This document shows, piece after piece, positions 1 through 64,000 of a stretch of 64,000 bases of DNA. Source of the DNA: Camelus dromedarius (lineage: Eukaryota). Positions within the stretch are counted from its first letter, which is position 1. Every line of letters begins with the position of its first letter. Location of the stretch: assembly GCF_036321535.1 (NCBI RefSeq), contig NC_087444.1, forward strand, positions 37,200,001 through 37,264,000, written 5' to 3'. The notes under the pieces were generated by a model that saw only the letters and a list, made by a program, of their open reading frames with translations, had not been told where the DNA came from and searched no databases. Made by a program: the position numbers and the translations under genes.

Positions 1-700
1 ATAACAAGCGTTGGCAAGGATGCAGAGTAACTGAAATCCTCATACACTGCTGGGGGGAATGGAAAATGGTGCAGTTACTTTGGAAAATAGTTTGGCAGTT
101 CCTAAAATGATTAAAAACATAGAGTTACTATATGACCCAGTAATTCCATTCCTAAGTATATAACCAAGAGAAATTGTCATATATTTGCACAAAAACTGGT
201 ACATGAGTGTTTATAGTAGGATAATCCATAATGGCCAAGAAGGTAGAAACAACCCAACTGTCTAGCAATGGATGGTTGGATAAACAGAATGTGGTGTATC
301 CATACAGTAGACTATCCAGCCATAAAAAAGAATGAAGTAGTGATACATGCTACACCATGGATGAACCTTGAAAACATTATGCTAGGTAAAAGAAGTCAGA
401 CACCAAAAACCATATATTGTATGATTCTATTTATATGAAATGTCCAGAATAGGCAAATCCATAGATTTCACAGAAAGTAGATCAGAGACAGAAAGTAGAT
501 TCCTGATTGCCAGGGGCTGGGGGGAGGGGGAATGAGAAGTGACAGCTAATGGGTACAGACTTCTTTTTAGGGTAATGCAAATGTCCTGGAAGAAGATAGT
601 GGGATAATTGTGCAACTTTGTGAGTATACTCAAAACCACTGAATTGTACTCTTAAAAGGGTAAATTTTATGGTATGCAAATTATATCTCAATAAAGTTGA
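1..700 (+). mobile_element. Old LINE-1 3' fragment (L1M-type), in a CES3 intron or the downstream part of that locus
   Basis: Typical L1 ORF2-end/3'UTR text (gcaaggatgcagag...ctcatacactgctgg; aaaaagaatgaagta; gaaccttgaaaacattatgct), ending in AATAAA at about 690. Subfamily not determinable by eye. Confidence 0.85.
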
Positions 701-1180
701 TATTTCTAAAATTATGGTCTGCAAATGCTGGTATAGTTGCAATCAAACCTATAGAATCAAGTTGCTGGCAGCAGTTTAAATTGGCAGAGCAATTTCAGAA
801 AGTGTTATGCCAAAGGCAATACGTAAGAAGTGGAGAGGTCTCCACGAGCGGTATGAATTACTTTCCATGGCTAATGCTTTCACCAAGGATATTTAGTAGA
901 AATCTGGTTGGCTGAACAATTTACAGTTTTGTTCTTGGAGAACAAGGCGGGTGGAGGGAACATCTGCTCCAGCTGTAGGGTGGGCAGCACTCAATTCAAG
1001 AGAAGCATCTTTGGCTACAAAGTCCTGGACATAGCACTCCACACTAGGCAGGTTTGCCCAGGTCTTGGGTACCAGCAAGGTTGGCTCTCTTTTACACTCA
1101 CAACTCCAAGTTGACAGTATCAGGGTGAGGCTGCCTATCAGAGTCCAGGGCAGTGTTTCCCCTTAACACTCTTCTGCCAT

Positions 1181-1186
1181 CACACA

Positions 1187-1247
<61 letters not shown>
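1181..1247. repeat. (CA)n microsatellite
   Basis: About 33 CA units with one interruption; produces the spurious VCVC ORF at 1098..1292. Confidence 0.98.
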
Positions 1248-1250
<3 letters not shown>

Positions 1251-1948
1251 ACTGGCCTGGAGACCCCTACAAACTTCATCTTTGAGTATCAAGATTCCTT
1301 GATGCTCTCATCCAGCAAGCATTCAGATGCCCCTCCTGGGGATGAAATCCAAAGGACTAAGTCAGAGGACAAAAGCTGTGGACATGAAGGGGTTCACTGC
1401 ACTAGTAGCTTCAGTGGTAAAAACAAGAAGCTGCCCAAGTGCTGAAATGAAGGAACATTATGATGAGACCCTTTTTTTTGTGGACAGTTTTGCAGTCATT
1501 AAATCAGTTACTGTGAAGCTGGGCAGAGTGAGAATGATAGAACAGGATGCTCAGAAGGAAAGTGCAATGCTGATGCTCTGTGTGGGGAGTTCAGTGCGCT
1601 GGAAGGCACTTGGGCTGTGACTTGCTGTCTGAAACCTGAGAGTCTTTGATGGTTAGTCTCTCAGGCAGAGTCACGCTAACCAGTCTCATAGAGCCTGATG
1701 TATCAACTAGGAACCAAAGCAGGAGTATGCCGTGGATCGACACTGCCTAGAAAGTGCAAAGATTTGGTTCTCAGGAAGGAAACATTTGCTTTCAGAAAAT
1801 TAAGCTGGGTAACCTTGAGCAAGTCCCTTAAACCTCTCAAACTCAGCTTTCTCACCTATCAAACGGAAGTGCTCAGCTTACAGGCTGTGGGAATGGTACT
1901 GGGGCAGGAGAGCACTGTCTAGGGCAGGGCATTGAAGGGCACACTCAC

Positions 1949-4900
1949 CTTGGGGATGAGCCAGCCAAACTTGTGATCGTTGACACCCAGGAGGAAGGGC
2001 ACAGAGTGGAGCTGCCTCTCCCTCAGGAGCTCATTGGGGGTCTTGGGAAAGAAGGTGCTGTCAATGGTGTAGAAAGCTGTACCCTTTTGCAGGAGAAAGC
2101 AAGTCAGAGGGCCTCCCAGTCAGGATCAAGCCTCAAAATATGGGACCCCAAAGGTCACTTGGCTGCATGTCTGAGTGGCTAAACCTTGAGGAAAGGGAGG
2201 GGATGAGGTCACTAGGGCGAGAGGACCAGTGAGGGTCGGGAGACCAGACAAGCGATGCTTCTGAGCAGTCCTCTTCCTTAGAAGACAGGCCTGCCCTTGA
2301 GGCTGGGGCAGCCCTGCCTTCATGGCGCCGGGCCTAGTTGGGCCCTCAGCCACTACCTCTCAGAGGTGGCTACCTTAAGCCTCACCCCGGACTGCAAATT
2401 GCTCTCTGCTCCCACAGGAACTGGACAGGACCCCTTCTGTGCCACTGCCCACCACTGTCCCCTAAGAGGTGGGTTTACCAACTTCTCTGCAAGCATCAGT
2501 TCCTTGCTTGACTTCTGCCGAAGGCACTGCAACATCTCAGCCAAGGAGTTAGAGCCACAGGCCAAGGAGCTGGCAAAGCTCTGGGGACAGACAAGAGTGT
2601 CTTGCCTCTCTCTCTCATCCATCATTGCCCACCTTCCAGCCCCCTGCCTCCCATAGAGAGGAGATGCATCCATAGGAGGGCTGGGGTGACGATGTTAGAG
2701 ATGGGACCTTGACACTAGCCAGACACCTGCCACCAACCCAGAGAAGCCTTCCTTGCTCACCAGCCTGGGTGGTCCCCAAGCAGCCTTTGTGTCCCCCATT
2801 ACATCATACTGTCATTATCTGTATGTGTGTTTAGGTCTCCTTTACCCTTCTGAGGAAAGTGTTATTACCAAGTTAACTCTATTCTCAGAGCCAGTGGGAT
2901 CAGTAAAGATTTGTGGAGTGAATAAGGAAATGAGATATAGTTTAGATGGGGAGGGATTCCAGCATGGGCTACTCTGGTAGGGAGGGAATGGGGGTCAGTG
3001 CTGAGGCTGGAAGCAGATCAGGGAGTCAGTAGGAAGCGAGGCTGAAGGGATAATTTCTTGGATCATGTCATACCTGGTGGCACTGATGGTTTTCTCTGAG
3101 TTCTCACAGGTTGTGTGCTTCCTTCATCCTAGTTGGTCCCTCTCTGCCAACAAGAAGCTCTCTACTGGTAAGACCTCCACTCTGGGACTCCAGGGCAAAC
3201 ACAGGGTGGGATGTGGCAGGTACAAATGGGGTAAGAGAGTGAAAGAAATGCAGACCTGAGCCAGGGGCCAGGGGTCAGAACTCAGAAATCCTGGTAAGGT
3301 GATGATTCCACTCTGTGCTATAGCTCTGTGGAACAGCCCTGCAGCCAGTGGGGACAGGACCTGGGTGCAATGTAGAGGACAGATGGCCGTCAGAAGAGGG
3401 CAGAAGATCTGGGAGGTCTGGGGCCACAGGAGACACCATCACTAGCCCCTTTGGTGACTCACCAGGGCAGAGACGATGCAGGCACCAGCAGATCCACCAA
3501 AGATGGTGACAGAGTTGAAGTCACCTCCAAAGGGGGTGATGTTCCCCTGCACCCAGCGCAGAGCAGCCACTACATCAAGGAAGCCCCAGTTGCCAGGGGC
3601 GTGCTTGTCCCCAGTGCTGGGGGTAGAGTGGGGCAGTGGTTAGGGTGGGCTGGCTCCCCTGACAAACTTTCTTCAGCCTTTGCAGGTTTGCTTTGAGCCA
3701 GCCACTAGGATGCCAGACTTTCTCCTGCTCCCCAAGTCTGGCCTGGCTATGAACCACACTTGGTATTCATATACCCAGCACGTGGAATGGGAGGGCCTGG
3801 CTAGGCCAACTGCCAGCTCTGGCTCTTAAGTGCTTGCTAAAGCTCTTTGTTCCTTGACCCCCATGCCCTGCTGGCCCCAGACCAGAAGCCAACACTTTCT
3901 TCCCAAAGGACAAAGTCCACTGAAAACTGCTGGCTTTGGTTGAGCCCCTCCCTCAGGGTGGAGCCTGGGGAAGCACCCTTCTCTGCCTCAGATATCCTGC
4001 TGGCCCAGGAGATCTTCCTTCAAGCTCCAGACCCTCACTCTAGATCCCCAGCTCCTCTCACGAGCTGGCCTCTCCTCAGTGCAGTCAATATCCTCTGCCA
4101 GGACTGCCACCTCACCTGAAGAAGCCAGGGATCCCCAGCCGGTATTGGACTGTGACCACTACCATATCCCCGTAGGCGGCCAGGGCTGAGCCATCGTGGG
4201 AAGTGGCGGCGCCAACCACGAAAGAGCCCCCATGGATCCATGCCATGACCTGCAGAGATGGCCACGGGTCAGTGACACCCCCCAGCCTATCAGGGCAGGT
4301 CATTCATGGGACCCCCGGAGTGGTTTCAGAGCAGGGATGGCAAGGTGGCAGGCCAGGCGGAGTGGGCTGGATGGACAGGGCCCTCTGGGCTGCACACCGG
4401 CCTCCCAGCCCCTGAGGTGGCCTCAGCTGGGCTGTAGATGTTGAGGATCAGGCAGTCCTCCGAAATCGGAAAGAGCTGGTGTTTTCCGTCCAGCGTAAAT
4501 CGGCTGTTGTTCATTCTCTCCACATCCTGTAGGCACCTGTGGCTGGGGAGGAGCCCGAGGGCCAATAGGTCAGCCCCACAAACCCCAGCAGCTGGACTCC
4601 CACTACTTGCTAGCTTGCCCGCCTCCACCGGGGCTCCTTACATTGCAGGGACCGTGCTGGCATCCCGCACACCCTCCCAGGACGGCGCTGGGCGTGGGGC
4701 AGAGAACTGGCTGGGCCCCAAGGGTGGCTGGGTGAACGGGATGCCCAGGAAGACATTCATGAGCCGGTCTGTGCCCTTCACACCCACCTGCCGGCTCCGC
4801 ACGCTGCCAAGGGTGGTGTCCACTTCAGGCTGAGTGATCCCTGGTCCTGAGGGCAGGACAGAGGGGCTGTGGGTGAGTGGCAGCTTCCACGAGAGGATGG

Positions 4901-5478
4901 GTGGCAGACGGAGTCACTAAAATGTTTGCTCTCTGAGCACCTCTGCCACGCCCTGTTCTGAGCCCTTAGGTGAACTTCCCCAGGCTGCCTGTGAGATGGT
5001 CTTTGTGATTACCCACCACTTCCTCCTCCCTACCCTGCATCACCACCTTTCTCCTCCAGGCCAAACTATTACTTAGAGTAAAGGAACCAAGCTCTTCTGG
5101 AACTCACAGACCTGTGGGGTGGGGGATGGGGAGTGGGCTCAGGCCTTGGGCCAGGCACTCACCCTCTCTGAACCTCAGATAGCTCACACACACACACACA
5201 CACCAGCCTGTGAGGACAGAGCCCCCGCCCAGAGAGGACATACAACCCCTGGCATTCCTCCGAATGAATGGAGGGCTCCTTCCCTGGGCAGGCTGCCCAC
5301 CCTTTCCTGTCCCTACCTCACTCTTGCCCCCTCCCCTCAAATCCTCCCACAAACCCAGAAGCTCCCACCTCTGGAGGCCCTGCAGGGGTGTCTTACCAGC
5401 GGCTGTAGCAGAGAATGGCAGGAGTAGACAGGCCACCCAGACCAGGACCCTGGACCCAGTTCTTACTGCTGCCTCCAT
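1949..5478 (-). CDS. CES3: Carboxylesterase 3, coding exons 1-8 (later exons not found in the window); probably catalytically impaired
   Basis: Exons (minus): 5478-5397, 4846-4642, 4536-4398, 4249-4116, 3616-3463, 3360-3256, 2580-2479, 2086/2083-1949; phases compatible. Signal peptide [34 protein letters not shown] oxyanion motif, GGSAG nucleophile. The acid position reads GVNDHKFGW instead of GVNNHEFSW, and the exon 8 acceptor is ctcctgcAA. Confidence 0.93.
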
Positions 5479-6316
5479 GCTCCTTGCTCACAACTGGCTG
5501 CTGGCGGAAGTGGCAGAAGGTGGAATAAGATAAAATCCCTGCCCTTTGGCACAACCAGTCTCTAAAGGGCTGCTAGGAAAACCTCAGCCTCCAGCCCCAG
5601 CTGGCTGGTGGCAGCCCTAAGAACAAGCATCTAGTGCCCAGACTTGGGGAGGGGGGAGGTGGGGCAGGGAGAGTGCCCTGCAGGGGCCTGGGTGACATGC
5701 CAGCCCAGGGCTCTGCAGCTCCAGGTTCAAGTTCCAGTCTCCTGACTCCATGACTTCTATGAGATCTTGTACACTCATTGCAAAATACACATATCACCCA
5801 CCTGAGGAAGTGGTGGCCATGACCCCAGTCAGGCCTGAGGTGGGGGTTGGTGTCTAGTCCTGCCTGCCAGGAGGTGTGTCTGAGCCCTGATGCAGGGTGG
5901 AGGGAACTGAAGTTGATACTATTTTTTTTTAAATTGAGGTTAAATTCACATAACATACAACTGACCATTATAAAGTATACAGTTCAGTGGCATTTAGTGT
6001 ATTTGCAATTTTGTGCAACTACCATATTGCTCTAGTTACAAAATACTTTCATTACCCCAGCAAAACACCCTGTACCCATTAATTAGTTACTTGCTGTTCC
6101 TACCCCTGCCCCTTACCTACCATGCCTCTCCCCACCTCCCCTGATAACCTGATAATCATTAATAAACTTTCTGCCTCTATAGATATACCTATTCTGGATA
6201 TGTCACATAAAAGCAATCATATAATATGTGAGCTTTTGTGTCTGTTTTCTTTCACTTAGCAGCATGTTTTTATGGTTCATCCAAGTTGTAGCACTTATCA
6301 GTACTTTGTTCCTTTT

Positions 6317-6407
6317 TTTTTATTTTAACGAAGGTACTGGAGATTGAACCCAGGACCTTGCGCATGCTAAGCACGCACTCAACCACTGAGCTACACCCTC
6401 CCTCCCT
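6317..6407 (-). mobile_element. tRNA-derived SINE (camelid type) with a 16-bp target-site duplication
   Basis: Reverse complement reads gagggtgtagctcagtggttgagtgcgtgcttagcatgcgcaaggtcctgggttcaatctccagtacc, with A box, B box and A-rich tail. TSD gtactttgttcctttt at 6301-6316 and 6408-6423. Confidence 0.92.
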
Positions 6408-6456
6408 GTACTTTGTTCCTTTTTATGGCTAAGTAATATTTCACCGTAGGGCTGTA

Positions 6457-6608
6457 NNNNNNNNNNNNNNNNNNNNNNNNNNNNNNNNNNNNNNNNNNNN
6501 NNNNNNNNNNNNNNNNNNNNNNNNNNNNNNNNNNNNNNNNNNNNNNNNNNNNNNNNNNNNNNNNNNNNNNNNNNNNNNNNNNNNNNNNNNNNNNNNNNNN
6601 NNNNNNNN
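6457..6608. other. Assembly gap (152 N)
   Basis: Run of N inside an L1 fragment. Confidence 0.99.
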
Positions 6609-6984
6609 TTGCCGGTGATATGGTAACTCTATGTTTAATGTTTTGAAAAATGGACAAGTTCTTTTCCATGGTGGTTAGATGATGCTCTTACAGAGCCTCA
6701 GTGCCTTGGGCTGGAGCAGCCCTGCCATGGGGCCCCAGGACTGAGGACACCCAGGGTGTATGTTGGGGTGACCTTCTCATGTAGGTAACTCTCTTGGAGG
6801 ACCCTCAGATGACAAGGCAGATGCAGGGCACTACCCTTAGGTGGCCCTGAGACTCCAGGGCAGGGAGAGCTGGGGTCTGCAGGTAGGGATGCTGGGGGTG
6901 GGTTGCGGGGAGGAAGATTCCTATTAACAACTCAAACCCCATTCCAAATCCAGGGAAGATAGGACTTAAGAGCCAGACCTCCTG

Positions 6985-7095
6985 CACTCAAATCCTGGCT
7001 CTGCCAAGTGACAGCTGTGTGACCTGGTACAAGTTATTTCACAGCTCTGGGCCTAGTTTTATCATCCATAAAACAGCGATGATAGGAGGAATTGG
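6985..7095 (+). mobile_element. MIR fragment
   Basis: caaatcctggctctgcc...gctgtgtgacctgg..caagttattt...ctctgggcctagttttatcatccataaaa resembles the MIR core. Confidence 0.75.
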
Positions 7096-7594
7096 CTCAC
7101 AGGGTCAAAGTGACGTTACATTGTGAAAACACGCAGCATGAAACCAGAGCCAGTGGGAGCCTGTTCTTGTGTCACAACGCGGTCTGTCAGGGTGTCTGTC
7201 TCCCTGCTGGTGTGGCAGACCCTCACCCAGGGAAGGGCAGGACTCACCTCTGGGCCTCAGTGTCAGGAACCTGGCTGACTGGGAGTGGAGGCGGGGGATG
7301 TGGAGGGTGTGGGGCACTGGCAAATATTTGCTAATTTGAACAGTTGGCAGTGCTGATTTGATGAGAGACAGGCTGAGGGTCGTGCCAGGACAACTTGCCA
7401 GATCCTCTCTGGGGTTCCAGCTGGCAGCTTGAGCTGGGGAGCCTTAGGGTCAAAGTTCTGTCCTGCCAAAAATAACCAGTGCAGCTTCCTGATCCTCTTT
7501 GGAAGCCTCCCTGGCGGGGCTGCTTCCTCTCCCTGAATCTTGATTCATAGGTATATGCAGGAGCTGGTGTTAGAGAGAGAGAGAGAGAGAGAAA

Positions 7595-8290
7595 CCACCA
7601 CAATGAGATACCACTACATACCCATTAAAATTAATCAAACGTAAAAGACTGATAAGACCAAGTGCTGGTGAGAATATAGAGCAATTGGAACCCGCATATA
7701 TGCTGGTGGGCATGCAAAAATGGTATAGTTGCTTTGAAANNNNNNNNNNNNNNNNNNNNNNNNNNNNNNNNNNNNNNNNNNNNNNNNNNNNNNNNNNNNN
7801 NNNNNNNNNNNNNNNNNNNNNNNNNNNNNNNNNNNNNNNNNNNNNNNNNNNNNNNNNNNNNNNNNNNNNGACTTTATTAAAAATAGACAAAAAATAGAAA
7901 TCACTCAAATGTCCATCAAGGGGTGAATGCATAAAATGTGGCATGTCATGTATAGAATACTACTCAGCAAGAAAAGAGAAGAACTACTGGCTGAATCTCA
8001 AAAACAGTGTACTAAGAGACAGAAGCCAGTAAAAAGATGATTCCATTTCTATGACACTTGGAAAAGGCAAACTATAGCGACAGAAAGCGGTTTAGTGGTT
8101 GTGTGGGTCAGGGTGAGGGCAGTGCAAAGGGTCATAAAGGAAATTTTGGAGCAACAAATGCACCCTAAAACTTAGTAGTTGTGTGTCTTATACATTTATC
8201 CAAATTTATCAAACTATACATCTAAAATGGGTGAATATGTTTGTATGTAAATTATTCTACAACAAAGCTGTTAAAAAATAAGATTACTAA
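7595..8290 (+). mobile_element. Old LINE-1 3' fragment with an N-gap at 7740-7869 (130 N)
   Basis: aaaccaccacaatgagataccactac...ccaagtgctggtgagaat...tatagaatactactcagc...gattccatttctatga. Confidence 0.85.
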
Positions 8291-8490
8291 AGCTAGTCCT
8301 AGGAATACACTTTGTGGAAGTATCCTGTGTATCTGCAGGATGAAAAATGTACAGAGGCATGCGTGCCATAAGTGCTTAATAAATGCTTTCTGGATGCAGG
8401 GGAAGCACTATGCACCAGTTAAGTGTTCACTGAAAGGAAAGCCCCTTCCCTCTCCTGAGTTGGTCGTTTCAAACTTAAGGTTATACTTTT

Positions 8491-8507
8491 CTGCCATCTG
8501 GTGGCCA
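8491..8507 (-). promoter_or_regulatory. Strong CTCF motif, reverse orientation
   Basis: Reverse complement TGGCCACCAGATGGCAG matches the CTCF core CCASYAGRKGGCRS exactly, plus the 5' TGG. Motif match only. Confidence 0.7.
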
Positions 8508-8679
8508 GAGTGGGCAATGCTGGAATCTTCATCAAGCCTCACTTCAGGAGGTTCCACAGTTGGGCTTAAACACAGCGAGACAGAAAGAAGGGGGACTTTC
8601 CTTCTGGGAAATCTAGTGCCAGAGGGTCAGAGGTGGGGAGTCCTGGGTCTATGAGAAGAGGAATGCAGCCTCTTAATGA

Positions 8680-9135
8680 CAGAGGGAAACTGCTTTGGTG
8701 GAACAAAGAGGCAGAATGAACATAATTGCTACCTTTACCTGTTGAGATAAAATATAAGAGAGGGGTTTTTGCAGGGAGAGGGTAAAGTGAGAATAAAAGT
8801 TTAGGGAAAACAATGAGGTAAGTAACGAAAATAATGTGGATGCACCCAGTGAGTTGGTGAGATAGGAGAGCAAGTGATGCTGAGCCAGGTATGGGCAGAC
8901 ATTCCCCAAAGCATCCTCCTTCAAAGGGAGAGGAGAGAGGGTGGGAAGGGAGTGGAGGTGAGGAAGGGAGGATGGGGCCAAGGGCCCAGTGGGATGTTGG
9001 GAAAGGTAAACTTCCATTGGGATTTGCCCACCCCCAGCTTTGTGGGAGGATTTATTGAGTGTGTCTAACAAGAAAGGACCCATGGCAGGCTTGGCAACTA
9101 ACATGTGGTAAGTTCTTAAATGTTTGCTGGGGGGA
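8680..9135. mobile_element. L2 fragments downstream of CES2
   Basis: Purine-rich L2-like text and L2 3'-end motifs (tttattgagt; ggtaagttcttaaatgtttgctg). Confidence 0.6.
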
Positions 9136-9141
9136 TGGATA

Positions 9142-9217
9142 GAAGAAGGAAGGAAGGAAGGAAGGAAGGAAGGAAGGAAGGAAGGAAGGAAGGAAGGAAG
9201 GAAGGAAGGAAGGAAGG
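9142..9217. repeat. (GGAA)n tetranucleotide microsatellite
   Basis: About 18 perfect GAAG units. Confidence 0.98.
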
Positions 9218-9686
9218 GCTATGCAAATGAAGGAAAAACTACTGGTTCCTCACTGGGTGTGTGTGGGCACCTCTGGCAGACCCCCACCTGCACTCAAGCC
9301 CACACCCCAACCCCTGATGCAGGAAGCTACAGTTCTGTGTGCTTCTCCTTGGCCTCCATTAGCTCCTGCATCTTCTCAGGTAGGGTCTTTGTCCAGAACT
9401 GGAGCCTGTGGGCCTTCAGGGTCCGGCCCACTACAGGCTGCATGTCCAGCTGCAGGTATTGCTCTCCTCCTGGTCAAACAGGGGCCAGTGGGGCAGACCC
9501 TCGCTGTTGGGGTTCCTGTAGACATGCCCACCCATGGAGCAGTGTGAGAGTCACTGTGAGCCCTACCAGGCCCAGACCCGAACATCCTGACTGAGGCCAG
9601 GCAAGGCAGCCAAACAGGGCTTAGGGAATGAAACAGGGAGGTTTCCAGAAGTAGGAAAGAATCTACCTCCCACCAGAGCATCAGCT

Positions 9687-9700
9687 CCACCAGGTGGCAG
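9687..9700 (+). promoter_or_regulatory. Strong CTCF motif, forward orientation, in CES2 intron 11
   Basis: CCACCAGGTGGCAG matches the CTCF core exactly. Motif match only. Confidence 0.65.
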
Positions 9701-10419
9701 AGCAGCCTGTGTTCTTTCCTGACAGAGGGAGGCTCTGTCAGTAATAGCACTGTCACCTCCCCTCCAGATGACCCAGGGATGGCATAAGTGTCCAGCATCC
9801 ATAACGCCCCTCTTTGTCCAAGAGGGTCCTGGAGCTGGGGAGAGGGCTGCCACTCAATTAAAGACATCTATGCTAATGAGGTCACCACAGACAAGGGAGT
9901 CCTGATTGGTTCAAGATACACCCCTCAACTGTGGAGGTTAAAGTAAGGATGCAACATCTCACCCATTTCGAGCAAAGTTGGCCCAGTACTTCATCATCTT
10001 CCTGCTCAGCAGCAGCTCCTCCTCAGTCATTTTGACTACAGAGCAGTAGGACAAAGGTCCTGGTCAGGGTAGCTCCAGGGCAGCATGTGGGTCATTTCGC
10101 AAACCACTCTCACCATCCCAGGTGTAGCTTTCCCCAGCCCCTCCCTGCCAGCCTAGACCTGGCTCTCTGCCTGCTCCCCAGGCCCTCTCCTCGCCCAAAC
10201 CCCATATATTCATCTCAGGCTCTGGCTGACCTGACACTAGGCTCAGGCCTGACCCAGAGGGCTCCCTTCTTCCTTCTGATACTGGAAGGGCATTTAAGAA
10301 ACAAATATGCCTTTGAAACAGCCCCCTCTGCACCCATGCCAGATACCCACAGTCAGGGTGGGGAGAGGTGGAGGGTGCATAGGTCCCTGTTCGAAAAGCC
10401 CTGTACTCCAATGTGAGCT

Positions 10420-11060
10420 CAGTCTTTCTGGCTGTCAGATCTTGGACACTTGATCCCGTCCTGTTTTGGAGCCTCAGTTTCCTCATCTGTACAGTGAGGG
10501 CAATTACCCTCTCTCAGGGACTCAGCCAGTGTACCGACTCACATCCTGGGAATGAGGGGCCTCTGAGGAAACCCGCCCAGGAAGACTCACCATAGCGGCC
10601 CCGGAAAGGGTTTCCAAAGACAAAGAGAACCTCATCTCCATGGTCTGCTTTCACATAGCTTGGCTTGATGTCCTTGGAGAAGCTGGGTTGATGCTGGAAC
10701 TCGTAGAAGTAGACAGGGGCATGGGAACCTGGGGAGGTGGGGTAGACAGGCTATGACGTGGCGGCTTCTCACCTGGAGTTTTCTTGAATTACCCATGGTG
10801 ATGACACAGCTAAATCCAAAGCTGGTTGGGATCTGGACAATGAGGCGAGGGAGCCCCAGGCGGGAGCAAGGGCAGTGGGAAGGGCCTGGGTTTAAACTGT
10901 GGCTTTGGAACTTCCTGGGGTACGGTCTTCGGCAAGTCACTGAAGGTCAGTGAACCTATTTCCTCATCTGTAAAAAGGAATAAATGTCTGTCTCTTAGAC
11001 TAGCCGTGAGGATTTACCAAGATGAAAGATATTAAGTGGCTGGCACCTGAGCCCAATAAA
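10420..11060 (+). mobile_element. Two MIR fragments in CES2 introns (about 10420-10505 and 10890-11060)
   Basis: agcctcagtttcctcatctgtacagtgagg; ggcaagtcactgaa...tttcctcatctgtaaaaagg. Confidence 0.7.
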
Positions 11061-12597
11061 CAGACGTGGGCTGGGACCTGGACACCAGTAGACCTCAGCT
11101 GTTACCTGCAGCTCTGAGTTTCTCCCTTGCCAGTCTTCCCTTAGTTCCAGATGTACTCACGCTGAAAGTTTGCTACTTGGAGTGCAGGGATCACAAAGAG
11201 GTAGTCTTCCATCATCTCATGGAACTGGGTTTGGAGGGTCAGGGGGTCCTCATTGTCTCCTATGTACTCCTCCATCAACAGGTCACCCATCTCAGGAGAC
11301 AACATCTGCCCCAGGTGGATCAGGAAGAGTCAGGTTAGGCAGGCTGGCCGGGGCAGGGAGGCGGCAGGGTCAGGACTGGGGAGATGGATCCTGGGATGGG
11401 ATAAGGAATCAGGGGAAGGGGCCAAGCTCTGCAGGGGTAGTGCATGGACAGGGTATCCGGGAGATGGGCTTCCCGTGCCTTGGAAGAGGAGAGGAACCCC
11501 TCCCATGGGGGCAGGTCCCCAGAAGCCTCACTAACATTGTTGATGCTTTCTGCAAAACAGCCTTCACGGTCTCTCTGTTCATTTCCGTCTGGGTACCATA
11601 TTTGATCAAATCCTGGGTGGTGGGGGGGAGTCTCGAGTTGGAGATGGGATAGCCTGGAGCTATGAAATCCCTAGGCTCCCCCACGAAATGGGATCCCGGC
11701 ACCTAGAGGCTTGGGAATGGGCCTTACCGAGGGGATGATCCAGCCGTACTCATCGTTGTTGACACCAATGATGCTGGGGACAGGTTGAAAGTCAGCAGAG
11801 GCCAGAAGCTCCTGGGGGTGCCTGGGCAGGAAAATCCCATCCACCAGGCCAGGGATGATCTTGAAGGCCTAAGGGGCACTCAAAGTCAAGTTGCAGACAT
11901 TTTCTGATGCCACAGACATCTTCTGCCCCTTCCTTGCTCATTCCAGGATGCTCACACCCACACCAGGAGGTCCGACACCTGCGTTAGCATGGCCTGGCCT
12001 TAACTCCCCATCCAGGGCTGTGAGGACCCCAAGGTGTGGAGATAGAGTAACCTTCCCAGGGAGTATGAGGGGCACTCAGGCTTGCCTGTCCTACACCTAT
12101 GGGCCCCCTTCCTCCACACCCGCACCCATTCAGTCCAACCTTGTTGATGGCCAGAATCTCCTCTTCACTCTTGCCCCGCAGGCAGTTCATCAGGGCCTCT
12201 GAGTCAACCTGGCCACAGGCAGACAGGTTGGCCACTATCTATAAAGAGACCAGGTAGGGGCTAGCTCATCCTTCCAGGTAAGGGAGAGTGGTTATCCTGA
12301 TGCTCCAGTTGGAGGCAGGTGTACCCCAAATCTCACAGAGTATCATGAGTGGATTCCTACACTTTTGAAATTATTCTGATTTCCCTGATGCTCAGAGGTC
12401 TCAGCTAGAGGGGCCATCCCACCTGCCAAGATGGTCTGGCCCATGATGGGGGCCCCCAGGGTGTCAGTTTTGGGGGCCACAGAATGACTCAGTCTCCGTG
12501 CTGGTAGAGGTCTGTGGATTCTAAGCCTGAAACAATCCCGGGATAGACAGCTATTCCCAAGGTGCTCTGATGACAGGGGAGTCCTTGTCCCCATTTA

Positions 12598-12858
<261 letters not shown>

Positions 12859-15549
12859 CTAGACCCAGTGTAGTGCAGCCACTTGATCCAGGTAGCCCCA
12901 GTTGCCAGTTGCATGTATGTCTCCAGTGCTGCGAGGGGGCAGGGATGGCGGTCATGGAACGGTCCTGGCTTTGTCAGCCCACACTGCCCAGTCCAGCCCC
13001 AGTCTCACCTGAAGAAGCCCAGCACACCCAGGCGGTACTGGGTAACGACCACTATGACGTCCTCGAAGGCTGCCAGTGCAGACCCATCATACATGGAAGC
13101 CATGCCCATCACAAGCAAGCCACCATGGATCCACACCATCACCTGGAGAATCCAAGGCACAGATACCACGTTGCTCCCACCCAGCCCAAACCCCACCAGG
13201 GATGCTGCTTAGACTAACCACCACCTTGGCTCTGTCTGTCTAACAATGTGGACAAAACTCGATATATTCATGCCCCGGGGCTGAAAGTGACCCAAGTTCC
13301 ATCAGGAAAGCTGGGCCTCCCACACTTTGGGGTCTGTCCCATGTACCAAGGCCTGGCTCCATTTCTCCCAGAACACTCTCTGAGGTGGAAAGAAAAGGGG
13401 TGTCTCCCTGATCACCCCACATGCATATCAATTAAGGAAAGTGTTCTCTATTCTCATTGGCCCGACAGATAATCCCTGGCTGGGGTCTCTGGCCACCTCA
13501 ACGGGCAGCCCTCAGTCACCTGAGTGGGTCTCCTGTGCATGAGTTGGTTAGGTGAGTCCCGGGTCCCTCCCAGGGCCACCGTTTCTGATCTCTGGGAGCA
13601 GCCAGGGTTCTGCAACCCTGTGCCCAGGGGTCAGCCACCCATGCTGGGTAAGAAGGACTCTCTTAGATCTAATAGTAAGAAGCTTCTTAATAGGGTCCAC
13701 ACTGCAGTGGAGCCCAGGCTGATCCTGTCCTTTTTCAATTTTCTTGCAGAAAAAATGTCCTCCCACCCCTTAGCCAGCTGTGACCTGGCACTCACAGGCA
13801 GGTTGGAGCCCTCGTGGGTATGGGCAGGTGTGAAGATGTTGAGGTACAGGCAGTCTTCAGACATGGAGGTGGAAGGCAGGGTCATATTCAATACTTTCAC
13901 AAACATTGCATTCATGCTAGCCGTATCCTGCAGACACCTGGTGGCAGTGGCAGGCAGTCAGTGCTGGAGCCGTGTCATGGCCATAAACAGATCCCACCTA
14001 CCCTTGGTCCCACTTCCCTCGATACCCTGCTCGCACATGGTCCTTTCCTAAAGCCCCTTTGCACCAAGTAAGTTACAGGCCACAGGTTCTGGGGAAGCTG
14101 TCTTCTGGAGAGGCGTCAAGCTTATGAAGTCCTTGGATACCAGTCCTCCTGAGGCTGAGAAATCCTGACTCTTGGGGGTCTCTATGAGAACCATTGGTTG
14201 CATGTGTTGACACTCACCACCATATCACTGTACTCAGATAGGCCTGGAACAGGGAAGTAGCCCATATACATGTGCTGCCAGAATGAATGGATGTTAATTT
14301 CTCACAAGAAGGGGAGTGGGATGTCCCTTGTTCCAAGTCAGACTCTCAAGGAACCTCATCACTCCCATATAGTTTCCAGCTGCAAGAATATATACATGCC
14401 CCTTGGTCAATGGCACCCAGCCCTGTCAGCTGGTGCAGTGACTGTGCAGAGTGGGGGTTCCCCACTCCTCAGGGATCTACTGTATCTGCTGCTACAAGGT
14501 TCACACCTCTCCCAGAGACACCTCCTCTTGGCATAACTAGAACGTGGGGAGATGTGTATCTCTGCTCATCCCTTCAGCATGTGGAGCTAATGCTCTTTGA
14601 GTGTTAAGCCCTCAGCCTGGGAGTTACTCCACCCTTTCAAGGCTCAGCATGCTCATCAGAAAAATGCATGTGGGGATCCATCAAACTCAGAGGGAAAACT
14701 GGCTGTGGGCATTTAGATAAAATGACAATGGTGGCCTGGCCCAGAGCTCTGAGTACCTTCTATCTCCAGGGCCTAGAGTTCCCTGCACTCTCTGCTTACA
14801 TGGCCGGGTGGGAGGTCCCATCCTTTACACCACTCCAAGATTCTGGGGGCTCAGGGGGCACAAATTGCAGAGGCCCCAGAGGTGGCTTGGCAAAGGGAAT
14901 TCCCAGGAAGGTGTGGACCCTCACATCAGTGTTCTTCATGTGGACGAGACTCCCTCGCACTTGCCCTGTGTGTGTCATCCGGACAGGGCTGGTAGAGTCC
15001 TGGCCTGTGCGCAGAGAGATGGATATCAGGGTTAGGTCTCCCCCATCAGCTGCCCTCCCCAACTGTTGATATGGCTACCTCCTTCCTGTCCTCAGCTCAG
15101 TTCAAGGGACACAGGTGTACCAACATTTGCTTTGCAGATTTCCTTCCTGTATCTCTGCCCTGACCCTTGCCACTGCCTTCACTGAAAGGTGCCAGCCTTT
15201 CCCACCACACTCAGTGAGGCTCCCTGGGGCTTTGCCCCATGGTTTAGCGCCAGGAGCTTCAAACAAACAGCCACATGAGCTTGATGGGAGAGTGTCCTTT
15301 CCACTCACCGTGTGCCAGGTCCTAGGAGGCAGTAGGAGAACTGTGGGAACAGGACAGACAAGGTTCCTGCCCTTAAGGATCTCACACTCTAGGTGGAAAG
15401 AAATGACAGAGAGAGAGTATCCTCCAGAAAGTGATGTTATGAAGAGAACTACAAGGTGAAGTGCAGGTGAGTCTAGAATGTGAACAGTACAGCCCGCCCT
15501 GCTGTGGGGATCAGGGAGGCCTGAAGAGGCTGCACGTCACCTCACAGAG

Positions 15550-17210
15550 AAAGAGCTGATATTCACCATAAATAAAGAATGTCCACAAATGAATAAGAAA
15601 TATGCCAGCTGCACATATTTGGTAAAAGAATATGAAATGGAGAAAGAATATGTTCAGACAGAACAAGGAAAATAAATAAATGGCTCTTACACAAATGAGA
15701 TGTTCATCTCCCTTGTGCTAAGAGAAATGCACACTGAAATCTGTGAGGTCAACAACTTACATTGTCACAAAAAACAAGACAGTCAGATGTTGTATGTTTT
15801 CTACTGGAAGTCCACTGCACCACATATGAAGTAGTCTTTCCCCCAAACAAAGCAAAGCAAAACCTAAACTCTAAATCTGATCAAGCCTCTAGAACACAAA
15901 TACAAGTTTAGAGACATACAAGGGACAGAGAAACAGTTAAAAGACACCATAGGGAGATAAATAAGTTTATACTGTATAGCACAGGGAAATATATTCAATA
16001 TCTTGCAGTAGCTTACAGTGAAAAAGAATATGAAAATGAATATATGTATATTCATGTATGACTGAGAAATTGATACAATATTGTAAACTGACGATACCTC
16101 AATAAAAAAGTAAACATATAGATAATTTTAAATAAAATCTGATTCTATAAAATAATTTTTTAAAAAAGATACCATAGGGATGTAATCAGCAAAACCCCAA
16201 TTCTGGATCCTCTCCAGAACAGACAGACTAGTTTCTTCAACACACCAACAAAATTACAAGGAAAATAAAAGAGAGGAAGAGGAGGAATCTGAAGATTGAA
16301 AGAGATTCATGAAATACTTCAAAAAGACAATAAAAATGTTGGAAAGGACGTAGAAAAACTAGGACATTCATACATTGCTAGTGGGAAGGGAAAATGGTGC
16401 AGGTGCTTTGGAAGATATTCTGACAGTTTTTCAAAANNNNNNNNNNNNNNNNNNNNNNNNNNNNNNNNNNNNNNNNNNNNNNNNNNNNNNNNNNNNNNNN
16501 NNNNNNNNNNNNNNNNNNNNNNNNNNNNNNNNNNNNNNNNNNNNNNNNNNNNNNNNNNNNNNNNNNNNNNNNNNNNNNNNNNNNNNNNNNNNNNNNNNNN
16601 NNNNNNNNNNNNNNNNNNNNNNNNNNNNNNNNNNNNNNNNNNNNNNNNNNNNNNNNNNNNNNNNNNNNNNNNNNNNNNNNNNNNNNNNNNNNNNNNNNNN
16701 NNNNNNNNNNNNNNNNNNNNNNNNNNNNNNNNNNNNNNNNNNNNNNNNNNNNNNNNNNNNNNNNNNNNNNNNNAGACAGAAAGCAACCCATCCGCTGAGG
16801 TTGGGGCGAAAGGGGAATTGATGTGATGAACTCTGAATATACTAAAAACCACTTTAAGTGGGTGAAAGTTATGCTATGTGAATTATATCTCAAATCTGTT
16901 ATTAAAAGAAGTACATCTACCAATGTTTAAAGTATAAACCTTATTTAAATCATTGTTTTTAAAAAATCATAAATATGAGATAATATGAAATGAGAATATT
17001 TGATTAGATATTTGATTATACTAAGGAACTATGAGAGAAATATACCTTTTATTTTACTAGGACAGGATAAAAAAAAACTTACAGATGATATGATGTCTGG
17101 GATTTGCTTCAAACAAATAACGGTGCAAAGGAGAGGTGATAGTCCAGACAAAACTAAGGTGCCCAGGTATTGATATTTGTTGAAGGTAGATCATGAGTTT
17201 ATTACATTAT
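15550..17210 (+). mobile_element. Cluster of L1 fragments in CES2 intron 1, with an N-gap at 16437-16773 (337 N)
   Basis: L1 motifs (aaatgcacactgaaatc; ggaaaggacgtagaaaaactaggacattcatacattgctagtgggaa; gaattatatctcaa). Confidence 0.8.
15956..16163 (+). mobile_element. 5'-truncated younger L1 3' end with a 17-bp TSD, nested in an older repeat
   Basis: Body tatagcacagggaaatatattcaatatcttg...aaaaagaatatgaaaatgaatatatgtat...AATAAA. Flanks aaaagacaccataggga (15939-15955) and aaaagataccataggga (16164-16180), one mismatch. Confidence 0.8.
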
Positions 17211-18999
17211 CCTCTCCTCCTCAGATGGGGAGCCCTGTGGTGCTGTGTGGTCTTGGGCAGCCCTGACCCTCTCTGTGCCTCAGGGTGCAGGGAGTTATCC
17301 AGTCAGGCTCCCAATTCCCCCGGTGTTATCTCCACTGGCTCCCACCTTGCGATGCCTTTCCTCCTGCAGGCTCAGGTTCTTCCTCTGCAGAATTTGGCAG
17401 GCCTGAGCCTGGTTTCATAATAAAAAGTTTAACAAAACAAAACAAAACAAAACAAAAAAACAGGCTCAGGGAGCTATACTATCCCACACCTATCAGATCA
17501 ATGTGGATCAACATTCTTGATGCCACCTGGTGTAGGTGAAGCCAGAGTCAGCAGCTACAGGCCCCAAAGAGGGCAACTGAGCAATATCTTTCCAACTCAA
17601 AAGGCCCACCCTTCTCCCCAGTATCATATTGTCTACACAGCTCCTTATGGGATGTGATGTCTGTTCCTGTACTTCACTGTTGCCAGTGGCCTCTAATGCT
17701 TGATGTTTGTTATAGCAAAGGACAAAACCTGCTAAAATGTCCCTGATCAGAAGCTGGGTACATACAGGATGCTTTCTCTTTGAAGAGAAGCCCTTCTATT
17801 AAACAGTATGAAGAAGTTCTACCATGTGCAGGTGTGGTGAGGTCACCCCCTGTGTCAGGAAGTGGAAAAGCTAGGCACCAGAAAGGGAGGGAATTTCTGA
17901 TCATTTAGGTGAAAACCAAGGCTGCATGTACACATCTGTTCCTGGTAAACTCCTGGTCAGTGTGTGGAAGGTCCCAGAGAACTTGATGGTCCCTGTTGGA
18001 TAACACAGAACTGGATGGGACAGGAGAGGGTGAGAGCCATCACCTGTACTTATCAATTCTTTCTTTCTGAAAGTGGGTCCAATCCAACATAGCAACATTT
18101 CTAAAAGGAGGTGTCAGCGAGGCCTAGTAGATCGTGGTGCGGAAGGTTCTGGTGAACTCCTGGAGCCTGATCAGTGATGGGTAAGGGGGAAGCCCTGTGG
18201 AGTTGGCCACAGGGGATGGATTAGTGTGGACAGGCAGATTCCACTGGGAAGTGAGAGGATAGTCAGGCTGCACAGGCAGAGCCCGTTTGGATAAGAGGAT
18301 CACGCCCTTCCAAAGGGGGTACAGGAGGTGCAGACACACCCAGGCACAGTCCCCACATAGCCTAAGCTACCTATAAGGGCTGACATAAAGAACGATCACC
18401 TTTGCCCTGGAGGCCAAGGTATGCCCTCCCCCAGGGTTGGCACATAGGGTGAAGAGAAGGAGGTGCTAATCTGATAGGCTTTAGGATGGGGAGGTGGGGA
18501 GCTGGGAGGTGTGCTCCTATAGCCAGAGCCAGTAACTTGCCTGGGGTTCCTGTGGAAGGGGGCTCAGTGGGTGTCAGGACGCCCCTTTAGCCAAGGATGC
18601 AACACTCAGAGCTAAACGGCAGCAGAAAGATACTATTATTTCTGTTATTACCCAAGGGCAGCGCCAGCTCCACCACAAACACTAAGAAAGAAAGTCCCAA
18701 ATCCGCCCTTCCCTCCCAAAGACCACCAGGTGCTGCCAGAGTCCCTAGGGGCCGCTGGGCCCTCAGTGTACTGTGACCTGGGACAGCCCCTGCTCTCCAT
18801 GCGCCTCAGGGGGCGCACCCTCATTGGTCACCGTGTGTCCGGTCTGGCACACGGTTCAGGGGCTATAGCTCTCCAATGGTTCCCACCTCCTCGACGCCTG
18901 TCCTCCCGCAGCCTCGGGTCCTGACTCTGCAGAATTTGGTAAGTGCTATCCCGGTCTCTGTTGCCTTATGCGGGACCCTCACCCTGGCCCGAAACGAGA

Positions 19000-20600
19000 A
19001 GCAGGAACCTGAAGGTCACGGCGCTCAGCCACAAGCGAAGTCTGTCCAGTGGCATGGTGGGCTCACAGTCTTCTCTTTTTTGCGCTACCGGGAAGCAAGC
19101 TGCGTTTCACCGAGAGGCTCCTCGGGGGCCGGTCCAGCAGTCGATTAGTGAGTGCCCCACCAGACCCGGAGTTTGGACTGGGCAGACTGGGCAGGGAGTA
19201 GGCGGGGAAAGGTGAGTTTGGCAGGAGAGTGGGACTGAGCAGGCAAAGGCCAGTGGCAGTCACGGTCGCTTGCCCCCTGCCCAAGCCCACTTAGGCCTTC
19301 TCCGAAGGGGCCTTGTGGCTTCTGCAGCCCCTCCGCAGTATCAAGAGCCCTCTCCTCAAACCTGCGTTCACTATCCTTACAGTCAAAGGCCCGATAAGGG
19401 TGTTGGGGGGCGAGAGAGAGCAATCAGCTGTGATTGGGAAAACCAGGAGAGCTTCCCTGAGGTGCATGATCAGGATTCACAAAGACGGAGAAACAGAAAC
19501 GACCTTCGACCTTCGGTCAGAGAGAAGGGAACCGCCTGAGTAAAGGCAGGGAAGTGTGACTGCCCATCATTCCAAAAACTCCTCCTTGCTTTCAGGGATT
19601 AATTTCCTGGGTCTGCCTTCATCGCCTTACTGTTCCTGGTCCGAGGGTCTTTGCGGGCCCCCTCCCTACTAGGCAATGCCTCGTCTTTTGAAATGCACAA
19701 CGGATTGTGGCACTCATCTTAAGGACACCCTCAGCCCCATCCCGTGTCTTTCCCTCTTCCCACCTTCCGCCAAAATCGAGTTCACGTTCACTTATTCATT
19801 TGACAAAAACTGAAAGAATGACTGCTGGTCCGCGCGCTAGGGGCCAGGAGAGCACTCCTGGACCAAAGTTGCAGCAGGGGCTGCAGGTGCGTCACCGTGA
19901 AGTCGCGAAACTCAGTGAGCCGTGCCAGGAGAGGCAACTCTGGGCAAGGGAGCGCCCGCCCAGCCTAAGGGGCAGAATTCCCGGGGGAAGTTATGCCTGA
20001 AGGAAGATACGCCAGGCTCAATCTCAGACGGGTCTTCAGTGTCCCAGCCTTGGCCTCCGCCGTCCAGCACGCTACGGGCTCACACACGGGGTCTCTTCTC
20101 CGTGCCTTTGCTGGAGTGCTCCGCATTTTCCCAGGTCTGCGCAGAAAATGAGCATAGGTCACTCTTCCACTCAAACCTCAGGCGGAGTACCGGCAGCGCA
20201 GCGTGTCCCTCGCCTTAACCCGTCGCCACGCCACGCCCCTCCTCGTTCCCCGGAAGTGCGCAGGCAGGAGCGGAAGTACACGCCTACAGTAGCCCGCCGC
20301 GGTTCCGCAATGGTGGGCGGCAGTGGGATGGGGGGCGGCCTCTTGGAGAACGCTAACCCCCTCATCTACGAGCGCTCTGGGGAGCGGCCAGTGACCGCGG
20401 GCGAGGAGGACGAGCAGGTTCCAGACAGCATCGACGCCCGCGAGATCTTCGATATCCGTCGCAGCGGGGCGCGGGCGGGTTCGCGGGGGCCTGGGAGGGG
20501 GGATGAAGTGATTCCAGTAGTCGGTGGAGCAGTATCAGGGCCAGGCTTTCCCGGCGGAGGGTTGTGAGTGGACAGAGGCGCAGAGTCCCCTTTCCTTCAC
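19000..20600. promoter_or_regulatory. Head-to-head CES2/CIAO2B promoter region, CpG-rich
   Basis: ATGs at 19055 (-) and 20310 (+) are 1.25 kb apart. CpG-dense from about 19830 to 20570. ETS-type CCGGAAGT at about 20250 and CGGAAGT at about 20271. Confidence 0.8.
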
Positions 20601-21141
20601 TTGCCACATCTGATTCGCTGCATCAATGACCCGGAGCATCCACTTACGCTAGAAGAATTGAACGTAGTAGAGCAAGTCCGGGTTCAGGTGAGTCACTTCC
20701 AGCGTCCAAGGGGAGCAGCTTCTTCGGGAGAGTCAGAAAAGTTCAGCTGTGCACCACGGGGCTGGCGTTCTCTCAGTTCATGGACTCCTCAGGGAATCTT
20801 TGAAGGATGGGGGGAGTGTGCGTCTGCCCATTTCATGGATGAGGAAACAGGCCCATACCGGTTAGACAACTTGCCTGAAGTAACAAACTAAGAAGAGGAG
20901 CTCTGGGCTAGGCAGATCATGACTCCTAATATCCTATTCTCCCAATCAGGTGAGCGACCCCGAGAGCACAGTGGCCGTGGCCTTCACACCCACCATTCCA
21001 CACTGCAGTATGGCCACCCTTATTGGCCTGTCCATCAAAGTCAAGCTTCTGCGATCCCTTCCCCAGCGTTTTAAGGTAAGTTGGAACTGAGCCCTGGGGG
21101 TGGGGCAAGCGTGTCTGCTACTGCAGAGGGTATGGAGGACC

Positions 21142-21200
<59 letters not shown>

Positions 21201-22117
21201 GAGACCTAGAAGGATCCCAGCTAGCAGCGATGAAACTGGGAGGAGACTTTCAAATGGGTGGGACAAGAATAAAGGCCTCGGCTGGAAAGTGCAGAAGAGT
21301 AGTGAGGAGGCAGGAAGGGCAGTAGGGAGCTGTAGATAGGTTTGTAGCAGGGATAGGGTGCAGGCAGGCCTTTAAGTCAGCAGCAGTTGGCCAGTCCTTT
21401 GGGTAGAGTTGGAGAGGCTGTGGGTGGGTTTGGGGTGTAATGGAAGTGCCAGAGTCCAGAGGCATGAGTAGGACAAGGGATCAGCTGCAGGTGGTGAGTG
21501 GGGATTGGGGAAAACGGTGGGTAGACAGGTGTGTGAGTGCTCAGGCCCCACCTGTCTCCCTCCCAGATGGATGTGCACATAACACCAGGGACCCATGCCT
21601 CGGAGCATGCAGGTAGGTGTGGGCTGATGTTGAGGCACTGGCCTTGAGGCTTCCCCCTTGCCGTGGTGGTTTGTAGGGTAAGATGGAGGGGAGGGGGTGT
21701 AGCACTAGGTAGGTGACTCCTCAGTGTGGGTAGGACCCTAGATCGAAGCTGCACTGACTTGAGTCTCCTGTGTTTATCATGTTCTCCCACTCCTGCCCTC
21801 TCCCTCTCCTAAATACTCAAGACCAGGGTTTGTCAGGTTTATAGTATAGGAGGCAGACTTGAGTGGCCAGGTGGGAGGGGTCACAAGAAGGTGGGATGGG
21901 TGTTGGCTCAGGTGGTTGGGGTAGCCTGATCAAGGCTTGGGGTCCTGGGAAGGAGGTGATAGGAGAGCTTTGTTGGTGGGGGTATAAATGTATTTCACCA
22001 CTCTCTCCTTTCCACCCAGTGAACAAGCAGCTTGCAGATAAAGAGCGGGTGGCAGCTGCCCTGGAGAACACCCACCTGCTGGAGGTTGTGAACCAGTGCC
22101 TGTCAGCCCGCTCCTGA
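20310..22117 (+). CDS. CIAO2B: Cytosolic iron-sulfur assembly component 2B (FAM96B/MIP18), 5 exons, 163 aa, intact
   Basis: Exons 20310-20451, 20608-20687, 20950-21075, 21567-21612, 22020-22117 total 492 nt. Reads MVGG...[10 protein letters not shown]...[21 protein letters not shown]...[16 protein letters not shown]...[16 protein letters not shown]...CLSARS*. Confidence 0.97.
20452..20607 (+). other. U12-type (minor spliceosome) AT-AC intron, 156 nt
   Basis: 5' ATATCCGT, branch-like TTCCTTCAC at 20592-20600, 3' ..GCCAC. Only these boundaries restore the frame IF-D-LIR. Confidence 0.9.
21145..21194. repeat. (AT)n microsatellite in CIAO2B intron 3
   Basis: About 25 perfect AT units. Confidence 0.98.
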
Positions 22118-22200
22118 GCCTGGATTTTTGCCCCCAGCCTCACGCAGGGCTCATAGCCTTGTTTTCTTGAATCACTGACAATAAGAAACTAACATTTGGC

Positions 22201-22206
22201 AATAAA
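22201..22206 (+). terminator. CIAO2B polyadenylation signal
   Basis: First AATAAA after the stop codon, 84 nt downstream. Confidence 0.75.
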
Positions 22207-22329
22207 CCGTTAATTTATGTTCATTTCCCAGCATGCCTGAGAGTCTTTCATCTTGGTGGGGTGACTCTGGGTTTGGGGGTGGGAGTGGTAGTAAGTGCCT
22301 GTACTGGCTGGGTGGATGAAGTACCATTC

Positions 22330-23040
22330 ATTTTTAAGATTTCTCCTAATGGTTTGGTTAGGAAAAGTTGTAAGTATGTCAAAAAGTTGAGAGAATAATG
22401 TAGTGAACAACCTGTATTTAACAGTTAACATGTTGCAACATTGGCTTTATTATGTGTGTAGAATATAAGTATGAGAGTAGGCTGCAGACACATGACCCTT
22501 CACTTATAAGTACTTCATCCTTTGTCTCCTGAGAATACGCCTGTAATCACAGTAATGTTATCTGGCCCCAAAATGAACAATTTTCTGACACTAATACCTA
22601 ATATCCAGTCATATATGAATTTCCCCAAAATGTCATTCAGAGTTGTTTTTTTCTACCTAGGCTCTAGTCAAGGTTCATGTATTTGGTTGTCATCTCTCTT
22701 TAGCCTCTTCTAGAACTGTCTCCCCTCCCCCAATCTTTTTCCCTTTCTTGACACTATTTTGAAAAGCCCAGGTGAGTTGTTCTGGAGAGTCCCACAGTCT
22801 GATTTGTTCCTTTGCCTGCTGTGTTTCCTGTAAACTAGGAGTTGATTGTGTTCAGGTTTGAGTTTATTAATGAGAACCTTGCCCAGGAGTGTTATTTGTA
22901 TCCTTAGCATCCACCAGTAGCTGTGTGATGTCAACCTGTCCCCACTGTTGGTGATGCTCAGTCTGGTTCCCTGGTCAGGGCAGTGACAGCAGACTTCTCT
23001 GTTGACAGCAACCTGAAGCACTCTGTCCACTAGCACCCCT
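22330..23040 (-). mobile_element. Old L1-like repeat fragment (L1M-type)
   Basis: tgtcaaaaagttgagagaataatgtagtgaac...ttcccc...cattcagagttg...gtgtgatgtcaacctgtccc. Family not resolvable by eye. Confidence 0.55.
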
Positions 23041-23377
23041 AGAGGTGTGCATCACCCCTGGTGCTCAGGTCTGGGGCGTCTGCCTCCCTCCACACAGTTG
23101 GTCACCAGGACAGACTGAGGGGCTTAGACTTTGGATCAGCCAGTTAGGAGTTATAATGTCAGGATTCTCCGCCTCAATTTCTTTCTCTGAGGATAAATGG
23201 GGATATTAAGACTTGCTGTGCCCATCTCATGGGGAGAGACCTTGAGAGGCCTCAGCAGGGAGCCTGGGCATTTGGCAAATCTGTTCTTGAGAGCATAATG
23301 ACAATATTGAGCCAGTCTTGAGAATGGGCATTAGTGGAAGGCTTTATATATATTACCTCGTTGGTCAACTCTCAACC

Positions 23378-23495
23378 TGGGGGAGAAGGGTATAGCTTAA
23401 GTGATAGAGCACATGCTTAGCATGCACAAGGTCCTGGGTTCAATCCCCAGTACCTCCATTAAATAAATAAGCCTAATTACTTCCCTCCGTCCCCC
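23378..23495 (+). mobile_element. tRNA-derived SINE (camelid type)
   Basis: gggggagaagggtatagcttaagtgatagagcacatgcttagcatgcacaaggtcctgggttcaatccccagtacctccattaaataaataagcctaattac; same family as 6317-6407. Confidence 0.92.
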
Positions 23496-23636
23496 CAAAA
23501 ATCCTCAATCCAGCCCTGTGCAGCAGTTGCTATTCCTTACTGGTGAGGAAACAAGCTTCTAGATCAACTAATTTATTCCCCAAGACCTCCAGTTAAGGAA
23601 TAGAGGAACCTAAGCAGTTCAGCAGGTATTGCTCAG

Positions 23637-23652
23637 CTGGCAGGGGGCGCTG
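23637..23652 (+). promoter_or_regulatory. CTCF motif between CIAO2B and RRAD
   Basis: CTGGCAGGGGGCGCTG has one mismatch to the CTCF core and keeps the AGGGGGCGCT block. Confidence 0.55.
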
Positions 23653-24329
23653 TCGCCTGGCTGAACTGGCCTACGCCCACCTCCAACCCCCAGTTCCAGG
23701 TGTCCACCTAGTGACCAAGATCTGGCTGCTCAGAGAGGTGAAGCCATCAGCCCATGTCACCCAATTTTCTTCACGTGTGATGTGGGAGAGTCGTGACAAT
23801 AGCTTGGCAGTGCTCTGTGGAGATTTACAATGGATGTGGGCCCATTTCAAGCTATCTTCCAGGCAGAGTACCCCCATTTCCACGCATGAGGAAACTCAGT
23901 GCTCCAGAGAGGCAGGTGACCAACCAGGGCCCCTCAGGCCCCAGGGAGCCCTCCCAACCACCAATACCCAGCTGTAGACTTCACCACATATGTACTCTGC
24001 ACTGACAGCCAGATCTGTCTTGGTATCTATGGTGTCTGTGTTCAGCTCGGGGGGGGGAGGTCATGGGGGAGGCAGGTGTCACTGAGTCATTCAGCTGGCC
24101 CTGCCGGCAGCCAGCCACAGTGGACAAGGGACATCAAGCTGCTCATATCACAGCTGGCCTATCAGATGGTCCCCTTGTCAGTCTTGACTCATCTGTGCCT
24201 GGCCCCTGGCTGCCTGCAGGGACACCATTTGTGAATCCTGGGCTAATGCCCGGGGAACTTTCTGGAATCCCAGCTGCTGTCTGAGGACATGGGGCAGCAG
24301 GTGGGGGGAATGATGCTGGTGAAGTTTTA

Positions 24330-24560
24330 GTTCCCTGAAGTCGTCCACTAAGTGTGTCTCCCTCTGCTGTTTCTGGCCTGTGACTTCTCAGGCCTCGGTT
24401 ACCATGTCTACAAAATGGGAACAACAAATCATAGCTAAATAAGATTGACCCAGGGATCAGATGACATGTACGAACATGCCCAACTATGTTCATTTCTGCC
24501 CATCATTATGCCTGAAGCACAAGGGCCTGGCACACAGTAAGTGGAATAATGAATGAATGG
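24330..24560 (+). mobile_element. MIR fragment containing a p53-type element
   Basis: ctgtgacttctcaggcctcggtt..catgtctacaaaatgggaacaac...cctggcacacagtaag resembles the MIR 3' half. Confidence 0.65.
24462..24481 (+). promoter_or_regulatory. p53-family response element about 2.75 kb upstream of RRAD
   Basis: TGACATGTAC GAACATGCCC: two RRRCWWGYYY half-sites, zero spacer, both CATG cores; 18/20 match. Confidence 0.6.
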
Positions 24561-26944
24561 AGACAGAAAAGAACAGAAGAACTGGGGCATGGGGGCTGTG
24601 GTGTGAGGAGAGCTTGGGTTACTGAAATCCAGCCAAGTCCTCTTTGTAGCATTTTGCTATCTGAGGGAGGGGGAAGGGCATGGGGTCCCACAGACAGAAG
24701 GTGTGTATGGGGTAGAGGGGAGAGGTATCTGCAACTGCTCCTCTCCTGGGCAGATCACCATTCTGGAGAGAACAGAGCAGAAGCAGGAAAGAAGAAGCAG
24801 GAAAGGGCCCTTAGATTCATTCTTGGTCCAGTCCAACCAAGAATGATAATAAAAGTGCTCATATTGAGATATTACTATATGCCAGACATGTGCCAACCAC
24901 TTTACCTCTGCATTTCATGTTATTTGTGTCTTAAAACAACCGTCATGGGGACATTATCCCTGTTCTACACAGGAGGGAACTGAGGCTCAGCCAAGCTACA
25001 TGGGCAGAGGTGAAACAGCTAGCAAGGTGCAGAGCTGGGATTTGAAGACTGGGCTATCCTAGGGGTATTCCAGCCTCAGTCTGCTCCTTCTGGACAGTTA
25101 AGCTCAGCCCAGAAAACTGAGAGAACCAGGAATTGGGAATGGGGGTGTCTTAAGGTCATGTCCTCGTAAGGTTCCCGGGGGCCACTGGCCATACTGATGA
25201 TTGTGGTGTGTCTGGCCTGTTGGGGAATACCTGGGGCCTGAGTGGCCCCATGTGGATGCAGTTCCCTTGGCAATGAGGAAGCACTGCTGAGGTCAAGAGC
25301 TTAGATTATCAGAGGGGAAACCCAGCCCTAATTCCTTGCATGGCTCCCTGCTTAGAAGGGTCCAGCTAGCCCCACACCCACCCTGTGCTGGACATCCAAG
25401 GGCTCTTGTCAGTGGCAAGGTCATGTGTAAGGCAGTTAGGAGGGGTCAAAGGCAGCCCATCCAGGATTCCTGATGGGAAGTGGTTTGCAAGCGCTTGAGA
25501 CTTTTGTTCTTTGATGGGAGGCTCAACCCATGACTCTCTCTTCCTACTGGACGTTGTCCAGGAAGCTAGAGCTTGCAAGGGGTTGCCCAGGCCTCCAAGA
25601 TCCCCCAGGCCATGTATAGAACACAAATGTATACACCATCCCTTAGTTCAGCCTTGCCTACTTTGAGGACCTCAAGAACCAAAGGGGCCTGCATGAACCC
25701 TCTAACATTCATCTAGCCAGGACCGCCTCATTCCAAGTCTCTCTCAGATGTTGCCAAGGAAACTGATGCAGCAGCCAGAGAGCCCTGACCCAGATCTCCA
25801 TGATAACCTACAGCAACCCACTAGGATCCACCCATCCATGATGTCACCTGAGCCCTGAATGGGTGCCCCCCAACCCCACCACACTCATCACAATCAAATG
25901 TAAGTCTGATACCAGATCCCCGTCACAAAGTACCTCACAGCCTGCCTGCCCCCAATCCTCACGCACCCCAAATGTGAGCAAGTGAGATAAGTCAGGCCCA
26001 ATTTAGAGCTGGGCATCCTGAGGCTGGAAGGAAGACCCAGGAGCCTAGAGGCAGTCAGGACTAGAAACCAAGCCTCCTCATTACATCTCCTCCCATCTGT
26101 GCCCCAGCACCCACCCTAGGTCTGAGGAAGGGCTAATCTCTGGGCAGTGGCGGCTAACCCCACCTCCACCCCTGACTCCAACCATTCTCTGTAACTATGC
26201 CCCTCTTGGATGGGAGTCTGAACATCCAGGCCCTGCGTGTGCCTTGAACAGCAAGTCTAGTATGAGACTAAAGGGAAAGAAGGAAACACTGAAGACTCGT
26301 AGAGTGGCTGGAGCCAGCCCTGACCCTGGTATAGTCCCACCCCTATCTGCTCCTATGGGCATCTGACACCTGTCTGCCAGGATTTCCCCAACTTTGGGTA
26401 ACTTCCAGCCCAGGAGTGGAATGACCAGGGCCAGGTATTTTTAGCAGAGTTGCTGGCAGCTGCCTTGAGGGTGCTGAGGGGGAGGTGGTGCTGAGTTAAT
26501 CCTTTTCCCTCTCTGGGCCTGTATTCCTGCCCCAAGATTCAGGCTCACACCTCTACCTGAAACACACTGCCAGAGGGCCTCCTTTCCTTGCCCCCTCCCC
26601 CAAACAGCTTTCCAAGGCAACCCCCCCCCCCAACCCAGGGCTCAGGTGACACTAACCCTTACCTAGAAGGGCAAGCTTGCCAGGCAGAATCTTCAATTCC
26701 CAAGGTCAGGGAGGAGAGTGAGACCGGCTAGAAGCCTGGATTTAGGACCCCTAAATTCTAGTTCAGATATGGGCCAGTGGGGAATGGGCAGAGAAGAGGG
26801 AAGTCTGTCATACCAGTAACTGGTCTGCTTCATTGGGCAACAGGCCTGGACTAGGGGAAAGGCAAAGAATTCGCTTTTAAACGGCCAGACCTAATGCCTC
26901 CTCCACTTCCCCGGTCAATTCACATACTCCCCTTCCTTCTCCCT

Positions 26945-26946
<2 letters not shown>

Positions 26947-26997
<51 letters not shown>

Positions 26998-26998
26998 A
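26947..26998. repeat. (CA)n microsatellite in the RRAD proximal promoter
   Basis: About 25 CA units, roughly 230 bp upstream of the likely TSS. Confidence 0.98.
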
Positions 26999-27089
26999 CT
27001 CTCTCAGACCGGGCTTTTGTCTGCAGAGTTTCTCCCTGCCCTGCCCTGCCCTGGCGGGTGGAGTGGGCTATCGGTGGATGTGAGGGCCT

Positions 27090-27337
27090 AGGAGGAGGGT
27101 GGGGGATTCCCCTGGGGGGAGGGGGATGGACACGTCAGCCCCCGAGCCGCGTGGACGGGGGCGAGTGCGGGGGTGGGGGCGGGGGCGGGCAAAGGCTTAA
27201 ATAGGAGGCTCTGGAGCCCGGACCCAGTGCGGAGTGAGACGGCGGCGGCTGCGGCAGCGTCGAGTGTCCGCGCCTGGGTCTGTGAGTGGATTGTAGCCGA
27301 GCCTGGACTTGTTTCGACCGTGTCCGTGTGTGAGTAG
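27090..27337 (+). promoter_or_regulatory. RRAD: RRAD core promoter and non-coding exon 1
   Basis: G-rich tract with GCGGGGGCG (EGR) and GC boxes at about 27165-27190, TATA-like TTAAATA at 27197-27203, donor tag/GTGAGT at 27337/27338, CpG-rich. Exact TSS is inferred. Confidence 0.75.
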
Positions 27338-27552
27338 GTGAGTGTACTCGCGGAGCTCGGTGTGGGTGGTCGCACCGTCTGGATTGCGGATACATCAGTC
27401 AGGAGGATGGGTCACAAGTCAGGGCGCAAGGACCTTCTGTGGCAGGTCCTCGGCCCCGAGCATCTTGCCTGAGCCGGATCTAGCCTCCCAGTCCGTCTCC
27501 ACTGCGGTTTACGCGGCCATCCGATTCTGTTCCCCAGACGGCGGCGGACGCT

Positions 27553-30112
27553 ATGACTCTGAACGGCGGCGGAAGCGGAGCGGGAGGGAGCCGTGGCGGG
27601 GGCCGCGAGCGCGAACGCCGTCGGGGCAGCACACCCTGGGGCCCCGCGCCCCCTCTGCACCGCCGAAGCATGCCAGTGGACGAGCGCGATCTGCAGGCAG
27701 CGCTGACTCCGGGAGCTCTAACAACGGCGGAGGCCGGAACAGGGGCCCAGGGTCCGAGGGTGGACTGGCCCGAGGGCTCCTCCGACTCTCTCAGCTCCGG
27801 AGGCAGCGACTCAGACGAGAGCGTTTACAAGGTGTTGCTGCTGGGCGCGCCTGGCGTCGGCAAAAGCGCTCTGGCGCGCATTTTCGGTGGTGTAGAGGAT
27901 GGCCCTGAAGCAGAGGCCGCAGGTGAGGGGCTGGGACTATTCAAGGGAGGGAAGATCCCAGGGTTAGGCCTGGACTGGGGAGCAGGACTAAAAGCAGTAA
28001 ATATCAAAGGGATTTTGATGACACTCTGAGAATCACGCCTCTACCCGCCCATTTCACAGATGAAGAAACTAAGGGAGAAGGTACCCCCAGTCCTTGGTAG
28101 AGAAAGAAATGCCTAGGGTAGAAGGTCCAGGGCATACGTATGATTATTCTGTAGGATGGGCACAGGCTATGACTCCCTGTTAGGACTAGCAAGAACACAG
28201 CCAGAGGCAGTTTCTAGGAGAGGAGTCCTAGGTAACCAAGGCCCCCAGGGGATGTCTGTTCTAACTCAGGCCACTGTGGTCAGAACCACGTGGGTCCCAA
28301 ACATCAGGAGGGCAGGAAGCATGAGAGTGGCCACCTAAGACATTGCTAACCTGGGGAATGGGTGTCTAGGTGGGGGTAAGGCACACCATGCTCTCCACCC
28401 CTTACTTCTCAGCCCTGTCACTTCTGTTGCCACACAGCAGCCATCAGTGGAGGAGAAGGTTAGGGGGGCTTTGGGGAGGGTTTGGAGGGTGTGACCAGAA
28501 CAGAAAACAGGTTCATAAGGGAGGGGGGCTTTTGGCAGCCAGCAGGCAACCTGACTACTGGTCTCCTGACTACTAGTCTCCTGCCTAGGGCACACATATG
28601 ATCGCTCCATCATGGTCGACGGAGAAGAAGCATCACTCATGGTCTATGACATTTGGGAGCAGGTAAGATGCAGGCTGAGACCCAGGGCAGGGTGGGAGGG
28701 GGATCTGGGGGTAGGGGCCTGCAGGGAGTGCAGGCCTTGTAGCTGGGGAGCTGGGGCATGAGGACTGTTGGGTGAATATGTTTCTATGTTCCCTAGGATG
28801 GGGGCCGCTGGCTCCCCAGCCACTGCATGGCCATGGGTGATGCATATGTCATCGTGTACTCGGTGACAGACAAGGGCAGCTTCGAGAAGGCCTCAGAGCT
28901 TCGGGTCCAGCTGCGGCGGGCGCGGCAGACAGATGACGTGCCCATCATCCTAGTGGGCAACAAGAGCGACCTTGTGCGTTCTCGTGAGGTCTCCTTGGAT
29001 GGTGAGCAGGGAGTAGGTCAGGAAGGGAGGGAGATCCTGGCTGGGCCGTGGTCCACTCAGTCTTGACTCAGCTTGAGTCCCTGGGGATCATTGGTGGCTA
29101 AAAATGTTCAGGAAGAAAACTTGAGGACAGAGGGGGAGAGCTGCTGCTCTCCCACAGGAGTCCCAAAGGCCTGAGTGCTGGGGAAAGGACCAAATGTGCT
29201 AGGGGAGGTGGAGGTGGCTGGGCTCTGAGCTGGGCCATCTCAGGTCCCTCCTCTCCCGTCCCCTTTGGCTGTGGCTTGGCAGATGAGGGATGAGGAGAGT
29301 TCAGGGAACCAGGCCAGGAGGCAGAGCCTGGATTTCAGTCCCAGGCCAGTCTTGGTATAGTCTTGCCCCTGGGAAGGACCCACCCATCCTGTGCTCAGCA
29401 TCCACCTCTATGACCCTCAGACCTGACCCCCTCAGAGGAACCTGGCAGTAATTTGGTGATGTCACCCTCCATTCCATCTGTCATTCATCATGCTGTAACA
29501 TCAAGCCATAAAACACTAAGCTACCTAACAAAGTTCTCATTTTCCTGTGTTGTCTACTGTAGCACTTCCATTTAAATATCAGACTTCAAATTATTTCAGT
29601 AACTGACTTTTCTTTTGTGGGCCTTTGTGAGCTCCTTAAACGCGGGCACACTCTGCCAGTTGGGTAACCCAATGCATCCTCCATACAAGAGCCTGGGTCC
29701 TTTTGTTTCTGGGGAGGACCCAGGGCTTCCCCTCCACAAATGTGGAAGCTGCCCTGGGGTGGCCGGGGTTTGAGTGGGGCTCTCACCCACCCACCATTTG
29801 TTTACTGACATATGCCTGTCCCCACGCATACCAGAGGGCCGGGCCTGCGCCGTGGTCTTCGACTGCAAGTTCATTGAGACGTCGGCTGCACTGCACCACA
29901 ATGTCCAGGCGCTGTTCGAAGGTGTCGTTCGCCAGATCCGCCTGCGCAGGGACAGCAAAGAGGCCAACGCACGTCGGCAAGCCGGTACCCGGCGGCGAGA
30001 GAGCCTCGGCAAAAAGGCGAAGCGCTTCCTGGGCCGCATCGTCGCGAGAAACAGCCGCAAAATGGCCTTGCGCGCCAAGTCCAAGTCCTGCCATGACCTC
30101 TCCGTGCTCTAG
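27553..30112 (+). CDS. RRAD: RGK-family small GTPase Rad, 4 coding exons, 308 aa, intact
   Basis: Exons 27553-27922, 28589-28662, 28797-29001, 29835-30112 total 927 nt. Motifs GAPGVGKS, DIWEQ, VGNKSDL, ETSA, C-terminal KSKSCHDLSVL*. Confidence 0.98.
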
Positions 30113-30469
30113 GCCCATGGGCACTCACTGTGTTGTGCAGACAGTTGGGCAGATTGGTGGGCTGGCCCAGCCAACTGCCCAAGGTGCCTCCGGGCTGGCT
30201 CAGACTCTGGACGTCCCCCACCTCATGGTCATGGACAGACAGACAGTGCTGCCCAGCGAGGCTGCTTTCAGTGGCCATCGAGGGCTGGGCCCACAGAGAG
30301 ATGCCTGTGCAGGTCCGTGTGTGTCCCAAGCAGCAGCCCGAGCCCAGCCCAAGTGGCAGGCCTGTGAGGTGGGTAGAGAACTCTGCCTTTCTCTACACCT
30401 GTGGTGTGCATGCCCTGGAGGGAGGCTGTTCAGTGCAGTGGCTATTTGTTTACATGCAAATTTTTTTTT

Positions 30470-30475
30470 AATAAA
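30470..30475 (+). terminator. RRAD polyadenylation signal
   Basis: AATAAA about 360 nt after the stop, preceded by a T-run. Confidence 0.8.
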
Positions 30476-31759
30476 GACTATTTCCTGGTAGGTAGAGGCT
30501 GTCAACTCTGTTATTTCTGCCGTCCGCAGACTGCAGGAGCAGGGAGGGTTCCTGAAGCTGAGGAATGGGGCCTCACTGCCCTACCTTAGTGTGTGGCCTT
30601 GACTGTCCTAACGTTTGGGCCCAGGTATAGTCAGCTGGGTCAAAGGGGCAGGTGTGGGTTGGAGCCTGGTTAGGGGTCCAAACAGCAGGAGGAGACACGA
30701 ATTCCTCCCAGCCTGTTAGCCAGATTCTTTTGCACTGGGGACTGGCATCGCCCAGCTGATTGAGGATTCAGTCACCCCACTGTATTTCAGGGAAATTGAG
30801 GCTGCCCGAGGGACCACGCCCTTCCCCAGTTCTCATGGCCAAACAAGAATCCTGGGTCTGACTCAGGTGGGTGTCTCTACCCTGTTCCCTCCTGTAGGGC
30901 TAGAATCTGGCTATGGAAGACTTCTGAGACTCTCTGGTTGGGGAAGGAGGTAGCTGGTTTGCTAAGGTTAGGATGAGGAAGGTACATGCAGGTGGACTTG
31001 ACTCTGGATGGCTCCCCACCTAAGGCTGGGCTACTGGGCAGGGCAAGTGGGAGGAGAAGGACAGGGAGGGCTCACTGTTGTCTCCAGGCCAGGCCAGAGA
31101 ATCCCATGCTCGGCATTGGCTAATCTGGTCTTGGTGGGAACAGAACCCTGAATCCCCCCCTGCCTGGAATGACAGGCCTTGCATTTGCATGTGAATGTCT
31201 GCATACGCACTTAGCAGCTTGAGGTGTGCATCTCCCCACCACCCACACCCTGGAAGGGAGCCTTCTGGGCACAGGTGCCTGCTAGTAGTTTACCTACATC
31301 ATTTCAGGAACAAACATCTCCAGCCAGCAATGGCAGATGGGGGACTGAAGCACTTGCCCGAGGCTGCATGGGCAGAAGGGGCTGAGTCGGGACTGGTGTA
31401 TAGTCTGTCCACATCAGAAGCCTGGAGACAGCCTGGGGCAAGGCTAGGGACAGTTTCTGAGAAGGTTCCAGGCCAGCATCCATACATTCCTTTATTAGTT
31501 CAATTTATTCATTTCACAGATCCCTGGAAGCCCTCAAAACCAGGTCAGAACCCTGATTGCAATTACTCAATGGCAGGAGGAGGTTTGAGGGCTGATCCTC
31601 AGATGTGTGACCCACCATGACTAACCCACATTCCCCACAGGGCAATAGTAACTGCTGAAAGCTGCTGCCACTCCCTACTCCCATCCCCAACGTACTTCCA
31701 GGCCTGTGGCAGACATAGTTTTCTCAGAATAGGTGAAGGTCCCGAGGCCTGAAAAAGAA

Positions 31760-31935
31760 TCCTGACCTTCTTGGCTCTGCCACTTACTGGCTGTGTGATC
31801 CTGGGCAAGCTACTGAACCTCTCTGTGCTCCAGTGTGTGACATGGGGACAATGCCCCTTTCAGAATGGAATGGGTGCAATAATGAAGGTATGTGTTTCAA
31901 GCAGTGCCAGGCACATCGTAGGAGCTTAACACACA
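31760..31935 (+). mobile_element. MIR fragment
   Basis: ggctctgccacttactggctgtgtgatcctgggcaagctactgaacctctctgtgc. Confidence 0.8.
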
Positions 31936-32995
31936 TGAGATCCCGTCAACATCCCCACGCTGCCCTGCTCCAGGCTGAGGTGCCCGAGGGACCCTGAGGC
32001 TGGCACTCAGCTTGTGACAGACAAGGCTGGGGTCAGCCAAGGGGTCCTGGCCCAGCCTCCAGCCTGAGAGAAACTAAACAGATATGCAGTGGGAAGGACT
32101 CAGGGGAAACTACCAGAGGGATTGGAGACCAGGATCCCTGACCCTTCCCAACCTCCCTCTTCGTCCCAGACTCCCAGGCCCCAGAAACTTCTCCTGGCTC
32201 CACTTGGATGCCCTCACTGAGGGCAAGGGCCCCTAGTCAGCCCTGCAATTCCCTCAAGGTCACCTGAGCTGGCTCAGTCTTCTCTCTCCTCCTCAGAGGC
32301 ACGGGACAGTCTACTGTCCCAGCCTGTTGGTGTCCAGGAACTAGTGTGAGCACTTAGGGGATCTCACAGCCTGATGTCTGCTCTCCCCCACCTATTGGTC
32401 CCACTGGTGGATGGTCTGGAGCCCCACATACCCGGTGCATGTCATGCATTGCTCACCTAGCCTGCAAGTGCAACCTCCAGTTCCTTATCTTAGTTCCACA
32501 AGACATTTGGGGCTGCCAGGGCCAGGTAAGAGCCTGATCATTCCTGGGTCCCTGAGTCTTTCCCTGGAGGGCCTCCCAGTCTGATGGAAGAGGAAGCCAA
32601 TGACAATCTCATGTTATTTCTGTGTTGACAAAGGTGCACTTGGCATGGGGGTGGGGGCTGAGGGAGTCCTAGAGGAGAAGCCTGAATAAGTCTGGGAGCC
32701 CAGGGAAGGTTCCCTGGGACAGGGAAATATTTGTGCTCAGTACTGAAGCCTGAGCAGATGCTCAACAGACAGAGGAAGGAGGAACAGAGTGGGCCAAGGT
32801 GGAGCTGCAGATGCTGGCACATGGGGAAGAAATGGGAGTAAGTCTGGAGTCACAGAAAAAGAACTAGTGTCCAAACCCAGAGGGCAGAGAAGTACCCACT
32901 GGGCCATGTCAGGGTGGGACAAGTGCTAGTTCGATGATCTCCCCACCTCCTGGGGCTTGTGGTCATGGATGCTGAGCAGCCTCTAGCCTTCCAAA

Positions 32996-33008
32996 GTCAA
33001 TGAGTAAC
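32996..33008 (+). promoter_or_regulatory. HNF1 site in the CDH16 proximal promoter
   Basis: GTCAATGAGTAAC matches GTTAATNATTAAC at 11/13 positions, just upstream of non-coding exon 1. The Ksp-cadherin promoter is known to depend on HNF1. Confidence 0.7.
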
Positions 33009-33049
33009 TTGGGGGGCTGGGCAGGGCCAAGCCTGCTGCTGTGGGCCCA

Positions 33050-33209
33050 GTGGTGTTTTCCACTCCTGAGCAAGCGTGGCTGGCCCGCCTACCTGCTCAA
33101 GTGTCCGCCCTGCCCGGTTCTACCCGGTCTGGCCTGGCCAGCGCTCCCTGTTGGAACAGTCCTCTCACCTGGCAGCTGCACCCAGGAAGGCAGCCTTAGG
33201 CACCGGCAG
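33050..33209 (+). other. CDH16: CDH16 non-coding exon 1 (start approximate)
   Basis: Donor ggcag/GTGAGG at 33209/33210, downstream of the HNF1 site and 1 kb upstream of the ATG exon. Confidence 0.6.
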
Positions 33210-33639
33210 GTGAGGACCTGGGAGTGGAGGGGTGGGCAGGACTGAGGCTGGGGTTGATGGTGGGGGGAGAAACAATACCCTGTCGTCCAGGGAAGAATTC
33301 CCAGGAGTGGCTGGAGTGGCTGTCCATGGTTTGTGTGCACAGTTCTACACTGAGTGCTGGAAACACCAAGGTGAGGGAAGGGCTCATGCCCTGGGTGGTG
33401 GTGGGGGGGGGTGGTCTCTATGTCTGAAGGATGGCAGTGGGAGGTAGAATGGTCCTAGAGACCCTGAACCAGGCGTCCTCAGTTCCAGGAGGAATTCTCC
33501 TGTGGTCAAGTCCTCTGTGACCTTGGTCAGGCCCTGCTCTTCAGGCCTTGCCTGCAGCGCAAAGTGACTGAGGGAAGTGACCCTCAGGGTCGTCAGGGTT
33601 TTTCTAGCTTCAGACTATTGTGATTTGCGTGGTTGCTGG

Positions 33640-34090
33640 GAAACGACCACTTTGGGATCTACGAGCAGGGGAGGTTACGATAGGAAGGAGACAAAGGTCT
33701 AGAGGTGAAACTTCCATGGCGATACTTGTGGGGGCAAGAACCAAGAGACAGCAGGGTGGCTGGACCTGGGGACCTTGGTGGGCCTAGCCAAGGAGCTGGA
33801 CACTACCCAGCAGGCAATGGGGAGCCACAGGTCCTTCAAAAGACAGGAAGAGGAGGCCAGTCTGTCATGAGGTCCCTCTGGCTATGTGTATGCAGAGGGC
33901 TCAGGCAAGGGACAAGAATGGGAGTTGGTGGGGGCAGTGTCCAAGTGAGTGGGAGACGGAAGGGCAGCTCTGAGAGTTGCTGGAACAGCAGAGAAGAGGA
34001 GGGGACAGGAGGAGGCCAGGCAGCCTGCCCTGCGGTGACCAGGAGGTCCATTGTCCCCCATGGTGCCTGGAGAAGCCGTGGCCTGGGGCT
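33640..34090. mobile_element. L2 fragment in CDH16 intron 1
   Basis: gcaggcaatggggagccacaggtccttcaa...gaggtccctctggctatgtg resembles L2. Confidence 0.6.
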
Positions 34091-34203
34091 GAGGGAGACT
34101 GAATGGAAGAAAACTTACTAGGGGGAGGGTAAAGGGAGAGCCCCTCCTGCCCACCAACCTGGGCTGCGCCCTTACTGCTTCGTCCCTCAGGCCCATCCTG
34201 ACC

Positions 34204-37200
34204 ATGGTCCCTGCCTGGCTGTGGCTGCTCTGCCTCTTCGTCCCCCAGGTGAGCTGGTCCCTGTCCCTCTTCTTCCGATCCTGGCCTTGGGGGTTGGCAT
34301 CCTTGCCCCCTACTCCACCTGGACCATTTGCACTGACTATGGATGGCAGTACTTGGGGGATGGAGGTTAGAGCTGTCCATAGGCCTGTTGTGGGGTCAGG
34401 AGGTCAAAGGCCAGGGGGTGGATGGGCTAAGGTATGGCCAGGCCCAGGGAAGAGGCAGAAATTCCCCTTCCCTGTCAGGTCCCAGCACCCATGGCAGGAA
34501 GGTACAGCTTGGTGACATGGTGAGAACCCTCTCACAGGTTTTCCCTGAGGCCCAGCCCGCAGAGCTGTGTGTGGAAGTCCCAGAAAACTATGGTGGAAAT
34601 TTCCCTTTGTACTTGACCAAGGTAAGCCTGAAAGTTGGTTGGGCTGCCCTCCCCCAAAGTCCGGCTTCCCTTACCTCTGGCACTCCTTTCCTGCCCTGGT
34701 TTTCCTTTAATCCTGCTTTCTAGACAGGATGCAGTATAGTGTGAATGACTAATAAGATTTTAATGCCAGAAGAAAGTAGAGCTTTCAGTTAAAGAACGAA
34801 GGGGTGGCGGAGGGTTTCAAGATTCGAAAAGTAGGGCAGGGAGTATTAGGGCACATCAGGTACAGGGAAAAGAGCTCTGGCTTTGAATTCAGTCCTGTTG
34901 CTCACCCACTGGCTTTGTGATGTCAGGCAAGTGCTAGCCCTCTCTGAGCCTCAGTATCCCCACATATGAAATGGGGCCACTGGATGGAGGGGGCATCCCC
35001 CAGACCTGGCCCCCCTCCCTCACCTCTGTTCTCTCCCACCAGCTGCCGCTGCCCTGTGAGGAGGCTGAGGGCCAGCTTGTGCTGTCAGGAAACTCAAGCA
35101 CAGCAGCTGAGGGCCCCTTTGCTGTGGATCCAGAGTCTGGCTTCCTGCTGCTGACCAGAGCCCTGGACCGAGAGGAACAGGCAGAGTACCAGCTACAGGT
35201 ATGGCCAGACCAGGGGTAGAAGAAAGCAGCCAAGGCAGAGCGGGGCACTGACTACCCTTCCCTACCAGGTCACCCTGGAGGCTGAGGATGGACGTGTCCT
35301 GTGGGGCCCACAGTCTGTGCTTGTGCGTGTCAAGGATGAGAATGACCAGGTGCCCCATTTCTCCCAGGCCATCTACAAAGTTCGGCTGAGCCAGGGCACC
35401 AGGCCTGGTAAGTGCCAAAAGCAGCCACTCACAGCAAGGTCAGGTGGGCACTGGTGGGAGAGCAGAGAGTAGAGATGGCCAGAGAATTGGCATGGGGACA
35501 GGGCAGCCAGGGTCCAAGCTGCCCCTTCCCATTTCTGTCCCATCCTGCATGTCCTACTCCACTCAGGGTCCTCAGGTGAGTCCCAGCCACTTGTGGCCTC
35601 AGTTTGCTCATCTGTGAAGTGGGGTGAAAAGCCATGGCTCACCTTCAGAATCCTGATGTGATGATGGATGTGGAAGGAAAACCAGGGAGAGATACAGAAG
35701 CATGGGAGACTCTCCCACCCCTTTCACCCCTAATGATGAACCTCTCCACACACACCAGGTATCCCCTTCTTCTTCCTTGAGGCTTCAGATGGGGATGAGC
35801 CAGGCACAGCCAACTCAGATCTTCGATTCCACATCCTGAATCAGTCCCCAGCCGAGCCTTCCCCAGACATGTTCCAGCTGGAGCCTCAGCTGGGCGCTCT
35901 GGCCCTCAGCCTCAAGGGTGAGCCTGAGCTGGGTGTTATGGGGAGGGAGGGTCAGAGGAAGCTGGGGAAAGCTTCATCTGAGCTTTAGGATGGGTTGGAG
36001 CTTGAAAGATAAAGGAAGAAAGAGCATTCCAGGTGGAGAGAATAGCAAGGCAAAAAAGCCATGCTTGAACCATGTCTGGAGGCAGGGCCACACATGGAGA
36101 CTTAAGAAATGGTGTGGATGAAGTGCTTACATTCTGCAGACCCAGGCCTAAGGGGGAAGGATAGGAGAGACCTGAGGGGTTGTAGCCCAGGACACTGCTT
36201 GGACACCTTGGGACTGATGGCGGGAGACACCTGGACCTGGGAGTTCAGACCAGAGGCACAGTTTGGAGATGGAAAGAAAAGCTAATCATATACCCACTCA
36301 GCCAGCCACCATTCATCCATCTATCCAACCATCCATCCATCCTCCTACCCTCCCAAACCCCCATCCATCCACCTAGTCACCCCTCCATTTATCCAACCGG
36401 GCATTCACTCATCTACTCACCCACCCATTTGCCCCTCCCCCTATCCTAGTCATCCACCTAACCAGTCCATCAATCATTCATTGTGTGGATAGATGTGGAA
36501 ATGGCTTTGCAGACTCTCAAGTCCTGGTTGGATGCTCACAATGGTGCTAAAATTTCCTCTCATCCCTTCTCCAAGAGAGTATCCTGAACACCTGCTGTAT
36601 GCTTGGCTTTGTACCTTGCTGAGAAGGTTGCCCTGGCCCCCTGCTCAGCTGACCACCCTGCCCCTTCTAGGGAGCACCAGCCTAGACCAGGCTCTGGAGA
36701 GGCCCTATCAGCTGTTGATACAGGTCAAGGACATGGGTGACCAGGCTTCGGGCCACCAGTCTACTGCCACCATAGATGTCTCCATAGTAGAGAACACCTG
36801 GGTGCCCCTAGATCCTGTCCACCTGGCAGAGAATCTCCAAGTTCCATACCCACATCACATTGCTCAGGTGAGTAAGTGGCTGTCAGTGGCTGAAGTCACC
36901 CCATGGATGGTGCAGCTGGTTCTGAGTCTTATGGAGATTTGCAGGGTGGGTTGGGGGCCCAACTTGAGCCCTGCTCCTCTCCTACCTACGCTCCTCCCTC
37001 CACTGTCTCCATCAGTTCTCATGATGGATGGGCATTTAAGGCCCTGGGACCAGGCCCATAGCCCCTCACCTGCTATCCTTTGGCAGGCGTGGCTCTGCAC
37101 TCTGAGATCCTGAGCTGGCCCCGGGCTTCCTCAGCAGAACAGCTGCCACCTCCCTGCTGCCATGGGGATTGTCACCCTGGCCAGGAATGTCTCAGGCCTC

Positions 37201-38084
37201 CTCGAGGAATGCCTTGGGGTCAGGCCCAGCCTGAGAAGGCAGAGAATAAAACAACCTGGTCATTCAGACACTATGGGCAAGATCTAGGCTTTGACCAGGG
37301 CAAGGCCACCATGGAGTTGCCACAAGTACCCCAATCAAAAGGACCCTACCCGGACTCTAGAGAGGACAGCAACTTGCCTGGGGTCACATTGCAGCTGGGG
37401 CCCAGGCTCCCTACCTGGGAACAGTTGAAACCTAAGGGCTGACATGGGCCATTCCTGCCCATTGTCCTGGGGGGTCCTCATTCTGTGTCCCCCCCCACCA
37501 GGTACACTGGAGTGGAGGGGATGTGCATTATCACCTGGAGAGCCAGCCCCCTGGACCCTTTGATGTTCATGCGGAGGGGGAACTCTACGTGACCGGGGAG
37601 CTGGACCGAGAAGCCCAGGCTGAGGTGAGGTGAGGGGGAAGCCAGGAGGGCAGGCTGAGGGGTGCTTGGTCACTGTCCATTTGGCTTCTGGGGGTGTCAC
37701 ATTACCCACAGGCACTGAGGCAGAAGAGCTGGAACTGGCCACTAGAAGGGAACCCAGACCCAGGCCAGGCTGGAGCTGCCCTTGGTCTTCATCTGAAGCC
37801 CCCCACTGCCCATTCCAGTACCTGCTCCAGGTGTGGGCTCAGAATTCCCGTGGAGAGAACTACACAGAACCTCTGGAACTGCATGTGGTGGTCATGGATG
37901 AGAATGACAACGCACCTGTCTGTCCCCCACGTGGCCCCCCAATCAGCATCCCTGAGCTCAGCCCCCCAGGTGGGCTATGGGCCTTGTCAGGGGGTAGGGG
38001 AGGGGTGAAGTCTCTATGAACCATTCCATCTTGCTCTTCTCTGGAATGGGGCTGTCCTCAGACCCCTATAATAATGTTTCACCC

Positions 38085-38121
<37 letters not shown>

Positions 38122-41100
38122 ACAAAAGCTCAGGTTTATTCCAGCACAAAAGAAGAGTGCATGAGGTAAGGCCTTCAGGCCTGGCTGTGGTCCCACCCAG
38201 GTGGGTGCTGTCTTTACAGGCACCGAGGTGGCTAGGCTTTTGATGGAGGACTTGGATGCCCCTGGTTCCCTCAATTCCCACGTTGTGTATCTGCTGCTGA
38301 GCCCTGAGCCTGAGGAGGGGGCAGAGGGGAGAGCCTTTGAGCTGAACTCCACCTCGGGCAGTGTGACACTGGGGCCTGCCCCACTCCAAGCTGGACAGAA
38401 CGTCTTGATTCAGGTGCTGGCCATTGACCGAGGAGGAGCAGAGGATGGTAAGTGCCCTGATGGTGACCCAGGTTTCCTGTCCCTTCTATTCCTATCTTGG
38501 CCTTCCCAATATACCCTCCCCTGCCTCAGGCCTCAGCAGCACCTGTGAGATTGCTGTCATGGTCACGGACATCAATGACCACGCCCCTGAGTTCACCACT
38601 TCCCAGGTAAGTGGGAGCAGGGGAGGACACCTTGGGAAGGTGCTAATCAGGGGGCTCATAGCCCCTCTCCATCTCTCCAGATTGAGCCTGTAAGCCTCCC
38701 TGAGGACGCAGAGCCCGGGACTCTGGTGGCTACACTCATGGCCACTGATGCTGACCTTGAGCCTGCCTTCCGCCTCATGGACTTTGCCATTGAGGCTGGA
38801 GATGCGGGGGGGAACTTTGGCCTGGATTGGGAGCCAGACTCTGGGTATGTTCAGCTGCGACTCCTCAAGGTAAGGGGCTAGGGGTGGGGAAGGGGCATAC
38901 ACACACACACACATACACACACAAGTGTGCCATGCCCCTGCCCGCACAGTGACCCACGCCCCACTGGTTCCAGAACCTCAGCTACGAGGCAGCCCCAAGT
39001 CACAAGTTGGTAGTGGTGGTGCGGAGTGTGGCAGAGCTGGTGGGGCCAGGCCCAGGACCGGGAGCCACAGCCACTGTGACTGTACTGGTGGAAAGGGTGG
39101 TGCCACCCCCCAAGTTGGACCAGGACAGCTACGAGGTCAATGTCCCAGTCAGTGCACCAGCTGGCTCCTTCCTGTTGACCATCCGGCCCTCAGACCCCAC
39201 GAGCCGTCCCCTCAGGTAAGCCAGAGGCCCTTACTGGGCTGGACCTCCCCTGCTCCCTAGGGATGACCCCAGGGCCTCAGAGGGGACTGACATTATCTGT
39301 GGCCTGGAATATTCCTCAAACCATGGTTAATGTGAAGGTTGTGACTCCTCTGAGGAGGGGAGGTGGATCAGGGCTGGATGAACTGGACAGGGCATAGAGA
39401 TGGGTGTTTGGACCCTGTGAGAGCTCAGATAATGCCTCCCCATGCTGTCCTGGACCAGGCCGTCTTCCGATTGCCCACCCAGACTGCAGCACAGAGAAGG
39501 CTGCTCCCAGGCTCTGGCTCTATCCTGGCCCCTTTGTGGACTGACCTGGGAGTAGTGGAGATGAGTCATGCCCCCGGGCTCTGATAGTCCTTCCCTCACC
39601 CACAGTATTTGTGTTTCAAGCCCTGCCTCCCAGCAAGCCCCTGAAGCTGGGGAGTGATCATGGGCACTGCTGCTGCCCCCAAGTCCCAGGGAGAATGTGG
39701 AACTTGGGCAGGTTACACAGCCCTGGAGTTCTCTGGGCAGGACTCTGTATATGGTCCCAGTGCCTCCCTGACCCCCGCCCCCATCTTTTCTGGGCCTCAG
39801 GTTCTCCCTGGTCAATGACTCAGAGGGCTGGTTCTGCATCGAGGAGTTCTCCGGGGAGGTGCACACAGCCCGGCTCCTACAGGGTGCCCGGCCTGGGGAC
39901 ATGTACACAATACTCCTGGAGGCCCAGGATGCAGGTATGGCTCGGTGGTGGTGGTGGCCTCACAGAGGGAGAGCAAACCTCAAACAGACAGGCAGACAGA
40001 TGGGCAGGACCAAGCTTCCTCTCCAGGGCTCTTGTTGGCCTCCAGTCTGCCCCAGGCAGGAGGGGTAGACCAGGGGCTGGGTCCAGTGTCCCTCTCTGAG
40101 AATGCCTGGCCTCTGCCTCCCCTCTCAGACCACCTTCCTTACTAGGCACCAGCAATCTCCCAGCTCTGCCCCTCAGCCCTGGAGGGACTGTCAGGGAATT
40201 GGCTTCAGACACAGGCTGGGAGCAGAAGGTGTGGGGCTGGGCAGGGGAACAGAGGGCCAAGAAGTGAGCCTGGATAGGACACCGATAGGTCCCAGGTGAG
40301 GACTCTGAACATCACTTTGACGGGATGAAGAGCTGGCCCAGGGGTGTGTACATCAAGGAGGTGGGTTTCAGCTCTGGGCTGGGCTGTCCTGTGATGCAGG
40401 ACCCAGCAGACCCAGTTTATCTACAGTCAGGGCATTTCCATCTTGTTGGGCCCTGGCACCAGGGGCTGATGGGGGGTGGGGTTGAGGGCAAGTTTGGCAT
40501 GTAGAAAGTCACACAAAAAAAGACCTGGCAGCTGTTTGGATAGTGAAGGGGGTGCAATGCATTGTGGGTTGAGGAGCGGGATGGAGCGGAGGGGGTGGGG
40601 CGGGAGAGGGTGTGACAAGGAACTCAGCAGGGTGAGACTGATGGGCTCTGGGGAAAGGGACCAGCTCAGGGACTCTGAATTCACTTGACCCCCATCAAGG
40701 GCCCCAGCCAGTTCAGAACTGCCTTCTCTGCAGATGAACCAATGCTGAGAACCTCTGCGACCCTCATGATCCACTTCCTGAAGGCCCCTTATGCCCCTGC
40801 CCCGACTCTGGCCCCTGTGCCCACCCGACACCTCTGCACACCCCGCCAGGACCATGGTGTGGTTGTTAGTGGATCCAGAGAGGACCCTGGCCTGGCCAGT
40901 GTGCACGGTCCCTACAGCTTTGCTCTTGGTCCCAACCCCACGGTGCAGCGGGATTGGCACCTTCAGGCTCTCAATGGTATGTGGTGAGGGAAGGAGGGAG
41001 GCTGTGGCCAAGGTAGGGGGTGGGTGACACTTGGAAGTGAGATGCCCTTCCATCATGGGGTTGGGGCTGGGCCTGGAGGAGCAGGTGAGTGACTCTGATC

Positions 41101-42541
41101 ACTGCTTATGGTTCCAACAGGGTCCCATGCCTACCTCACCCTGGGCCTTCATTGGGTGGAGCCACGCGAACACGTAGTCCCCGTGGTTGTCAGCCACAAT
41201 GCCCAGATGTGGCAGATCCAGGTCCGAGGTGAGGCGGCTGGGGTGCTGCCAAGGTCAGGGGCATGCAGGTCCTGAGGGAACCACTGGGATACAGGCGGAG
41301 GGGCTGGGTATACACACCTGCAGGCTCATATCGACAGCATATGCCTGTACACAACTGTGTGGCTGGGCACACAGACCCATGTTGCATTCCCCTGATACAC
41401 ATAAATACATACATATGCACAAAAACACACATACTAGTGCTGGGGGCTTGGAGGAGCAGGAGAGCCCTCCCCCAATGCCCTTATCTTCCTACTCTCCCTG
41501 TCCCGAGTGATCGTGTGTCGCTGCAACGTGGAGGGGCAGTGTATGCGCAAGGTGGGCCGCATGAAGGGCATGCCCACGAAAATGTCGGCGGTGGGCATCC
41601 TCGTGGGCACCCTGATAGCAATAGGTAATGGAGGCTGGGCTCCTGCTTGGGGGAGGGCAAGGGTGGTTGGAGCCACAGCCTCGGGAGAAACAGTGCCCTG
41701 ACCCCATGGTGCCTCTCAGGGCTGGAGAAGGAATCCCTTCCCCCGCCACCAACTCTCCTAGTCATTATGCTCTTGCCTCCTGTTACCATAGTCACAGCAT
41801 CCACATTGATAACAGCAATTACTGTTATATTGACCATGTATCAGGCCCTATGCCAAGCATGGTATTATTGCACTGAATCCTCCCCACAATCCTGTAAGTA
41901 GATCCTGGCATCTCTCCACTTTCCAGATGAGGCCACTGATGCTCAAAGAAGTTAAGTGACTTGTCCAAGGTTAAACAGCTAAGCTGTGGTAGAACCCAGG
42001 TCTTTCCAGCTGAATTCCTTCAACCCAAGCCTCCCTCTCCATCCCCTTTGTTTCTTTAGCCCCCTAAATTATTTCCTGGCTGGTTTTCTTTGCTGGTTCT
42101 AGTGCAATGCTACAATATGTCTTTCTCTCAGAGGTCAATGGGAATAACTCAGTGGCTCCCAGATGACACCCACCAAACTGTTCCTCAGAGAAGGGGAACT
42201 TAGAGACTGGGGTGTTTTGCTGCAGCCTCAAAGGGGCAGGGGTCTGGGGATAGCCAGGCAGGCCAAGCAGTCAGGAACCTTCAGGCACCAGGACCACAGA
42301 GTGATACCCAGTCCAGCCTCGGAGATGCTCTTTAGGAAACTTTGCTTCCTCATTAAACCAATACCAACAGCAGGGAGTCCCTGGTGATGGACAAGTCCTA
42401 TGGCCCCTTCTGAGGGCTGATCCATCCTTCTTGGGCCTCTCAGGCATCTTCCTCATCCTCATCTTCACCCACTTGACCCTCGCGAGGAAGAAGGAGCTAG
42501 ATCAGCCAGTGGATAGTGTACCCCTGAAGGTGGCAGTTTGA
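34204..42541 (+). CDS. CDH16: Cadherin-16 (Ksp-cadherin), 17 coding exons, 829 aa, intact
   Basis: Exons 34204-34248, 34538-34621, 35043-35198, 35269-35407, 35759-35917, 36671-36867, 37502-37624, 37819-37969, 38220-38447, 38530-38606, 38681-38869, 38974-39215, 39801-39934, 40734-40976, 41121-41228, 41508-41624, 42444-42541 total 2490 nt. Cadherin motifs LDRE, DENDQVP, DENDNAP, DINDHAP; TM segment and short tail ending DSVPLKVAV*. Confidence 0.97.
36290..36485. repeat. Degenerate (CCAT)n simple repeat
   Basis: cattcatccatctatccaaccatccatccatcc... array in the CDH16 intron 35918-36670. Confidence 0.8.
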
Positions 42542-42760
42542 ATGGTCCAGACATCCCCTGCCGGGAGCTCAGCCTCTGGCGCCATCTGAACACACTGGGA
42601 AAAGGTCCAGCACTCCAGGTCCATGGGGGCCGGGACAGAGCAGAAGCCCCTTCACTTGCCTTGGAGTGGAGGCAACATCACCAGACATGTCTGCAGAGCC
42701 TGCACACTGACTTAATGGGCTGCCTGTGGGAGCACTTCAAATGGCTCACGTTTGTCCAAT

Positions 42761-42766
42761 AATAAA
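42761..42766 (+). terminator. CDH16 polyadenylation signal
   Basis: AATAAA about 220 nt after the stop. Confidence 0.8.
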
Positions 42767-45700
42767 GCCTCAGAGAACTGGGCAAGGGCCCTAAGAGACT
42801 GTGCACCCACGTCCGAGTGTCCGTGTGTGTGCATATCCATGTCCACCCTCCTTTCATCCCTACCCCATCTTCTGCTGCACAAAAGGGTCTGGGAGCTTGA
42901 GGGACAAGCCTGGTATCACCTGTGGAGAAAGACATGGGGGTATCATATGGGCTCTTGGTGAGATCTTGAGGCTAGAGCAAGGTGGATCATTTCCACGGGC
43001 ATTCGGAAACCACTGGCTATAGACTTTGGATGGGTTAACTCTGTCCAGGTGATGGTTGAGGAGAGTGTCCTTGAGAGTGTCATTTCTGTGTTTGCCTGGG
43101 TATCATCTTTGTTATGGGAGGGCAGCTTGTGAGTCCACGTCCTGCGCTCATGTGTGACCACACTTGTGTCCCTATGCACAAGTCACCTACACACAGGGGA
43201 GGACAGAGGGGTCTGGGTAGGAATTATGAGGTACTCATGGGATTGGAACAGGAGAGGTGAGGCTGGGGATGGGTCCTTCTGTGCCAGTGCTGGCTCCAAG
43301 GCACACTTGGGTTTTACATACTGGTTGGTGAGCATGTGGAGAGTCCGCAAAAAATCAGAGAAGGAGACATTACTCAGATGGACACCACTGGAGTGGGACA
43401 GGAACCTTCATGGCTCACCCTGCCCTTGCCCCAGGTGAACCCCTTCCCCTGGCCCAAGATTAAGCCACAGCCCTGGTGCTGAGCCTTGACACACCTCTGG
43501 ACTGACCTCTAATCCCTGACCCTGGACTGGCCACAGACACATGCTGATCCCTCAGGCCTTCATCCCAATGGGAGCCAGGGTGGGACTTGCTGTCCCAGGC
43601 ACCCTTAGCTGGTGATGGTAAATCACGGGGAAGGGAGGAAAACAACCTCATTAGGGCCCAGGCCCTATTTTTAGGAGATAATCTCTTCCGTCTTGGCAGA
43701 TTCTATGGGATGGAGGCCAAGCCCAGCCAAGAGAGATGGGACAGGCATCCTGGCTGGCCTGGGGGAGCCTGGGAAACTCAGCCAGGATCTCCATCCCAGG
43801 GATGGACTCCAAGGCTGATCCCAGCCACTCTGGGCCCAGGTTCTCCCCATCCCCAAACTCCCCACAGGAGGCTCTGCTAACTTCTGTGGTCCAAGCAGAG
43901 CTTCCTGCCTCTATCCTAGGATCCTCTGCTTGGCTGCACCCACTCAGAAGTCTTCAGAGTGCAAAGATCTTTGAAGGCAGAACTCATCTAATCTTTCCAT
44001 CAACCTGTGAGGGTGGGATTATTGGGACCATTTTACAGTAGAGGATCTTGAAGGTCAGGGAGATAAGGGCTGCAGCTGGGAGTCCTAGAAGCAGGGCACA
44101 AGGTGAGACTCGCGGGTCAAGGTTCTTGTTACCTCTCCAGAAGTGTTCACGGCCTTCACCTGGTCTCTGCTCCCATGAGATCCCCTAGATGGGCCTTAGG
44201 GATCAACCAGGCCAGGAGCTCCTTATAAAGCTGGGAAAGTGAATGACAAAGAGGTAGAGGGACCTTCCCAAGTTCATCCAGCCAGTGAGATGCAGCACTT
44301 GAGCTGGAACCCTGGAATCCCCCATTTTCTGGGTCCTTGTTCTGGATAGATATATAGGTTGATAGGTGGGTAAGTAGATAAGTGGATGGATGAATGGGTT
44401 GATAAGCAGGTGGATGGGGCCCCAACAAAGGAAAGGATGGATGACAGGATACCAGGGCACATTAAGTCATCTATTCCAGTTTGAGAACTCCTTTCTTGGG
44501 CCTCCAGACCTCACACCACTTTCTGATCGTGGGGCTGACCACAAGATCCCCAATCCCCAGGGACACAGTCTCAGTTTTCCTGAGCATCTGTAGACAGAAG
44601 ACTCTCCTGTGATCCTTAGTCCCTTCTATAGAGGAAAGTGAGGGTCAGAGAGGAGCGTGGCTCCTCCTGGGTCTCAGAGGAAGAGAAACGGGAAGCTGGC
44701 GCTGGTTCTTGGGCTTGACGGTGAGTCAGCAAGTGCTTGTGCAGATTCATACTAGTGAGGCAGGCCTCACTCTGCAGGCAGGGCCTAGACCCTGGTAGAC
44801 CCTGCTAGGGCAAGGTAGGGGATAACCAGTGATTCAGTGTAGGCAAAAGAACATGTGATCCATGCTCTGCCTTATCCTTGCTGTGTGTTCCTAGGTGAGT
44901 TGCTTCATCTATCTGAGCCTTGGTTTACTTGTTGATAAAATGGGCCTCACTCAAATGGAATTATTGGGAGGACCACACAAGATAATCCCTGTAAAACATA
45001 TGTAGCACAATGCCAGTCATACAGCAGGAGCTCAGTGAACATGGCTTTTCCTGGTCCATGGACTCCGGTGGGGCACTTACACTCACAGGCTCTCATACAC
45101 TCCCCAGGGGCCCCATGAGGCTCCAGCCCCAACCTGGCCCTGCTGGGTGACCGTGGGCAAGACATCCCTCTCCAGCTTTGGCTCTTTGCCAGCTCCAAGG
45201 CTCTCACTGGGTGACGCTGAGGGATCTCACGGGGTTCAGACTGGTCTGAAGCTGGAGGGAATTGTGGGGTCCACCCTTGTGGGGAGCTCATACCTCCCTC
45301 TCCCAGGCCCCTTCCAGAGGCACAGGGCCAGATCAAAGAGACCCAGCACTGAGGATCGGGAGGCGGGCTCGGAAGGAATGTAAACATGAAGATATTTTTA
45401 AACTTTTTCCAGCCCCAGAGATTAGGGCTCTTAAGCAAGAGGCCCAGAGGTCAGTCTGGCCCTCACTCACAAAGAAAGAAACAGTCTTGAGACCTCAAAG
45501 ACCCCCTCCACCCCACTCTCACCCACCTATACCCATCCCAGGACTCTACCTTGGGCCTCAGGGCAGAAGTTCTACCTCTGATCTCACCTCCAGATGTCCT
45601 GTTGCTGCTGGATAGCGTGTTTCTAATGAGAGGGCCTCCTGGATGTGCGAGGACCCAAGGGATTGAGGGTTGTGGGGCCCTACCTGGCAGAGCTAGTGCT

Positions 45701-48700
45701 GAGACTGAGCTTGGAGACCCCTTGGCAACGCTGTCACTTCATCAGGTGTCTGTGTGTCAGGTGTGTGTGTACGCGTCTATGGATGTGTAAGCATATGTTA
45801 AAGTCTAGTCAGCATGGTGTAAGTGTGCCAGGAGCCCACGCCAGCCCTCCCTTCCTACCCTTCCCTAGCATCCCTGAACCCCTCTCCTGGTCAGTGGGGG
45901 ACATGGGTTGGGGCAGGAGGTAGGCTTAATGGTCAAGGGGAAAAGAAGAGGGAAGATGAGGAGGGCAATGGTGCTAGGACTGGAGGGGTGGGGTGGCTGG
46001 GGGCGGGGCTGGGGCGGGGCTGGGTCCAGAACTGAGCCATGCAGTGAGTCATGCTGTGAGAGCTTCAGGGACCACCAACCAGGGGACAGGGGACTCAGCT
46101 CCCTTGATTATCCCCAAATGTCACAGTGACTTAGGAACTTGGACACAAGCCTCCCTAGATCTCAGTGCTTCAGGCATCATGGTGACGCTTAACTTGGGTT
46201 CCATGAGAACTACCTCTTCCCTCAGTGATGTGGCCACCCTCACACACCCACCGGAGTGTCGCAAGAAGACTCACAGAGGGGACTCAGCCACAACATGTGC
46301 CACCCACCCTGTGATCATATCCCAGGGACTCCCACACTCTTACCCCATCCACATCCCCACTGATCAGGAAGTCAAAGAGTCAGAGTTCACAGGGGCCTTT
46401 GGGAGACAGGCCAGGCAGCGGGTACCAGGACAATATGGGGCCCTAGCCCCAGGAGAGGCCTTGCTGGCTGTTTTCCATGCTTCAGGAGGCTGCTGTGCCA
46501 CCTTGTTCTGCTTTTGGGCCCAGAGAAGGACAGTGTCCATCTCCAGGTCACACAGCTCCTCATTGGAGGGCAGGGCTCAGGCCCCAGGCCAGGATCAACA
46601 CGGTGGTATGTTCCCCTGCATGTCCCCTCCACTGTGGCAGCAGGGGAAGAGGATGAGGCTCAGTGCTTTATCATAAGGTGTGGTGGGACTTCAGGCCCAG
46701 GACAATGAGTGGATGGTGGTGAAAGGGTCTCATAAGAAAGGGAGCTGAAGGCTTGTCCTCAGCGTGGGGGCCGGAGCTGCACATCCGAAGATGTTGCTAT
46801 GTTGTCCCTGTGTGCATGCCCACTCAGCAGGGTTGTTGCTATTCTTACCCACTTGGTGATGGCAGCGAGGTCAGAGATAGTGGCTGGGTGGGAGCAAGTC
46901 ACGAGCATCAGCTCCTTATCTGACACGTTCTCTGGAAACTTGGCAGGGGCTGCCAGGCTCTGGGGGCCTATGCAGAGAGGGTGAGGTGGTCACAGGGACA
47001 GGGTCAGGGGATGGGCCAGCTCAGCTGCCGCTCTTACAGCCAGGCAAAGTCTCATCAGAACTGGCCTGGGGGTTTCCAGTGGGATTTCTTCCCATGTGGT
47101 CAGTAAGACCCTCAAGTCATCCTCAGCGTCCTACCCAGTTCAATCCAGAATGCACGATCACTGAGCTTTCGATGCCCCAGAAGACAAAGTGTTGGGTTTC
47201 CCCAGTGAGGCCAGAAGCAGGGGGCACCTCTAGAGGGAGAGCATGGTACTGTGAGACACAGGAGTCCAGGCTGATCACTGTCCTGCCCACTTCCTAACTG
47301 TGTGACCTTGGGCAAGTCATTTCTGCTCTCTGAGCTTTGGTTTCCTCATCCTTTCCTGGGCTGTTGTAGGGATGAGAAAGTCCAACAGTCAGGAAAGTAG
47401 ACTAAGGGCCGCAAGGGTGTGTGTGTGTGTGTGTGTATGTGTGTGCGCACGCACGTGTGCTCAGGAGTTGGGGGGCCAGGATGGGGAGAGGGAGGAACAT
47501 GGGTCCCCTACCTTGGAGACTCCTGCCTCATGGATTTTCCATTGGCACGTCGGCACCCTCTCCCCCAAAATAGGCCCTACGAGCCGCGTGTGACAGAGCC
47601 CAGACTGAGGGGACTTTTTTTAGCTGCCCTTTGATTGTCAGCTCTCGAGCGGCTGCTATTTTGAGTCCCAACGCCTGGAGAAGTAGGGCCAAGTGGGGGC
47701 TGGGGTCAGCTCAGTGGTCCTGGCTGGCTCCCTGAAGGCATCCCCAAGGGGGCCAGCCGTGCCCTCTCTCACCCAGCACTACTGGCAGGGACAGCACAGC
47801 CTCCCCTGTGGATTAGGCCTGAGGGCTCAGCCGGCCACCTCCAGGGAAGCAGCAGACCTGGCCAAAACCACCCTCATTTATGGAGCTCACCCTACAGGCC
47901 ACTGGCCAGGGTCCCCGAGAGAAGAGCACGTTGTGGGATTAACTGAGATAACACAAGCAAAATCCTTACTTAGCACAGGGACTGGCACATAATTGGCCCT
48001 CAAAAAATAGGAATAGCTACTTTTATTACTGTCATGACAGCTGTAGTCATTCTTGGTTTTGTTGTTACAGTAACATTTTGATCAGATTTCCTTCCAGTCT
48101 TTTTTCTGTGCATTTATCTTATGTCACTGAGTTCAGGTCACAGCACTCCCCTCCAACACTTGGTTTCAGCAGAAAAGAGCCCCTAAGTCTGCTGGGGTGC
48201 CCCTCTCTGTATCTCTGGGCCCCAACCCCAAGGATCACCTTTCTATGAATAACCTTTGGGGTCCATGACCCCTGAGATTGTACTTGACCTTCCAGAGTGT
48301 CTGTGGTATGACCACAGGTTCTGTCATGTCCTCAAATGTCATCAACCACAGGCCCATAGGATTCCAGAGCCCCAGATTCTGAAAGTCAAATGCTAGATGC
48401 TGGGTCCCCAGATGGCCCTGCACTTGGATTCTAGAACCCTCTGGCTGGAACCTAAAGAAATGGGCTTGTTTCCACAGACAGTTGTCAGAAAGAATTTTAT
48501 GGCTGTTCAGGTGCATAAGATTAGGCAATGACTCATGAGGACAAAGGAAGATGTTCTCAAATTCCAGGTTTTGGTTTGGGCAGGGAGGGTGCGGGCTACT
48601 AAGAAGAGGAGACGGGGTAGATAGCCAGATTCTGGGAAGTTGCTGGGCAGGGGGAGAAAGGGAGTGTGGCTGAGCCAGGCTTCCCGCTTCCCTACTGGGG

Positions 48701-51449
48701 TCCTTTCCCAGCAGGGCAGCAAGGTCAGCTGGGGTTGGGGATCATGTGTTTACCCTTGCCCCAAGCGGTTACTGCACAAGGTGAGACTTCCTTGTTACCC
48801 GAAGGACAAAAATAGGTCCCAGGTGATGTCCAGCAATCCATGCCCAGAACCAGCAGGGTTTTTCTGAGAGTGACAGGCACAGGGCCAGTCCAGGCTTGGT
48901 CAAGTGGGACTGAGCTAGAAGAGGCATCCTCAGCCTGTGGGCTCACCCTACTGCTTGGCAGTCCTGAATGAGGTGAGGGGAGTTGGGGTCATACACAGGC
49001 TGACCCTCAAAAGGTTGGCCTTAAAAAAAAAAAAAAAGATGGGCCTAGAAGTCTGACTCAGCTGTGTGACCTCGGGCAAGTCACTAGGTATCTCTGAGAA
49101 TCATCTTCCTTCTCAAATGATGGGAACATTGACCCTGCTTCAGGGTGGTTGAGAGAACCCCGGGAGGCTGACAGATGATGCTGGATAGGTTGAACCTCGA
49201 CTTCAGCTGTCCCAGAGTCCAGAGAAGATAAGGGCCTTGCCTGCATAGCCCTTCTGCCAAAGGCCCGTTCTCTGCCAATCTGAAGGAGCCAGAGTCAGGC
49301 ACAAAAGCACGTTCTGGAAGGGCCTGTGGGGATTTTCCAGAAACAACTCTGTTGAGCTGGAGAATTCCATTCCTGGCCCTGCTGCCCAGGGCTCAGGCTG
49401 AGGAGGGGATGCTCTGGCTCATTCCGGTTCTGCCCAGCTTACTCCTTGCACGCAAAGCCCAGATCAGGGTGTCCCACACCGCATTCTCCTGCTGTTTGCT
49501 GTGGAGGGTAAGGAGCCTGAGGCTCCGAGGTCCCTCTTGGGGCCCTCTCACAGAACAGTGCTGGGCACACAGTTGGTCTTCTCCTAGCCTCCCATCCCTG
49601 CCAGGGGCCCTCCCTTTCCTTCATCCAACATGTCTTAGCATTTTCCCTGGAACCAGCCCCTGCCCTCAGGGTCACCCCAGATGACCAGGAACAGGCCAAT
49701 ATGATGGACACTGACTTAGGGGAGAGATGGCATCTGACCCAACTTGGGGCGGGGTTGACAAAGGCCGCTGGAGTAGGGAAGGGTAGCCAGGCTGGGACAA
49801 TTGCCTGGGTGAAAGCTCCGAGGACTGGGATGTACTCTGATATTTCCGTGAAGCTGGAGAACAGGTTTGAGGGAGTCTGACGGGCATCAAGGTCAAGGGT
49901 GGGAGTTGAACTGAACTCATTTACTTACTGAGCTGTTGGACCCTGGTTCCCTTCCCAGCCCAGGGTTCTTTCCTCCACATCTACCCCCATGAGGGTTTTC
50001 CCTGGGTTTGGCCAGAAACAGGAAGGTTCCTCTCCGGGGAAGGCCAGGCTGGCAATAGGAATCTTAAGAGACAACAGGGCGTTAGAGCAGGGCCCAAGGG
50101 GACCCAGCTTAGCTCATTACAAGGTGAATCCTGCATCCACAAAATGTACTTTCCACTCCAAGTTCCCTGGGGAGAGAGAGGACACTCAGATGTGCTGGGA
50201 GCAAAGCTTTTGTAGGGTCCCAGCTGGACTTGGGGGGACCCCCAGACCCACTCTGACATTTTATGTCAACTTCAGCCCATCACCTGTGCCCTATCCAGGT
50301 TCTGCCACCTCCACCCCTAGGGAGGGAGAACACGGCCCCCCTCCACCCTACAGGCTGGCGCCAGGGTTTATGATCCAGCACAGAAGATGCTGAGAGCCAC
50401 ACGGGTGGAAAAAGTTACCCAGTTCTAAATCAGCCAGCCTTTGGGTGATCTCATCCCCTTCCCAATATAGTCACGGTCCCTTCCCCCACCAGCGGCCCCT
50501 GGCCAATGAGGTAAGTCATGAGGGAGCTGGTGGAGGGGTGTGGGTGAGGTCTGTGGGAAGAATTTCAACTTGGGGTCGCACTGTACATTCTGTTTTGCAA
50601 TCTCATTCCCCACCTGCTCATTTCCAGTATTTACACCAAGCAGTTTCCTGTCCAATAATAAAAGATCGTCCACCATCACTTTTTAATTTCACTATCACTT
50701 TTAAAGTCCACCAGAATAGATGCACCAGAATCTCTTTGTCCAGTATGTAGAGGAAGGACATGTCAGTGGTGTCCAGTTTCTCTTTCTCACAAACACCAGT
50801 GCTATGACCATTTTTGTTCAAACCCTCTTGTGCATTTGCCTAATCCTCCCTCCCTCTCCTTCTGGGTCTCTCTCTCTTTCAGATAAATTCTAACAGGTGC
50901 TGGGCGGGAGAGTAGGCTTCACTGTGTGACTGATGCACGCTGAGCCCTCCCCCAAGCCAGAGGTGCCAGGCCCAGGGCAGGGAGGGCATCAGACACCAGT
51001 CCAGGGCCACGGGGTCAGGGGAGCAGGGCAGGCTGTGGTCTGCTGGTCCCTCCTCCCTGCTCAAGGCCAGCACATGCCCCTAGCTTCCACCTGCTTTTGC
51101 CTTCCCAACTCCACAGGCCAGGCTGACTAGGGACACAGGGGAAGGCCATACACAAGGTCTGTCCTGTATTGTATCCATACAGCCTCACCTCAGGCACAAG
51201 CAGAGGACCCCACAGTCCATCCAATTCATGTCTTGCCAAGCGCTCCTCCAGCTTCTGCTAGAATGCTTCCACAGACCAACCGACAGCTTTCTCCTTCCTG
51301 CCAGGCTTTTGGGGAGCAGATAGGGCATGCTTTTCTTTTTCTTTTTCTTTTTTTTTTTTTTTTTGCCTTTTTTTTTTCTTACCAAATGAATAGATATTCA
51401 ACAGAATTACATGATCTCTTAGTAATCGTATGAAAGCTAAGAGGAAGCT

Positions 51450-51590
51450 TTGGAGTCAGACACCAGGGTTCAAAATCCAGCTCTGCATTTACTAGTTTTG
51501 TGACCTTGGGCACATCATTTTACCCCCTCAGACCTAGTTTCACCATCTGTAAAATGGGTTCATAATACTTGCCTCATATGGTTGTGAGAT
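51450..51590 (+). mobile_element. MIR fragment
   Basis: ttggagtcagacaccagggttcaaaatccagctctgcatttactagttttgtgaccttgggcac...catctgtaaaatggg. Confidence 0.8.
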
Positions 51591-51594
51591 TATA

Positions 51595-52010
51595 AAGGAC
51601 TGGCTCCTATGATTATGGAGGCTGAGAAGTCCCATCATTTGCTATCTGCAAGCTGGAGGCTCAGGAAAGCCAGTGGTGTGGTTCCAAACCCAAAGTCCAA
51701 GAAACCAGAGGAGCCAATGATGTAAGTCCCAGTCAGAGTCCAAAGGCCTGAGCACCAGGAGCATCAGACGTCTGAGGGTAGAAGTTGGATGTCCTAGCTC
51801 AACAGAGCAAGTTTTTCCTTCCTTCCACCTTTTTGTTCGATCCCAGCCCTCAAAGGATTGGATGATGTTTACCCACTTCTTAACCCAGTCCACTGATTCA
51901 AATGCTAATCTCTTCCAGAAACACCCTCAAAGACAGGAAGAAATCATGTTTTACCAGCTATCTGGGCATCCCTCAGACCCATCAAGTTAACACATACAAT
52001 TAACTATCAA
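51595..52010 (-). mobile_element. MLT2-type ERVL LTR
   Basis: The minus strand begins tgatagttaattgtatgtgttaacttgatggg...ccagatagctggtaaaacatgatttct (MLT2 5' end). The plus strand shows gattatggaggctgagaagtccca...ctgcaagctggagg. Confidence 0.75.
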
Positions 52011-52199
52011 CAACTATATATCAGATGCACCAATCTATCAAAACTTTGCTGCACATTAACTTTGTCAATCACCAGTGTCACTTCTCCTGTATTTTATTGA
52101 TTACAAGCAAGTTGCTAAGGCCAGCCCTGATTTAAGAAGAGAAGAATTTGATGCTGCCGCTTGATCAGAGGAGTGGCAAAGAATTGTGATCAACCTTAA

Positions 52200-53600
52200 A
52201 ACCACAACCAGGAGCAAAAGGTGGACGATTCCAGGCTCCTTCCCAAGGGTGATGAGGGCATTGGCCTACCTCTCAGAAAATGTGACTCCAGCTTGAGGGG
52301 TAAGACAAAAACCACTTTCTCTTCTCTCACTCCTTCCTCTATGTGTGACTGTAGTGTAGACTCCACACACCTGGAGAGGAGTCTGAGCTTTCTCCCAAGG
52401 ATGATGGGGAGCCATGGAAGGGTTTGGAGCAGGGGAGTGACATGATCAGATCTGATTCTGACCAAGATCGCTCTGACTGCTGCGTGCTGGATGGAGTTGA
52501 CCAGAAGGGGCAGCTGTTACTTGGGGTGGGGGGAGGATAAAGGTGGTTTGGACCATTCTTGGAGCTGGGATATGGGGTGGACAGGAGGGAGTGGACCCCG
52601 GGCTGTGGGAAGGTGGCTGTGGGGACTGGCTGCAGGGAGCAGAGGTAGAGGTGGGAAGGGTTCAGAGGTGCAGGGTAGTCCTCTACAGGGGAGCACCCAC
52701 ACTGGGGGAGACCGGAAAAGGTAGCAGCCACTCCCTCACCTCTCTTGGGATCCCAACAGCCCCTTCCCCAGGAGTCAGGGTTGAGCGACCACAGGTTAAG
52801 GTCCTTCCTCCCTGCCCCCAACTGGTTCCAGCCCCAAGGACCTCCAGGGTCTGGTGAGAGTCCCTGAAGTCTGTTTCAGGCTGCATTCCCCAGAGACCCT
52901 GCTCCGCCTTGGGTTGAACCTCAGGGCTTCATCTCCAGAACACGTTTCTCCCACTCGGGCTGCAGTTGACACCAACACGGCCCAATGGCGACATCTAGGG
53001 GCAGCCACCCACCTCACGTTGTTTAACCACAGCATCCCACAGCAAAGGGCCTGTGCTACCAGGTGTTCCCGTCATGCCGTCCTCAGATTTGGTGACCAAG
53101 CCACCAGGCAGAGATCTGATGAGGCCCAGCTCCTCCATTCATTCCTGCCAAAGCCCAGTACAGGGTCAGCAAGGTCCCTGGAACCCCAAGTGAACCCATG
53201 GATACCCTCCTTTCCCACAAGTCAAGGAGCACATTGGCTAGTTGATGACATTTTCCTGTCCCCACCCCTCCACTACCCTGCTTTGCTTCAGAGGAAGGGT
53301 CATCCCAGAAGCTCAGCCACCCTCTTCTCATAGAGCTGACTTCCCACCTCCACCTCATTATCCAGGTCCATCCTGTGTCCTGACTCCCACATGAGAACAC
53401 ACACTGGCCCTCACCTTTCCACAATGATCCTGTTTAGCTAACTGTCCATTTTCATCCAGCCACACCCACGGTCTTTTCTGGGTCTGGACACTCCTCACCC
53501 CCTCTCCTCACTTCCATACTGGCCCTCAGTTTTCCACCTACTTCTCTAATCACTCTTTTGCTGGTCCCTCTCTGCTCCTCCCTTGATCATCCATCCATCC
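52200..53600. mobile_element. L2 fragments (about 52200-52520 and 53200-53600)
   Basis: gggagccatggaagggtttggagcaggggagtgacatgatcagat; the second piece is in the opposite orientation (ttcctgtccccacccctcc...). Confidence 0.6.
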
Positions 53601-54291
53601 ATCCCTCCCTCCCCCATCCCTCCTTCTTCATTCTACAATCAGCAGGACAGGGGGCTGAGCCTGACATTACAGGGATGAGGAGGAGGAGAAAAACAAAGAC
53701 AAATGCCCAACAGAACCTGGTGGTAACACCACAGGGGAAGTGGGGGGTTTGGGGTAGGACTTTCTGCCCTGCTCCCACCCTACCTCTGTGCTGATGAAGA
53801 ACAAGCCTTGTCCTCTCTGAGGTCACTGCATGGCCTTGCTCATTTCCCCATCCATGGAGATCACCGGAGGGGCTCCTCCTTGCCCACCCACCACACTTAG
53901 CCAACTTCCCCTCGGCCTTCACTGCCTCTATTTCTACAACACCCCCTGAGCCCATCCCCAGAACCCCTGGCCTGGACCCACCCCTGAGCTTCACCCCTCT
54001 TGCTCTTTTCCCTGGACTGGCCCCTCCCTAGCCCCACTGTGCTGTGTCGCGGGCGTGTCCCTGGAGAGCTCTGCATGTCTGGCCCAGGGGCACACAGGTG
54101 TGTGCAGGGTGGACTGTACAGAGCAGCTAGACAGACGTTCCTTCTGTTCATCTGCTGCAGGAAGAATGGTGTGGAATAAGTGAGAACTTTGCAGAATCCT
54201 GGGAAGGCAGGGAGAGTTAAGATCTGAGAGAGACTGGGCTTTGGAAATTCCCTCCACAGATCACTTTTCCAAGGGGTGAGGATAAGTAACA

Positions 54292-54932
54292 TGTTTGGCT
54301 AATTATGTTAGTAAGCCACACTTGGGTCCACTCGCTGGCCACTGGCTGACACCAGGGTGTGGTGAAGAAAAGTACAGTGTTTATTTGCAGGGCATCAAGC
54401 AAGGAGTACAGGGGGCTTGTGCTCAAAAGACCCAACTCCCCCATGGCTGTCAGGGAAGAGTGTTTAAAGGCAACATTTGGGGTGAGGGCTGCAGAGTGCC
54501 TGACTTCTTTCTGATTGGTTGGTGGTGAGGTAACAAGGTGATGTTTTGGGAATCATCAACCTTCTGGTCCAAGTAGTCTGGGGTCTGCTGCTTGTGCTCA
54601 GCATGTAATCACCATCCTCCACGGGGTGGGGGGAGGAGGGTCTTAGTTCCTGCAGAACAACTCTATTGAAATCTGTGTCAGATTGTTATGTACATTCCTC
54701 GAGCAGGAACTAGGACTTCCTTTTGTCAGTGAGTTATTGTCATTACTTTTCTTGTTAACTGATTTTCCTATGTTTCTACCTTCTCTCACTTCCCTAATTA
54801 GTAACCCATTGTGACTGCTCTTTGGAACTCAGGAAGGCCTAGGAGACTATGGCCTTTTCTACAAACCAGAAACAGGGGACACAGAGTGACTTTTGTGTCC
54901 AGGAGGACCCCACAGGGTCCTGCTCAGTTTCA
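54292..54932 (-). mobile_element. Solo endogenous-retrovirus LTR (ERV1-like), about 640 bp
   Basis: The minus strand starts TGaaactgagcaggaccctgtggg and ends ..aaaCA, with CCAAT (about 54514-54518), TATA-like tttaaa (about 54463) and AATAAA (about 54380-54385) in LTR order. No clear TSD seen. Confidence 0.7.
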
Positions 54933-56174
54933 CTTATTCCCTTGCCAGCAGAGGTCAGAACTGGAACTCTGCCCCCCCCCCCCCCCCCCGATCCCTCCTT
55001 GCTCCTCCCAGCCAGGTCTTCTCCCATGTGAAACAGATAAGGTCAGGGGTGAATGGAGCAAAGACACTAAGCCACCGAAGTCCAGCTTACCCACTCACCC
55101 ATCCCAGAGGGAGCCATGTGGAGCACCCACCACCCATGATTCAGAGGGTCCTCATTTAGTAGCATAAAGTAAAATGGAAACAAAAGCTCTAGAGGTGAAA
55201 GGAACAGTACACATTTTTTTCTTCCGTAGTTAAAAAGCCCAAGGAGCTCAATTTTTAAAATTTGATTCTCCCTGTTTTCCCTCTATTTTTATCAAGTTCC
55301 AAAACAGTGGGATATTGGAATGCATGTTAAGTATATCTAGCTTCTTGTCAGCACCACCTACTTCTCCACCCCACCCCACACAGGGCCAAAATTGTGCAAT
55401 GGGATTTTTCCTGCATTATTATCCCTTTCTAAAAGCCCAGAATTGGGACAAGTGCATGGACAGTGGGCTTGGTTCCAATCCCTGCCCTACCATGGTGTCT
55501 GGGGCAAGTGTTTCAGCCTCTGGGCCTGTTTTATCCTGTTAAAAAGAGGGAAACAGCTCCTCCAGTTATCCTTAGCAGACCTCAGACACTCCTTTTGCTA
55601 CCTTTCTCACCTCCAAATCTGCCCCTCAAGGCCCAGTTTAAGCACCCTAGCCCACACTAAAGTGAATACCTTAATAGTTGTATTGCATTTTAAGAAGCAC
55701 CCACTGGAGTACTCAAGAGCTAGCTGTATCAGCCCAGAGGCAACGAGCTAAGTTCAGTCAGTGGGGTTATGATGGAGTGGGGTCCTCAACTCTACCTAAG
55801 TACCCGCCTAGACCTTTCCCCCAAAGCTGGCTCTGAATTTAAGATTAATAAAGAAGCTGGTTTTACATGCCCAGTTAAATGTGAAATCCCAGCAGGCCTT
55901 CACCCTGTGTGTGGAGATCCTCGCAACAAAAGCCTTTACTTTCTTTTCCTTCCTTTCAGCTCCCCACACACATGGTTAACACTACATCAGAATTTCCTGT
56001 GTGTCAGCAGTCACCAAAAATTTGCAGAGAAAACTTCTTTTGGGTGGCTTGTGGGACTAACTAAAATCTTCCATGGCCAGATAAAGGTGGTGAAACAAAG
56101 GTGAGCCTAATCTAGTACCCTAAGGACCTTAAAAAGATTAATATTCAAAGCCAAAAGAAACCCACTTTGCCTCT

Positions 56175-59100
56175 TTTATTTGTAAGTTTTATTTAAATAT
56201 CTCTCATGGTTAGAAAATAAATGTCAAATAGCACATTGGTACACAGCTTAAAATAACAAATGTCAGTAAAAATTAAAGAACATGGTTCATAATTTTCCCA
56301 AGTAACTGCCTGGTAAGAAATACTTTCTGGGGGGCGAGCTGTCAGGTGCCCGAGGCGTGGGGGACAGAACCTCAGACTGCTCAGGAGCTGTCCCCCTGCA
56401 GACCAAATGCATCTCCCACTTGGTGGTGCACGGGGCAGCTCACAAGAGAAGAGGCACTAGCAGCCTTTATTCCCCAGCTCCAAAGCTACACCAGGGCTTT
56501 TTTTTGTGTGTGCTATGGAAAAGAATCACGTTCAGAGACAAATGAACCACTTAAGATGAAACTCAGATAGCTCAGTTCCAGGAGATTCTGGTTTCAACCG
56601 GGAAGTTAGGGCTTCCTCGAAATTGCTAAACAAAAATAGGTCACCAGGGGCTGATAACATGAGTCAAGCCAGACTCATTCTGCACACATTTTCTTGTTCT
56701 GTACAACTAATTATTCTCTTAACTCAAGTTTGCACTGTTTATATTTCACTTATATATAAAAGGTGCTAGTTCAATTGTGTCTAACTTAAATTTTATCCAG
56801 TGTGCCCAACACTAGATCGGCCCAACACTAGATTGCTTAGGCCAATCATTCTTCTGGGAAAAATATGTTTATATATTAACATACCTCAAAGTTTACATTT
56901 TCATTATAGTAAATTAGCTTTAATGTTACAAATAACATCTCAGAAAACTGAATAAGTAACTTGATCTAGCATACTAACTTGAGTTTAGAACTTCTCCATC
57001 CATTTTGACCAATCTCCAGAATTAGCAGAATTGTATTATTTATCTATAAAACATTATTTAAAGTATGCCAACATTTCTTACCTAGAATAATAAATAGGCA
57101 ATTTAAAGCACCAAAGCATACTTTGTTCAAAAGTGACATCCTAAATATTAAGCATTCGATTGCATTTTTTTGTTCACTTTAGAAGTCTCAATATCAAAAT
57201 CTTTACATTAATGGAATGACAAGTGTTTTTGGAAGACCTGACAAGTACCACTAACCCCTTCTAAAATCCGTGTCCTCAAGCGGTAGCCCATGTACCTCAG
57301 GAAGGCCAGTGACAGCAGAATTGTGGTCAGGGAGACAGACATGCTGGGGTTTAACCAGAAAGGGGTGCTCCTTGGGGCATTCATGGAAAGAGCAGACAGA
57401 GTTCATAGCGGAAAAAAGCAGACAATAAACTGAGCTTTCTCAATATACCAATCAGAAAGCAGGACATCTCTATCAGGCTGAGAAAAAACACAGATCCACT
57501 TGAAGAAACAGGTGGGAAGTCTGTATTCTCTCAGCTGTCTCACTAGTTACTTAATCAGATAGATTTATGACCCCTTCTAGGCTCCCAAAAAGGACTCAGA
57601 CACTCCATAATCCTGGTAAATGTAAATCCTGGTAAATGAGAGTTTCGCTGGCATAAAGAACAAAGGATGTCAGACAAGCAGTCTTTGGCTCTAGTAACCT
57701 TCGCACCATCTGAATGACGGTGATTCCTGTTTTATTTCTGAGTTGAGATCTAGGAGATCAGAAGGACTGTGGATGGTTTCAGAATAAAAAGAACAAGGCT
57801 TAAGCACTCAAAAGAGACTTTGTCACTAAAACAGTTGCACTAGAAAATGCATGGGGAAACATCCCTAGGCTAAAAGTTTCCCAACTCTTGAATGTCCTAA
57901 ATGTGAACAAAAATGAGGAAGTCAAACCTAGCTATTTGCTTTCCTTTCAGTGGGTGGCTCGAGGGGGTGAGATGAGGAGAGGGATCAACAAAGACAGTGC
58001 AGGAATATACAAGTATAGTTTTGTGGGATTATATCAGTGAATCCATTTAGGGACACATTTCCTATTGTTTAAATGTGCTACACCAATTCAGACCATGAAA
58101 TTCATCCCCCAAAAAAGGATCCACAAGGTTTAATTTTCAAATAAACACAGTCAGTGCAGCCCATGGAAGCCATTACAGGTTACATTTATTTTTGCCCCAA
58201 ATCCTGTACTAAATCAGGTCTAGTTTCTGAGGAGTAGCAATGGCCATTTAGCCCACAGTCTAAGGGCAAGTGTCCCATCTGACACATCTCACTCCTCCCT
58301 CCTCCCCACTGCCCCTCAGGATGCAGCTAGGGAGCCCTGGTTAAGCAACTATTTTCAGATCTCTCCAGATTCAGACTGAGTCAAAGTCCACAATCCACTG
58401 CATAATCCAAGCCATAAGTCTTGCCTCAACTGTCACAGCTACTGCATGCAATCTTGAATTTTCTCCTGCCCTGCAACCACTGGAACTGGGAGCATTCTTT
58501 CTAGACAGTATTGCACAGTCAGCAGCAGGGTGAGGGAGTTCAGCATAGCAGAGAAGGGAAGGAATATTAGGTGGAATTAGAAGAATGTTTGAGACATATA
58601 ATCAGAAAGGTTAAGTGCTATGAGTAAATCTGCAGAGGGTTTACTAAACCCTGGAGGAAATTTTACTATGCAAGAAAGGCCAGGAATTAAGGCTCAGACA
58701 GAAGTTACCTCCTAGTATGGTTCAGGGGGTGGGACTCAGAGGAAGGGCCCAAAGCTGCACAAGTAAATTCAGCTGGTCCAGAGGCCTAGCCGCCTTCACC
58801 CTCAGCTGAAAACCAACACAAGTCATTCCAAGCATGCTTGCTTACAGCAGTCCTGTTTGGAAGCTTGAGGACTCAGCTTTAAAATAAACTAAATCAGAAC
58901 TTGAAAGCAGCATTACAAAATGTTTTCACAAGTAAAATCACACACACAAAAGTTAGGACATTGCATAGAAAAGTATTCTGTTATATGCTTTGTAATCCTA
59001 GGTCATTAGTAACCTCAAATAAACAAAACCTCCCTTCATAGTCTTAAAAGTCCATGATTGTGAATTGAGAATTATCAAGTTTACAGGTTTTGCAGCAAGA

Positions 59101-59465
59101 CTTCAGGAGATCCTGAAGTTCTTCATATTCTTAGAATCATGATTCAGTTTACCCTTCGAAGGCTCAGGCTGACACAGTTTAACAACAGTGTCTTTATAAA
59201 AGGACTTGGGTTACATGAGCCCAACCCAATGCTATGGTCTCTGTACTCTGCCCTCTCTGTGTGGAAGAGGTGACCAAACACGCAGAGGCAGGGACATAAA
59301 ATCACAGCTCTTGTTTTTATATCTAGACTGTTCTTTCCTCACATTAGCCAAGCAAGCTACATTTTCCTGCCCTTTTAACGATAAGGTTTAGATAGCCAGC
59401 TTGAGAGTAAGTGAAAATGTCTGAGAAGACATTTAAGTTAACCTTGGCAATAGGATGGGAGACTC
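56175..59465 (-). other. PDP2: Likely long PDP2 3'UTR with distal AATAAA signals near 56175-56193
   Basis: AT-rich, largely non-repetitive sequence downstream of the stop; two minus-strand AATAAA (tttatt at 56175-56180 and 56188-56193). The 3' end is inferred. Confidence 0.5.
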
Positions 59466-61055
59466 TTAACTCCCCTTGTAATATGCATCAATTGAGTCTG
59501 AGTTAAAATACACCACCGTGACGGTGATATCATCCCTGTACATCCTCGCCAAATCCTCCGGTAAAGTCAGCATCGCTGTCAGCCGCTCCGGCTCCAACTC
59601 CCCATACTCGTTGCTTCCTATGGCGTATCTGATCAGACGTGTGGCTGCGTTTTGGTCAGCAGCATGGAGCCCTTGGGCTTTCCTCTGCAGCAGCAGGCTC
59701 TGCATGAGTCCCAGATTGGCAGGTCTCTGGGCCAGGTCGGGCTTGTGCCGACCCGCTTCCGCCAAGTGCTCCACCACCAGCCTCACCACATCCTCATTGC
59801 CCAGCACATCCCATAGGCCATCTGAGGCGAGCACAAGGAACTTATCCTGGGGCCTCAGCCTGTGGTATGTGACCTCAGGCCTAGCTGTCAGGTAAGGGGG
59901 AGTATAGTAGTGGGGGGGGGTGAACTGGTAAATGTTGAGGGCCTCGGTGTCAAAGCCACTCTCCAGGACGCTGCGCTGCAGCTCTTTACTCCACTTCAGC
60001 TGGACGTCCCCAAATGCCCTGCAGGGCATGAGGACGCCCAGCAGCCTGTTGTCCATGATGACTGTCCTGTCCTCTGACTCAGGATGCTCCCTCTTTAGCC
60101 GTGACAGTTCGGTTGGGTTCCAGGCATTGTGGTCCCGGGTGAGGGGCAGACAAGACCATATGCCATTGTCCTCTTGGACACCAAGGATGGCCCGGCAGTC
60201 ACCAGCATTTGCCACATGCAAGTGAACTCCGTCGACGTGGGCCATACAAGCTGTTGCCCCAGAGAAAGCAACCTGTAGTGAAAGGTTCCTGGTCATCTCA
60301 TCTTCCAGGGGGACCTGGATCTCTAGCGAGATGTCAGAATCCAGTCTCTGGAAGGAGTACATCAATGCTTCCTCAATGTTCAGCCCCATTTCCATGTGCA
60401 GGTCAAGCAGCTCCTGCCAGTAGACACGGAGGTGATCAAGGTGCACTGATGTGACATCCTTGTAGATACTGTCCCCTGGGTGCTTGAGCCACTGCAGAAT
60501 GGGCAGCAGGGGCTTCATGCTTTCCATCGCCCCCTCCATCTGTTCCAGGGTCTGCTGGGACATCAGTGACACTGCCACGTAGTAGAAGAGCCTCTCACTC
60601 ACTGCTTGAGCANNNNNNNNNNNNNNNNNNNNNNNNNNNNNNNNNNNNNNNNNNNNNNNNNNNNNNNNNNNNNNNNNNNNNNNNNNNNNNNNNNNNNNNN
60701 NNNNNNNNNNNNNNNNNNNNNNNNNNNNNNNNNNNNNNNNNNNNTTTGGGACTCCATTAATGAGGTCAAGAATCTTGTGGGCCAACTCACCGGCTCGCAG
60801 CACCTCATTTACCTGCTCAGGGCTGAGCTGCAAGTGAAAATCTTCTTCTGTTGACATGTGTCTGTAGGCTTTCTGCAGAGCAAAGCCACCACACGGGGCA
60901 CTGTTTTTTAGGGTAGCTGGTCCCCAGGCAGAGAGCCTCCATTTTGATTTATCCCTATTTGAGGCACATCTTGTATATAAACGTTGTCCTCCTCGTAATG
61001 TGGCAATGCTGTTCCTTGCAGAATTTAAAATCCAGTAGGACACAGTACTTGACAT
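59466..61055 (-). CDS. PDP2: Pyruvate dehydrogenase phosphatase catalytic subunit 2, single coding exon, 529 aa
   Basis: ATG at 61055 (MSSTVSYWILNS). PPM motifs ANAGDCRA, RAFGD, ASDGLWD, RDDITV. The DGH motif falls in the N-gap 60613-60744. Acceptor ttccag at 61110/61109. Confidence 0.97.
   Translation of the reverse strand: MSSTVSYWILNSARNSIATLRGGQRLYTRCASNRDKSKWRLSAWGPATLKNSAPCGGFALQKAYRHMSTEEDFHLQLSPEQVNEVLRAGELAHKILDLINGVPXXXXXXXXXXXXXXXXXXXXXXXXXXXXXXXXXXXXXXXXXXXXXAQAVSERLFYYVAVSLMSQQTLEQMEGAMESMKPLLPILQWLKHPGDSIYKDVTSVHLDHLRVYWQELLDLHMEMGLNIEEALMYSFQRLDSDISLEIQVPLEDEMTRNLSLQVAFSGATACMAHVDGVHLHVANAGDCRAILGVQEDNGIWSCLPLTRDHNAWNPTELSRLKREHPESEDRTVIMDNRLLGVLMPCRAFGDVQLKWSKELQRSVLESGFDTEALNIYQFTPPHYYTPPYLTARPEVTYHRLRPQDKFLVLASDGLWDVLGNEDVVRLVVEHLAEAGRHKPDLAQRPANLGLMQSLLLQRKAQGLHAADQNAATRLIRYAIGSNEYGELEPERLTAMLTLPEDLARMYRDDITVTVVYFNSDSIDAYYKGS
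60613..60744. other. N-gap of 132 nt inside the PDP2 CDS
   Basis: Frame is preserved across the gap (AA + 132 N + T = 45 codons). Confidence 0.99.
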
Positions 61056-61407
61056 TCTGAAACTGTACAAGAAAATGTGTTTCTTCAGCAAAAAGTTTTT
61101 TCTTTAAACCTGGAAATTAAGAGTTTAAGAAACTTTTAAATTTAATTTTTTAAAAATACTGACTTCTGAAAGTCGGTTAATCTCAAAATACTTAAGCAAG
61201 TCTCCCTACCTCCTACTGTAACATATAAACACATTCCAGCAAATGTAGAAATCAGGGTTTTAAAACCTCTGCTCTTACAGAATCACAGAGGGCTTTTCCC
61301 AAGGGCCCCCTTTCCTTCTTCCCAAATCCTTTTCCTTGCCAGAGCCCAGTGCCAAGCTCCGGGGTTCACACTCACCAGTAGGTGTTAAGTGTTTGCATAA
61401 ATGTAAG

Positions 61408-61860
61408 CTCTCTTTCTTACTCCCTGGCCATCTTGGTGGCTGCTCTTGGTTGGGGGACATCTAGCACCTAAGGCAGGAAGACAGTGGCAGCAAAGAAGAC
61501 GGAAAAGTCGCTGGAGTCGGATCAACACTAGGCTTCACTTGTTAGGGAAAGTGGAGTGGAAGGTATGTACTGGGGTACAAGCGGACTCTGAAAATGATCA
61601 GACGAGGCAAAGTGAACCTCGTCATCCTTGCCAACAACTGCCCAGCCTTGAGGAAATCTGAAATAGAGTACCCCACCATGTTGGCCGAAACTGGGTCCAT
61701 TACTACTGGACAATAGTGGTGGCAATAATATTGAATTGGGAATAGCATGTAGAAAATACTACAGAGTGCACATTGGCTATCATGGATCCAGGTGATTAGA
61801 AGCTATGTGAAAAGTAAATCATGCAAAACAATTTTCTTTAATAAAACTGGCCAGAGCTTA
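61408..61860 (+). pseudogene. RPL30: Processed RPL30 pseudogene in PDP2 intron 1, antisense to PDP2
   Basis: Intronless copy with 5'TOP-like ctctctttct and 5'UTR ..cctaaggcaggaag; ATG changed to ACA at 61481. Pieces [61 protein letters not shown]. Several indels and a stop; AATAAA at 61840-61845. Confidence 0.95.
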
Positions 61861-61891
61861 TCTATCTATCTATCTATATATCTATAAATCC

Positions 61892-61936
<45 letters not shown>
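61861..61936. repeat. Compound (TCTA)n/(TA)n microsatellite at the retrocopy 3' end
   Basis: Directly follows the RPL30 3'UTR, where a poly(A) tail is expected. Confidence 0.9.
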
Positions 61937-61940
<4 letters not shown>

Positions 61941-62679
61941 TGCATGCTCCATAAATTCAGGAACCATGGCTGTCTTTACTCACCAGTGGCTCTCCAGTGC
62001 CCAGCCCTGTACCTGGTACAACAAGCCCTCAAACACTGGCTAAACATGGCAATTCCAGAGGCCCCAAAGCACACTGAAGTATGAGACTAGCTGTCTAGCA
62101 TCAGACACACTACCTCACTTGCCTGAGCTCCAGCTGTCCATCAGTGCAGTGGGAATACTAGTTTCACAAAGTTTTGTGAGGATTTAATGAAATATAATCC
62201 TTCCACTCCAAAAAGGGTATTATTACTTCTATCCTTAGGTGTATCACTGGGGATTTAAAGGTAGTTTTCAGTGGCTATTTATAAAACACCAAACTGCAAT
62301 GCTTAATTCATCAACCTTTTCCTCACTTAGGTTTTAACCTACTTATTTTCCAAGGCTAGAATCAGTAGGTCAAATGGTGTAGACTCATACTGCCAAACTG
62401 ATTTCCAGAAGGTTCAAATCTGCCTCCACAGGGCATGAAGGAAACAGTTTCCTAGTACCTTCAACAGCTTCTGGTGATAATTTTCTTTAGACAAAAAAAA
62501 AAGCTGCTCTAATTTCTATTTTCTCTGGTGACCAGGGAGGAGGAGCATTTCCACGTGTTTTCGGATTTCGTTTATGAATCCTGCCCTCCTCAAGTTTGTC
62601 GGTTGGGGTATCCAGAGCTCCCACACTTTAGGACTCCCTCTCTCTCCCCAGCCCACGCCGCTAAACTAGGGGCAGGAGC

Positions 62680-63660
62680 AGTCCGTCAGGGCGCGCAGAG
62701 GGCGCCTCCCCAGCTACCTCCTCAAGCCCTGCAGAGAAGCCGGGCAGCAATGCCGGACGCAAGGCGACTTGCCACAGCCCAGACCCAATTTCGCGTATCT
62801 AAAGAAAACAGGTTCTAAAATCAAGTCTCTGACCCACAGCCTTATAGATAAGAGCGCGGCCTCCGGAGTCCACCAAGCCAGATCTCCCTCAAACCCTGGC
62901 GAGGCCACGTGCCTGAGCCCCAGCTTCCCATCCAGCCTAGAAATTAAGGGAATTAAGTCGAGATGCCGAGCTCACAGGGGTGTTCCAAGGGCTCAAACTG
63001 CTAGTGCGGGTGTCTCGGTACGCAGCCAAGTATTCTCCGAGAGGCCACGAGCCCACGTGGCGCGTGCGCGAAAGAGGGGTGACGGTAGTTGTGGCCACCG
63101 CTCTTCCCAGTCCGCCGCGGCCCCGCCCCCTCACCTTACCTCGGCTCTCCACCCCATCACCTGAGCGGATGCCGCGGGCCGGAGTGGACCTGGCGCGGGC
63201 AAGGCCCGGAAAGGTTAGAGGTTTTCACATTCTACGCTCGTCCCGTTCCCTACCTTGGACCCTCGCCCGCCACTCACCTGCTTGTGCCAAGGCCGCCGGG
63301 TCGGTCCCTTCAATTCCGCGACCACATACAGTGCTTCGGCTGCCGCCACCCTGGACTCGCCTCCCTGAACGGACCTCGTACTGATCCTGCTCAAGGAAGC
63401 AGCCTCTCGCAAGCTTTTATTGGTTAATCTGCGGAGGCGGGCCCTTGACGGACAGCGGAGTTGCCCAATGGCGGAGGAGGGCTAGGGGGCGGAACCCAGA
63501 GGCGCCAAATCCGGTTCCTCCCCACTCTCCCTCGCCCACCCCCGCCCACCCCCACCCACCCCCGGGGCTCTGTGGGTAGGCTGGGCGCGGGACTTCGGAA
63601 CCAGGCAGCCATGTGATCGAGCACCACACCACGTGACCGCCCCTATTCTGCACACCCTAA
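62680..63660 (-). promoter_or_regulatory. PDP2: PDP2 CpG-island promoter and non-coding first exon
   Basis: CpG-rich. Minus-strand donors cag/GTGAGT at 63278/63277 and gag/GTAAGG at 63140/63139. CCAAT boxes at about 63420 and 63465, GC boxes, CACGTG at 63054 and about 63630, NRF1-like GCGCGTGCGCG at 63060-63070. Confidence 0.8.
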
Positions 63661-64000
63661 ACCCCGCAGGCTCTCCCATTCCTCACTGTTAATAATACTC
63701 CATGGCTTCCTCTCCATTGCTGTGCTGACCAGTCCAGACCCCTCTCCCAGGCGCCACACTTTTACATATCCACTTGGAGGTCTCCTTCTGGAGGCCCTTG
63801 TACTCTTTAAACTCAGTTTGCCCGGAATTCATCCTTTTGCCAAACCTGCCAAACCCACGCCCCAAGTCTGGGAGTCATTTTGATTCCTCTCCCCTCAACC
63901 CTACCTTTCTTTTGTCAGTTATCTAATCCTGTTAATCTCATCTCCCAAATATCTCTGCAGTCCAAACATTTGCCTTTAGCTACTCTACCACTTTATTTCT

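What the first reader, a model, noticed from the sequence alone, without database searches (positions are those of the whole stretch)
1949..19055. Joint decay of adjacent CES2 and CES3 with no local backup copy
Seen: only one CES2 lies between CIAO2B and CES3, and the two genes together carry four separate lesions, while the four neighbouring genes are intact at orthologue length. All splice sites and most motifs are otherwise preserved, so the decay looks recent. Inference: lineage-specific loss of the CES2/CES3 arm of ester hydrolysis, with possible consequences for veterinary ester prodrugs, plant-ester handling and lipid metabolism. I do not know whether this has been reported. It is the strongest candidate for something new in this window.
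Basis: inference. Interest (0 to 1): 0.85.

Follow-up and report, generated by a model that had tools for sequence, protein, structure and literature searches.

The report
Dead CES2 gene in camels
In this camel genome the gene for carboxylesterase 2, a gut and liver enzyme that splits ester drugs and some fats, is broken by a stop codon and a frameshift. The neighbouring CES3 gene, already published as inactivated in Old World camels, has lost a catalytic residue, so camels probably lack both enzymes.

Summary
Both genes lie on the minus strand. CES2 is complete at 19055-9327: 12 exons, orthologue exon sizes, all introns GT-AG. It carries two frame-breaking lesions. One is TAG at 12861-12859 (codon 208), where six orthologues have CAG. 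The other is a 2-nt insertion in a GAG repeat of the last exon (9462-9469), which removes the HTEL end.

The stop-bearing 31-mers occur in DNA runs under three organism labels and in RNA runs, so the stop is not an assembly error.

Only CES3 exons 1-8 (5478-1949) are in the window, and their frame is open. The two CES3 "lesions" are the catalytic Glu changed to Lys, and a lost acceptor AG with an in-frame AG 3 nt downstream. The three N gaps lie in CES2 intron 1 and in the CES2-CES3 spacer, and touch no exon. Only one CES2 lies between an intact CIAO2B and CES3.

Omega on the camel branch is ordinary for both genes, and CES2 has only two lesions, so the decay is recent.

A 2025 paper already reports CES3 inactivation in Old World camels. 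I found no report of CES2 loss in camels. The verdict is a real, modestly new unitary pseudogene. Whether an intact copy exists elsewhere in the genome is untested.

The parts
9327..19055 (-). CES2 unitary pseudogene. It has 12 exons: 19055-18983, 15004-14800, 13937-13796, 13142-13009, 12928-12670, 12238-12140, 11868-11728, 11612-11532, 11305-11161, 10728-10591, 10035-9963 and 9515-9330. The ancestral stop is at 9329-9327.
   Evidence: tblastn against rhino CES2 P0204. Splice map with every intron GT-AG. Exon sizes equal those of bison, Lipotes and rhino, except -3 nt in exon 1 and +2 nt in exon 12. Pfam COesterase matches on the exon pieces. Intron-level collinearity with the bison and Lipotes loci.
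12859..12861 (-). Premature stop TAG at codon 208 in exon 5, upstream of the catalytic Ser227, Glu344 and His456.
   Evidence: Sequence read directly. CAG in bison, Lipotes, rhino, horse, cattle and panda. Gln in 143 and Arg in 8 of 151 CES2 proteins. The 61-nt stretch in which every 31-mer contains the T is held by DNA runs of organism labels A, B and C and by RNA runs.
9462..9469 (-). A 2-nt insertion in a GAG repeat of the last exon. Its exact placement within GAGGAGAG is ambiguous. The shifted frame ends at TAG 9433-9431 and loses the last ~43 residues, including the HTEL end.
   Evidence: Six orthologues are 2 nt shorter here. Support from reads is indirect only: 14 DNA runs hold 0.99-1.00 of the sampled words of 9300-15100.
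1949..5478 (-). CES3 exons 1-8 only: 5478-5397, 4846-4642, 4536-4398, 4249-4116, 3616-3463, 3360-3256, 2580-2479 and 2086 (or 2083)-1949. The frame is open over 353 codons. The gene runs off the start of the window.
   Evidence: tblastn against horse P0338 and pig P0368 CES3. Exon sizes are identical to horse, cattle and panda. Pfam COesterase matches.
1970..1972 (-). The CES3 catalytic-triad Glu codon is changed to Lys (GAG to AAG; GVNDHKFGW).
   Evidence: One search shows GAG in horse, cattle and panda. One search shows Glu in 50 of 51 CES3 proteins. The only other Lys is the dugong LOW QUALITY model P0402.
2084..2088 (-). The CES3 exon-8 acceptor AG is changed to AA (2088-2087). The next AG (2085-2084) is 3 nt downstream and in frame, so it would drop one codon at a variable position.
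16437..16773 (.). Assembly gap inside CES2 intron 1.
6457..6608 (.). Assembly gap in the CES2-CES3 intergenic spacer.
7740..7869 (.). Assembly gap in the CES2-CES3 intergenic spacer.
20310..22117 (+). CIAO2B, the divergent upstream neighbour. It is intact at 163 aa with 5 exons, and marks the edge of the CES2 slot.
   Evidence: The same RRAD-CIAO2B-CES2-CES3 order is seen in bison, Lipotes and rhino.

Best explanation
The single syntenic CES2 of this camel is a recently inactivated unitary pseudogene.

A C-to-T change turned Gln codon 208 into TAG. That cuts the product to 207 residues, before the catalytic Ser, Glu and His. Because the stop sits in exon 5 of 12, the transcript should also be a target of nonsense-mediated decay (inferred). 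A second, independent 2-nt insertion in the last exon would remove the C-terminal HTEL ER-retention signal.

The stop is shared by runs under three organism labels. This is most simply read as the three Old World camel species, so the loss would predate their common ancestor.

The adjacent CES3 is also non-functional. In this window it has lost the catalytic Glu, and a premature stop has been published for Old World camels.

Camels therefore most likely lack both CES2- and CES3-type ester hydrolysis and rely on CES1 and other hydrolases. That last step is inference.
For: - Gene structure and lesions.
- Orthology by synteny and by intron-level alignment with the bison (76.5%) and Lipotes (81%) loci.
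- Six intact orthologues carry CAG at the stop position and lack the 2-nt insertion.
- Stop-specific 31-mers occur in DNA runs of organism labels A, B and C and in RNA runs.
- 14 DNA runs from 8 studies hold 0.99-1.00 of the words of 9300-15100.
- No camelid CES2 protein is among the 120 best hits to rhino CES2. The conceptual camel protein is 80% identical to rhino, above bison and Lipotes, which are both listed.
- Only one CES2 lies in the CIAO2B-CES3 slot.
- CES3 has Glu346Lys at a column that is Glu in 50 of 51 proteins. It has 6 private changes at columns at least 98% conserved within 353 codons, against a median of 1.
- CES3 inactivation in Old World camels is published: PMC12127551.
Against:
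- The run search lists holders only, so a segregating intact allele cannot be excluded.
- The organism labels are coded. Dromedary identity comes from other agents' notes. My own evidence only places the genome as a cetartiodactyl outside ruminants, cetaceans and pig.
- Omega on the camel branch is not raised. It is 0.39 (0.26-0.6) for CES2 and 0.33-0.54 for CES3.
- An intact CES2 paralogue elsewhere in the genome could not be searched for.
- The published CES3 stop is not in the window's 353 codons.
Confidence: 0.8

Rival explanations
1. CES2 function is kept by an intact paralogue elsewhere in the genome, so only this copy decayed and the enzyme is not lost.
For: CES2 is multi-copy in many mammals. 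Rodents, squirrels and rabbits filled the hit lists. The whole genome could not be searched with these tools.
Against: The slot between CIAO2B and CES3 holds one CES2-like gene here. One CES2 gene was called in that slot in bison, Lipotes and rhino. From my own knowledge, not tested here, known CES2 duplicates lie in tandem in that slot. No camelid CES2 protein appears among the 120 best hits to rhino CES2, although an 80%-identical protein should have ranked there.
Confidence: 0.12
2. One or both CES2 lesions are assembly errors, or alleles still segregating, and many camels carry a working CES2.
For: This is a short-read assembly with N gaps. The 2-nt insertion sits in a short GAG repeat. 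It was never examined in reads.
Against: The stop alone is disabling. Its 31-mers are held by at least 16 DNA runs from several samples and studies, under three organism labels, and by RNA runs.
Confidence: 0.05
3. CES3 is still a working gene with an altered or non-catalytic role, so there is no joint loss: only CES2 is dead.
For: The frame is open over all 353 codons in the window. Exon sizes are unchanged. The lost acceptor has an in-frame AG 3 nt downstream. Omega on the camel branch is 0.33-0.54, which is not neutral.
Against: Lys replaces the triad Glu, and the only other protein with that Lys is the dugong LOW QUALITY CES3 model; CES3 loss in sirenians is published. Camel CES3 has six private changes at near-invariant columns. 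A premature stop in all three Old World camels is published (PMC12127551).
Confidence: 0.15

Closest known systems
CES3 inactivation in Old World camels (iScience 2025, PMC12127551)
   Same: Same lineage and same gene cluster. [quoted passage not shown] It interprets this as a metabolic adaptation.
   Different: The paper never mentions CES2. By its methods, genes labelled outright as pseudogenes were only kept as losses if the sequence itself was absent. The lesion it reports is not in this window. The Glu346Lys change and the acceptor shift seen here are additional.
Absence of CES2 from the pig genome annotation (PMC8023712)
   Same: This is another cetartiodactyl without a usable CES2. CES1 is the esterase detected in pig tissues.
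   Different: That paper states only that the gene is absent from susScr11 and describes no lesions. I could not fetch the pig locus. On the accepted tree, which is my own knowledge and was not tested here, a loss in suids would be independent of the one in camels, because ruminant and cetacean models keep an open CES2 frame.
Repeated CES3 loss in sirenians, cetaceans, hippos and phocids (bioRxiv 10.1101/2023.09.01.555811)
   Same: The same gene is lost repeatedly. The dugong model even shares the Lys at the triad Glu.
   Different: Those are aquatic lineages, and CES2 is still annotated in them (seals and dolphins).
Functional mammalian CES2 (human CES2, mouse Ces2c; PMC8131317, PMC9655854)
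   Same: Same 12-exon gene, same synteny, same Ser-Glu-His codons and the same HTEL end in the ancestral frame. The conceptual protein is 76-80% identical to bison, Lipotes and rhino CES2.
   Different: Here the frame is cut at codon 208 and shifted in the last exon, so no catalytic domain can be made.

Membership tests
CES2 orthologue (type-B carboxylesterase, Pfam PF00135) | COesterase domain | tested here: met
   Five of the six CES2 exon pieces scanned match PF00135 with E-values from 2e-23 to 6e-7. The C-terminal piece does not match.
CES2 orthologue (type-B carboxylesterase, Pfam PF00135) | Position between CIAO2B and CES3, head to head with CIAO2B | tested here: met
   Searches show the same gene order in bison, Lipotes and rhino. 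One search shows alignment through the introns.
CES2 orthologue (type-B carboxylesterase, Pfam PF00135) | 12-exon structure with orthologue exon sizes and an HTEL end | tested here: met
   HTEL is read only after the 2 extra nt are removed.
Unitary pseudogene | Frame-disrupting mutation where orthologues are intact | tested here: met
   TAG against CAG, and a +2 nt insertion, compared with six orthologues.
Unitary pseudogene | Lesion present in independent individuals or fixed | tested here: inconclusive
   The stop is held by many runs under three organism labels.
Unitary pseudogene | No functional paralogue in the genome | not testable with these tools
   Only the window could be searched, and it holds one copy. 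The lack of camelid CES2 proteins is indirect.
Unitary pseudogene | Relaxed selection on the lineage | tested here: inconclusive
   Branch omega is 0.39 (0.26-0.6), no higher than the bison, Lipotes or rhino branches. This is what a recent loss on a long branch would give.
CES3 pseudogene as published for Old World camels | Premature stop or frameshift | tested here: inconclusive
   There is none in exons 1-8. Exons 9-13 lie outside the window.
CES3 pseudogene as published for Old World camels | Loss of catalytic residues or decay at conserved sites | tested here: met
   Glu346Lys, plus six private changes at columns at least 98% conserved.

The most novel reading that the evidence does not exclude
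Old World camels are natural double knock-outs of CES2 and CES3, with no paralogue in reserve. The CES2 loss is unreported, a few million years old, and independent of the CES2 absence noted in pigs. Camel gut and liver would then handle CES2-type substrates only through CES1 or other hydrolases. Such substrates include ester prodrugs with large alcohol groups, and di- and monoacylglycerols.
Probability: 0.5. Interest if true: 0.5.

Novelty: new member of a known kind. Interest (0 to 1): 0.4.

Why it matters
CES2 is the main intestinal carboxylesterase in humans. It is also a di- and monoacylglycerol lipase linked to fatty liver and insulin resistance (PMC8131317, PMC11845761). A livestock species that lacks CES2, and CES3 as well, would activate or clear ester drugs differently from cattle, horses or people. 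That matters for camel veterinary dosing and residue studies. Such a species would also be a natural knock-out for the lipid role of CES2, in an animal known for unusual fat and glucose handling. As a kind of event it is ordinary: detoxification genes are lost often, and the CES3 half is already published.

Tried and rejected
I therefore have no pile-up, no test of the frameshift and no splice joints.
- I tried to pull camelid CES2 relatives by aligning rhino CES2 with the window's exon pieces. MAFFT scattered the fragments (alignment A1), so I did not use it.
- No camelid CES2 or CES3 protein came back from any protein search. For CES3 this says nothing, because the camel N-terminus shares only 13 five-letter words with the query, below the weakest listed hit.
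- The warthog CES3 isoform P0427 is not on record as a gene product, so the suid CES2 locus could not be examined.
- I could not fetch other camelid assemblies. The only handles were multi-exon neighbour proteins, which have no reference, and I did not type them in.
- GESAG to GQSAG was considered as a third CES2 lesion and rejected, because that position is variable.
- I considered that the paper's 'CES3 early stop' might really be this CES2 stop. I cannot exclude it without their figure. It is unlikely, because the paper names genes from RefSeq symbols or from human and mouse orthologues.
- Searches of earlier scan notes by sequence and by words found nothing on other CES genes in this genome.
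Full report
**Layout**

The window has four N runs. Six-frame reading shows that the carboxylesterase exons are on the minus strand. A representative search with one exon gave a full-length CES2, P0036. Two further searches gave named CES2 proteins, among them rhino P0204, bison P0310 and Lipotes P0295.

Fetched loci show the order RRAD, CIAO2B, CES2, CES3 in bison, Lipotes and rhino. The window aligns to the bison and Lipotes loci almost without breaks, introns included, at 76.5% and 81% identity. The gene at 19055-9327 is therefore the syntenic CES2 orthologue.

**CES2**

Against rhino CES2 all 12 exons are found. The splice map gives GT-AG at all 11 introns. Exon sizes are 73, 205, 142, 134, 259, 99, 141, 81, 145, 138, 73 and 186 nt. 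Bison, Lipotes and rhino have the same sizes, except 76 nt for exon 1 and 184 nt for exon 12.

There are two frame-breaking lesions:
- Codon 208 is TAG (12861-12859). Bison, Lipotes, rhino, horse, cattle and panda have CAG there. Of 151 CES2 proteins, 143 have Gln and 8 have Arg at this position.
- Exon 12 has 2 extra nucleotides in a GAG repeat (9462-9469). The shifted frame ends at 9433-9431.

With the stop masked and the 2 nt removed, the frame reads 557 residues and ends in HTEL. The Ser227, Glu344 and His456 codons are intact. GQSAG in place of GESAG is not a lesion, because Gln occurs there in 18 of 151 orthologues. Camel CES2 has only 2 private changes at columns at least 98% conserved, against a median of 1 in the others.

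**Gaps**

The gap at 16437-16773 lies in CES2 intron 1. The gaps at 6457-6608 and 7740-7869 lie between the end of CES2 and the start of CES3. Every orthologous exon is found outside the gaps. The flanks of each gap align to neighbouring positions in the bison and Lipotes loci. Continuity across the gaps therefore does not affect any reading frame, and no extra gene copy can be hidden there.

**Reads**

Fourteen DNA runs of organism label A, from eight studies, hold 0.99-1.00 of the sampled words of 9300-15100. A single changed base would lower that share by less than 1%, so this result is not decisive on its own.

I used the second run search on a 61-nt stretch centred on the T of TAG, so that every 31-mer contains it. 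Both sampled words are held by DNA runs of organism labels A, B and C, from several samples and studies. They are also held by six RNA or RNA-like runs.

The stop is therefore real and is shared by three labelled taxa. The pseudogene also seems to be transcribed. The frameshift has no test of its own.

**Which animal**

No CES2 or CES3 protein is closer than about 80%. Pig CES3 (I3LEI5, P0368) differs clearly from the window. Intron identity places the genome inside Cetartiodactyla but outside ruminants and cetaceans. Earlier scan notes by other agents call this genome dromedary. These are unchecked AI notes, but they fit my three organism labels as dromedary, Bactrian camel and wild camel.

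**CES3**

I obtained CES3 references through a golden-mole read-through model, P0296, whose residues 564-670 are CES3 exons 1-2. In the window, exons 1-8 have exactly the sizes seen in horse, cattle and panda, and give an open frame of 353 codons. Intron 8 is 4.7-5.3 kb in those species, so exons 9-13 lie beyond position 1.

The sequence shows three things:
- The triad Glu codon GAG is AAG (1972-1970). Fifty of 51 CES3 proteins have Glu there. The one other Lys is the dugong LOW QUALITY model P0402.
- The exon-8 acceptor AG is AA. An AG 3 nt downstream keeps the frame and would drop one residue at a variable position.
- There are six private changes at near-invariant columns, against a median of 1. 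Of the 51 others, four have six or more: an odd sea-lion isoform, the dugong model and two unnamed Logan transcripts.

This amounts to decay of function without a broken frame in the part I can see.

**Rates and timing**

Nei-Gojobori distances were resolved onto terminal branches.
- CES2: omega is 0.39 (bootstrap 0.26-0.6) for camel, 0.49 for bison, 0.50 for Lipotes and 0.31 for rhino.
- CES3 exons 1-8: omega is 0.33-0.54 for camel and 0.18-0.43 for the others.

No relaxation is detectable over the whole camelid branch. That is expected if the losses are recent.

From the branch dS, and assuming a branch of 64 My (my own knowledge), about 0.4-0.7 disabling events per My are expected in a neutral CES2. 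Two events then suggest about 3-5 My of decay, with a range of 0.3-19 My. Sharing of the stop by three labels puts the loss before their common ancestor.

**Backup copy**

The window has no other COesterase hit. CIAO2B is intact at 163 aa. Among the 120 best hits to rhino CES2 there is no camelid and no suid. Bison, muntjac and five cetaceans are listed. The conceptual camel protein is 80% identical to rhino, which is higher than bison or Lipotes. This points against an annotated intact CES2 in camelids, but it is indirect.

**Literature**

PMC12127551 reports CES3 among ten genes inactivated in the three Old World camels and not in alpaca, with a shared premature stop. CES2 is not mentioned in that paper. 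By its methods, genes already labelled as pseudogenes were kept as losses only if the sequence itself was absent.

PMC8023712 states that pig CES2 is absent from susScr11. CES3 loss in sirenians, cetaceans, hippos and phocids is published. Five searches found no report of CES2 loss in camels. The library does not cover everything, and public TOGA tables may already flag the loss.

**Verdict**

The CES2 observation is correct, and the gene is a real, recent unitary pseudogene in camels. The CES3 half is only partly visible here, and its inactivation is already published. The joint-loss reading is reasonable. The absence of a paralogue elsewhere and the physiological consequences remain untested.

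Noticed in passing
window 20452-20607 (+): Intron 1 of CIAO2B is an AT-AC intron. The donor is ATATCCGT and the acceptor is AC, with a TTCCTTCAC branch-like motif about 10 nt upstream. This looks like a U12-type intron. The other three introns are GT-AG.
   Followed up: partly
L002 (Lipotes vexillifer CES2, protein P0295): The baiji CES2 model has an open frame, but it has Arg at the catalytic His (ADRGDE) and GTSEG instead of GxSAG. It also has 12 private changes at columns at least 98% conserved, the most of 151 CES2 proteins. It may be enzymatically dead.
   Followed up: partly
protein P0402 (dugong CES3, LOW QUALITY model): This is the only other CES3 with Lys at the triad Glu, the same change as in the camel. 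CES3 loss in sirenians is published.
   Followed up: partly
protein P0296 (golden mole 'cocaine esterase', 670 aa): This is a CES2-CES3 read-through gene model. Residues 564-670 are CES3 exons 1-2. It was useful as a handle to reach CES3 proteins.
   Followed up: yes
window 59466-61091 (-): A single-exon PDP2-like frame with a PP2C domain stays open across the assembly gap 60613-60744. I made no attempt to read the gap.
   Followed up: partly
window 12831-12891 and 9300-15100: RNA runs hold the stop-bearing exon-5 words. Several RNA runs hold 46-76% of the words of the 5.8-kb genomic stretch, which is more than its exonic share of about 28%. One run, under organism label B, holds 23%. The pseudogene seems transcribed, partly as unspliced RNA or as DNA carry-over.
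   Followed up: partly
window 9055-9238 (-) and 1166-1288: There are simple repeats just downstream of CES2 (a TTCC-rich run read as SFLP repeats) and a GT/CA run in CES3 intron 8.
   Followed up: no
proteins P0281, P0286, P0287 (Pseudorca, Orcinus, Sagmatias CES2 models): The listed CES2 models of these three delphinids do not end in HTEL. Their last six residues are KGPQSG, DTGCCI and VTGCCI. The Tursiops model P0288 ends HTELNC. I did not check whether this reflects real C-terminal change or alternative models.
   Followed up: no

What the first reader, a model, noticed from the sequence alone, without database searches (positions are those of the whole stretch)
1970..1972. CES3 catalytic-triad glutamate is replaced by lysine (E-to-K at about residue 346)
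Seen: exon 8 reads GTC AAC GAT CAC AAG TTT GGC TGG (V-N-D-H-K-F-G-W). Established: in CES1/2/3 the acid of the Ser-Glu-His triad is the E of this N-x-x-E-F/Y-x-W motif, and the neighbouring CES2 keeps it (NNDEY). Inference: a GAG-to-AAG change reverses the charge and should cripple catalysis, making CES3 a pseudo-enzyme or a decaying gene. The new Asp two residues upstream (N-D-H-K versus N-N-H-E) could be a compensating acid, which would be more unusual still.
Basis: partly seen in the sequence, partly recalled or inferred. Interest (0 to 1): 0.8.

Follow-up and report, generated by a model that had tools for sequence, protein, structure and literature searches.

The report
Camel CES3 pseudogene: triad Glu-to-Lys
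The lysine replacing the catalytic glutamate is real and shared by Old World camels, but it lies in a carboxylesterase-3 gene that also has a premature stop codon and evolves neutrally, so it is one scar of an already published gene loss, not a rewired enzyme.

Summary
Observation confirmed. Window 1972-1970 (minus strand) reads AAG (Lys) in exon 8 of CES3, in V-N-D-H-K-F-G-W. The Lys aligns with the triad acid Glu354 of human CES1. Of 340 carboxylesterase domains collected here, 336 have Glu at that position.

It is not a consensus error. The same AAG is in a second dromedary assembly and in Camelus ferus. Alpaca, cattle and horse have GAG. The window is a dromedary, not an alpaca or llama.

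In both Camelus loci the rest of CES3, which lies beyond the window's start, carries R404* in exon 10 (CGA to TGA), upstream of the catalytic His458. It also carries a 9-bp in-frame deletion in exon 11. Alpaca CES3 is intact (13 exons, 569 aa). A branch codon model gives omega 1.39 for Camelus against 0.37 for the background (p=0.015), and 1.39 is not different from 1.

The "compensating Asp" idea is refuted. Alpaca already has Asp343 together with Glu345.

CES3 inactivation in all three Old World camels is published (PMC12127551). That paper does not mention the triad substitution, which is a small added detail. Interest is low.

The parts
1970..1972 (-). Codon 345 of CES3, AAG (Lys), at the position of the catalytic-triad Glu. 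The ancestral codon was GAG. The G-to-A change lies in a CpG (CAC|GAG).
1976..1978 (-). Codon 343, GAT (Asp), two residues upstream. It is shared with alpaca, which keeps Glu345. It is ancestral to camelids and not compensatory.
1949..2083 (-). CES3 exon 8 (135 nt). The acceptor has shifted 3 nt (cag to caa, with a new aag). This shift is shared by alpaca and both camels.
2479..2580 (-). CES3 exon 7 (102 nt).
3256..3360 (-). CES3 exon 6 (105 nt).
3463..3616 (-). CES3 exon 5 (154 nt). It holds the nucleophile Ser229 (TCT, 3492-3490) in G-G-S-A-G.
4116..4249 (-). CES3 exon 4 (134 nt). It holds the oxyanion-hole motif H-G-G-S.
4398..4536 (-). CES3 exon 3 (139 nt), containing E-D-C-L-I-L-N.
4642..4846 (-). 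CES3 exon 2 (205 nt).
5397..5478 (-). CES3 exon 1 (82 nt), with the ATG at 5478-5476. Exons 1-8 splice into an open frame of 352 codons. Exons 9-13 lie beyond the window's start.

Best explanation
The window holds the 5' two thirds (exons 1-8) of dromedary CES3, which is a unitary pseudogene of Old World camels. On the Camelus stem, after the split from the llama/alpaca lineage and before the dromedary/Bactrian split, the gene acquired three changes. The first is E345K at the triad acid (GAG to AAG, a CpG transition). The second is R404* in exon 10 (CGA to TGA, also a CpG transition). The third is a 9-bp in-frame deletion in exon 11.

Inferred consequences: the stop lies 54 codons upstream of the catalytic His458 and three exon junctions before the last exon. 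Any product would therefore lack the His and the C-terminal third of the fold, and the mRNA is expected to undergo nonsense-mediated decay. Since constraint was lost, the coding sequence has drifted neutrally; later dromedary-only changes such as G316S in the conserved V/I-D-G are examples. The Lys is therefore a scar, or possibly the first hit, of gene loss. It is not a feature of a working protein. Asp343 is an older, neutral camelid substitution.

Shown here: the sequence states, their sharing among three assemblies, the intact alpaca gene and the dN/dS. Inferred: nonsense-mediated decay, absence of protein, and the order of the three lesions.
For:: the window is 99.66% identical to CamDro3 CES3 (L001). 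TGA replaces CGA at codon 404 in both C. dromedarius (L001:12147-12149) and C. ferus (L003). Both also share AAG at codon 345 and the 9-bp deletion; alpaca CES3 is intact, with 13 exons, canonical splice sites and 569 aa; cattle and horse have the same 13-exon structure; parsimony counts are 4 synonymous and 10 non-synonymous changes on the Camelus stem, 1 and 9 on the camel tips, and 12 and 11 in alpaca. Fisher's exact test gives p=0.036; a two-ratio codon model gives omega 1.39 for Camelus and 0.37 for the background, 2dlnL=5.92, p=0.015; omega=1 is not rejected (p=0.59); the collection searched holds no full-length camel CES3 protein. The two camel models (KAB1273074.1 and the 446-aa C. ferus model) skip exon 10. 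[quoted passage not shown]
Against: Within the window itself exons 1-8 are open, all splice sites are canonical and Ser229 is kept, so the window alone shows no disabling lesion other than E345K. Exon 10 of this particular assembly was not seen; the stop is inferred from another dromedary assembly, from C. ferus and from the paper. The substitution counts are small (24 on camel branches). No expression data were examined.
Confidence: 0.9

Rival explanations
1. Pseudo-enzyme: camels keep a non-catalytic CES3 product, either the 403-residue truncation or an alternatively spliced form. It would bind ligands or partners, and Lys345 would be part of that new role.
For: Exons 1-8 remain open and all 24 splice sites are kept in both camels. 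Annotators still produced protein models.
Against: Camelus omega is 1.39 and not different from 1. Nine of ten tip substitutions are non-synonymous. Skipping exon 10 (148 nt) shifts the frame, and no combination of skipped exons 9-12 restores it (exon lengths). The existing models bridge the gap only with non-homologous filler sequence. An open frame of about 1 kb after an estimated several million years of neutrality is not unusual.
Confidence: 0.05
2. Rewired triad: Asp343 takes over as the acid of a Ser-His-Asp triad, so the enzyme stays active despite E345K.
For: Asp lies two residues from the lost Glu. One fish domain in the sample has Asp at the acid position itself.
Against: Asp343 coexists with Glu345 in alpaca, so it arose before the Lys and not in response to it. 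His458 lies downstream of the shared stop codon. There is no sign of purifying selection.
Confidence: 0.01
3. Assembly or consensus error: the true codon is GAG.
For: None beyond the a priori possibility of a single-base error.
Against: The same AAG is in three assemblies: the window, CamDro3 (which differs from the window at 5 of 5598 bases) and C. ferus.
Confidence: 0.01

Closest known systems
CES3 inactivation in Old World camels (iScience 2025, PMC12127551)
   Same: Same gene and same lineage. The paper reports an early stop codon shared by C. dromedarius, C. bactrianus and C. ferus. I found R404* in two of these species.
   Different: The paper's text does not mention the catalytic triad, and none of the passages I read mentions the 9-bp deletion or dN/dS for CES3. 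I could not see its Figure 4D, so I cannot prove that its stop codon is codon 404.
Mammalian carboxylesterase 3 (CES3; Pfam PF00135 COesterase), e.g. alpaca XP_072824931.1
   Same: Orthologous by position (next to CES2, same strand). Identical 13-exon structure. 94.9% protein identity over exons 1-8. G-G-S-A-G nucleophile motif.
   Different: Lys instead of the triad Glu. Premature stop before the triad His. A 3-codon deletion. Neutral evolution.
Human CES1 (PDB 1MX1 and others), Ser221-Glu354-His468 triad
   Same: The exon 8 peptide aligns without gaps, and the Lys falls on the Glu of Q-E-F-G-W. The triad numbering is from established knowledge of human CES1.
   Different: It is a paralogue (about 45% identity in this exon) and an active enzyme.
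Dugong CES3 'LOW QUALITY PROTEIN' (P0301)
   Same: It also has Lys at the triad-acid position (G-I-T-N-H-K-M-S-W) and is flagged by the annotator as needing correction.
   Different: An independent lineage. Its lesions were not examined here.

Membership tests
CES3 orthologue (carboxylesterase type B, PF00135) | Sequence matches the COesterase profile | tested here: met
   exons 2, 4 and 5 match PF00135 above the gathering score (56.5, 57 and 77.7 bits). Exons 6 and 8 match below it (19.7 and 22.7 bits), as expected for short pieces.
CES3 orthologue (carboxylesterase type B, PF00135) | Orthology: best match to CES3 of relatives, conserved exon structure, position next to CES2 | tested here: met
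   94.9% identity to alpaca CES3 and about 80% to pig, cattle and horse CES3; 13 exons of the same lengths; a CES2-like gene lies immediately upstream on the same strand.
Active serine carboxylesterase | Ser-Glu-His catalytic triad complete | tested here: not met
   Ser229 is present. Glu345 is replaced by Lys. The His458 codon is present but lies downstream of a stop.
Active serine carboxylesterase | Uninterrupted reading frame | tested here: not met
   TGA at codon 404 in L001 and L003. The exon was not visible for this assembly because it lies outside the window.
Unitary pseudogene | Intact functional orthologue in a close relative | tested here: met
   Alpaca locus L002: the 13 exons translate exactly to the 569-aa RefSeq protein.
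Unitary pseudogene | Disabling mutation shared by descent in the lineage | tested here: met
   R404*, E345K and the 9-bp deletion are identical in C. dromedarius and C. ferus. The paper reports the stop in all three species.
Unitary pseudogene | Relaxed selection (dN/dS near 1) on the lineage | tested here: met
   omega is 1.39 against 0.37, p=0.015, and omega=1 is not rejected. Searches give the supporting counts.
Unitary pseudogene | No second, intact CES3 copy elsewhere in the genome | not testable with these tools
   Only this window and single loci of other assemblies were available. The searches returned no other camel CES3 protein.

The most novel reading that the evidence does not exclude
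E345K, not the stop codon, was the founding lesion. A single CpG transition at a catalytic residue would have silenced camel CES3 first, and the nonsense mutation and deletion followed under neutrality. A weaker variant is that a truncated, Lys-bearing CES3 fragment retains a non-catalytic role. The order of events cannot be resolved with living species, because all three lesions are fixed in all of Camelus.
Probability: 0.3. Interest if true: 0.25.

Novelty: already known. Interest (0 to 1): 0.15.

Why it matters
It matters little beyond annotation. Camel CES3 entries in public databases (UniProt A0A5N4DQ56, the C. ferus RefSeq model) are presented as carboxylic ester hydrolases. They are in fact models patched around a stop codon in a gene that has lost a triad residue, so they should be flagged as a pseudogene.

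For camel pharmacology and lipid biology, loss of CES3 may bear on ester-drug and lipid-ester handling. The adjacent CES2 copy in this window also carries an in-frame stop. The CES3 loss itself is already published.

Tried and rejected
1. The whole-library HMMER search with the 45-aa exon returned mostly fragments and no full-length CES3. It still showed Glu in every true family hit.

2. A profile made of a caecilian esterase plus the window's exons (A2) returned amphibian and reptile proteins and cost one search. Replacing the backbone with platypus CES3 (A4) retrieved the mammalian CES3 set, including alpaca and dromedary.

3. This was rejected: 96.9% identity to alpaca against 99.66% to dromedary.

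4. I considered the exon 8 acceptor shift as a camel-specific lesion. This was rejected because alpaca, whose gene is intact, shares it.

5. I considered rescue by exon skipping. This was rejected on exon lengths (148, 141 after the deletion, 79 and 81 nt; no combination is in frame and keeps His458).

6. Structure prediction to measure an Asp-His distance was not run. The tool returns no coordinates, and the question is settled by the alpaca sequence and the stop codon.

7. No full spliced protein was handed to other tools, because it has no reference. Exon pieces were used instead.

8. The N runs of the window were not read in the other assemblies. Comparisons were limited to window 1-5600.

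Full report
**Observation**

The plus strand at 1961-1984 is the reverse complement of GTC AAC GAT CAC AAG TTT GGC TGG. The gene is therefore on the minus strand, and the Lys codon AAG occupies 1972-1970. The exon runs 2083-1949 (45 codons, AG acceptor, GT donor). A phmmer search of solved structures aligns it without gaps to human CES1. The Lys falls on the Glu of I-N-K-Q-E-F-G-W. By established knowledge of human CES1 that residue is Glu354 of the Ser221-Glu354-His468 triad.

**What the gene is**

Two carboxylesterase genes lie on the minus strand. A CES2-like gene spans 15038-9330, and a second gene starts at 5478. I located eight exons of the second gene:
- 5478-5397
- 4846-4642
- 4536-4398
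- 4249-4116
- 3616-3463
- 3360-3256
- 2580-2479
- 2083-1949

All eight have canonical splice sites. They splice into an open 352-codon frame that matches Pfam COesterase. A profile search seeded with the window's exons retrieved the mammalian CES3 family. The best matches were alpaca CES3 (P0200, 94.9% identity) and a dromedary CES3 model (P0260). Nothing downstream of exon 8 is in the window; exon 9 lies about 4.4 kb further on.

**Which animal**

The CES3 part of the window is 99.66% identical to dromedary assembly GCA_000803125.3 (L001; 5 mismatches in 5598 bases). It is 96.9% identical to alpaca (L002). It shares the dromedary-only residues Met57, Ser316 and Thr322 and has one private change, Thr66. 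It is therefore a dromedary, from a different assembly or individual than L001.

**Is the Lys real, and how rare is it**

AAG is present in the window, in L001 and in Camelus ferus (L003). Alpaca, cattle and horse have GAG. The G-to-A change sits in a CpG (CAC|GAG). The three with Lys are the two camel models and a dugong CES3 flagged LOW QUALITY. A consensus error is excluded, and the position is very strongly conserved.

**The rest of the gene**

I derived the exact 13-exon structure of alpaca CES3; its translation equals the RefSeq protein. I then mapped every exon onto the two camel loci.
- All splice sites are conserved.
- Both camels carry TGA where alpaca, cattle and horse have CGA or CGC at codon 404 in exon 10 (L001:12147-12149). 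This is again a CpG transition.
- Both camels carry the same 9-bp in-frame deletion in exon 11.

The nucleophile Ser229 is kept (window 3492-3490). The triad His458 (A-D-H-G-A-E) lies 54 codons downstream of the stop. Exon 10 is 148 nt long, so skipping it shifts the frame. The two public camel protein models avoid the stop only by replacing exon 10 with unrelated filler (V-V-I-I-I-V-I-T-D-I-D). No full-length camel CES3 protein exists in the collection searched.

**Selection**

I polarised substitutions with cattle and horse.

| Branch | Synonymous | Non-synonymous |
|---|---|---|
| Camelus stem (includes E345K and R404*) | 4 | 10 |
| Two camel tips together | 1 | 9 |
| Alpaca | 12 | 11 |

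Comparing all camel branches with alpaca gives Fisher p=0.036. I also wrote a GY94-F3x4 branch model and ran it on 564 codons, with the stop and the deleted codons excluded. It gives omega 0.37 for the background and 1.39 for the Camelus clade. Two ratios fit better than one (2dlnL 5.92, p=0.015), and omega=1 is not rejected (p=0.59). The counts are small, but every line of evidence points to a loss of constraint.

**The Asp**

Alpaca reads V-N-D-H-E-F-G-W. The Asp therefore arose in the camelid ancestor while the Glu was still in place. Asp at the -2 position occurs in 24 of 340 family domains; 21 of them keep the Glu, and the others are the two camel models and one fish domain with Asp. The Asp is thus not a response to the Lys. 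With the His untranslated there is no triad left to rewire.

**Comparison with what is known**

A 2025 comparative study of all camelids lists CES3 among ten genes inactivated specifically in Old World camels. [quoted passage not shown] Its text does not mention the catalytic triad or CES2, and none of the passages I read mentions the 9-bp deletion. I could not view its figure, so the identity of its stop codon with R404* is likely but not proven. The gene loss is therefore already known. The triad substitution is an additional, unreported detail of it.

**Verdict**

The pseudo-enzyme and compensating-Asp ideas are not. E345K, R404* and the deletion all arose on the Camelus stem, and their order cannot be told from living species. 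On rough external divergence dates (my own knowledge, not tested here) that stem spans about 16 to 4-5 million years ago. Interest is low; the practical use is to correct the annotation of the camel CES3 protein entries.

Noticed in passing
window 12673-12930 (minus strand); stop at about 12861-12859; G-Q-S-A-G at 12810-12796: The neighbouring CES2-like gene has an in-frame stop in the exon that carries the nucleophile (L-H-W-V-*-Q-N-I-A), and its motif reads G-Q-S-A-G instead of G-E-S-A-G. The camel gene-loss paper does not mention CES2. I did not check whether other camels share this or whether another CES2 copy exists.
   Followed up: partly
window 2081-2092; L002:6377-6418; L004 and L005 exon 8 starts: The exon 8 acceptor of CES3 moved 3 nt (ancestral ...ctgcag|A.. 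became ...ctgcaaaag|G..), removing one codon. The shift is shared by alpaca, whose gene is intact, and by both camels. It is an old camelid change and not part of the camel-specific decay.
   Followed up: yes
P0301 (Dugong dugon CES3, LOW QUALITY PROTEIN), residues about 331-339: Dugong CES3 also has Lys at the triad-acid position (G-I-T-N-H-K-M-S-W), and the annotator flags it as corrected. This may be an independent CES3 loss in sirenians with the same Glu-to-Lys replacement (whether it is the same codon change was not checked).
   Followed up: no
P0260 (KAB1273074.1 / UniProt A0A5N4DQ56) and P0270 (C. ferus RefSeq model): The public camel CES3 protein models are artefacts of annotating around the stop. 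They retain intron sequence, skip exons and insert a non-homologous bridge in place of exon 10.
   Followed up: yes
window 4731-4733 (codon 66) and codon 49: Two of the five differences between the window and CamDro3 over 5.6 kb fall in CES3 exon 2. One is non-synonymous (Ala66Thr). This fits a gene that is free to vary within dromedaries.
   Followed up: partly
window 1166-1290 and 5187-5215 (minus strand): Two (GT)n/(CA)n microsatellites lie in CES3 introns. One may account for the single gap between the window and CamDro3 (not checked).
   Followed up: no

Follow-up and report, generated by a model that had tools for sequence, protein, structure and literature searches.

A two-nucleotide frameshift insertion in the last exon of dromedary CES2, a probable young unitary pseudogene

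Introduction

Two extra base pairs in the last exon of the single-copy camel gene CES2 are very probably a genuine germline insertion and, together with an in-frame TAG in exon 5, very probably make this gene a young unitary pseudogene. CES2 encodes carboxylesterase 2 (cocaine esterase), which is found in gut and liver and is the principal carboxylesterase of the intestine; many ester drugs are activated or cleared by it, and it also hydrolyses acylglycerols. The gene lies in a stretch of 64,000 nt from Camelus dromedarius (GCF_036321535.1, NC_087444.1, positions 37,200,001 to 37,264,000 of the forward strand), which we refer to as the window and in which our coordinates are counted. A preliminary description of the window, made from its letters alone, had proposed the frameshift as the second lesion of CES2 and the loss of the ER-retention signal as its outcome. 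Here, we examine the insertion, its consequences for the protein, its presence in independent data and its place in the history of the gene.

Results

The CES2 gene and its surroundings

Exons were mapped with the CES2 proteins of rhino and ground squirrel, and each junction was read. The resulting gene model and its neighbors are:

9327-19055, minus strand: whole CES2 coding region, 12 exons, ATG at 19055-19053 (tblastn, junction reading)
18983-19055, minus strand: CES2 exon 1 (signal peptide), 73 nt
14800-15004, minus strand: CES2 exon 2
13796-13937, minus strand: CES2 exon 3
13009-13142, minus strand: CES2 exon 4
12670-12928, minus strand: CES2 exon 5, which carries the TAG
12859-12861, minus strand: in-frame TAG in exon 5, Gln elsewhere (WV-Q-QNIA), upstream of the catalytic serine (tblastn, Logan contigs)
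12140-12238, minus strand: CES2 exon 6
11728-11868, minus strand: CES2 exon 7
11532-11612, minus strand: CES2 exon 8
11161-11305, minus strand: CES2 exon 9
10591-10728, minus strand: CES2 exon 10
9963-10035, minus strand: CES2 exon 11
9327-9515, minus strand: CES2 exon 12 (last), 189 nt including the ancestral stop, acceptor AG at 9516-9517 (alignment)
9051-9056, minus strand: AATAAA polyadenylation signal, 271 nt past the ancestral stop
20310-20453, plus strand: CIAO2B exon 1
1949-5478, minus strand: CES3 exons

All 22 splice sites are canonical, with GT donors and AG acceptors. Exons 2 to 11 match those of rhino in length, and exon 12 has 2 nt more. Exon 1 measures 73 nt here and 76 nt in baiji, rhino and meerkat; the difference of 3 nt amounts to one codon and leaves the frame unchanged. 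With the two extra nucleotides set aside, the conceptual translation comprises 558 codons with one stop. The open reading frame is thus interrupted at 12859-12861 by the TAG and at 9462-9463 by the additional 2 nt, and these two are the only frame-breaking changes in an otherwise intact gene.

Several lines of evidence identify the gene as the CES2 orthologue. A genome scan with the Pfam family PF00135 matches its exons at C9:37210595-37214990, and its translated exons share 71-96% identity with CES2 from other orders, whereas the exons of the neighboring CES3 reach only about 50% identity to CES2. The gene order CIAO2B-CES2-CES3 is kept, with CIAO2B head-to-head upstream and CES3 downstream; in the same scan, CES4A-like exons follow beyond CES3, and CES1 and CES5A form a cluster of their own at a distance of 8 Mb. 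The ancestral frame retains the catalytic triad Ser-Glu-His and the HXEL motif (GQSAGG, NNDEYGW, KADHGDE, KHTEL).

The PF00135 scan, in which the best candidates were scored and very diverged copies may escape, shows a single CES2 locus, and the 2.3 Gb genome contains only one full match to the last exon. Neither the best candidates of the scan nor the last-exon search yielded an intact CES2 paralogue or retrocopy. Compared with functional mammalian CES2 genes (black rhino, P0204; meerkat, P0271; baiji, P0303; human), the camel gene has the same neighborhood, the same 12 exons and the same lengths of exons 2-11, at about 80% protein identity and with the codons for the catalytic Ser, Glu and His and for HTEL recognizable. 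The difference is that those genes are intact, whereas the camel frame is broken twice, by the exon-5 TAG and by the 2 nt in exon 12, and no intact product is possible.

The Gln before the catalytic serine in GQSAGG (12805-12807, minus strand) was considered as a third lesion and rejected, as this position is variable: among 30 mammalian CES2 proteins it is occupied by E in 23, T in 4 and Q, G and A in one each.

The locus shows some further features. A long CTTC/CCTT microsatellite, which translates as repeated FLPS, occupies approximately 9100-9220 in the 3' flank of CES2, just before the AATAAA at 9051-9056. Runs of N are found at 6457-6608, 7740-7869, 16437-16773 and 60613-60744; of these, one falls within CES2 intron 1 and another within the PDP2 coding sequence, which consists of a single exon (59466-61091, minus strand). 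In CES3, the counterpart of CES2 exon 5 (3256-3618, minus strand) is broken by about 100 nt with stops, past which the coding sequence continues in a different frame; an extra intron or further decay may be the reason. Among about 80 mammalian sequences of CIAO2B, serine 5 is restricted to two from Camelus dromedarius, GenBank proteins to which the first-exon ORF of the window is 100% identical.

The insertion in exon 12

On the minus strand, exon 12 reads TTT (9478-9476) GAC CAG GAG GAG (9466-9464) AG (9463-9462) CAA (9461-9459) TAC CTG, where the placement of the extra dinucleotide is ambiguous within the GAGAG run at 9462-9466. The frame that enters from the acceptor at 9516-9517 encodes 27 residues and then meets a TAG at 9433-9431, while the other, ancestral frame encodes 44 residues (QYLQLDMQP...KHTEL) up to the TAG at 9329-9327. 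The features that follow from this are:

9462-9463, minus strand: two extra bases (AG), net +2 nt against four other mammals
9434-9463, minus strand: ten foreign codons, including two new cysteines, in place of the natural C-terminus (shifted-frame translation)
9431-9433, minus strand: premature stop TAG of the shifted frame, in the last exon (translation)
9330-9461, minus strand: 44 codons of the ancestral frame (QYLQL...KHTEL), now out of frame (translation, alignment)
9330-9341, minus strand: HTEL codons CAC ACA GAA CTG of the ancestral frame (translation)
9327-9329, minus strand: ancestral stop TAG (translation)

The preliminary description had given the same two extra bases and the same end points and translations for the two frames; all of these are correct.

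The direction of the change is evident from comparison with other mammals. The coding sequences of the baiji, black rhino and meerkat CES2 genes were rebuilt, and their translations match the database proteins exactly. In a nucleotide alignment, exon 12 measures 189 nt in the camel and 187 nt in these three species and in a fourth mammal (L001); the stop codons line up, and a gap of 2 nt in the purine run CAGGA--GGAGCA is the only one in this alignment. In tblastn searches with the rhino and ground-squirrel proteins, exon 12 is found in two pieces which overlap at 9464, with a net gain of 2 nt. Further, exactly five residues separate F511 from Y517, gap-free, in all 30 aligned mammalian CES2 proteins. 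The 187-nt exon of the other mammals and the constant length between F511 and Y517 show that the lesion is a +2 insertion, and a -1 deletion from a longer ancestor was rejected on the grounds of exon lengths and the 30-protein alignment. Most likely, it arose through replication slippage, which would have duplicated the AG at the end of GAG GAG.

Lesions in independent data

Since the insertion was read from one assembly, the extra AG might be taken for an artefact of assembly or base calling, that is, a homopolymer- or repeat-type error, and the site is indeed a short purine repeat, a context prone to indel errors. Against this, the insertion is found widely in other data. We queried sequencing runs with 61 nt around the site (9433-9493), for which 29 of the 31 possible 31-mer words are specific to the insertion. 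All three sampled words occur in 20 runs, which belong to 9 studies and bear two coded organism labels, A and B, where taking B for a separate species is an assumption. Five of these 20 runs have label B and four are RNA on record. A search with three sampled words is weak, yet they are exact 31-mers, and one or more of them must be insertion-specific. For a longer query, 9250-13050, which spans both CES2 lesions, a share of at least 0.99 of the sampled 31-mers was reached in 20 runs, all with label A, that represent at least 18 samples and 11 studies.

In addition, three Logan contigs from three further runs (L002-L004), separately assembled, carry the insertion on differing backgrounds of nearby SNPs, all reading GAGGAGAGCAA; they were retrieved by exact look-up of a 163-residue ORF across the site and are 99.8-99.9% identical to the window. 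With insertion-spanning words in 20 runs and three such contigs, the artefact reading is effectively refuted, and we assign it next to no probability. The ORF used as the exact-match probe for the insertion allele is a chance ORF of 163 codons in the third frame (9376-9867, minus strand), which crosses intron 11 and the frameshift site and was annotated by gene callers on Logan contigs.

The stop in exon 5, at codon 208, is likewise present in contigs of three runs (L014, L015, L016), one TAG-bearing haplotype being 0.35% diverged from the window. Both disabling lesions are therefore confirmed outside the assembly, the insertion in runs and in L002-L004, the stop in runs and in L014-L016. The argument of the preliminary description that two independent lesions speak for real pseudogenization rather than for one base-call error holds, as both are found in other individuals; the absence of the AG from other individuals, which it had raised as the observation that would count against the insertion, was not what we found, given the 31-mers in 20 runs and the three contigs. 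One run, SRR36380800, has both lesions (contigs L002 and L014) and is the only one with contigs over both sites.

In L016 (run SRR34972871), the haplotype with the TAG differs by three SNPs and a 1-nt indel over 1.15 kb; among the SNPs, G>A at 12705 in exon 5 changes Gly to Ser in the ancestral frame. These differences indicate that the dead allele has gathered diversity. An exact look-up of the 114-aa ORF adjoining the exon-5 stop returned no record.

A segregating polymorphism would be another way to account for these data: the insertion would be common, intact-frame alleles would persist and CES2 status would differ between animals. This would agree with the fact that the methods used detect carriers only, that 8 of the 20 holders of the long stretch had a share of 0.99 and not 1.00, and that two large runs of organism A (X44, X45) contained none of the three words, which is no proof of absence. 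Yet no contig without the insertion was found, even in an allele-independent look-up with a neighboring ORF, in a method that shows presence and never absence; carriers occur in every study listed; and the allele, being found with several haplotypes and under both organism labels, is likely to be old and frequent. We consider persisting intact alleles quite improbable. Under the same presence-only scope, no Logan contig without the exon-5 TAG was found, and neither runs nor Logan contigs yielded a sequence with only one lesion. All runs found by these presence-only methods carry the lesions, and the insertion is common in the species and probably fixed, though heterozygous animals or rare intact alleles may occur.

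The RNA runs contain exon-12 words, which means that the locus is still transcribed. We counted this persisting transcription against our best explanation, as it is odd for a long-dead gene; it is expected for a young one.

Consequences for the protein

The ancestral protein has 558 residues and its frame breaks after residue 514. By itself, the insertion would yield a product of 524 residues, of which 514 are native and 10 foreign. The 44 residues lost include the last 23 of the Pfam COesterase domain (rhino 31-538, with the break after rhino 515), and homology to solved CES1 and cholinesterase chains extends to approximately residue 545. Across 30 mammals, 8 columns of these 44 positions are invariant and a further 14 nearly invariant. 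A model of rhino CES2 computed with AlphaFold2 from a 30-sequence alignment had a mean pLDDT of 39.5, which is too low for structural conclusions.

As a rule, a stop codon in the last exon escapes nonsense-mediated decay, whereas an earlier one triggers it. A message with only the frameshift stop would accordingly be expected to escape decay, while the exon-5 stop should trigger it.

HTEL has been experimentally shown to be the ER-retention signal of CES2 (PMC4624787), as the preliminary description had held for a C-terminal HXEL motif in general. Its statement that the lesion removes HTEL is true and understates the damage, which extends to 44 residues, 23 of them from the domain, and adds 10 foreign ones. 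This bears on the fate of the truncated protein, which had been described as possibly secreted or misfolded. An engineered CE2 that lacks only HTEL was secreted and active (PMC4624787). The camel allele has the loss of HTEL in common with it, but the engineered enzyme lacks 4 residues, whereas the camel product lacks 44, conserved elements of the fold among them, and carries 10 foreign residues. Given the loss of 23 domain residues, misfolding is likelier than active secretion; of the two fates proposed, the truncated CES2 would more probably misfold and be degraded in the ER than leave the cell as an active enzyme.

Selection, age and order of the lesions

By the method of Nei and Gojobori, over 555 codons, dN/dS is 0.36 in this lineage, within the range of three functional lineages (baiji 0.49, rhino 0.32, meerkat 0.23), and thus gives no sign of relaxed selection. 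Only one change, A74V, affects a site that is invariant in the 30 other mammals; when each of the 30 was left out in turn, the number of such changes ranged from 0 to 11. The dead frame has kept the codons for all eight invariant residues downstream of the frameshift. The dN/dS and the single change at an invariant site indicate constraint until recently, and hence a recent loss. A ratio in the functional range would be expected of a loss that occurred only a few million years ago on a branch spanning about 60 million years, and dates the loss rather than contradicting it. By a rough estimate from general mammalian mutation rates, two lesions in 1.7 kb would likewise agree with a loss of this age. 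If label B denotes another Camelus species, the insertion is either older than the species split or has crossed it by hybridization.

Concerning the order of the two events, we weighed two scenarios and give each somewhat less than an even chance. In one, the insertion was the original inactivation and led to a truncated protein without the retention signal, misfolded or possibly secreted, with the TAG following later. The insertion is common to two organism labels, hence not very recent, and its last-exon stop would have left the message to be translated, so that the protein would have been made; against this, neither order is favored beforehand, as there are two lesions and no outgroup with just one of them, and SRR36380800 has both lesions. 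In the other scenario, to which we assign the same slightly less than even probability, the gene was inactivated by the exon-5 TAG, and the insertion was added afterwards as a neutral scar that never had a phenotype of its own. With a TAG at codon 208, changes downstream are invisible to selection, and neutral mutations by slippage are frequent in GAG repeats; yet no data presented here order the two events.

Discussion

The loss of CES2 in the camel would be an ordinary kind of event, leading to a young unitary pseudogene, and it has a close counterpart in the neighboring paralogue. CES3 has been lost in the three Old World camels by a premature stop (PMC12127551), in the same lineage and through the same class of event, a unitary carboxylesterase pseudogene; the difference is that CES2 has a frameshift in addition to a stop. 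CES2 is not mentioned in that study, whose screen was based on RefSeq protein models that are 'corrected' in camels and intact in alpaca, so that it would not have picked up a gene whose annotation is that of an outright pseudogene. While the loss of CES3 is thus published, our full-text literature searches found no report of a CES2 loss in camels.

Protein databases are in line with such an annotation. A search of a set of 5.8 billion clusters, at 0.55-1.75 times the query length and with a profile that included the exon translations of the window (shorter models being missed), found no camelid CES2 protein, the best full-length match to the profile being about 81% identical. This absence of full-length camelid proteins fits the annotation of CES2 as a pseudogene in camelid genomes. 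Exact look-ups of ORFs from the window in a set of 15 billion proteins gave no match, and look-ups of CIAO2B for other camelids gave non-camelid contigs of about 76% identity and cluster lists that contained no camelid.

A more far-reaching scenario, which we regard as unlikely, is that the frameshift is the older lesion and is present in all Old World camels, that CES2 and CES3 were lost together in the stem of Camelus in connection with fat metabolism or diet, and that a truncated CES2 without its retention signal was made for a time.

For the status of the gene, the frameshift provides a second, independent proof of its death. The length of the last exon, 187 or 189 nt, is also a simple genotyping marker with which the loss could be dated across camelids. 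CES2 has been tied, by work in mouse and human, to obesity and fatty liver (PMC11845761). If camels are without CES2 and CES3, the behavior of ester prodrugs and pesticides in them may not be the same as in cattle or horses, a point of relevance for veterinary dosing, and a natural double knockout of lipid esterases in a fat-storing animal would be worth a physiological look.

Follow-up and report, generated by a model that had tools for sequence, protein, structure and literature searches.

In humans and rodents, CES2 is a main hydrolase of ester prodrugs and of some pesticides in intestine and liver, and it has lipase activity as well. The usual mammalian gene order around it is CES3-CES2-CIAO2B-RRAD. 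Losses of detoxifying enzymes in particular lineages are events of a well-known kind, and the closest described case concerns the neighbouring gene of the same cluster and family. [quoted passage not shown] According to that paper, camel CES3 carries a premature stop, as does the CES2 copy described below, and in Camelus bactrianus an additional 5-base deletion; it is CES3, not CES2, that is named there among 10 inactivated genes.

Two other published losses offer more distant parallels. GBA3 (PMC7360587) is likewise a hydrolase of plant compounds and xenobiotics in which a truncating variant sits in an otherwise intact gene. In humans it is reported to be a pseudogene of xenobiotic metabolism that is polymorphic, and mammals have lost it repeatedly. 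GBA3 differs from the CES2 copy studied here in belonging to another enzyme family and in having a documented polymorphism, and it serves below as the model for a null haplotype that still segregates. The loss of PON1 in aquatic and semiaquatic mammals (PMC10202596) also removed an esterase acting on lipids and xenobiotics from particular lineages, but it concerns a different gene and an older, convergent loss with multiple lesions.

For direct comparison we used the CES2 (cocaine esterase) genomic loci of bison, rhino, donkey and baiji, whose exon chains were solved exactly. Their exons measure 76, 205, 142, 134, 259, 99, 141, 81, 145, 138, 73 and 187 nt, with the exceptions of exons 3 (136 nt) and 10 (126 nt) in bison and exons 9 (149 nt) and 10 (137 nt) in baiji. 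The gene in our window (the whole 64-kb stretch of DNA that was analysed) resembles these loci in its 12 exons, its triad residues and its HTEL end, and the encoded protein is 75-80% identical to theirs. Unlike the window gene, all of them have CAG at codon 208 and are free of a 2-nt insertion in exon 12.

The window gene was mapped by tblastn with the CES2 proteins of ground squirrel, rhino, bison and baiji, and each boundary was read in the sequence. Twelve exons were rebuilt on the minus strand. Every splice site is canonical (AG acceptors, GT donors), so that all 22 are intact, and the exon sizes differ from the general orthologue pattern only in exons 1 and 12. The exons below come from the tblastn matches and the exon model, the triad codons from the exon model, and the Gln226 entry from a comparison of 34 mammalian CES2 proteins.

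18983-19055, minus strand: CES2 exon 1 (73 nt), with the ATG at 19055-19053
14800-15004, minus strand: CES2 exon 2 (205 nt)
13796-13937, minus strand: CES2 exon 3 (142 nt)
13009-13142, minus strand: CES2 exon 4 (134 nt)
12670-12928, minus strand: CES2 exon 5 (259 nt, AG acceptor and GT donor; from the exon model, and 259 nt in the four orthologues too)
12805-12807, minus strand: Gln226 codon (Glu in most CES2, as GESAG)
12802-12804, minus strand: codon of the nucleophile Ser227, in GQSAGG, intact
12140-12238, minus strand: CES2 exon 6 (99 nt)
11728-11868, minus strand: CES2 exon 7 (141 nt)
11749-11751, minus strand: codon of the triad residue Glu344, intact
11532-11612, minus strand: CES2 exon 8 (81 nt)
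11161-11305, minus strand: CES2 exon 9 (145 nt)
10591-10728, minus strand: CES2 exon 10 (138 nt)
10640-10642, minus strand: codon of the triad residue His456, intact
9963-10035, minus strand: CES2 exon 11 (73 nt)
9327-9515, minus strand: CES2 exon 12, the last, with the original stop after HTEL (189 nt)

The family assignment was supported by matches to Pfam PF00135 (COesterase) in exon 2 (E 1.4e-19) and in the part of exon 5 that follows the stop (E 2.1e-23), and the closest solved structures were those of CES2-type enzymes. In a maximum-likelihood tree of 35 proteins, the translation of the window gene, read through the stop, was sister to ruminants plus cetaceans (96/91), a place compatible with a basal artiodactyl, for instance a camelid, but no proof of one. 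The neighbourhood likewise pointed to CES2. CES3-like exons occupy about 1.9-5.5 kb of the window on the same strand, 3.8 kb downstream of CES2, and the translations upstream on the other strand are, as recognised by eye, what we take to be CIAO2B, head-to-head with CES2, and then RRAD; Pfam gave no match for the short translation pieces of these two genes. Within the 64-kb window, tblastn found no second CES2-like match. The Ser-Glu-His codons are all present, yet codon 208 and exon 12 each break the reading frame, and by its sequence the gene is a CES2 orthologue but not a working member of the family.

The neighbouring CES3-like gene at 1937-2065 (minus strand) encodes, at about 1970-1972, Lys (GVNDHKFGW) where CES2 has its catalytic Glu (GVNNDEYGW). 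No in-frame stop was seen in CES3 exons 1-8, the part inside the window. The early stop in CES3 of Old World camels given in PMC12127551 may lie in exons beyond the left end of the window, unless the animal is not an Old World camel. Two stops in the CES3 tblastn match at 3163-3618 (minus strand) are not lesions, as both fall in a short intron specific to CES3, about 100 nt long, whose initial GTGAGT directly follows ...SALV.

The first break in the CES2 frame was identified from the sequence, the exon model and the orthologue codons.

12859-12861, minus strand: TAG nonsense codon at codon 208

The minus strand reads CAC TGG GTC TAG CAG AAT ATC at this place, with TAG at 12861-12859 as codon 208 of the 12-exon coding sequence, within exon 5. 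The corresponding codon is CAG in all four orthologue loci (GTC CAG CAG AAT ATC in bison, rhino, donkey and baiji), and residue 208 is Gln in 30 and Arg in 4 of the 34 mammalian CES2 proteins. Because of the CAG in four orthologues and the Gln in 30/34 proteins, we read the change as a single non-CpG C-to-T transition that turned an ancestral Gln codon into a stop. A preliminary description of this locus had reported a TAG at codon 208 where orthologues have Gln, had given the position of the Ser227 codon, and had placed the stop upstream of all three catalytic residues. The sequence and the four orthologue loci agree with the first statement, the exon model puts Ser227 at the same place (12804-12802), and the codons of Ser227, Glu344 and His456 indeed all lie downstream. 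In the scenario that we favour, a germline nonsense mutation from Gln208 to stop would have hit the sole CES2 gene at the CES3-CES2-CIAO2B-RRAD position.

The second break lies in the last exon and emerged from the exon model and the orthologue alignment.

9462-9469, minus strand: 2-nt (AG) insertion, GAGGAGAG against the orthologues' GAGGA(C/G)

The extra AG falls within GAGGAG (9469-9462), where the orthologues read CAGGAGGA(C/G)CAATAC, and exon 12 accordingly measures 189 nt, versus 187 nt in bison, rhino, donkey and baiji. The two additional nucleotides shift the frame, which gives 10 wrong residues and then a stop. The shift removes about 44 C-terminal residues, among them the strand and the helix that are conserved at the terminus, and the retention signal HTEL. 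The insertion is thus, as judged from the reading frame, a second disabling lesion on the same haplotype as the TAG, and any protein from this haplotype would be stripped of its C-terminal residues and of HTEL as well. One nonsense and one frameshift lesion therefore lie in a syntenic copy that has kept its introns, not in a retrocopy or duplicate, and working single-copy orthologues exist in related lineages, as is the case for unitary pseudogenes.

Further candidate lesions did not hold up. Residue 226, directly before the nucleophile, is Gln in the window, and the 34 mammalian CES2 proteins have 25 E, 3 A, 2 Q, 2 T, 1 G and 1 S there; with 9/34 proteins lacking Glu and two carrying Gln, we regard Gln226 as natural variation and not as a third lesion. 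The replacement of Arg205 by His was discarded for a similar reason, His205 being found in 4/34 mammalian CES2. An apparent Pro-to-Gln change arose where a tblastn match ran into an intron, and the spliced model retains Pro. Separately, exon 1 is 73 nt long, versus 76 nt in bison, rhino, donkey and baiji, and lacks one codon; this deletion (in 18983-19055) sits in the hydrophobic core of the signal peptide.

Could a working enzyme still be made from this copy? Such a bypass of the stop might proceed by UAG readthrough, by alternative splicing or from a downstream start. The context UAG-CAR-YYA promotes readthrough in plant viruses, and the UAG followed by CAG in the window (12856-12861, minus strand) corresponds to its first half; the second half is not matched (AAU). 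Splicing offers no better route. Exon 5, at 259 nt, is no multiple of 3, and its skipping shifts the frame. The sole in-frame skip that removes the stop takes out exons 4 and 5 together (393 nt), and Ser227 is deleted with them. A downstream start would forfeit the signal peptide together with the fold's N-terminal third, and after any bypass of the TAG the exon-12 frameshift would still truncate the protein. We therefore regard a working product obtained by bypass as very improbable. Because of the TAG and of the loss of about 44 residues and HTEL through exon 12, we infer that this haplotype cannot give a working enzyme.

These results also bear on what the preliminary description had said about the consequences of the stop. 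Its assertion that skipping of exon 5 brings no in-frame rescue agrees with the confirmed length of 259 nt and with the loss of Ser227 in the exon 4 plus 5 skip. It had further called the message a target of nonsense-mediated decay. The positional part of this claim is correct: the TAG precedes the last exon-exon junction by 866 nt and seven junctions, and the rule asks for more than 50-55 nt. A message with the TAG would thus be a predicted target of nonsense-mediated decay; decay itself is a matter of prediction, and contigs of RNA runs still hold exon 5. The term 'null allele' was apt as far as 'null' is concerned, given two disabling lesions on one haplotype. 'Allele' is a less settled matter. 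Because a second lesion lies in cis and the same 31-mers occur under four organism labels (see below), the evidence points to a young pseudogene common to close relatives rather than to a private nonsense variant. Finally, the role of main intestinal and hepatic ester-drug hydrolase ascribed to the enzyme would, for this animal, be carried over from human.

The age of the inactivation was approached through the traces that neutral decay leaves in a coding sequence. At columns that are invariant in the 34 other mammals, the window CES2 has two unique substitutions, and working orthologues have 0 to 7. The end branch of the window CES2 in the tree is 0.19 long, versus about 0.27-0.31 to ruminants and about 0.21-0.24 to cetaceans from the same node. 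Over 551 codons, a three-taxon decomposition of Nei-Gojobori distances gives a branch dN/dS of 0.31-0.39 for the window CES2 versus 0.45-0.52 for the bison and baiji branches. The few changes at invariant sites, the short branch and the unraised dN/dS rule out a long period of relaxed constraint. The signature of an ancient loss, many lesions together with a raised dN/dS, is absent from this gene, which has two lesions and the dN/dS just given. With the coding sequence itself and plausible rates, the neutral waiting time per disabling mutation comes to 1.8-4.9 My, and the probability of at most one extra lesion in 17 My to 0.001-0.14. Because there are only two lesions and dN/dS has not risen, inactivation was probably recent, of the order of 1-10 My ago. 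An otherwise intact CES2 under the usual constraint would have worked until about that time.

These figures have to be set against the public record of camelid proteins. With rhino CES2 as the query against 5.8 billion proteins, the best 120 matches included no camelid CES2. The matches listed covered dozens of mammals down to 73% identity and even included a 'LOW QUALITY' record, and a full-length camelid CES2, at an expected identity of about 80% to rhino, should have stood high among them. The absence is a weak, indirect hint that full-length CES2 proteins of camelids are missing from public annotation altogether. PMC12127551 states that NCBI annotations exist for three camels and alpaca. 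Other searches yielded no camelid sequence either. The frame that follows the stop matched cetaceans and other mammals in a protein search (best 86%) but no camelid, and none of 10 frames that begin with ATG around the gene had an exact match. When metagenomes were scanned for host DNA, a 45-mer carrying Y at its variable base gave 0 exact matches, and the protein-guided version of the scan gave 79% as its best match, again with no camelid.

The absence of a full-length camelid CES2 from the best matches, despite public camelid annotation, is what one would expect of an old loss common to all camelids that took place before Old World and New World camelids split. The gene itself speaks against such an age. 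It has accumulated only two lesions, whereas the probability of so few after 17 My is low (see above), and neither the dN/dS, nor the short branch, nor the 22/22 intact splice sites betray a long-dead gene. We consider an old loss improbable. The missing camelid protein nevertheless sits uneasily with a young age, unless the tribes lost CES2 independently or shorter models exist.

Evidence from sequencing runs was used to judge whether the stop is an error, a fixed change or a segregating variant. In a k-mer index, 83/83 sampled 31-mers of the 901-nt interval 12400-13300 were found in 14 DNA-type runs, which represent 11 samples and four coded organism labels. Under random sampling, we estimate a probability of about 5% that the stop is covered by none of the sampled words. 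The list contains only the best holders among DNA runs and thus gives no allele frequency; the contigs of runs hide heterozygosity, and the k-mer check covered 12400-13300. All 20 of the sampled exon-5 words (20/20) were also present in RNA-type run(s) of organism A and in several runs of unstated type from organisms A and C. Exon 5 is transcribed, since RNA-type runs hold its words.

An assembly or sequencing error, with C as the true base at 12861, would be the simplest way to explain the TAG away. A substitution error would, however, not recur across independent data sets, and here the 31-mers recur in full in DNA-type runs from 11 samples and the exon-5 words recur in RNA-type runs. An error is accordingly very unlikely.

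A null haplotype that segregates, with the stop, alone or together with the frameshift, being polymorphic and working CES2 alleles persisting in the species, deserves more weight. Apart from its lesions the gene is pristine and normally constrained, and a very recent event would leave it so. Moreover, eleven RNA runs from at least four studies, among them X15, X18, X19 and X27-X33, hold 17/20 exon-5 words (0.85). This pattern fits a single nucleotide difference at some point within 12670-12928, as the three missing words correspond in number to what one SNP leaves behind. Should 12861 be the site of the difference, that population has the stop as a polymorphism or lacks it. The RNA of heterozygotes would be enriched in the intact allele by nonsense-mediated decay, and the list of best-holder DNA runs is silent on frequency. 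GBA3 (PMC7360587) illustrates how such a state can look.

Several points weigh on the other side. Two independent lesions in cis are unlikely to gather under selection, given 1.8-4.9 My per lesion; identical words occur under four organism labels; and the best 120 matches of the rhino search contain no full-length camelid CES2 protein. The two cis disabling hits favour, as an argument, a gene that has long been neutral in the whole population, because they are hard to gather on a haplotype that is still rare. The segregating haplotype is the main rival to the interpretation that we prefer, and on balance we find it unlikely. Because the same words occur under the labels of four closely related organisms and two hits lie in cis, the best reading, to which we assign a probability of roughly 0.6, is that CES2 in the window is a young unitary pseudogene, common to this probable camelid and its nearest relatives and, as we infer, fixed or near fixation in them.

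If the young pseudogene is what it seems, CES2 loss would extend the loss of CES3 published for Old World camels (PMC12127551) to the neighbouring gene. Our literature search did not find a CES2 loss in camelids, and gene-loss catalogues may already list it. A broader proposal would be that this camelid lineage has been permanently deprived of CES2, in addition to having a damaged or missing CES3, and is a natural knockout of the whole CES2/CES3 arm. We put this forward tentatively, as a possibility that is more doubtful than the young pseudogene itself. If it is true, gut and liver would handle ester drugs, toxins and di- and triacylglycerols in an altered way, and the loss would possibly be part of camelid fat and energy metabolism. 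In a camelid without CES2, rules for the dosing of ester drugs that come from other livestock would not transfer, and the animal would be a natural knockout in which to look for compensating enzymes, with CES1 and AADAC as candidates. Fluorescein diacetate is a preferred substrate of AADAC too (PMC9772364).

Two minor observations concern the nucleophile elbow in other sequences. A 134-residue CES2-like fragment from metagenomes (JGI contigs, mammal source) also reads GQSAGG, so that Gln before the nucleophile recurs outside the window. In the baiji, CES2 has GTSEGG instead of GESAGG at this place, its exons 9 and 10 measure 149 and 137 nt, against the usual 145 and 138 nt, and, together with tarsier, it has the highest number of unique changes (7) at columns that are otherwise invariant. 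This may reflect erosion of the enzyme in the baiji.
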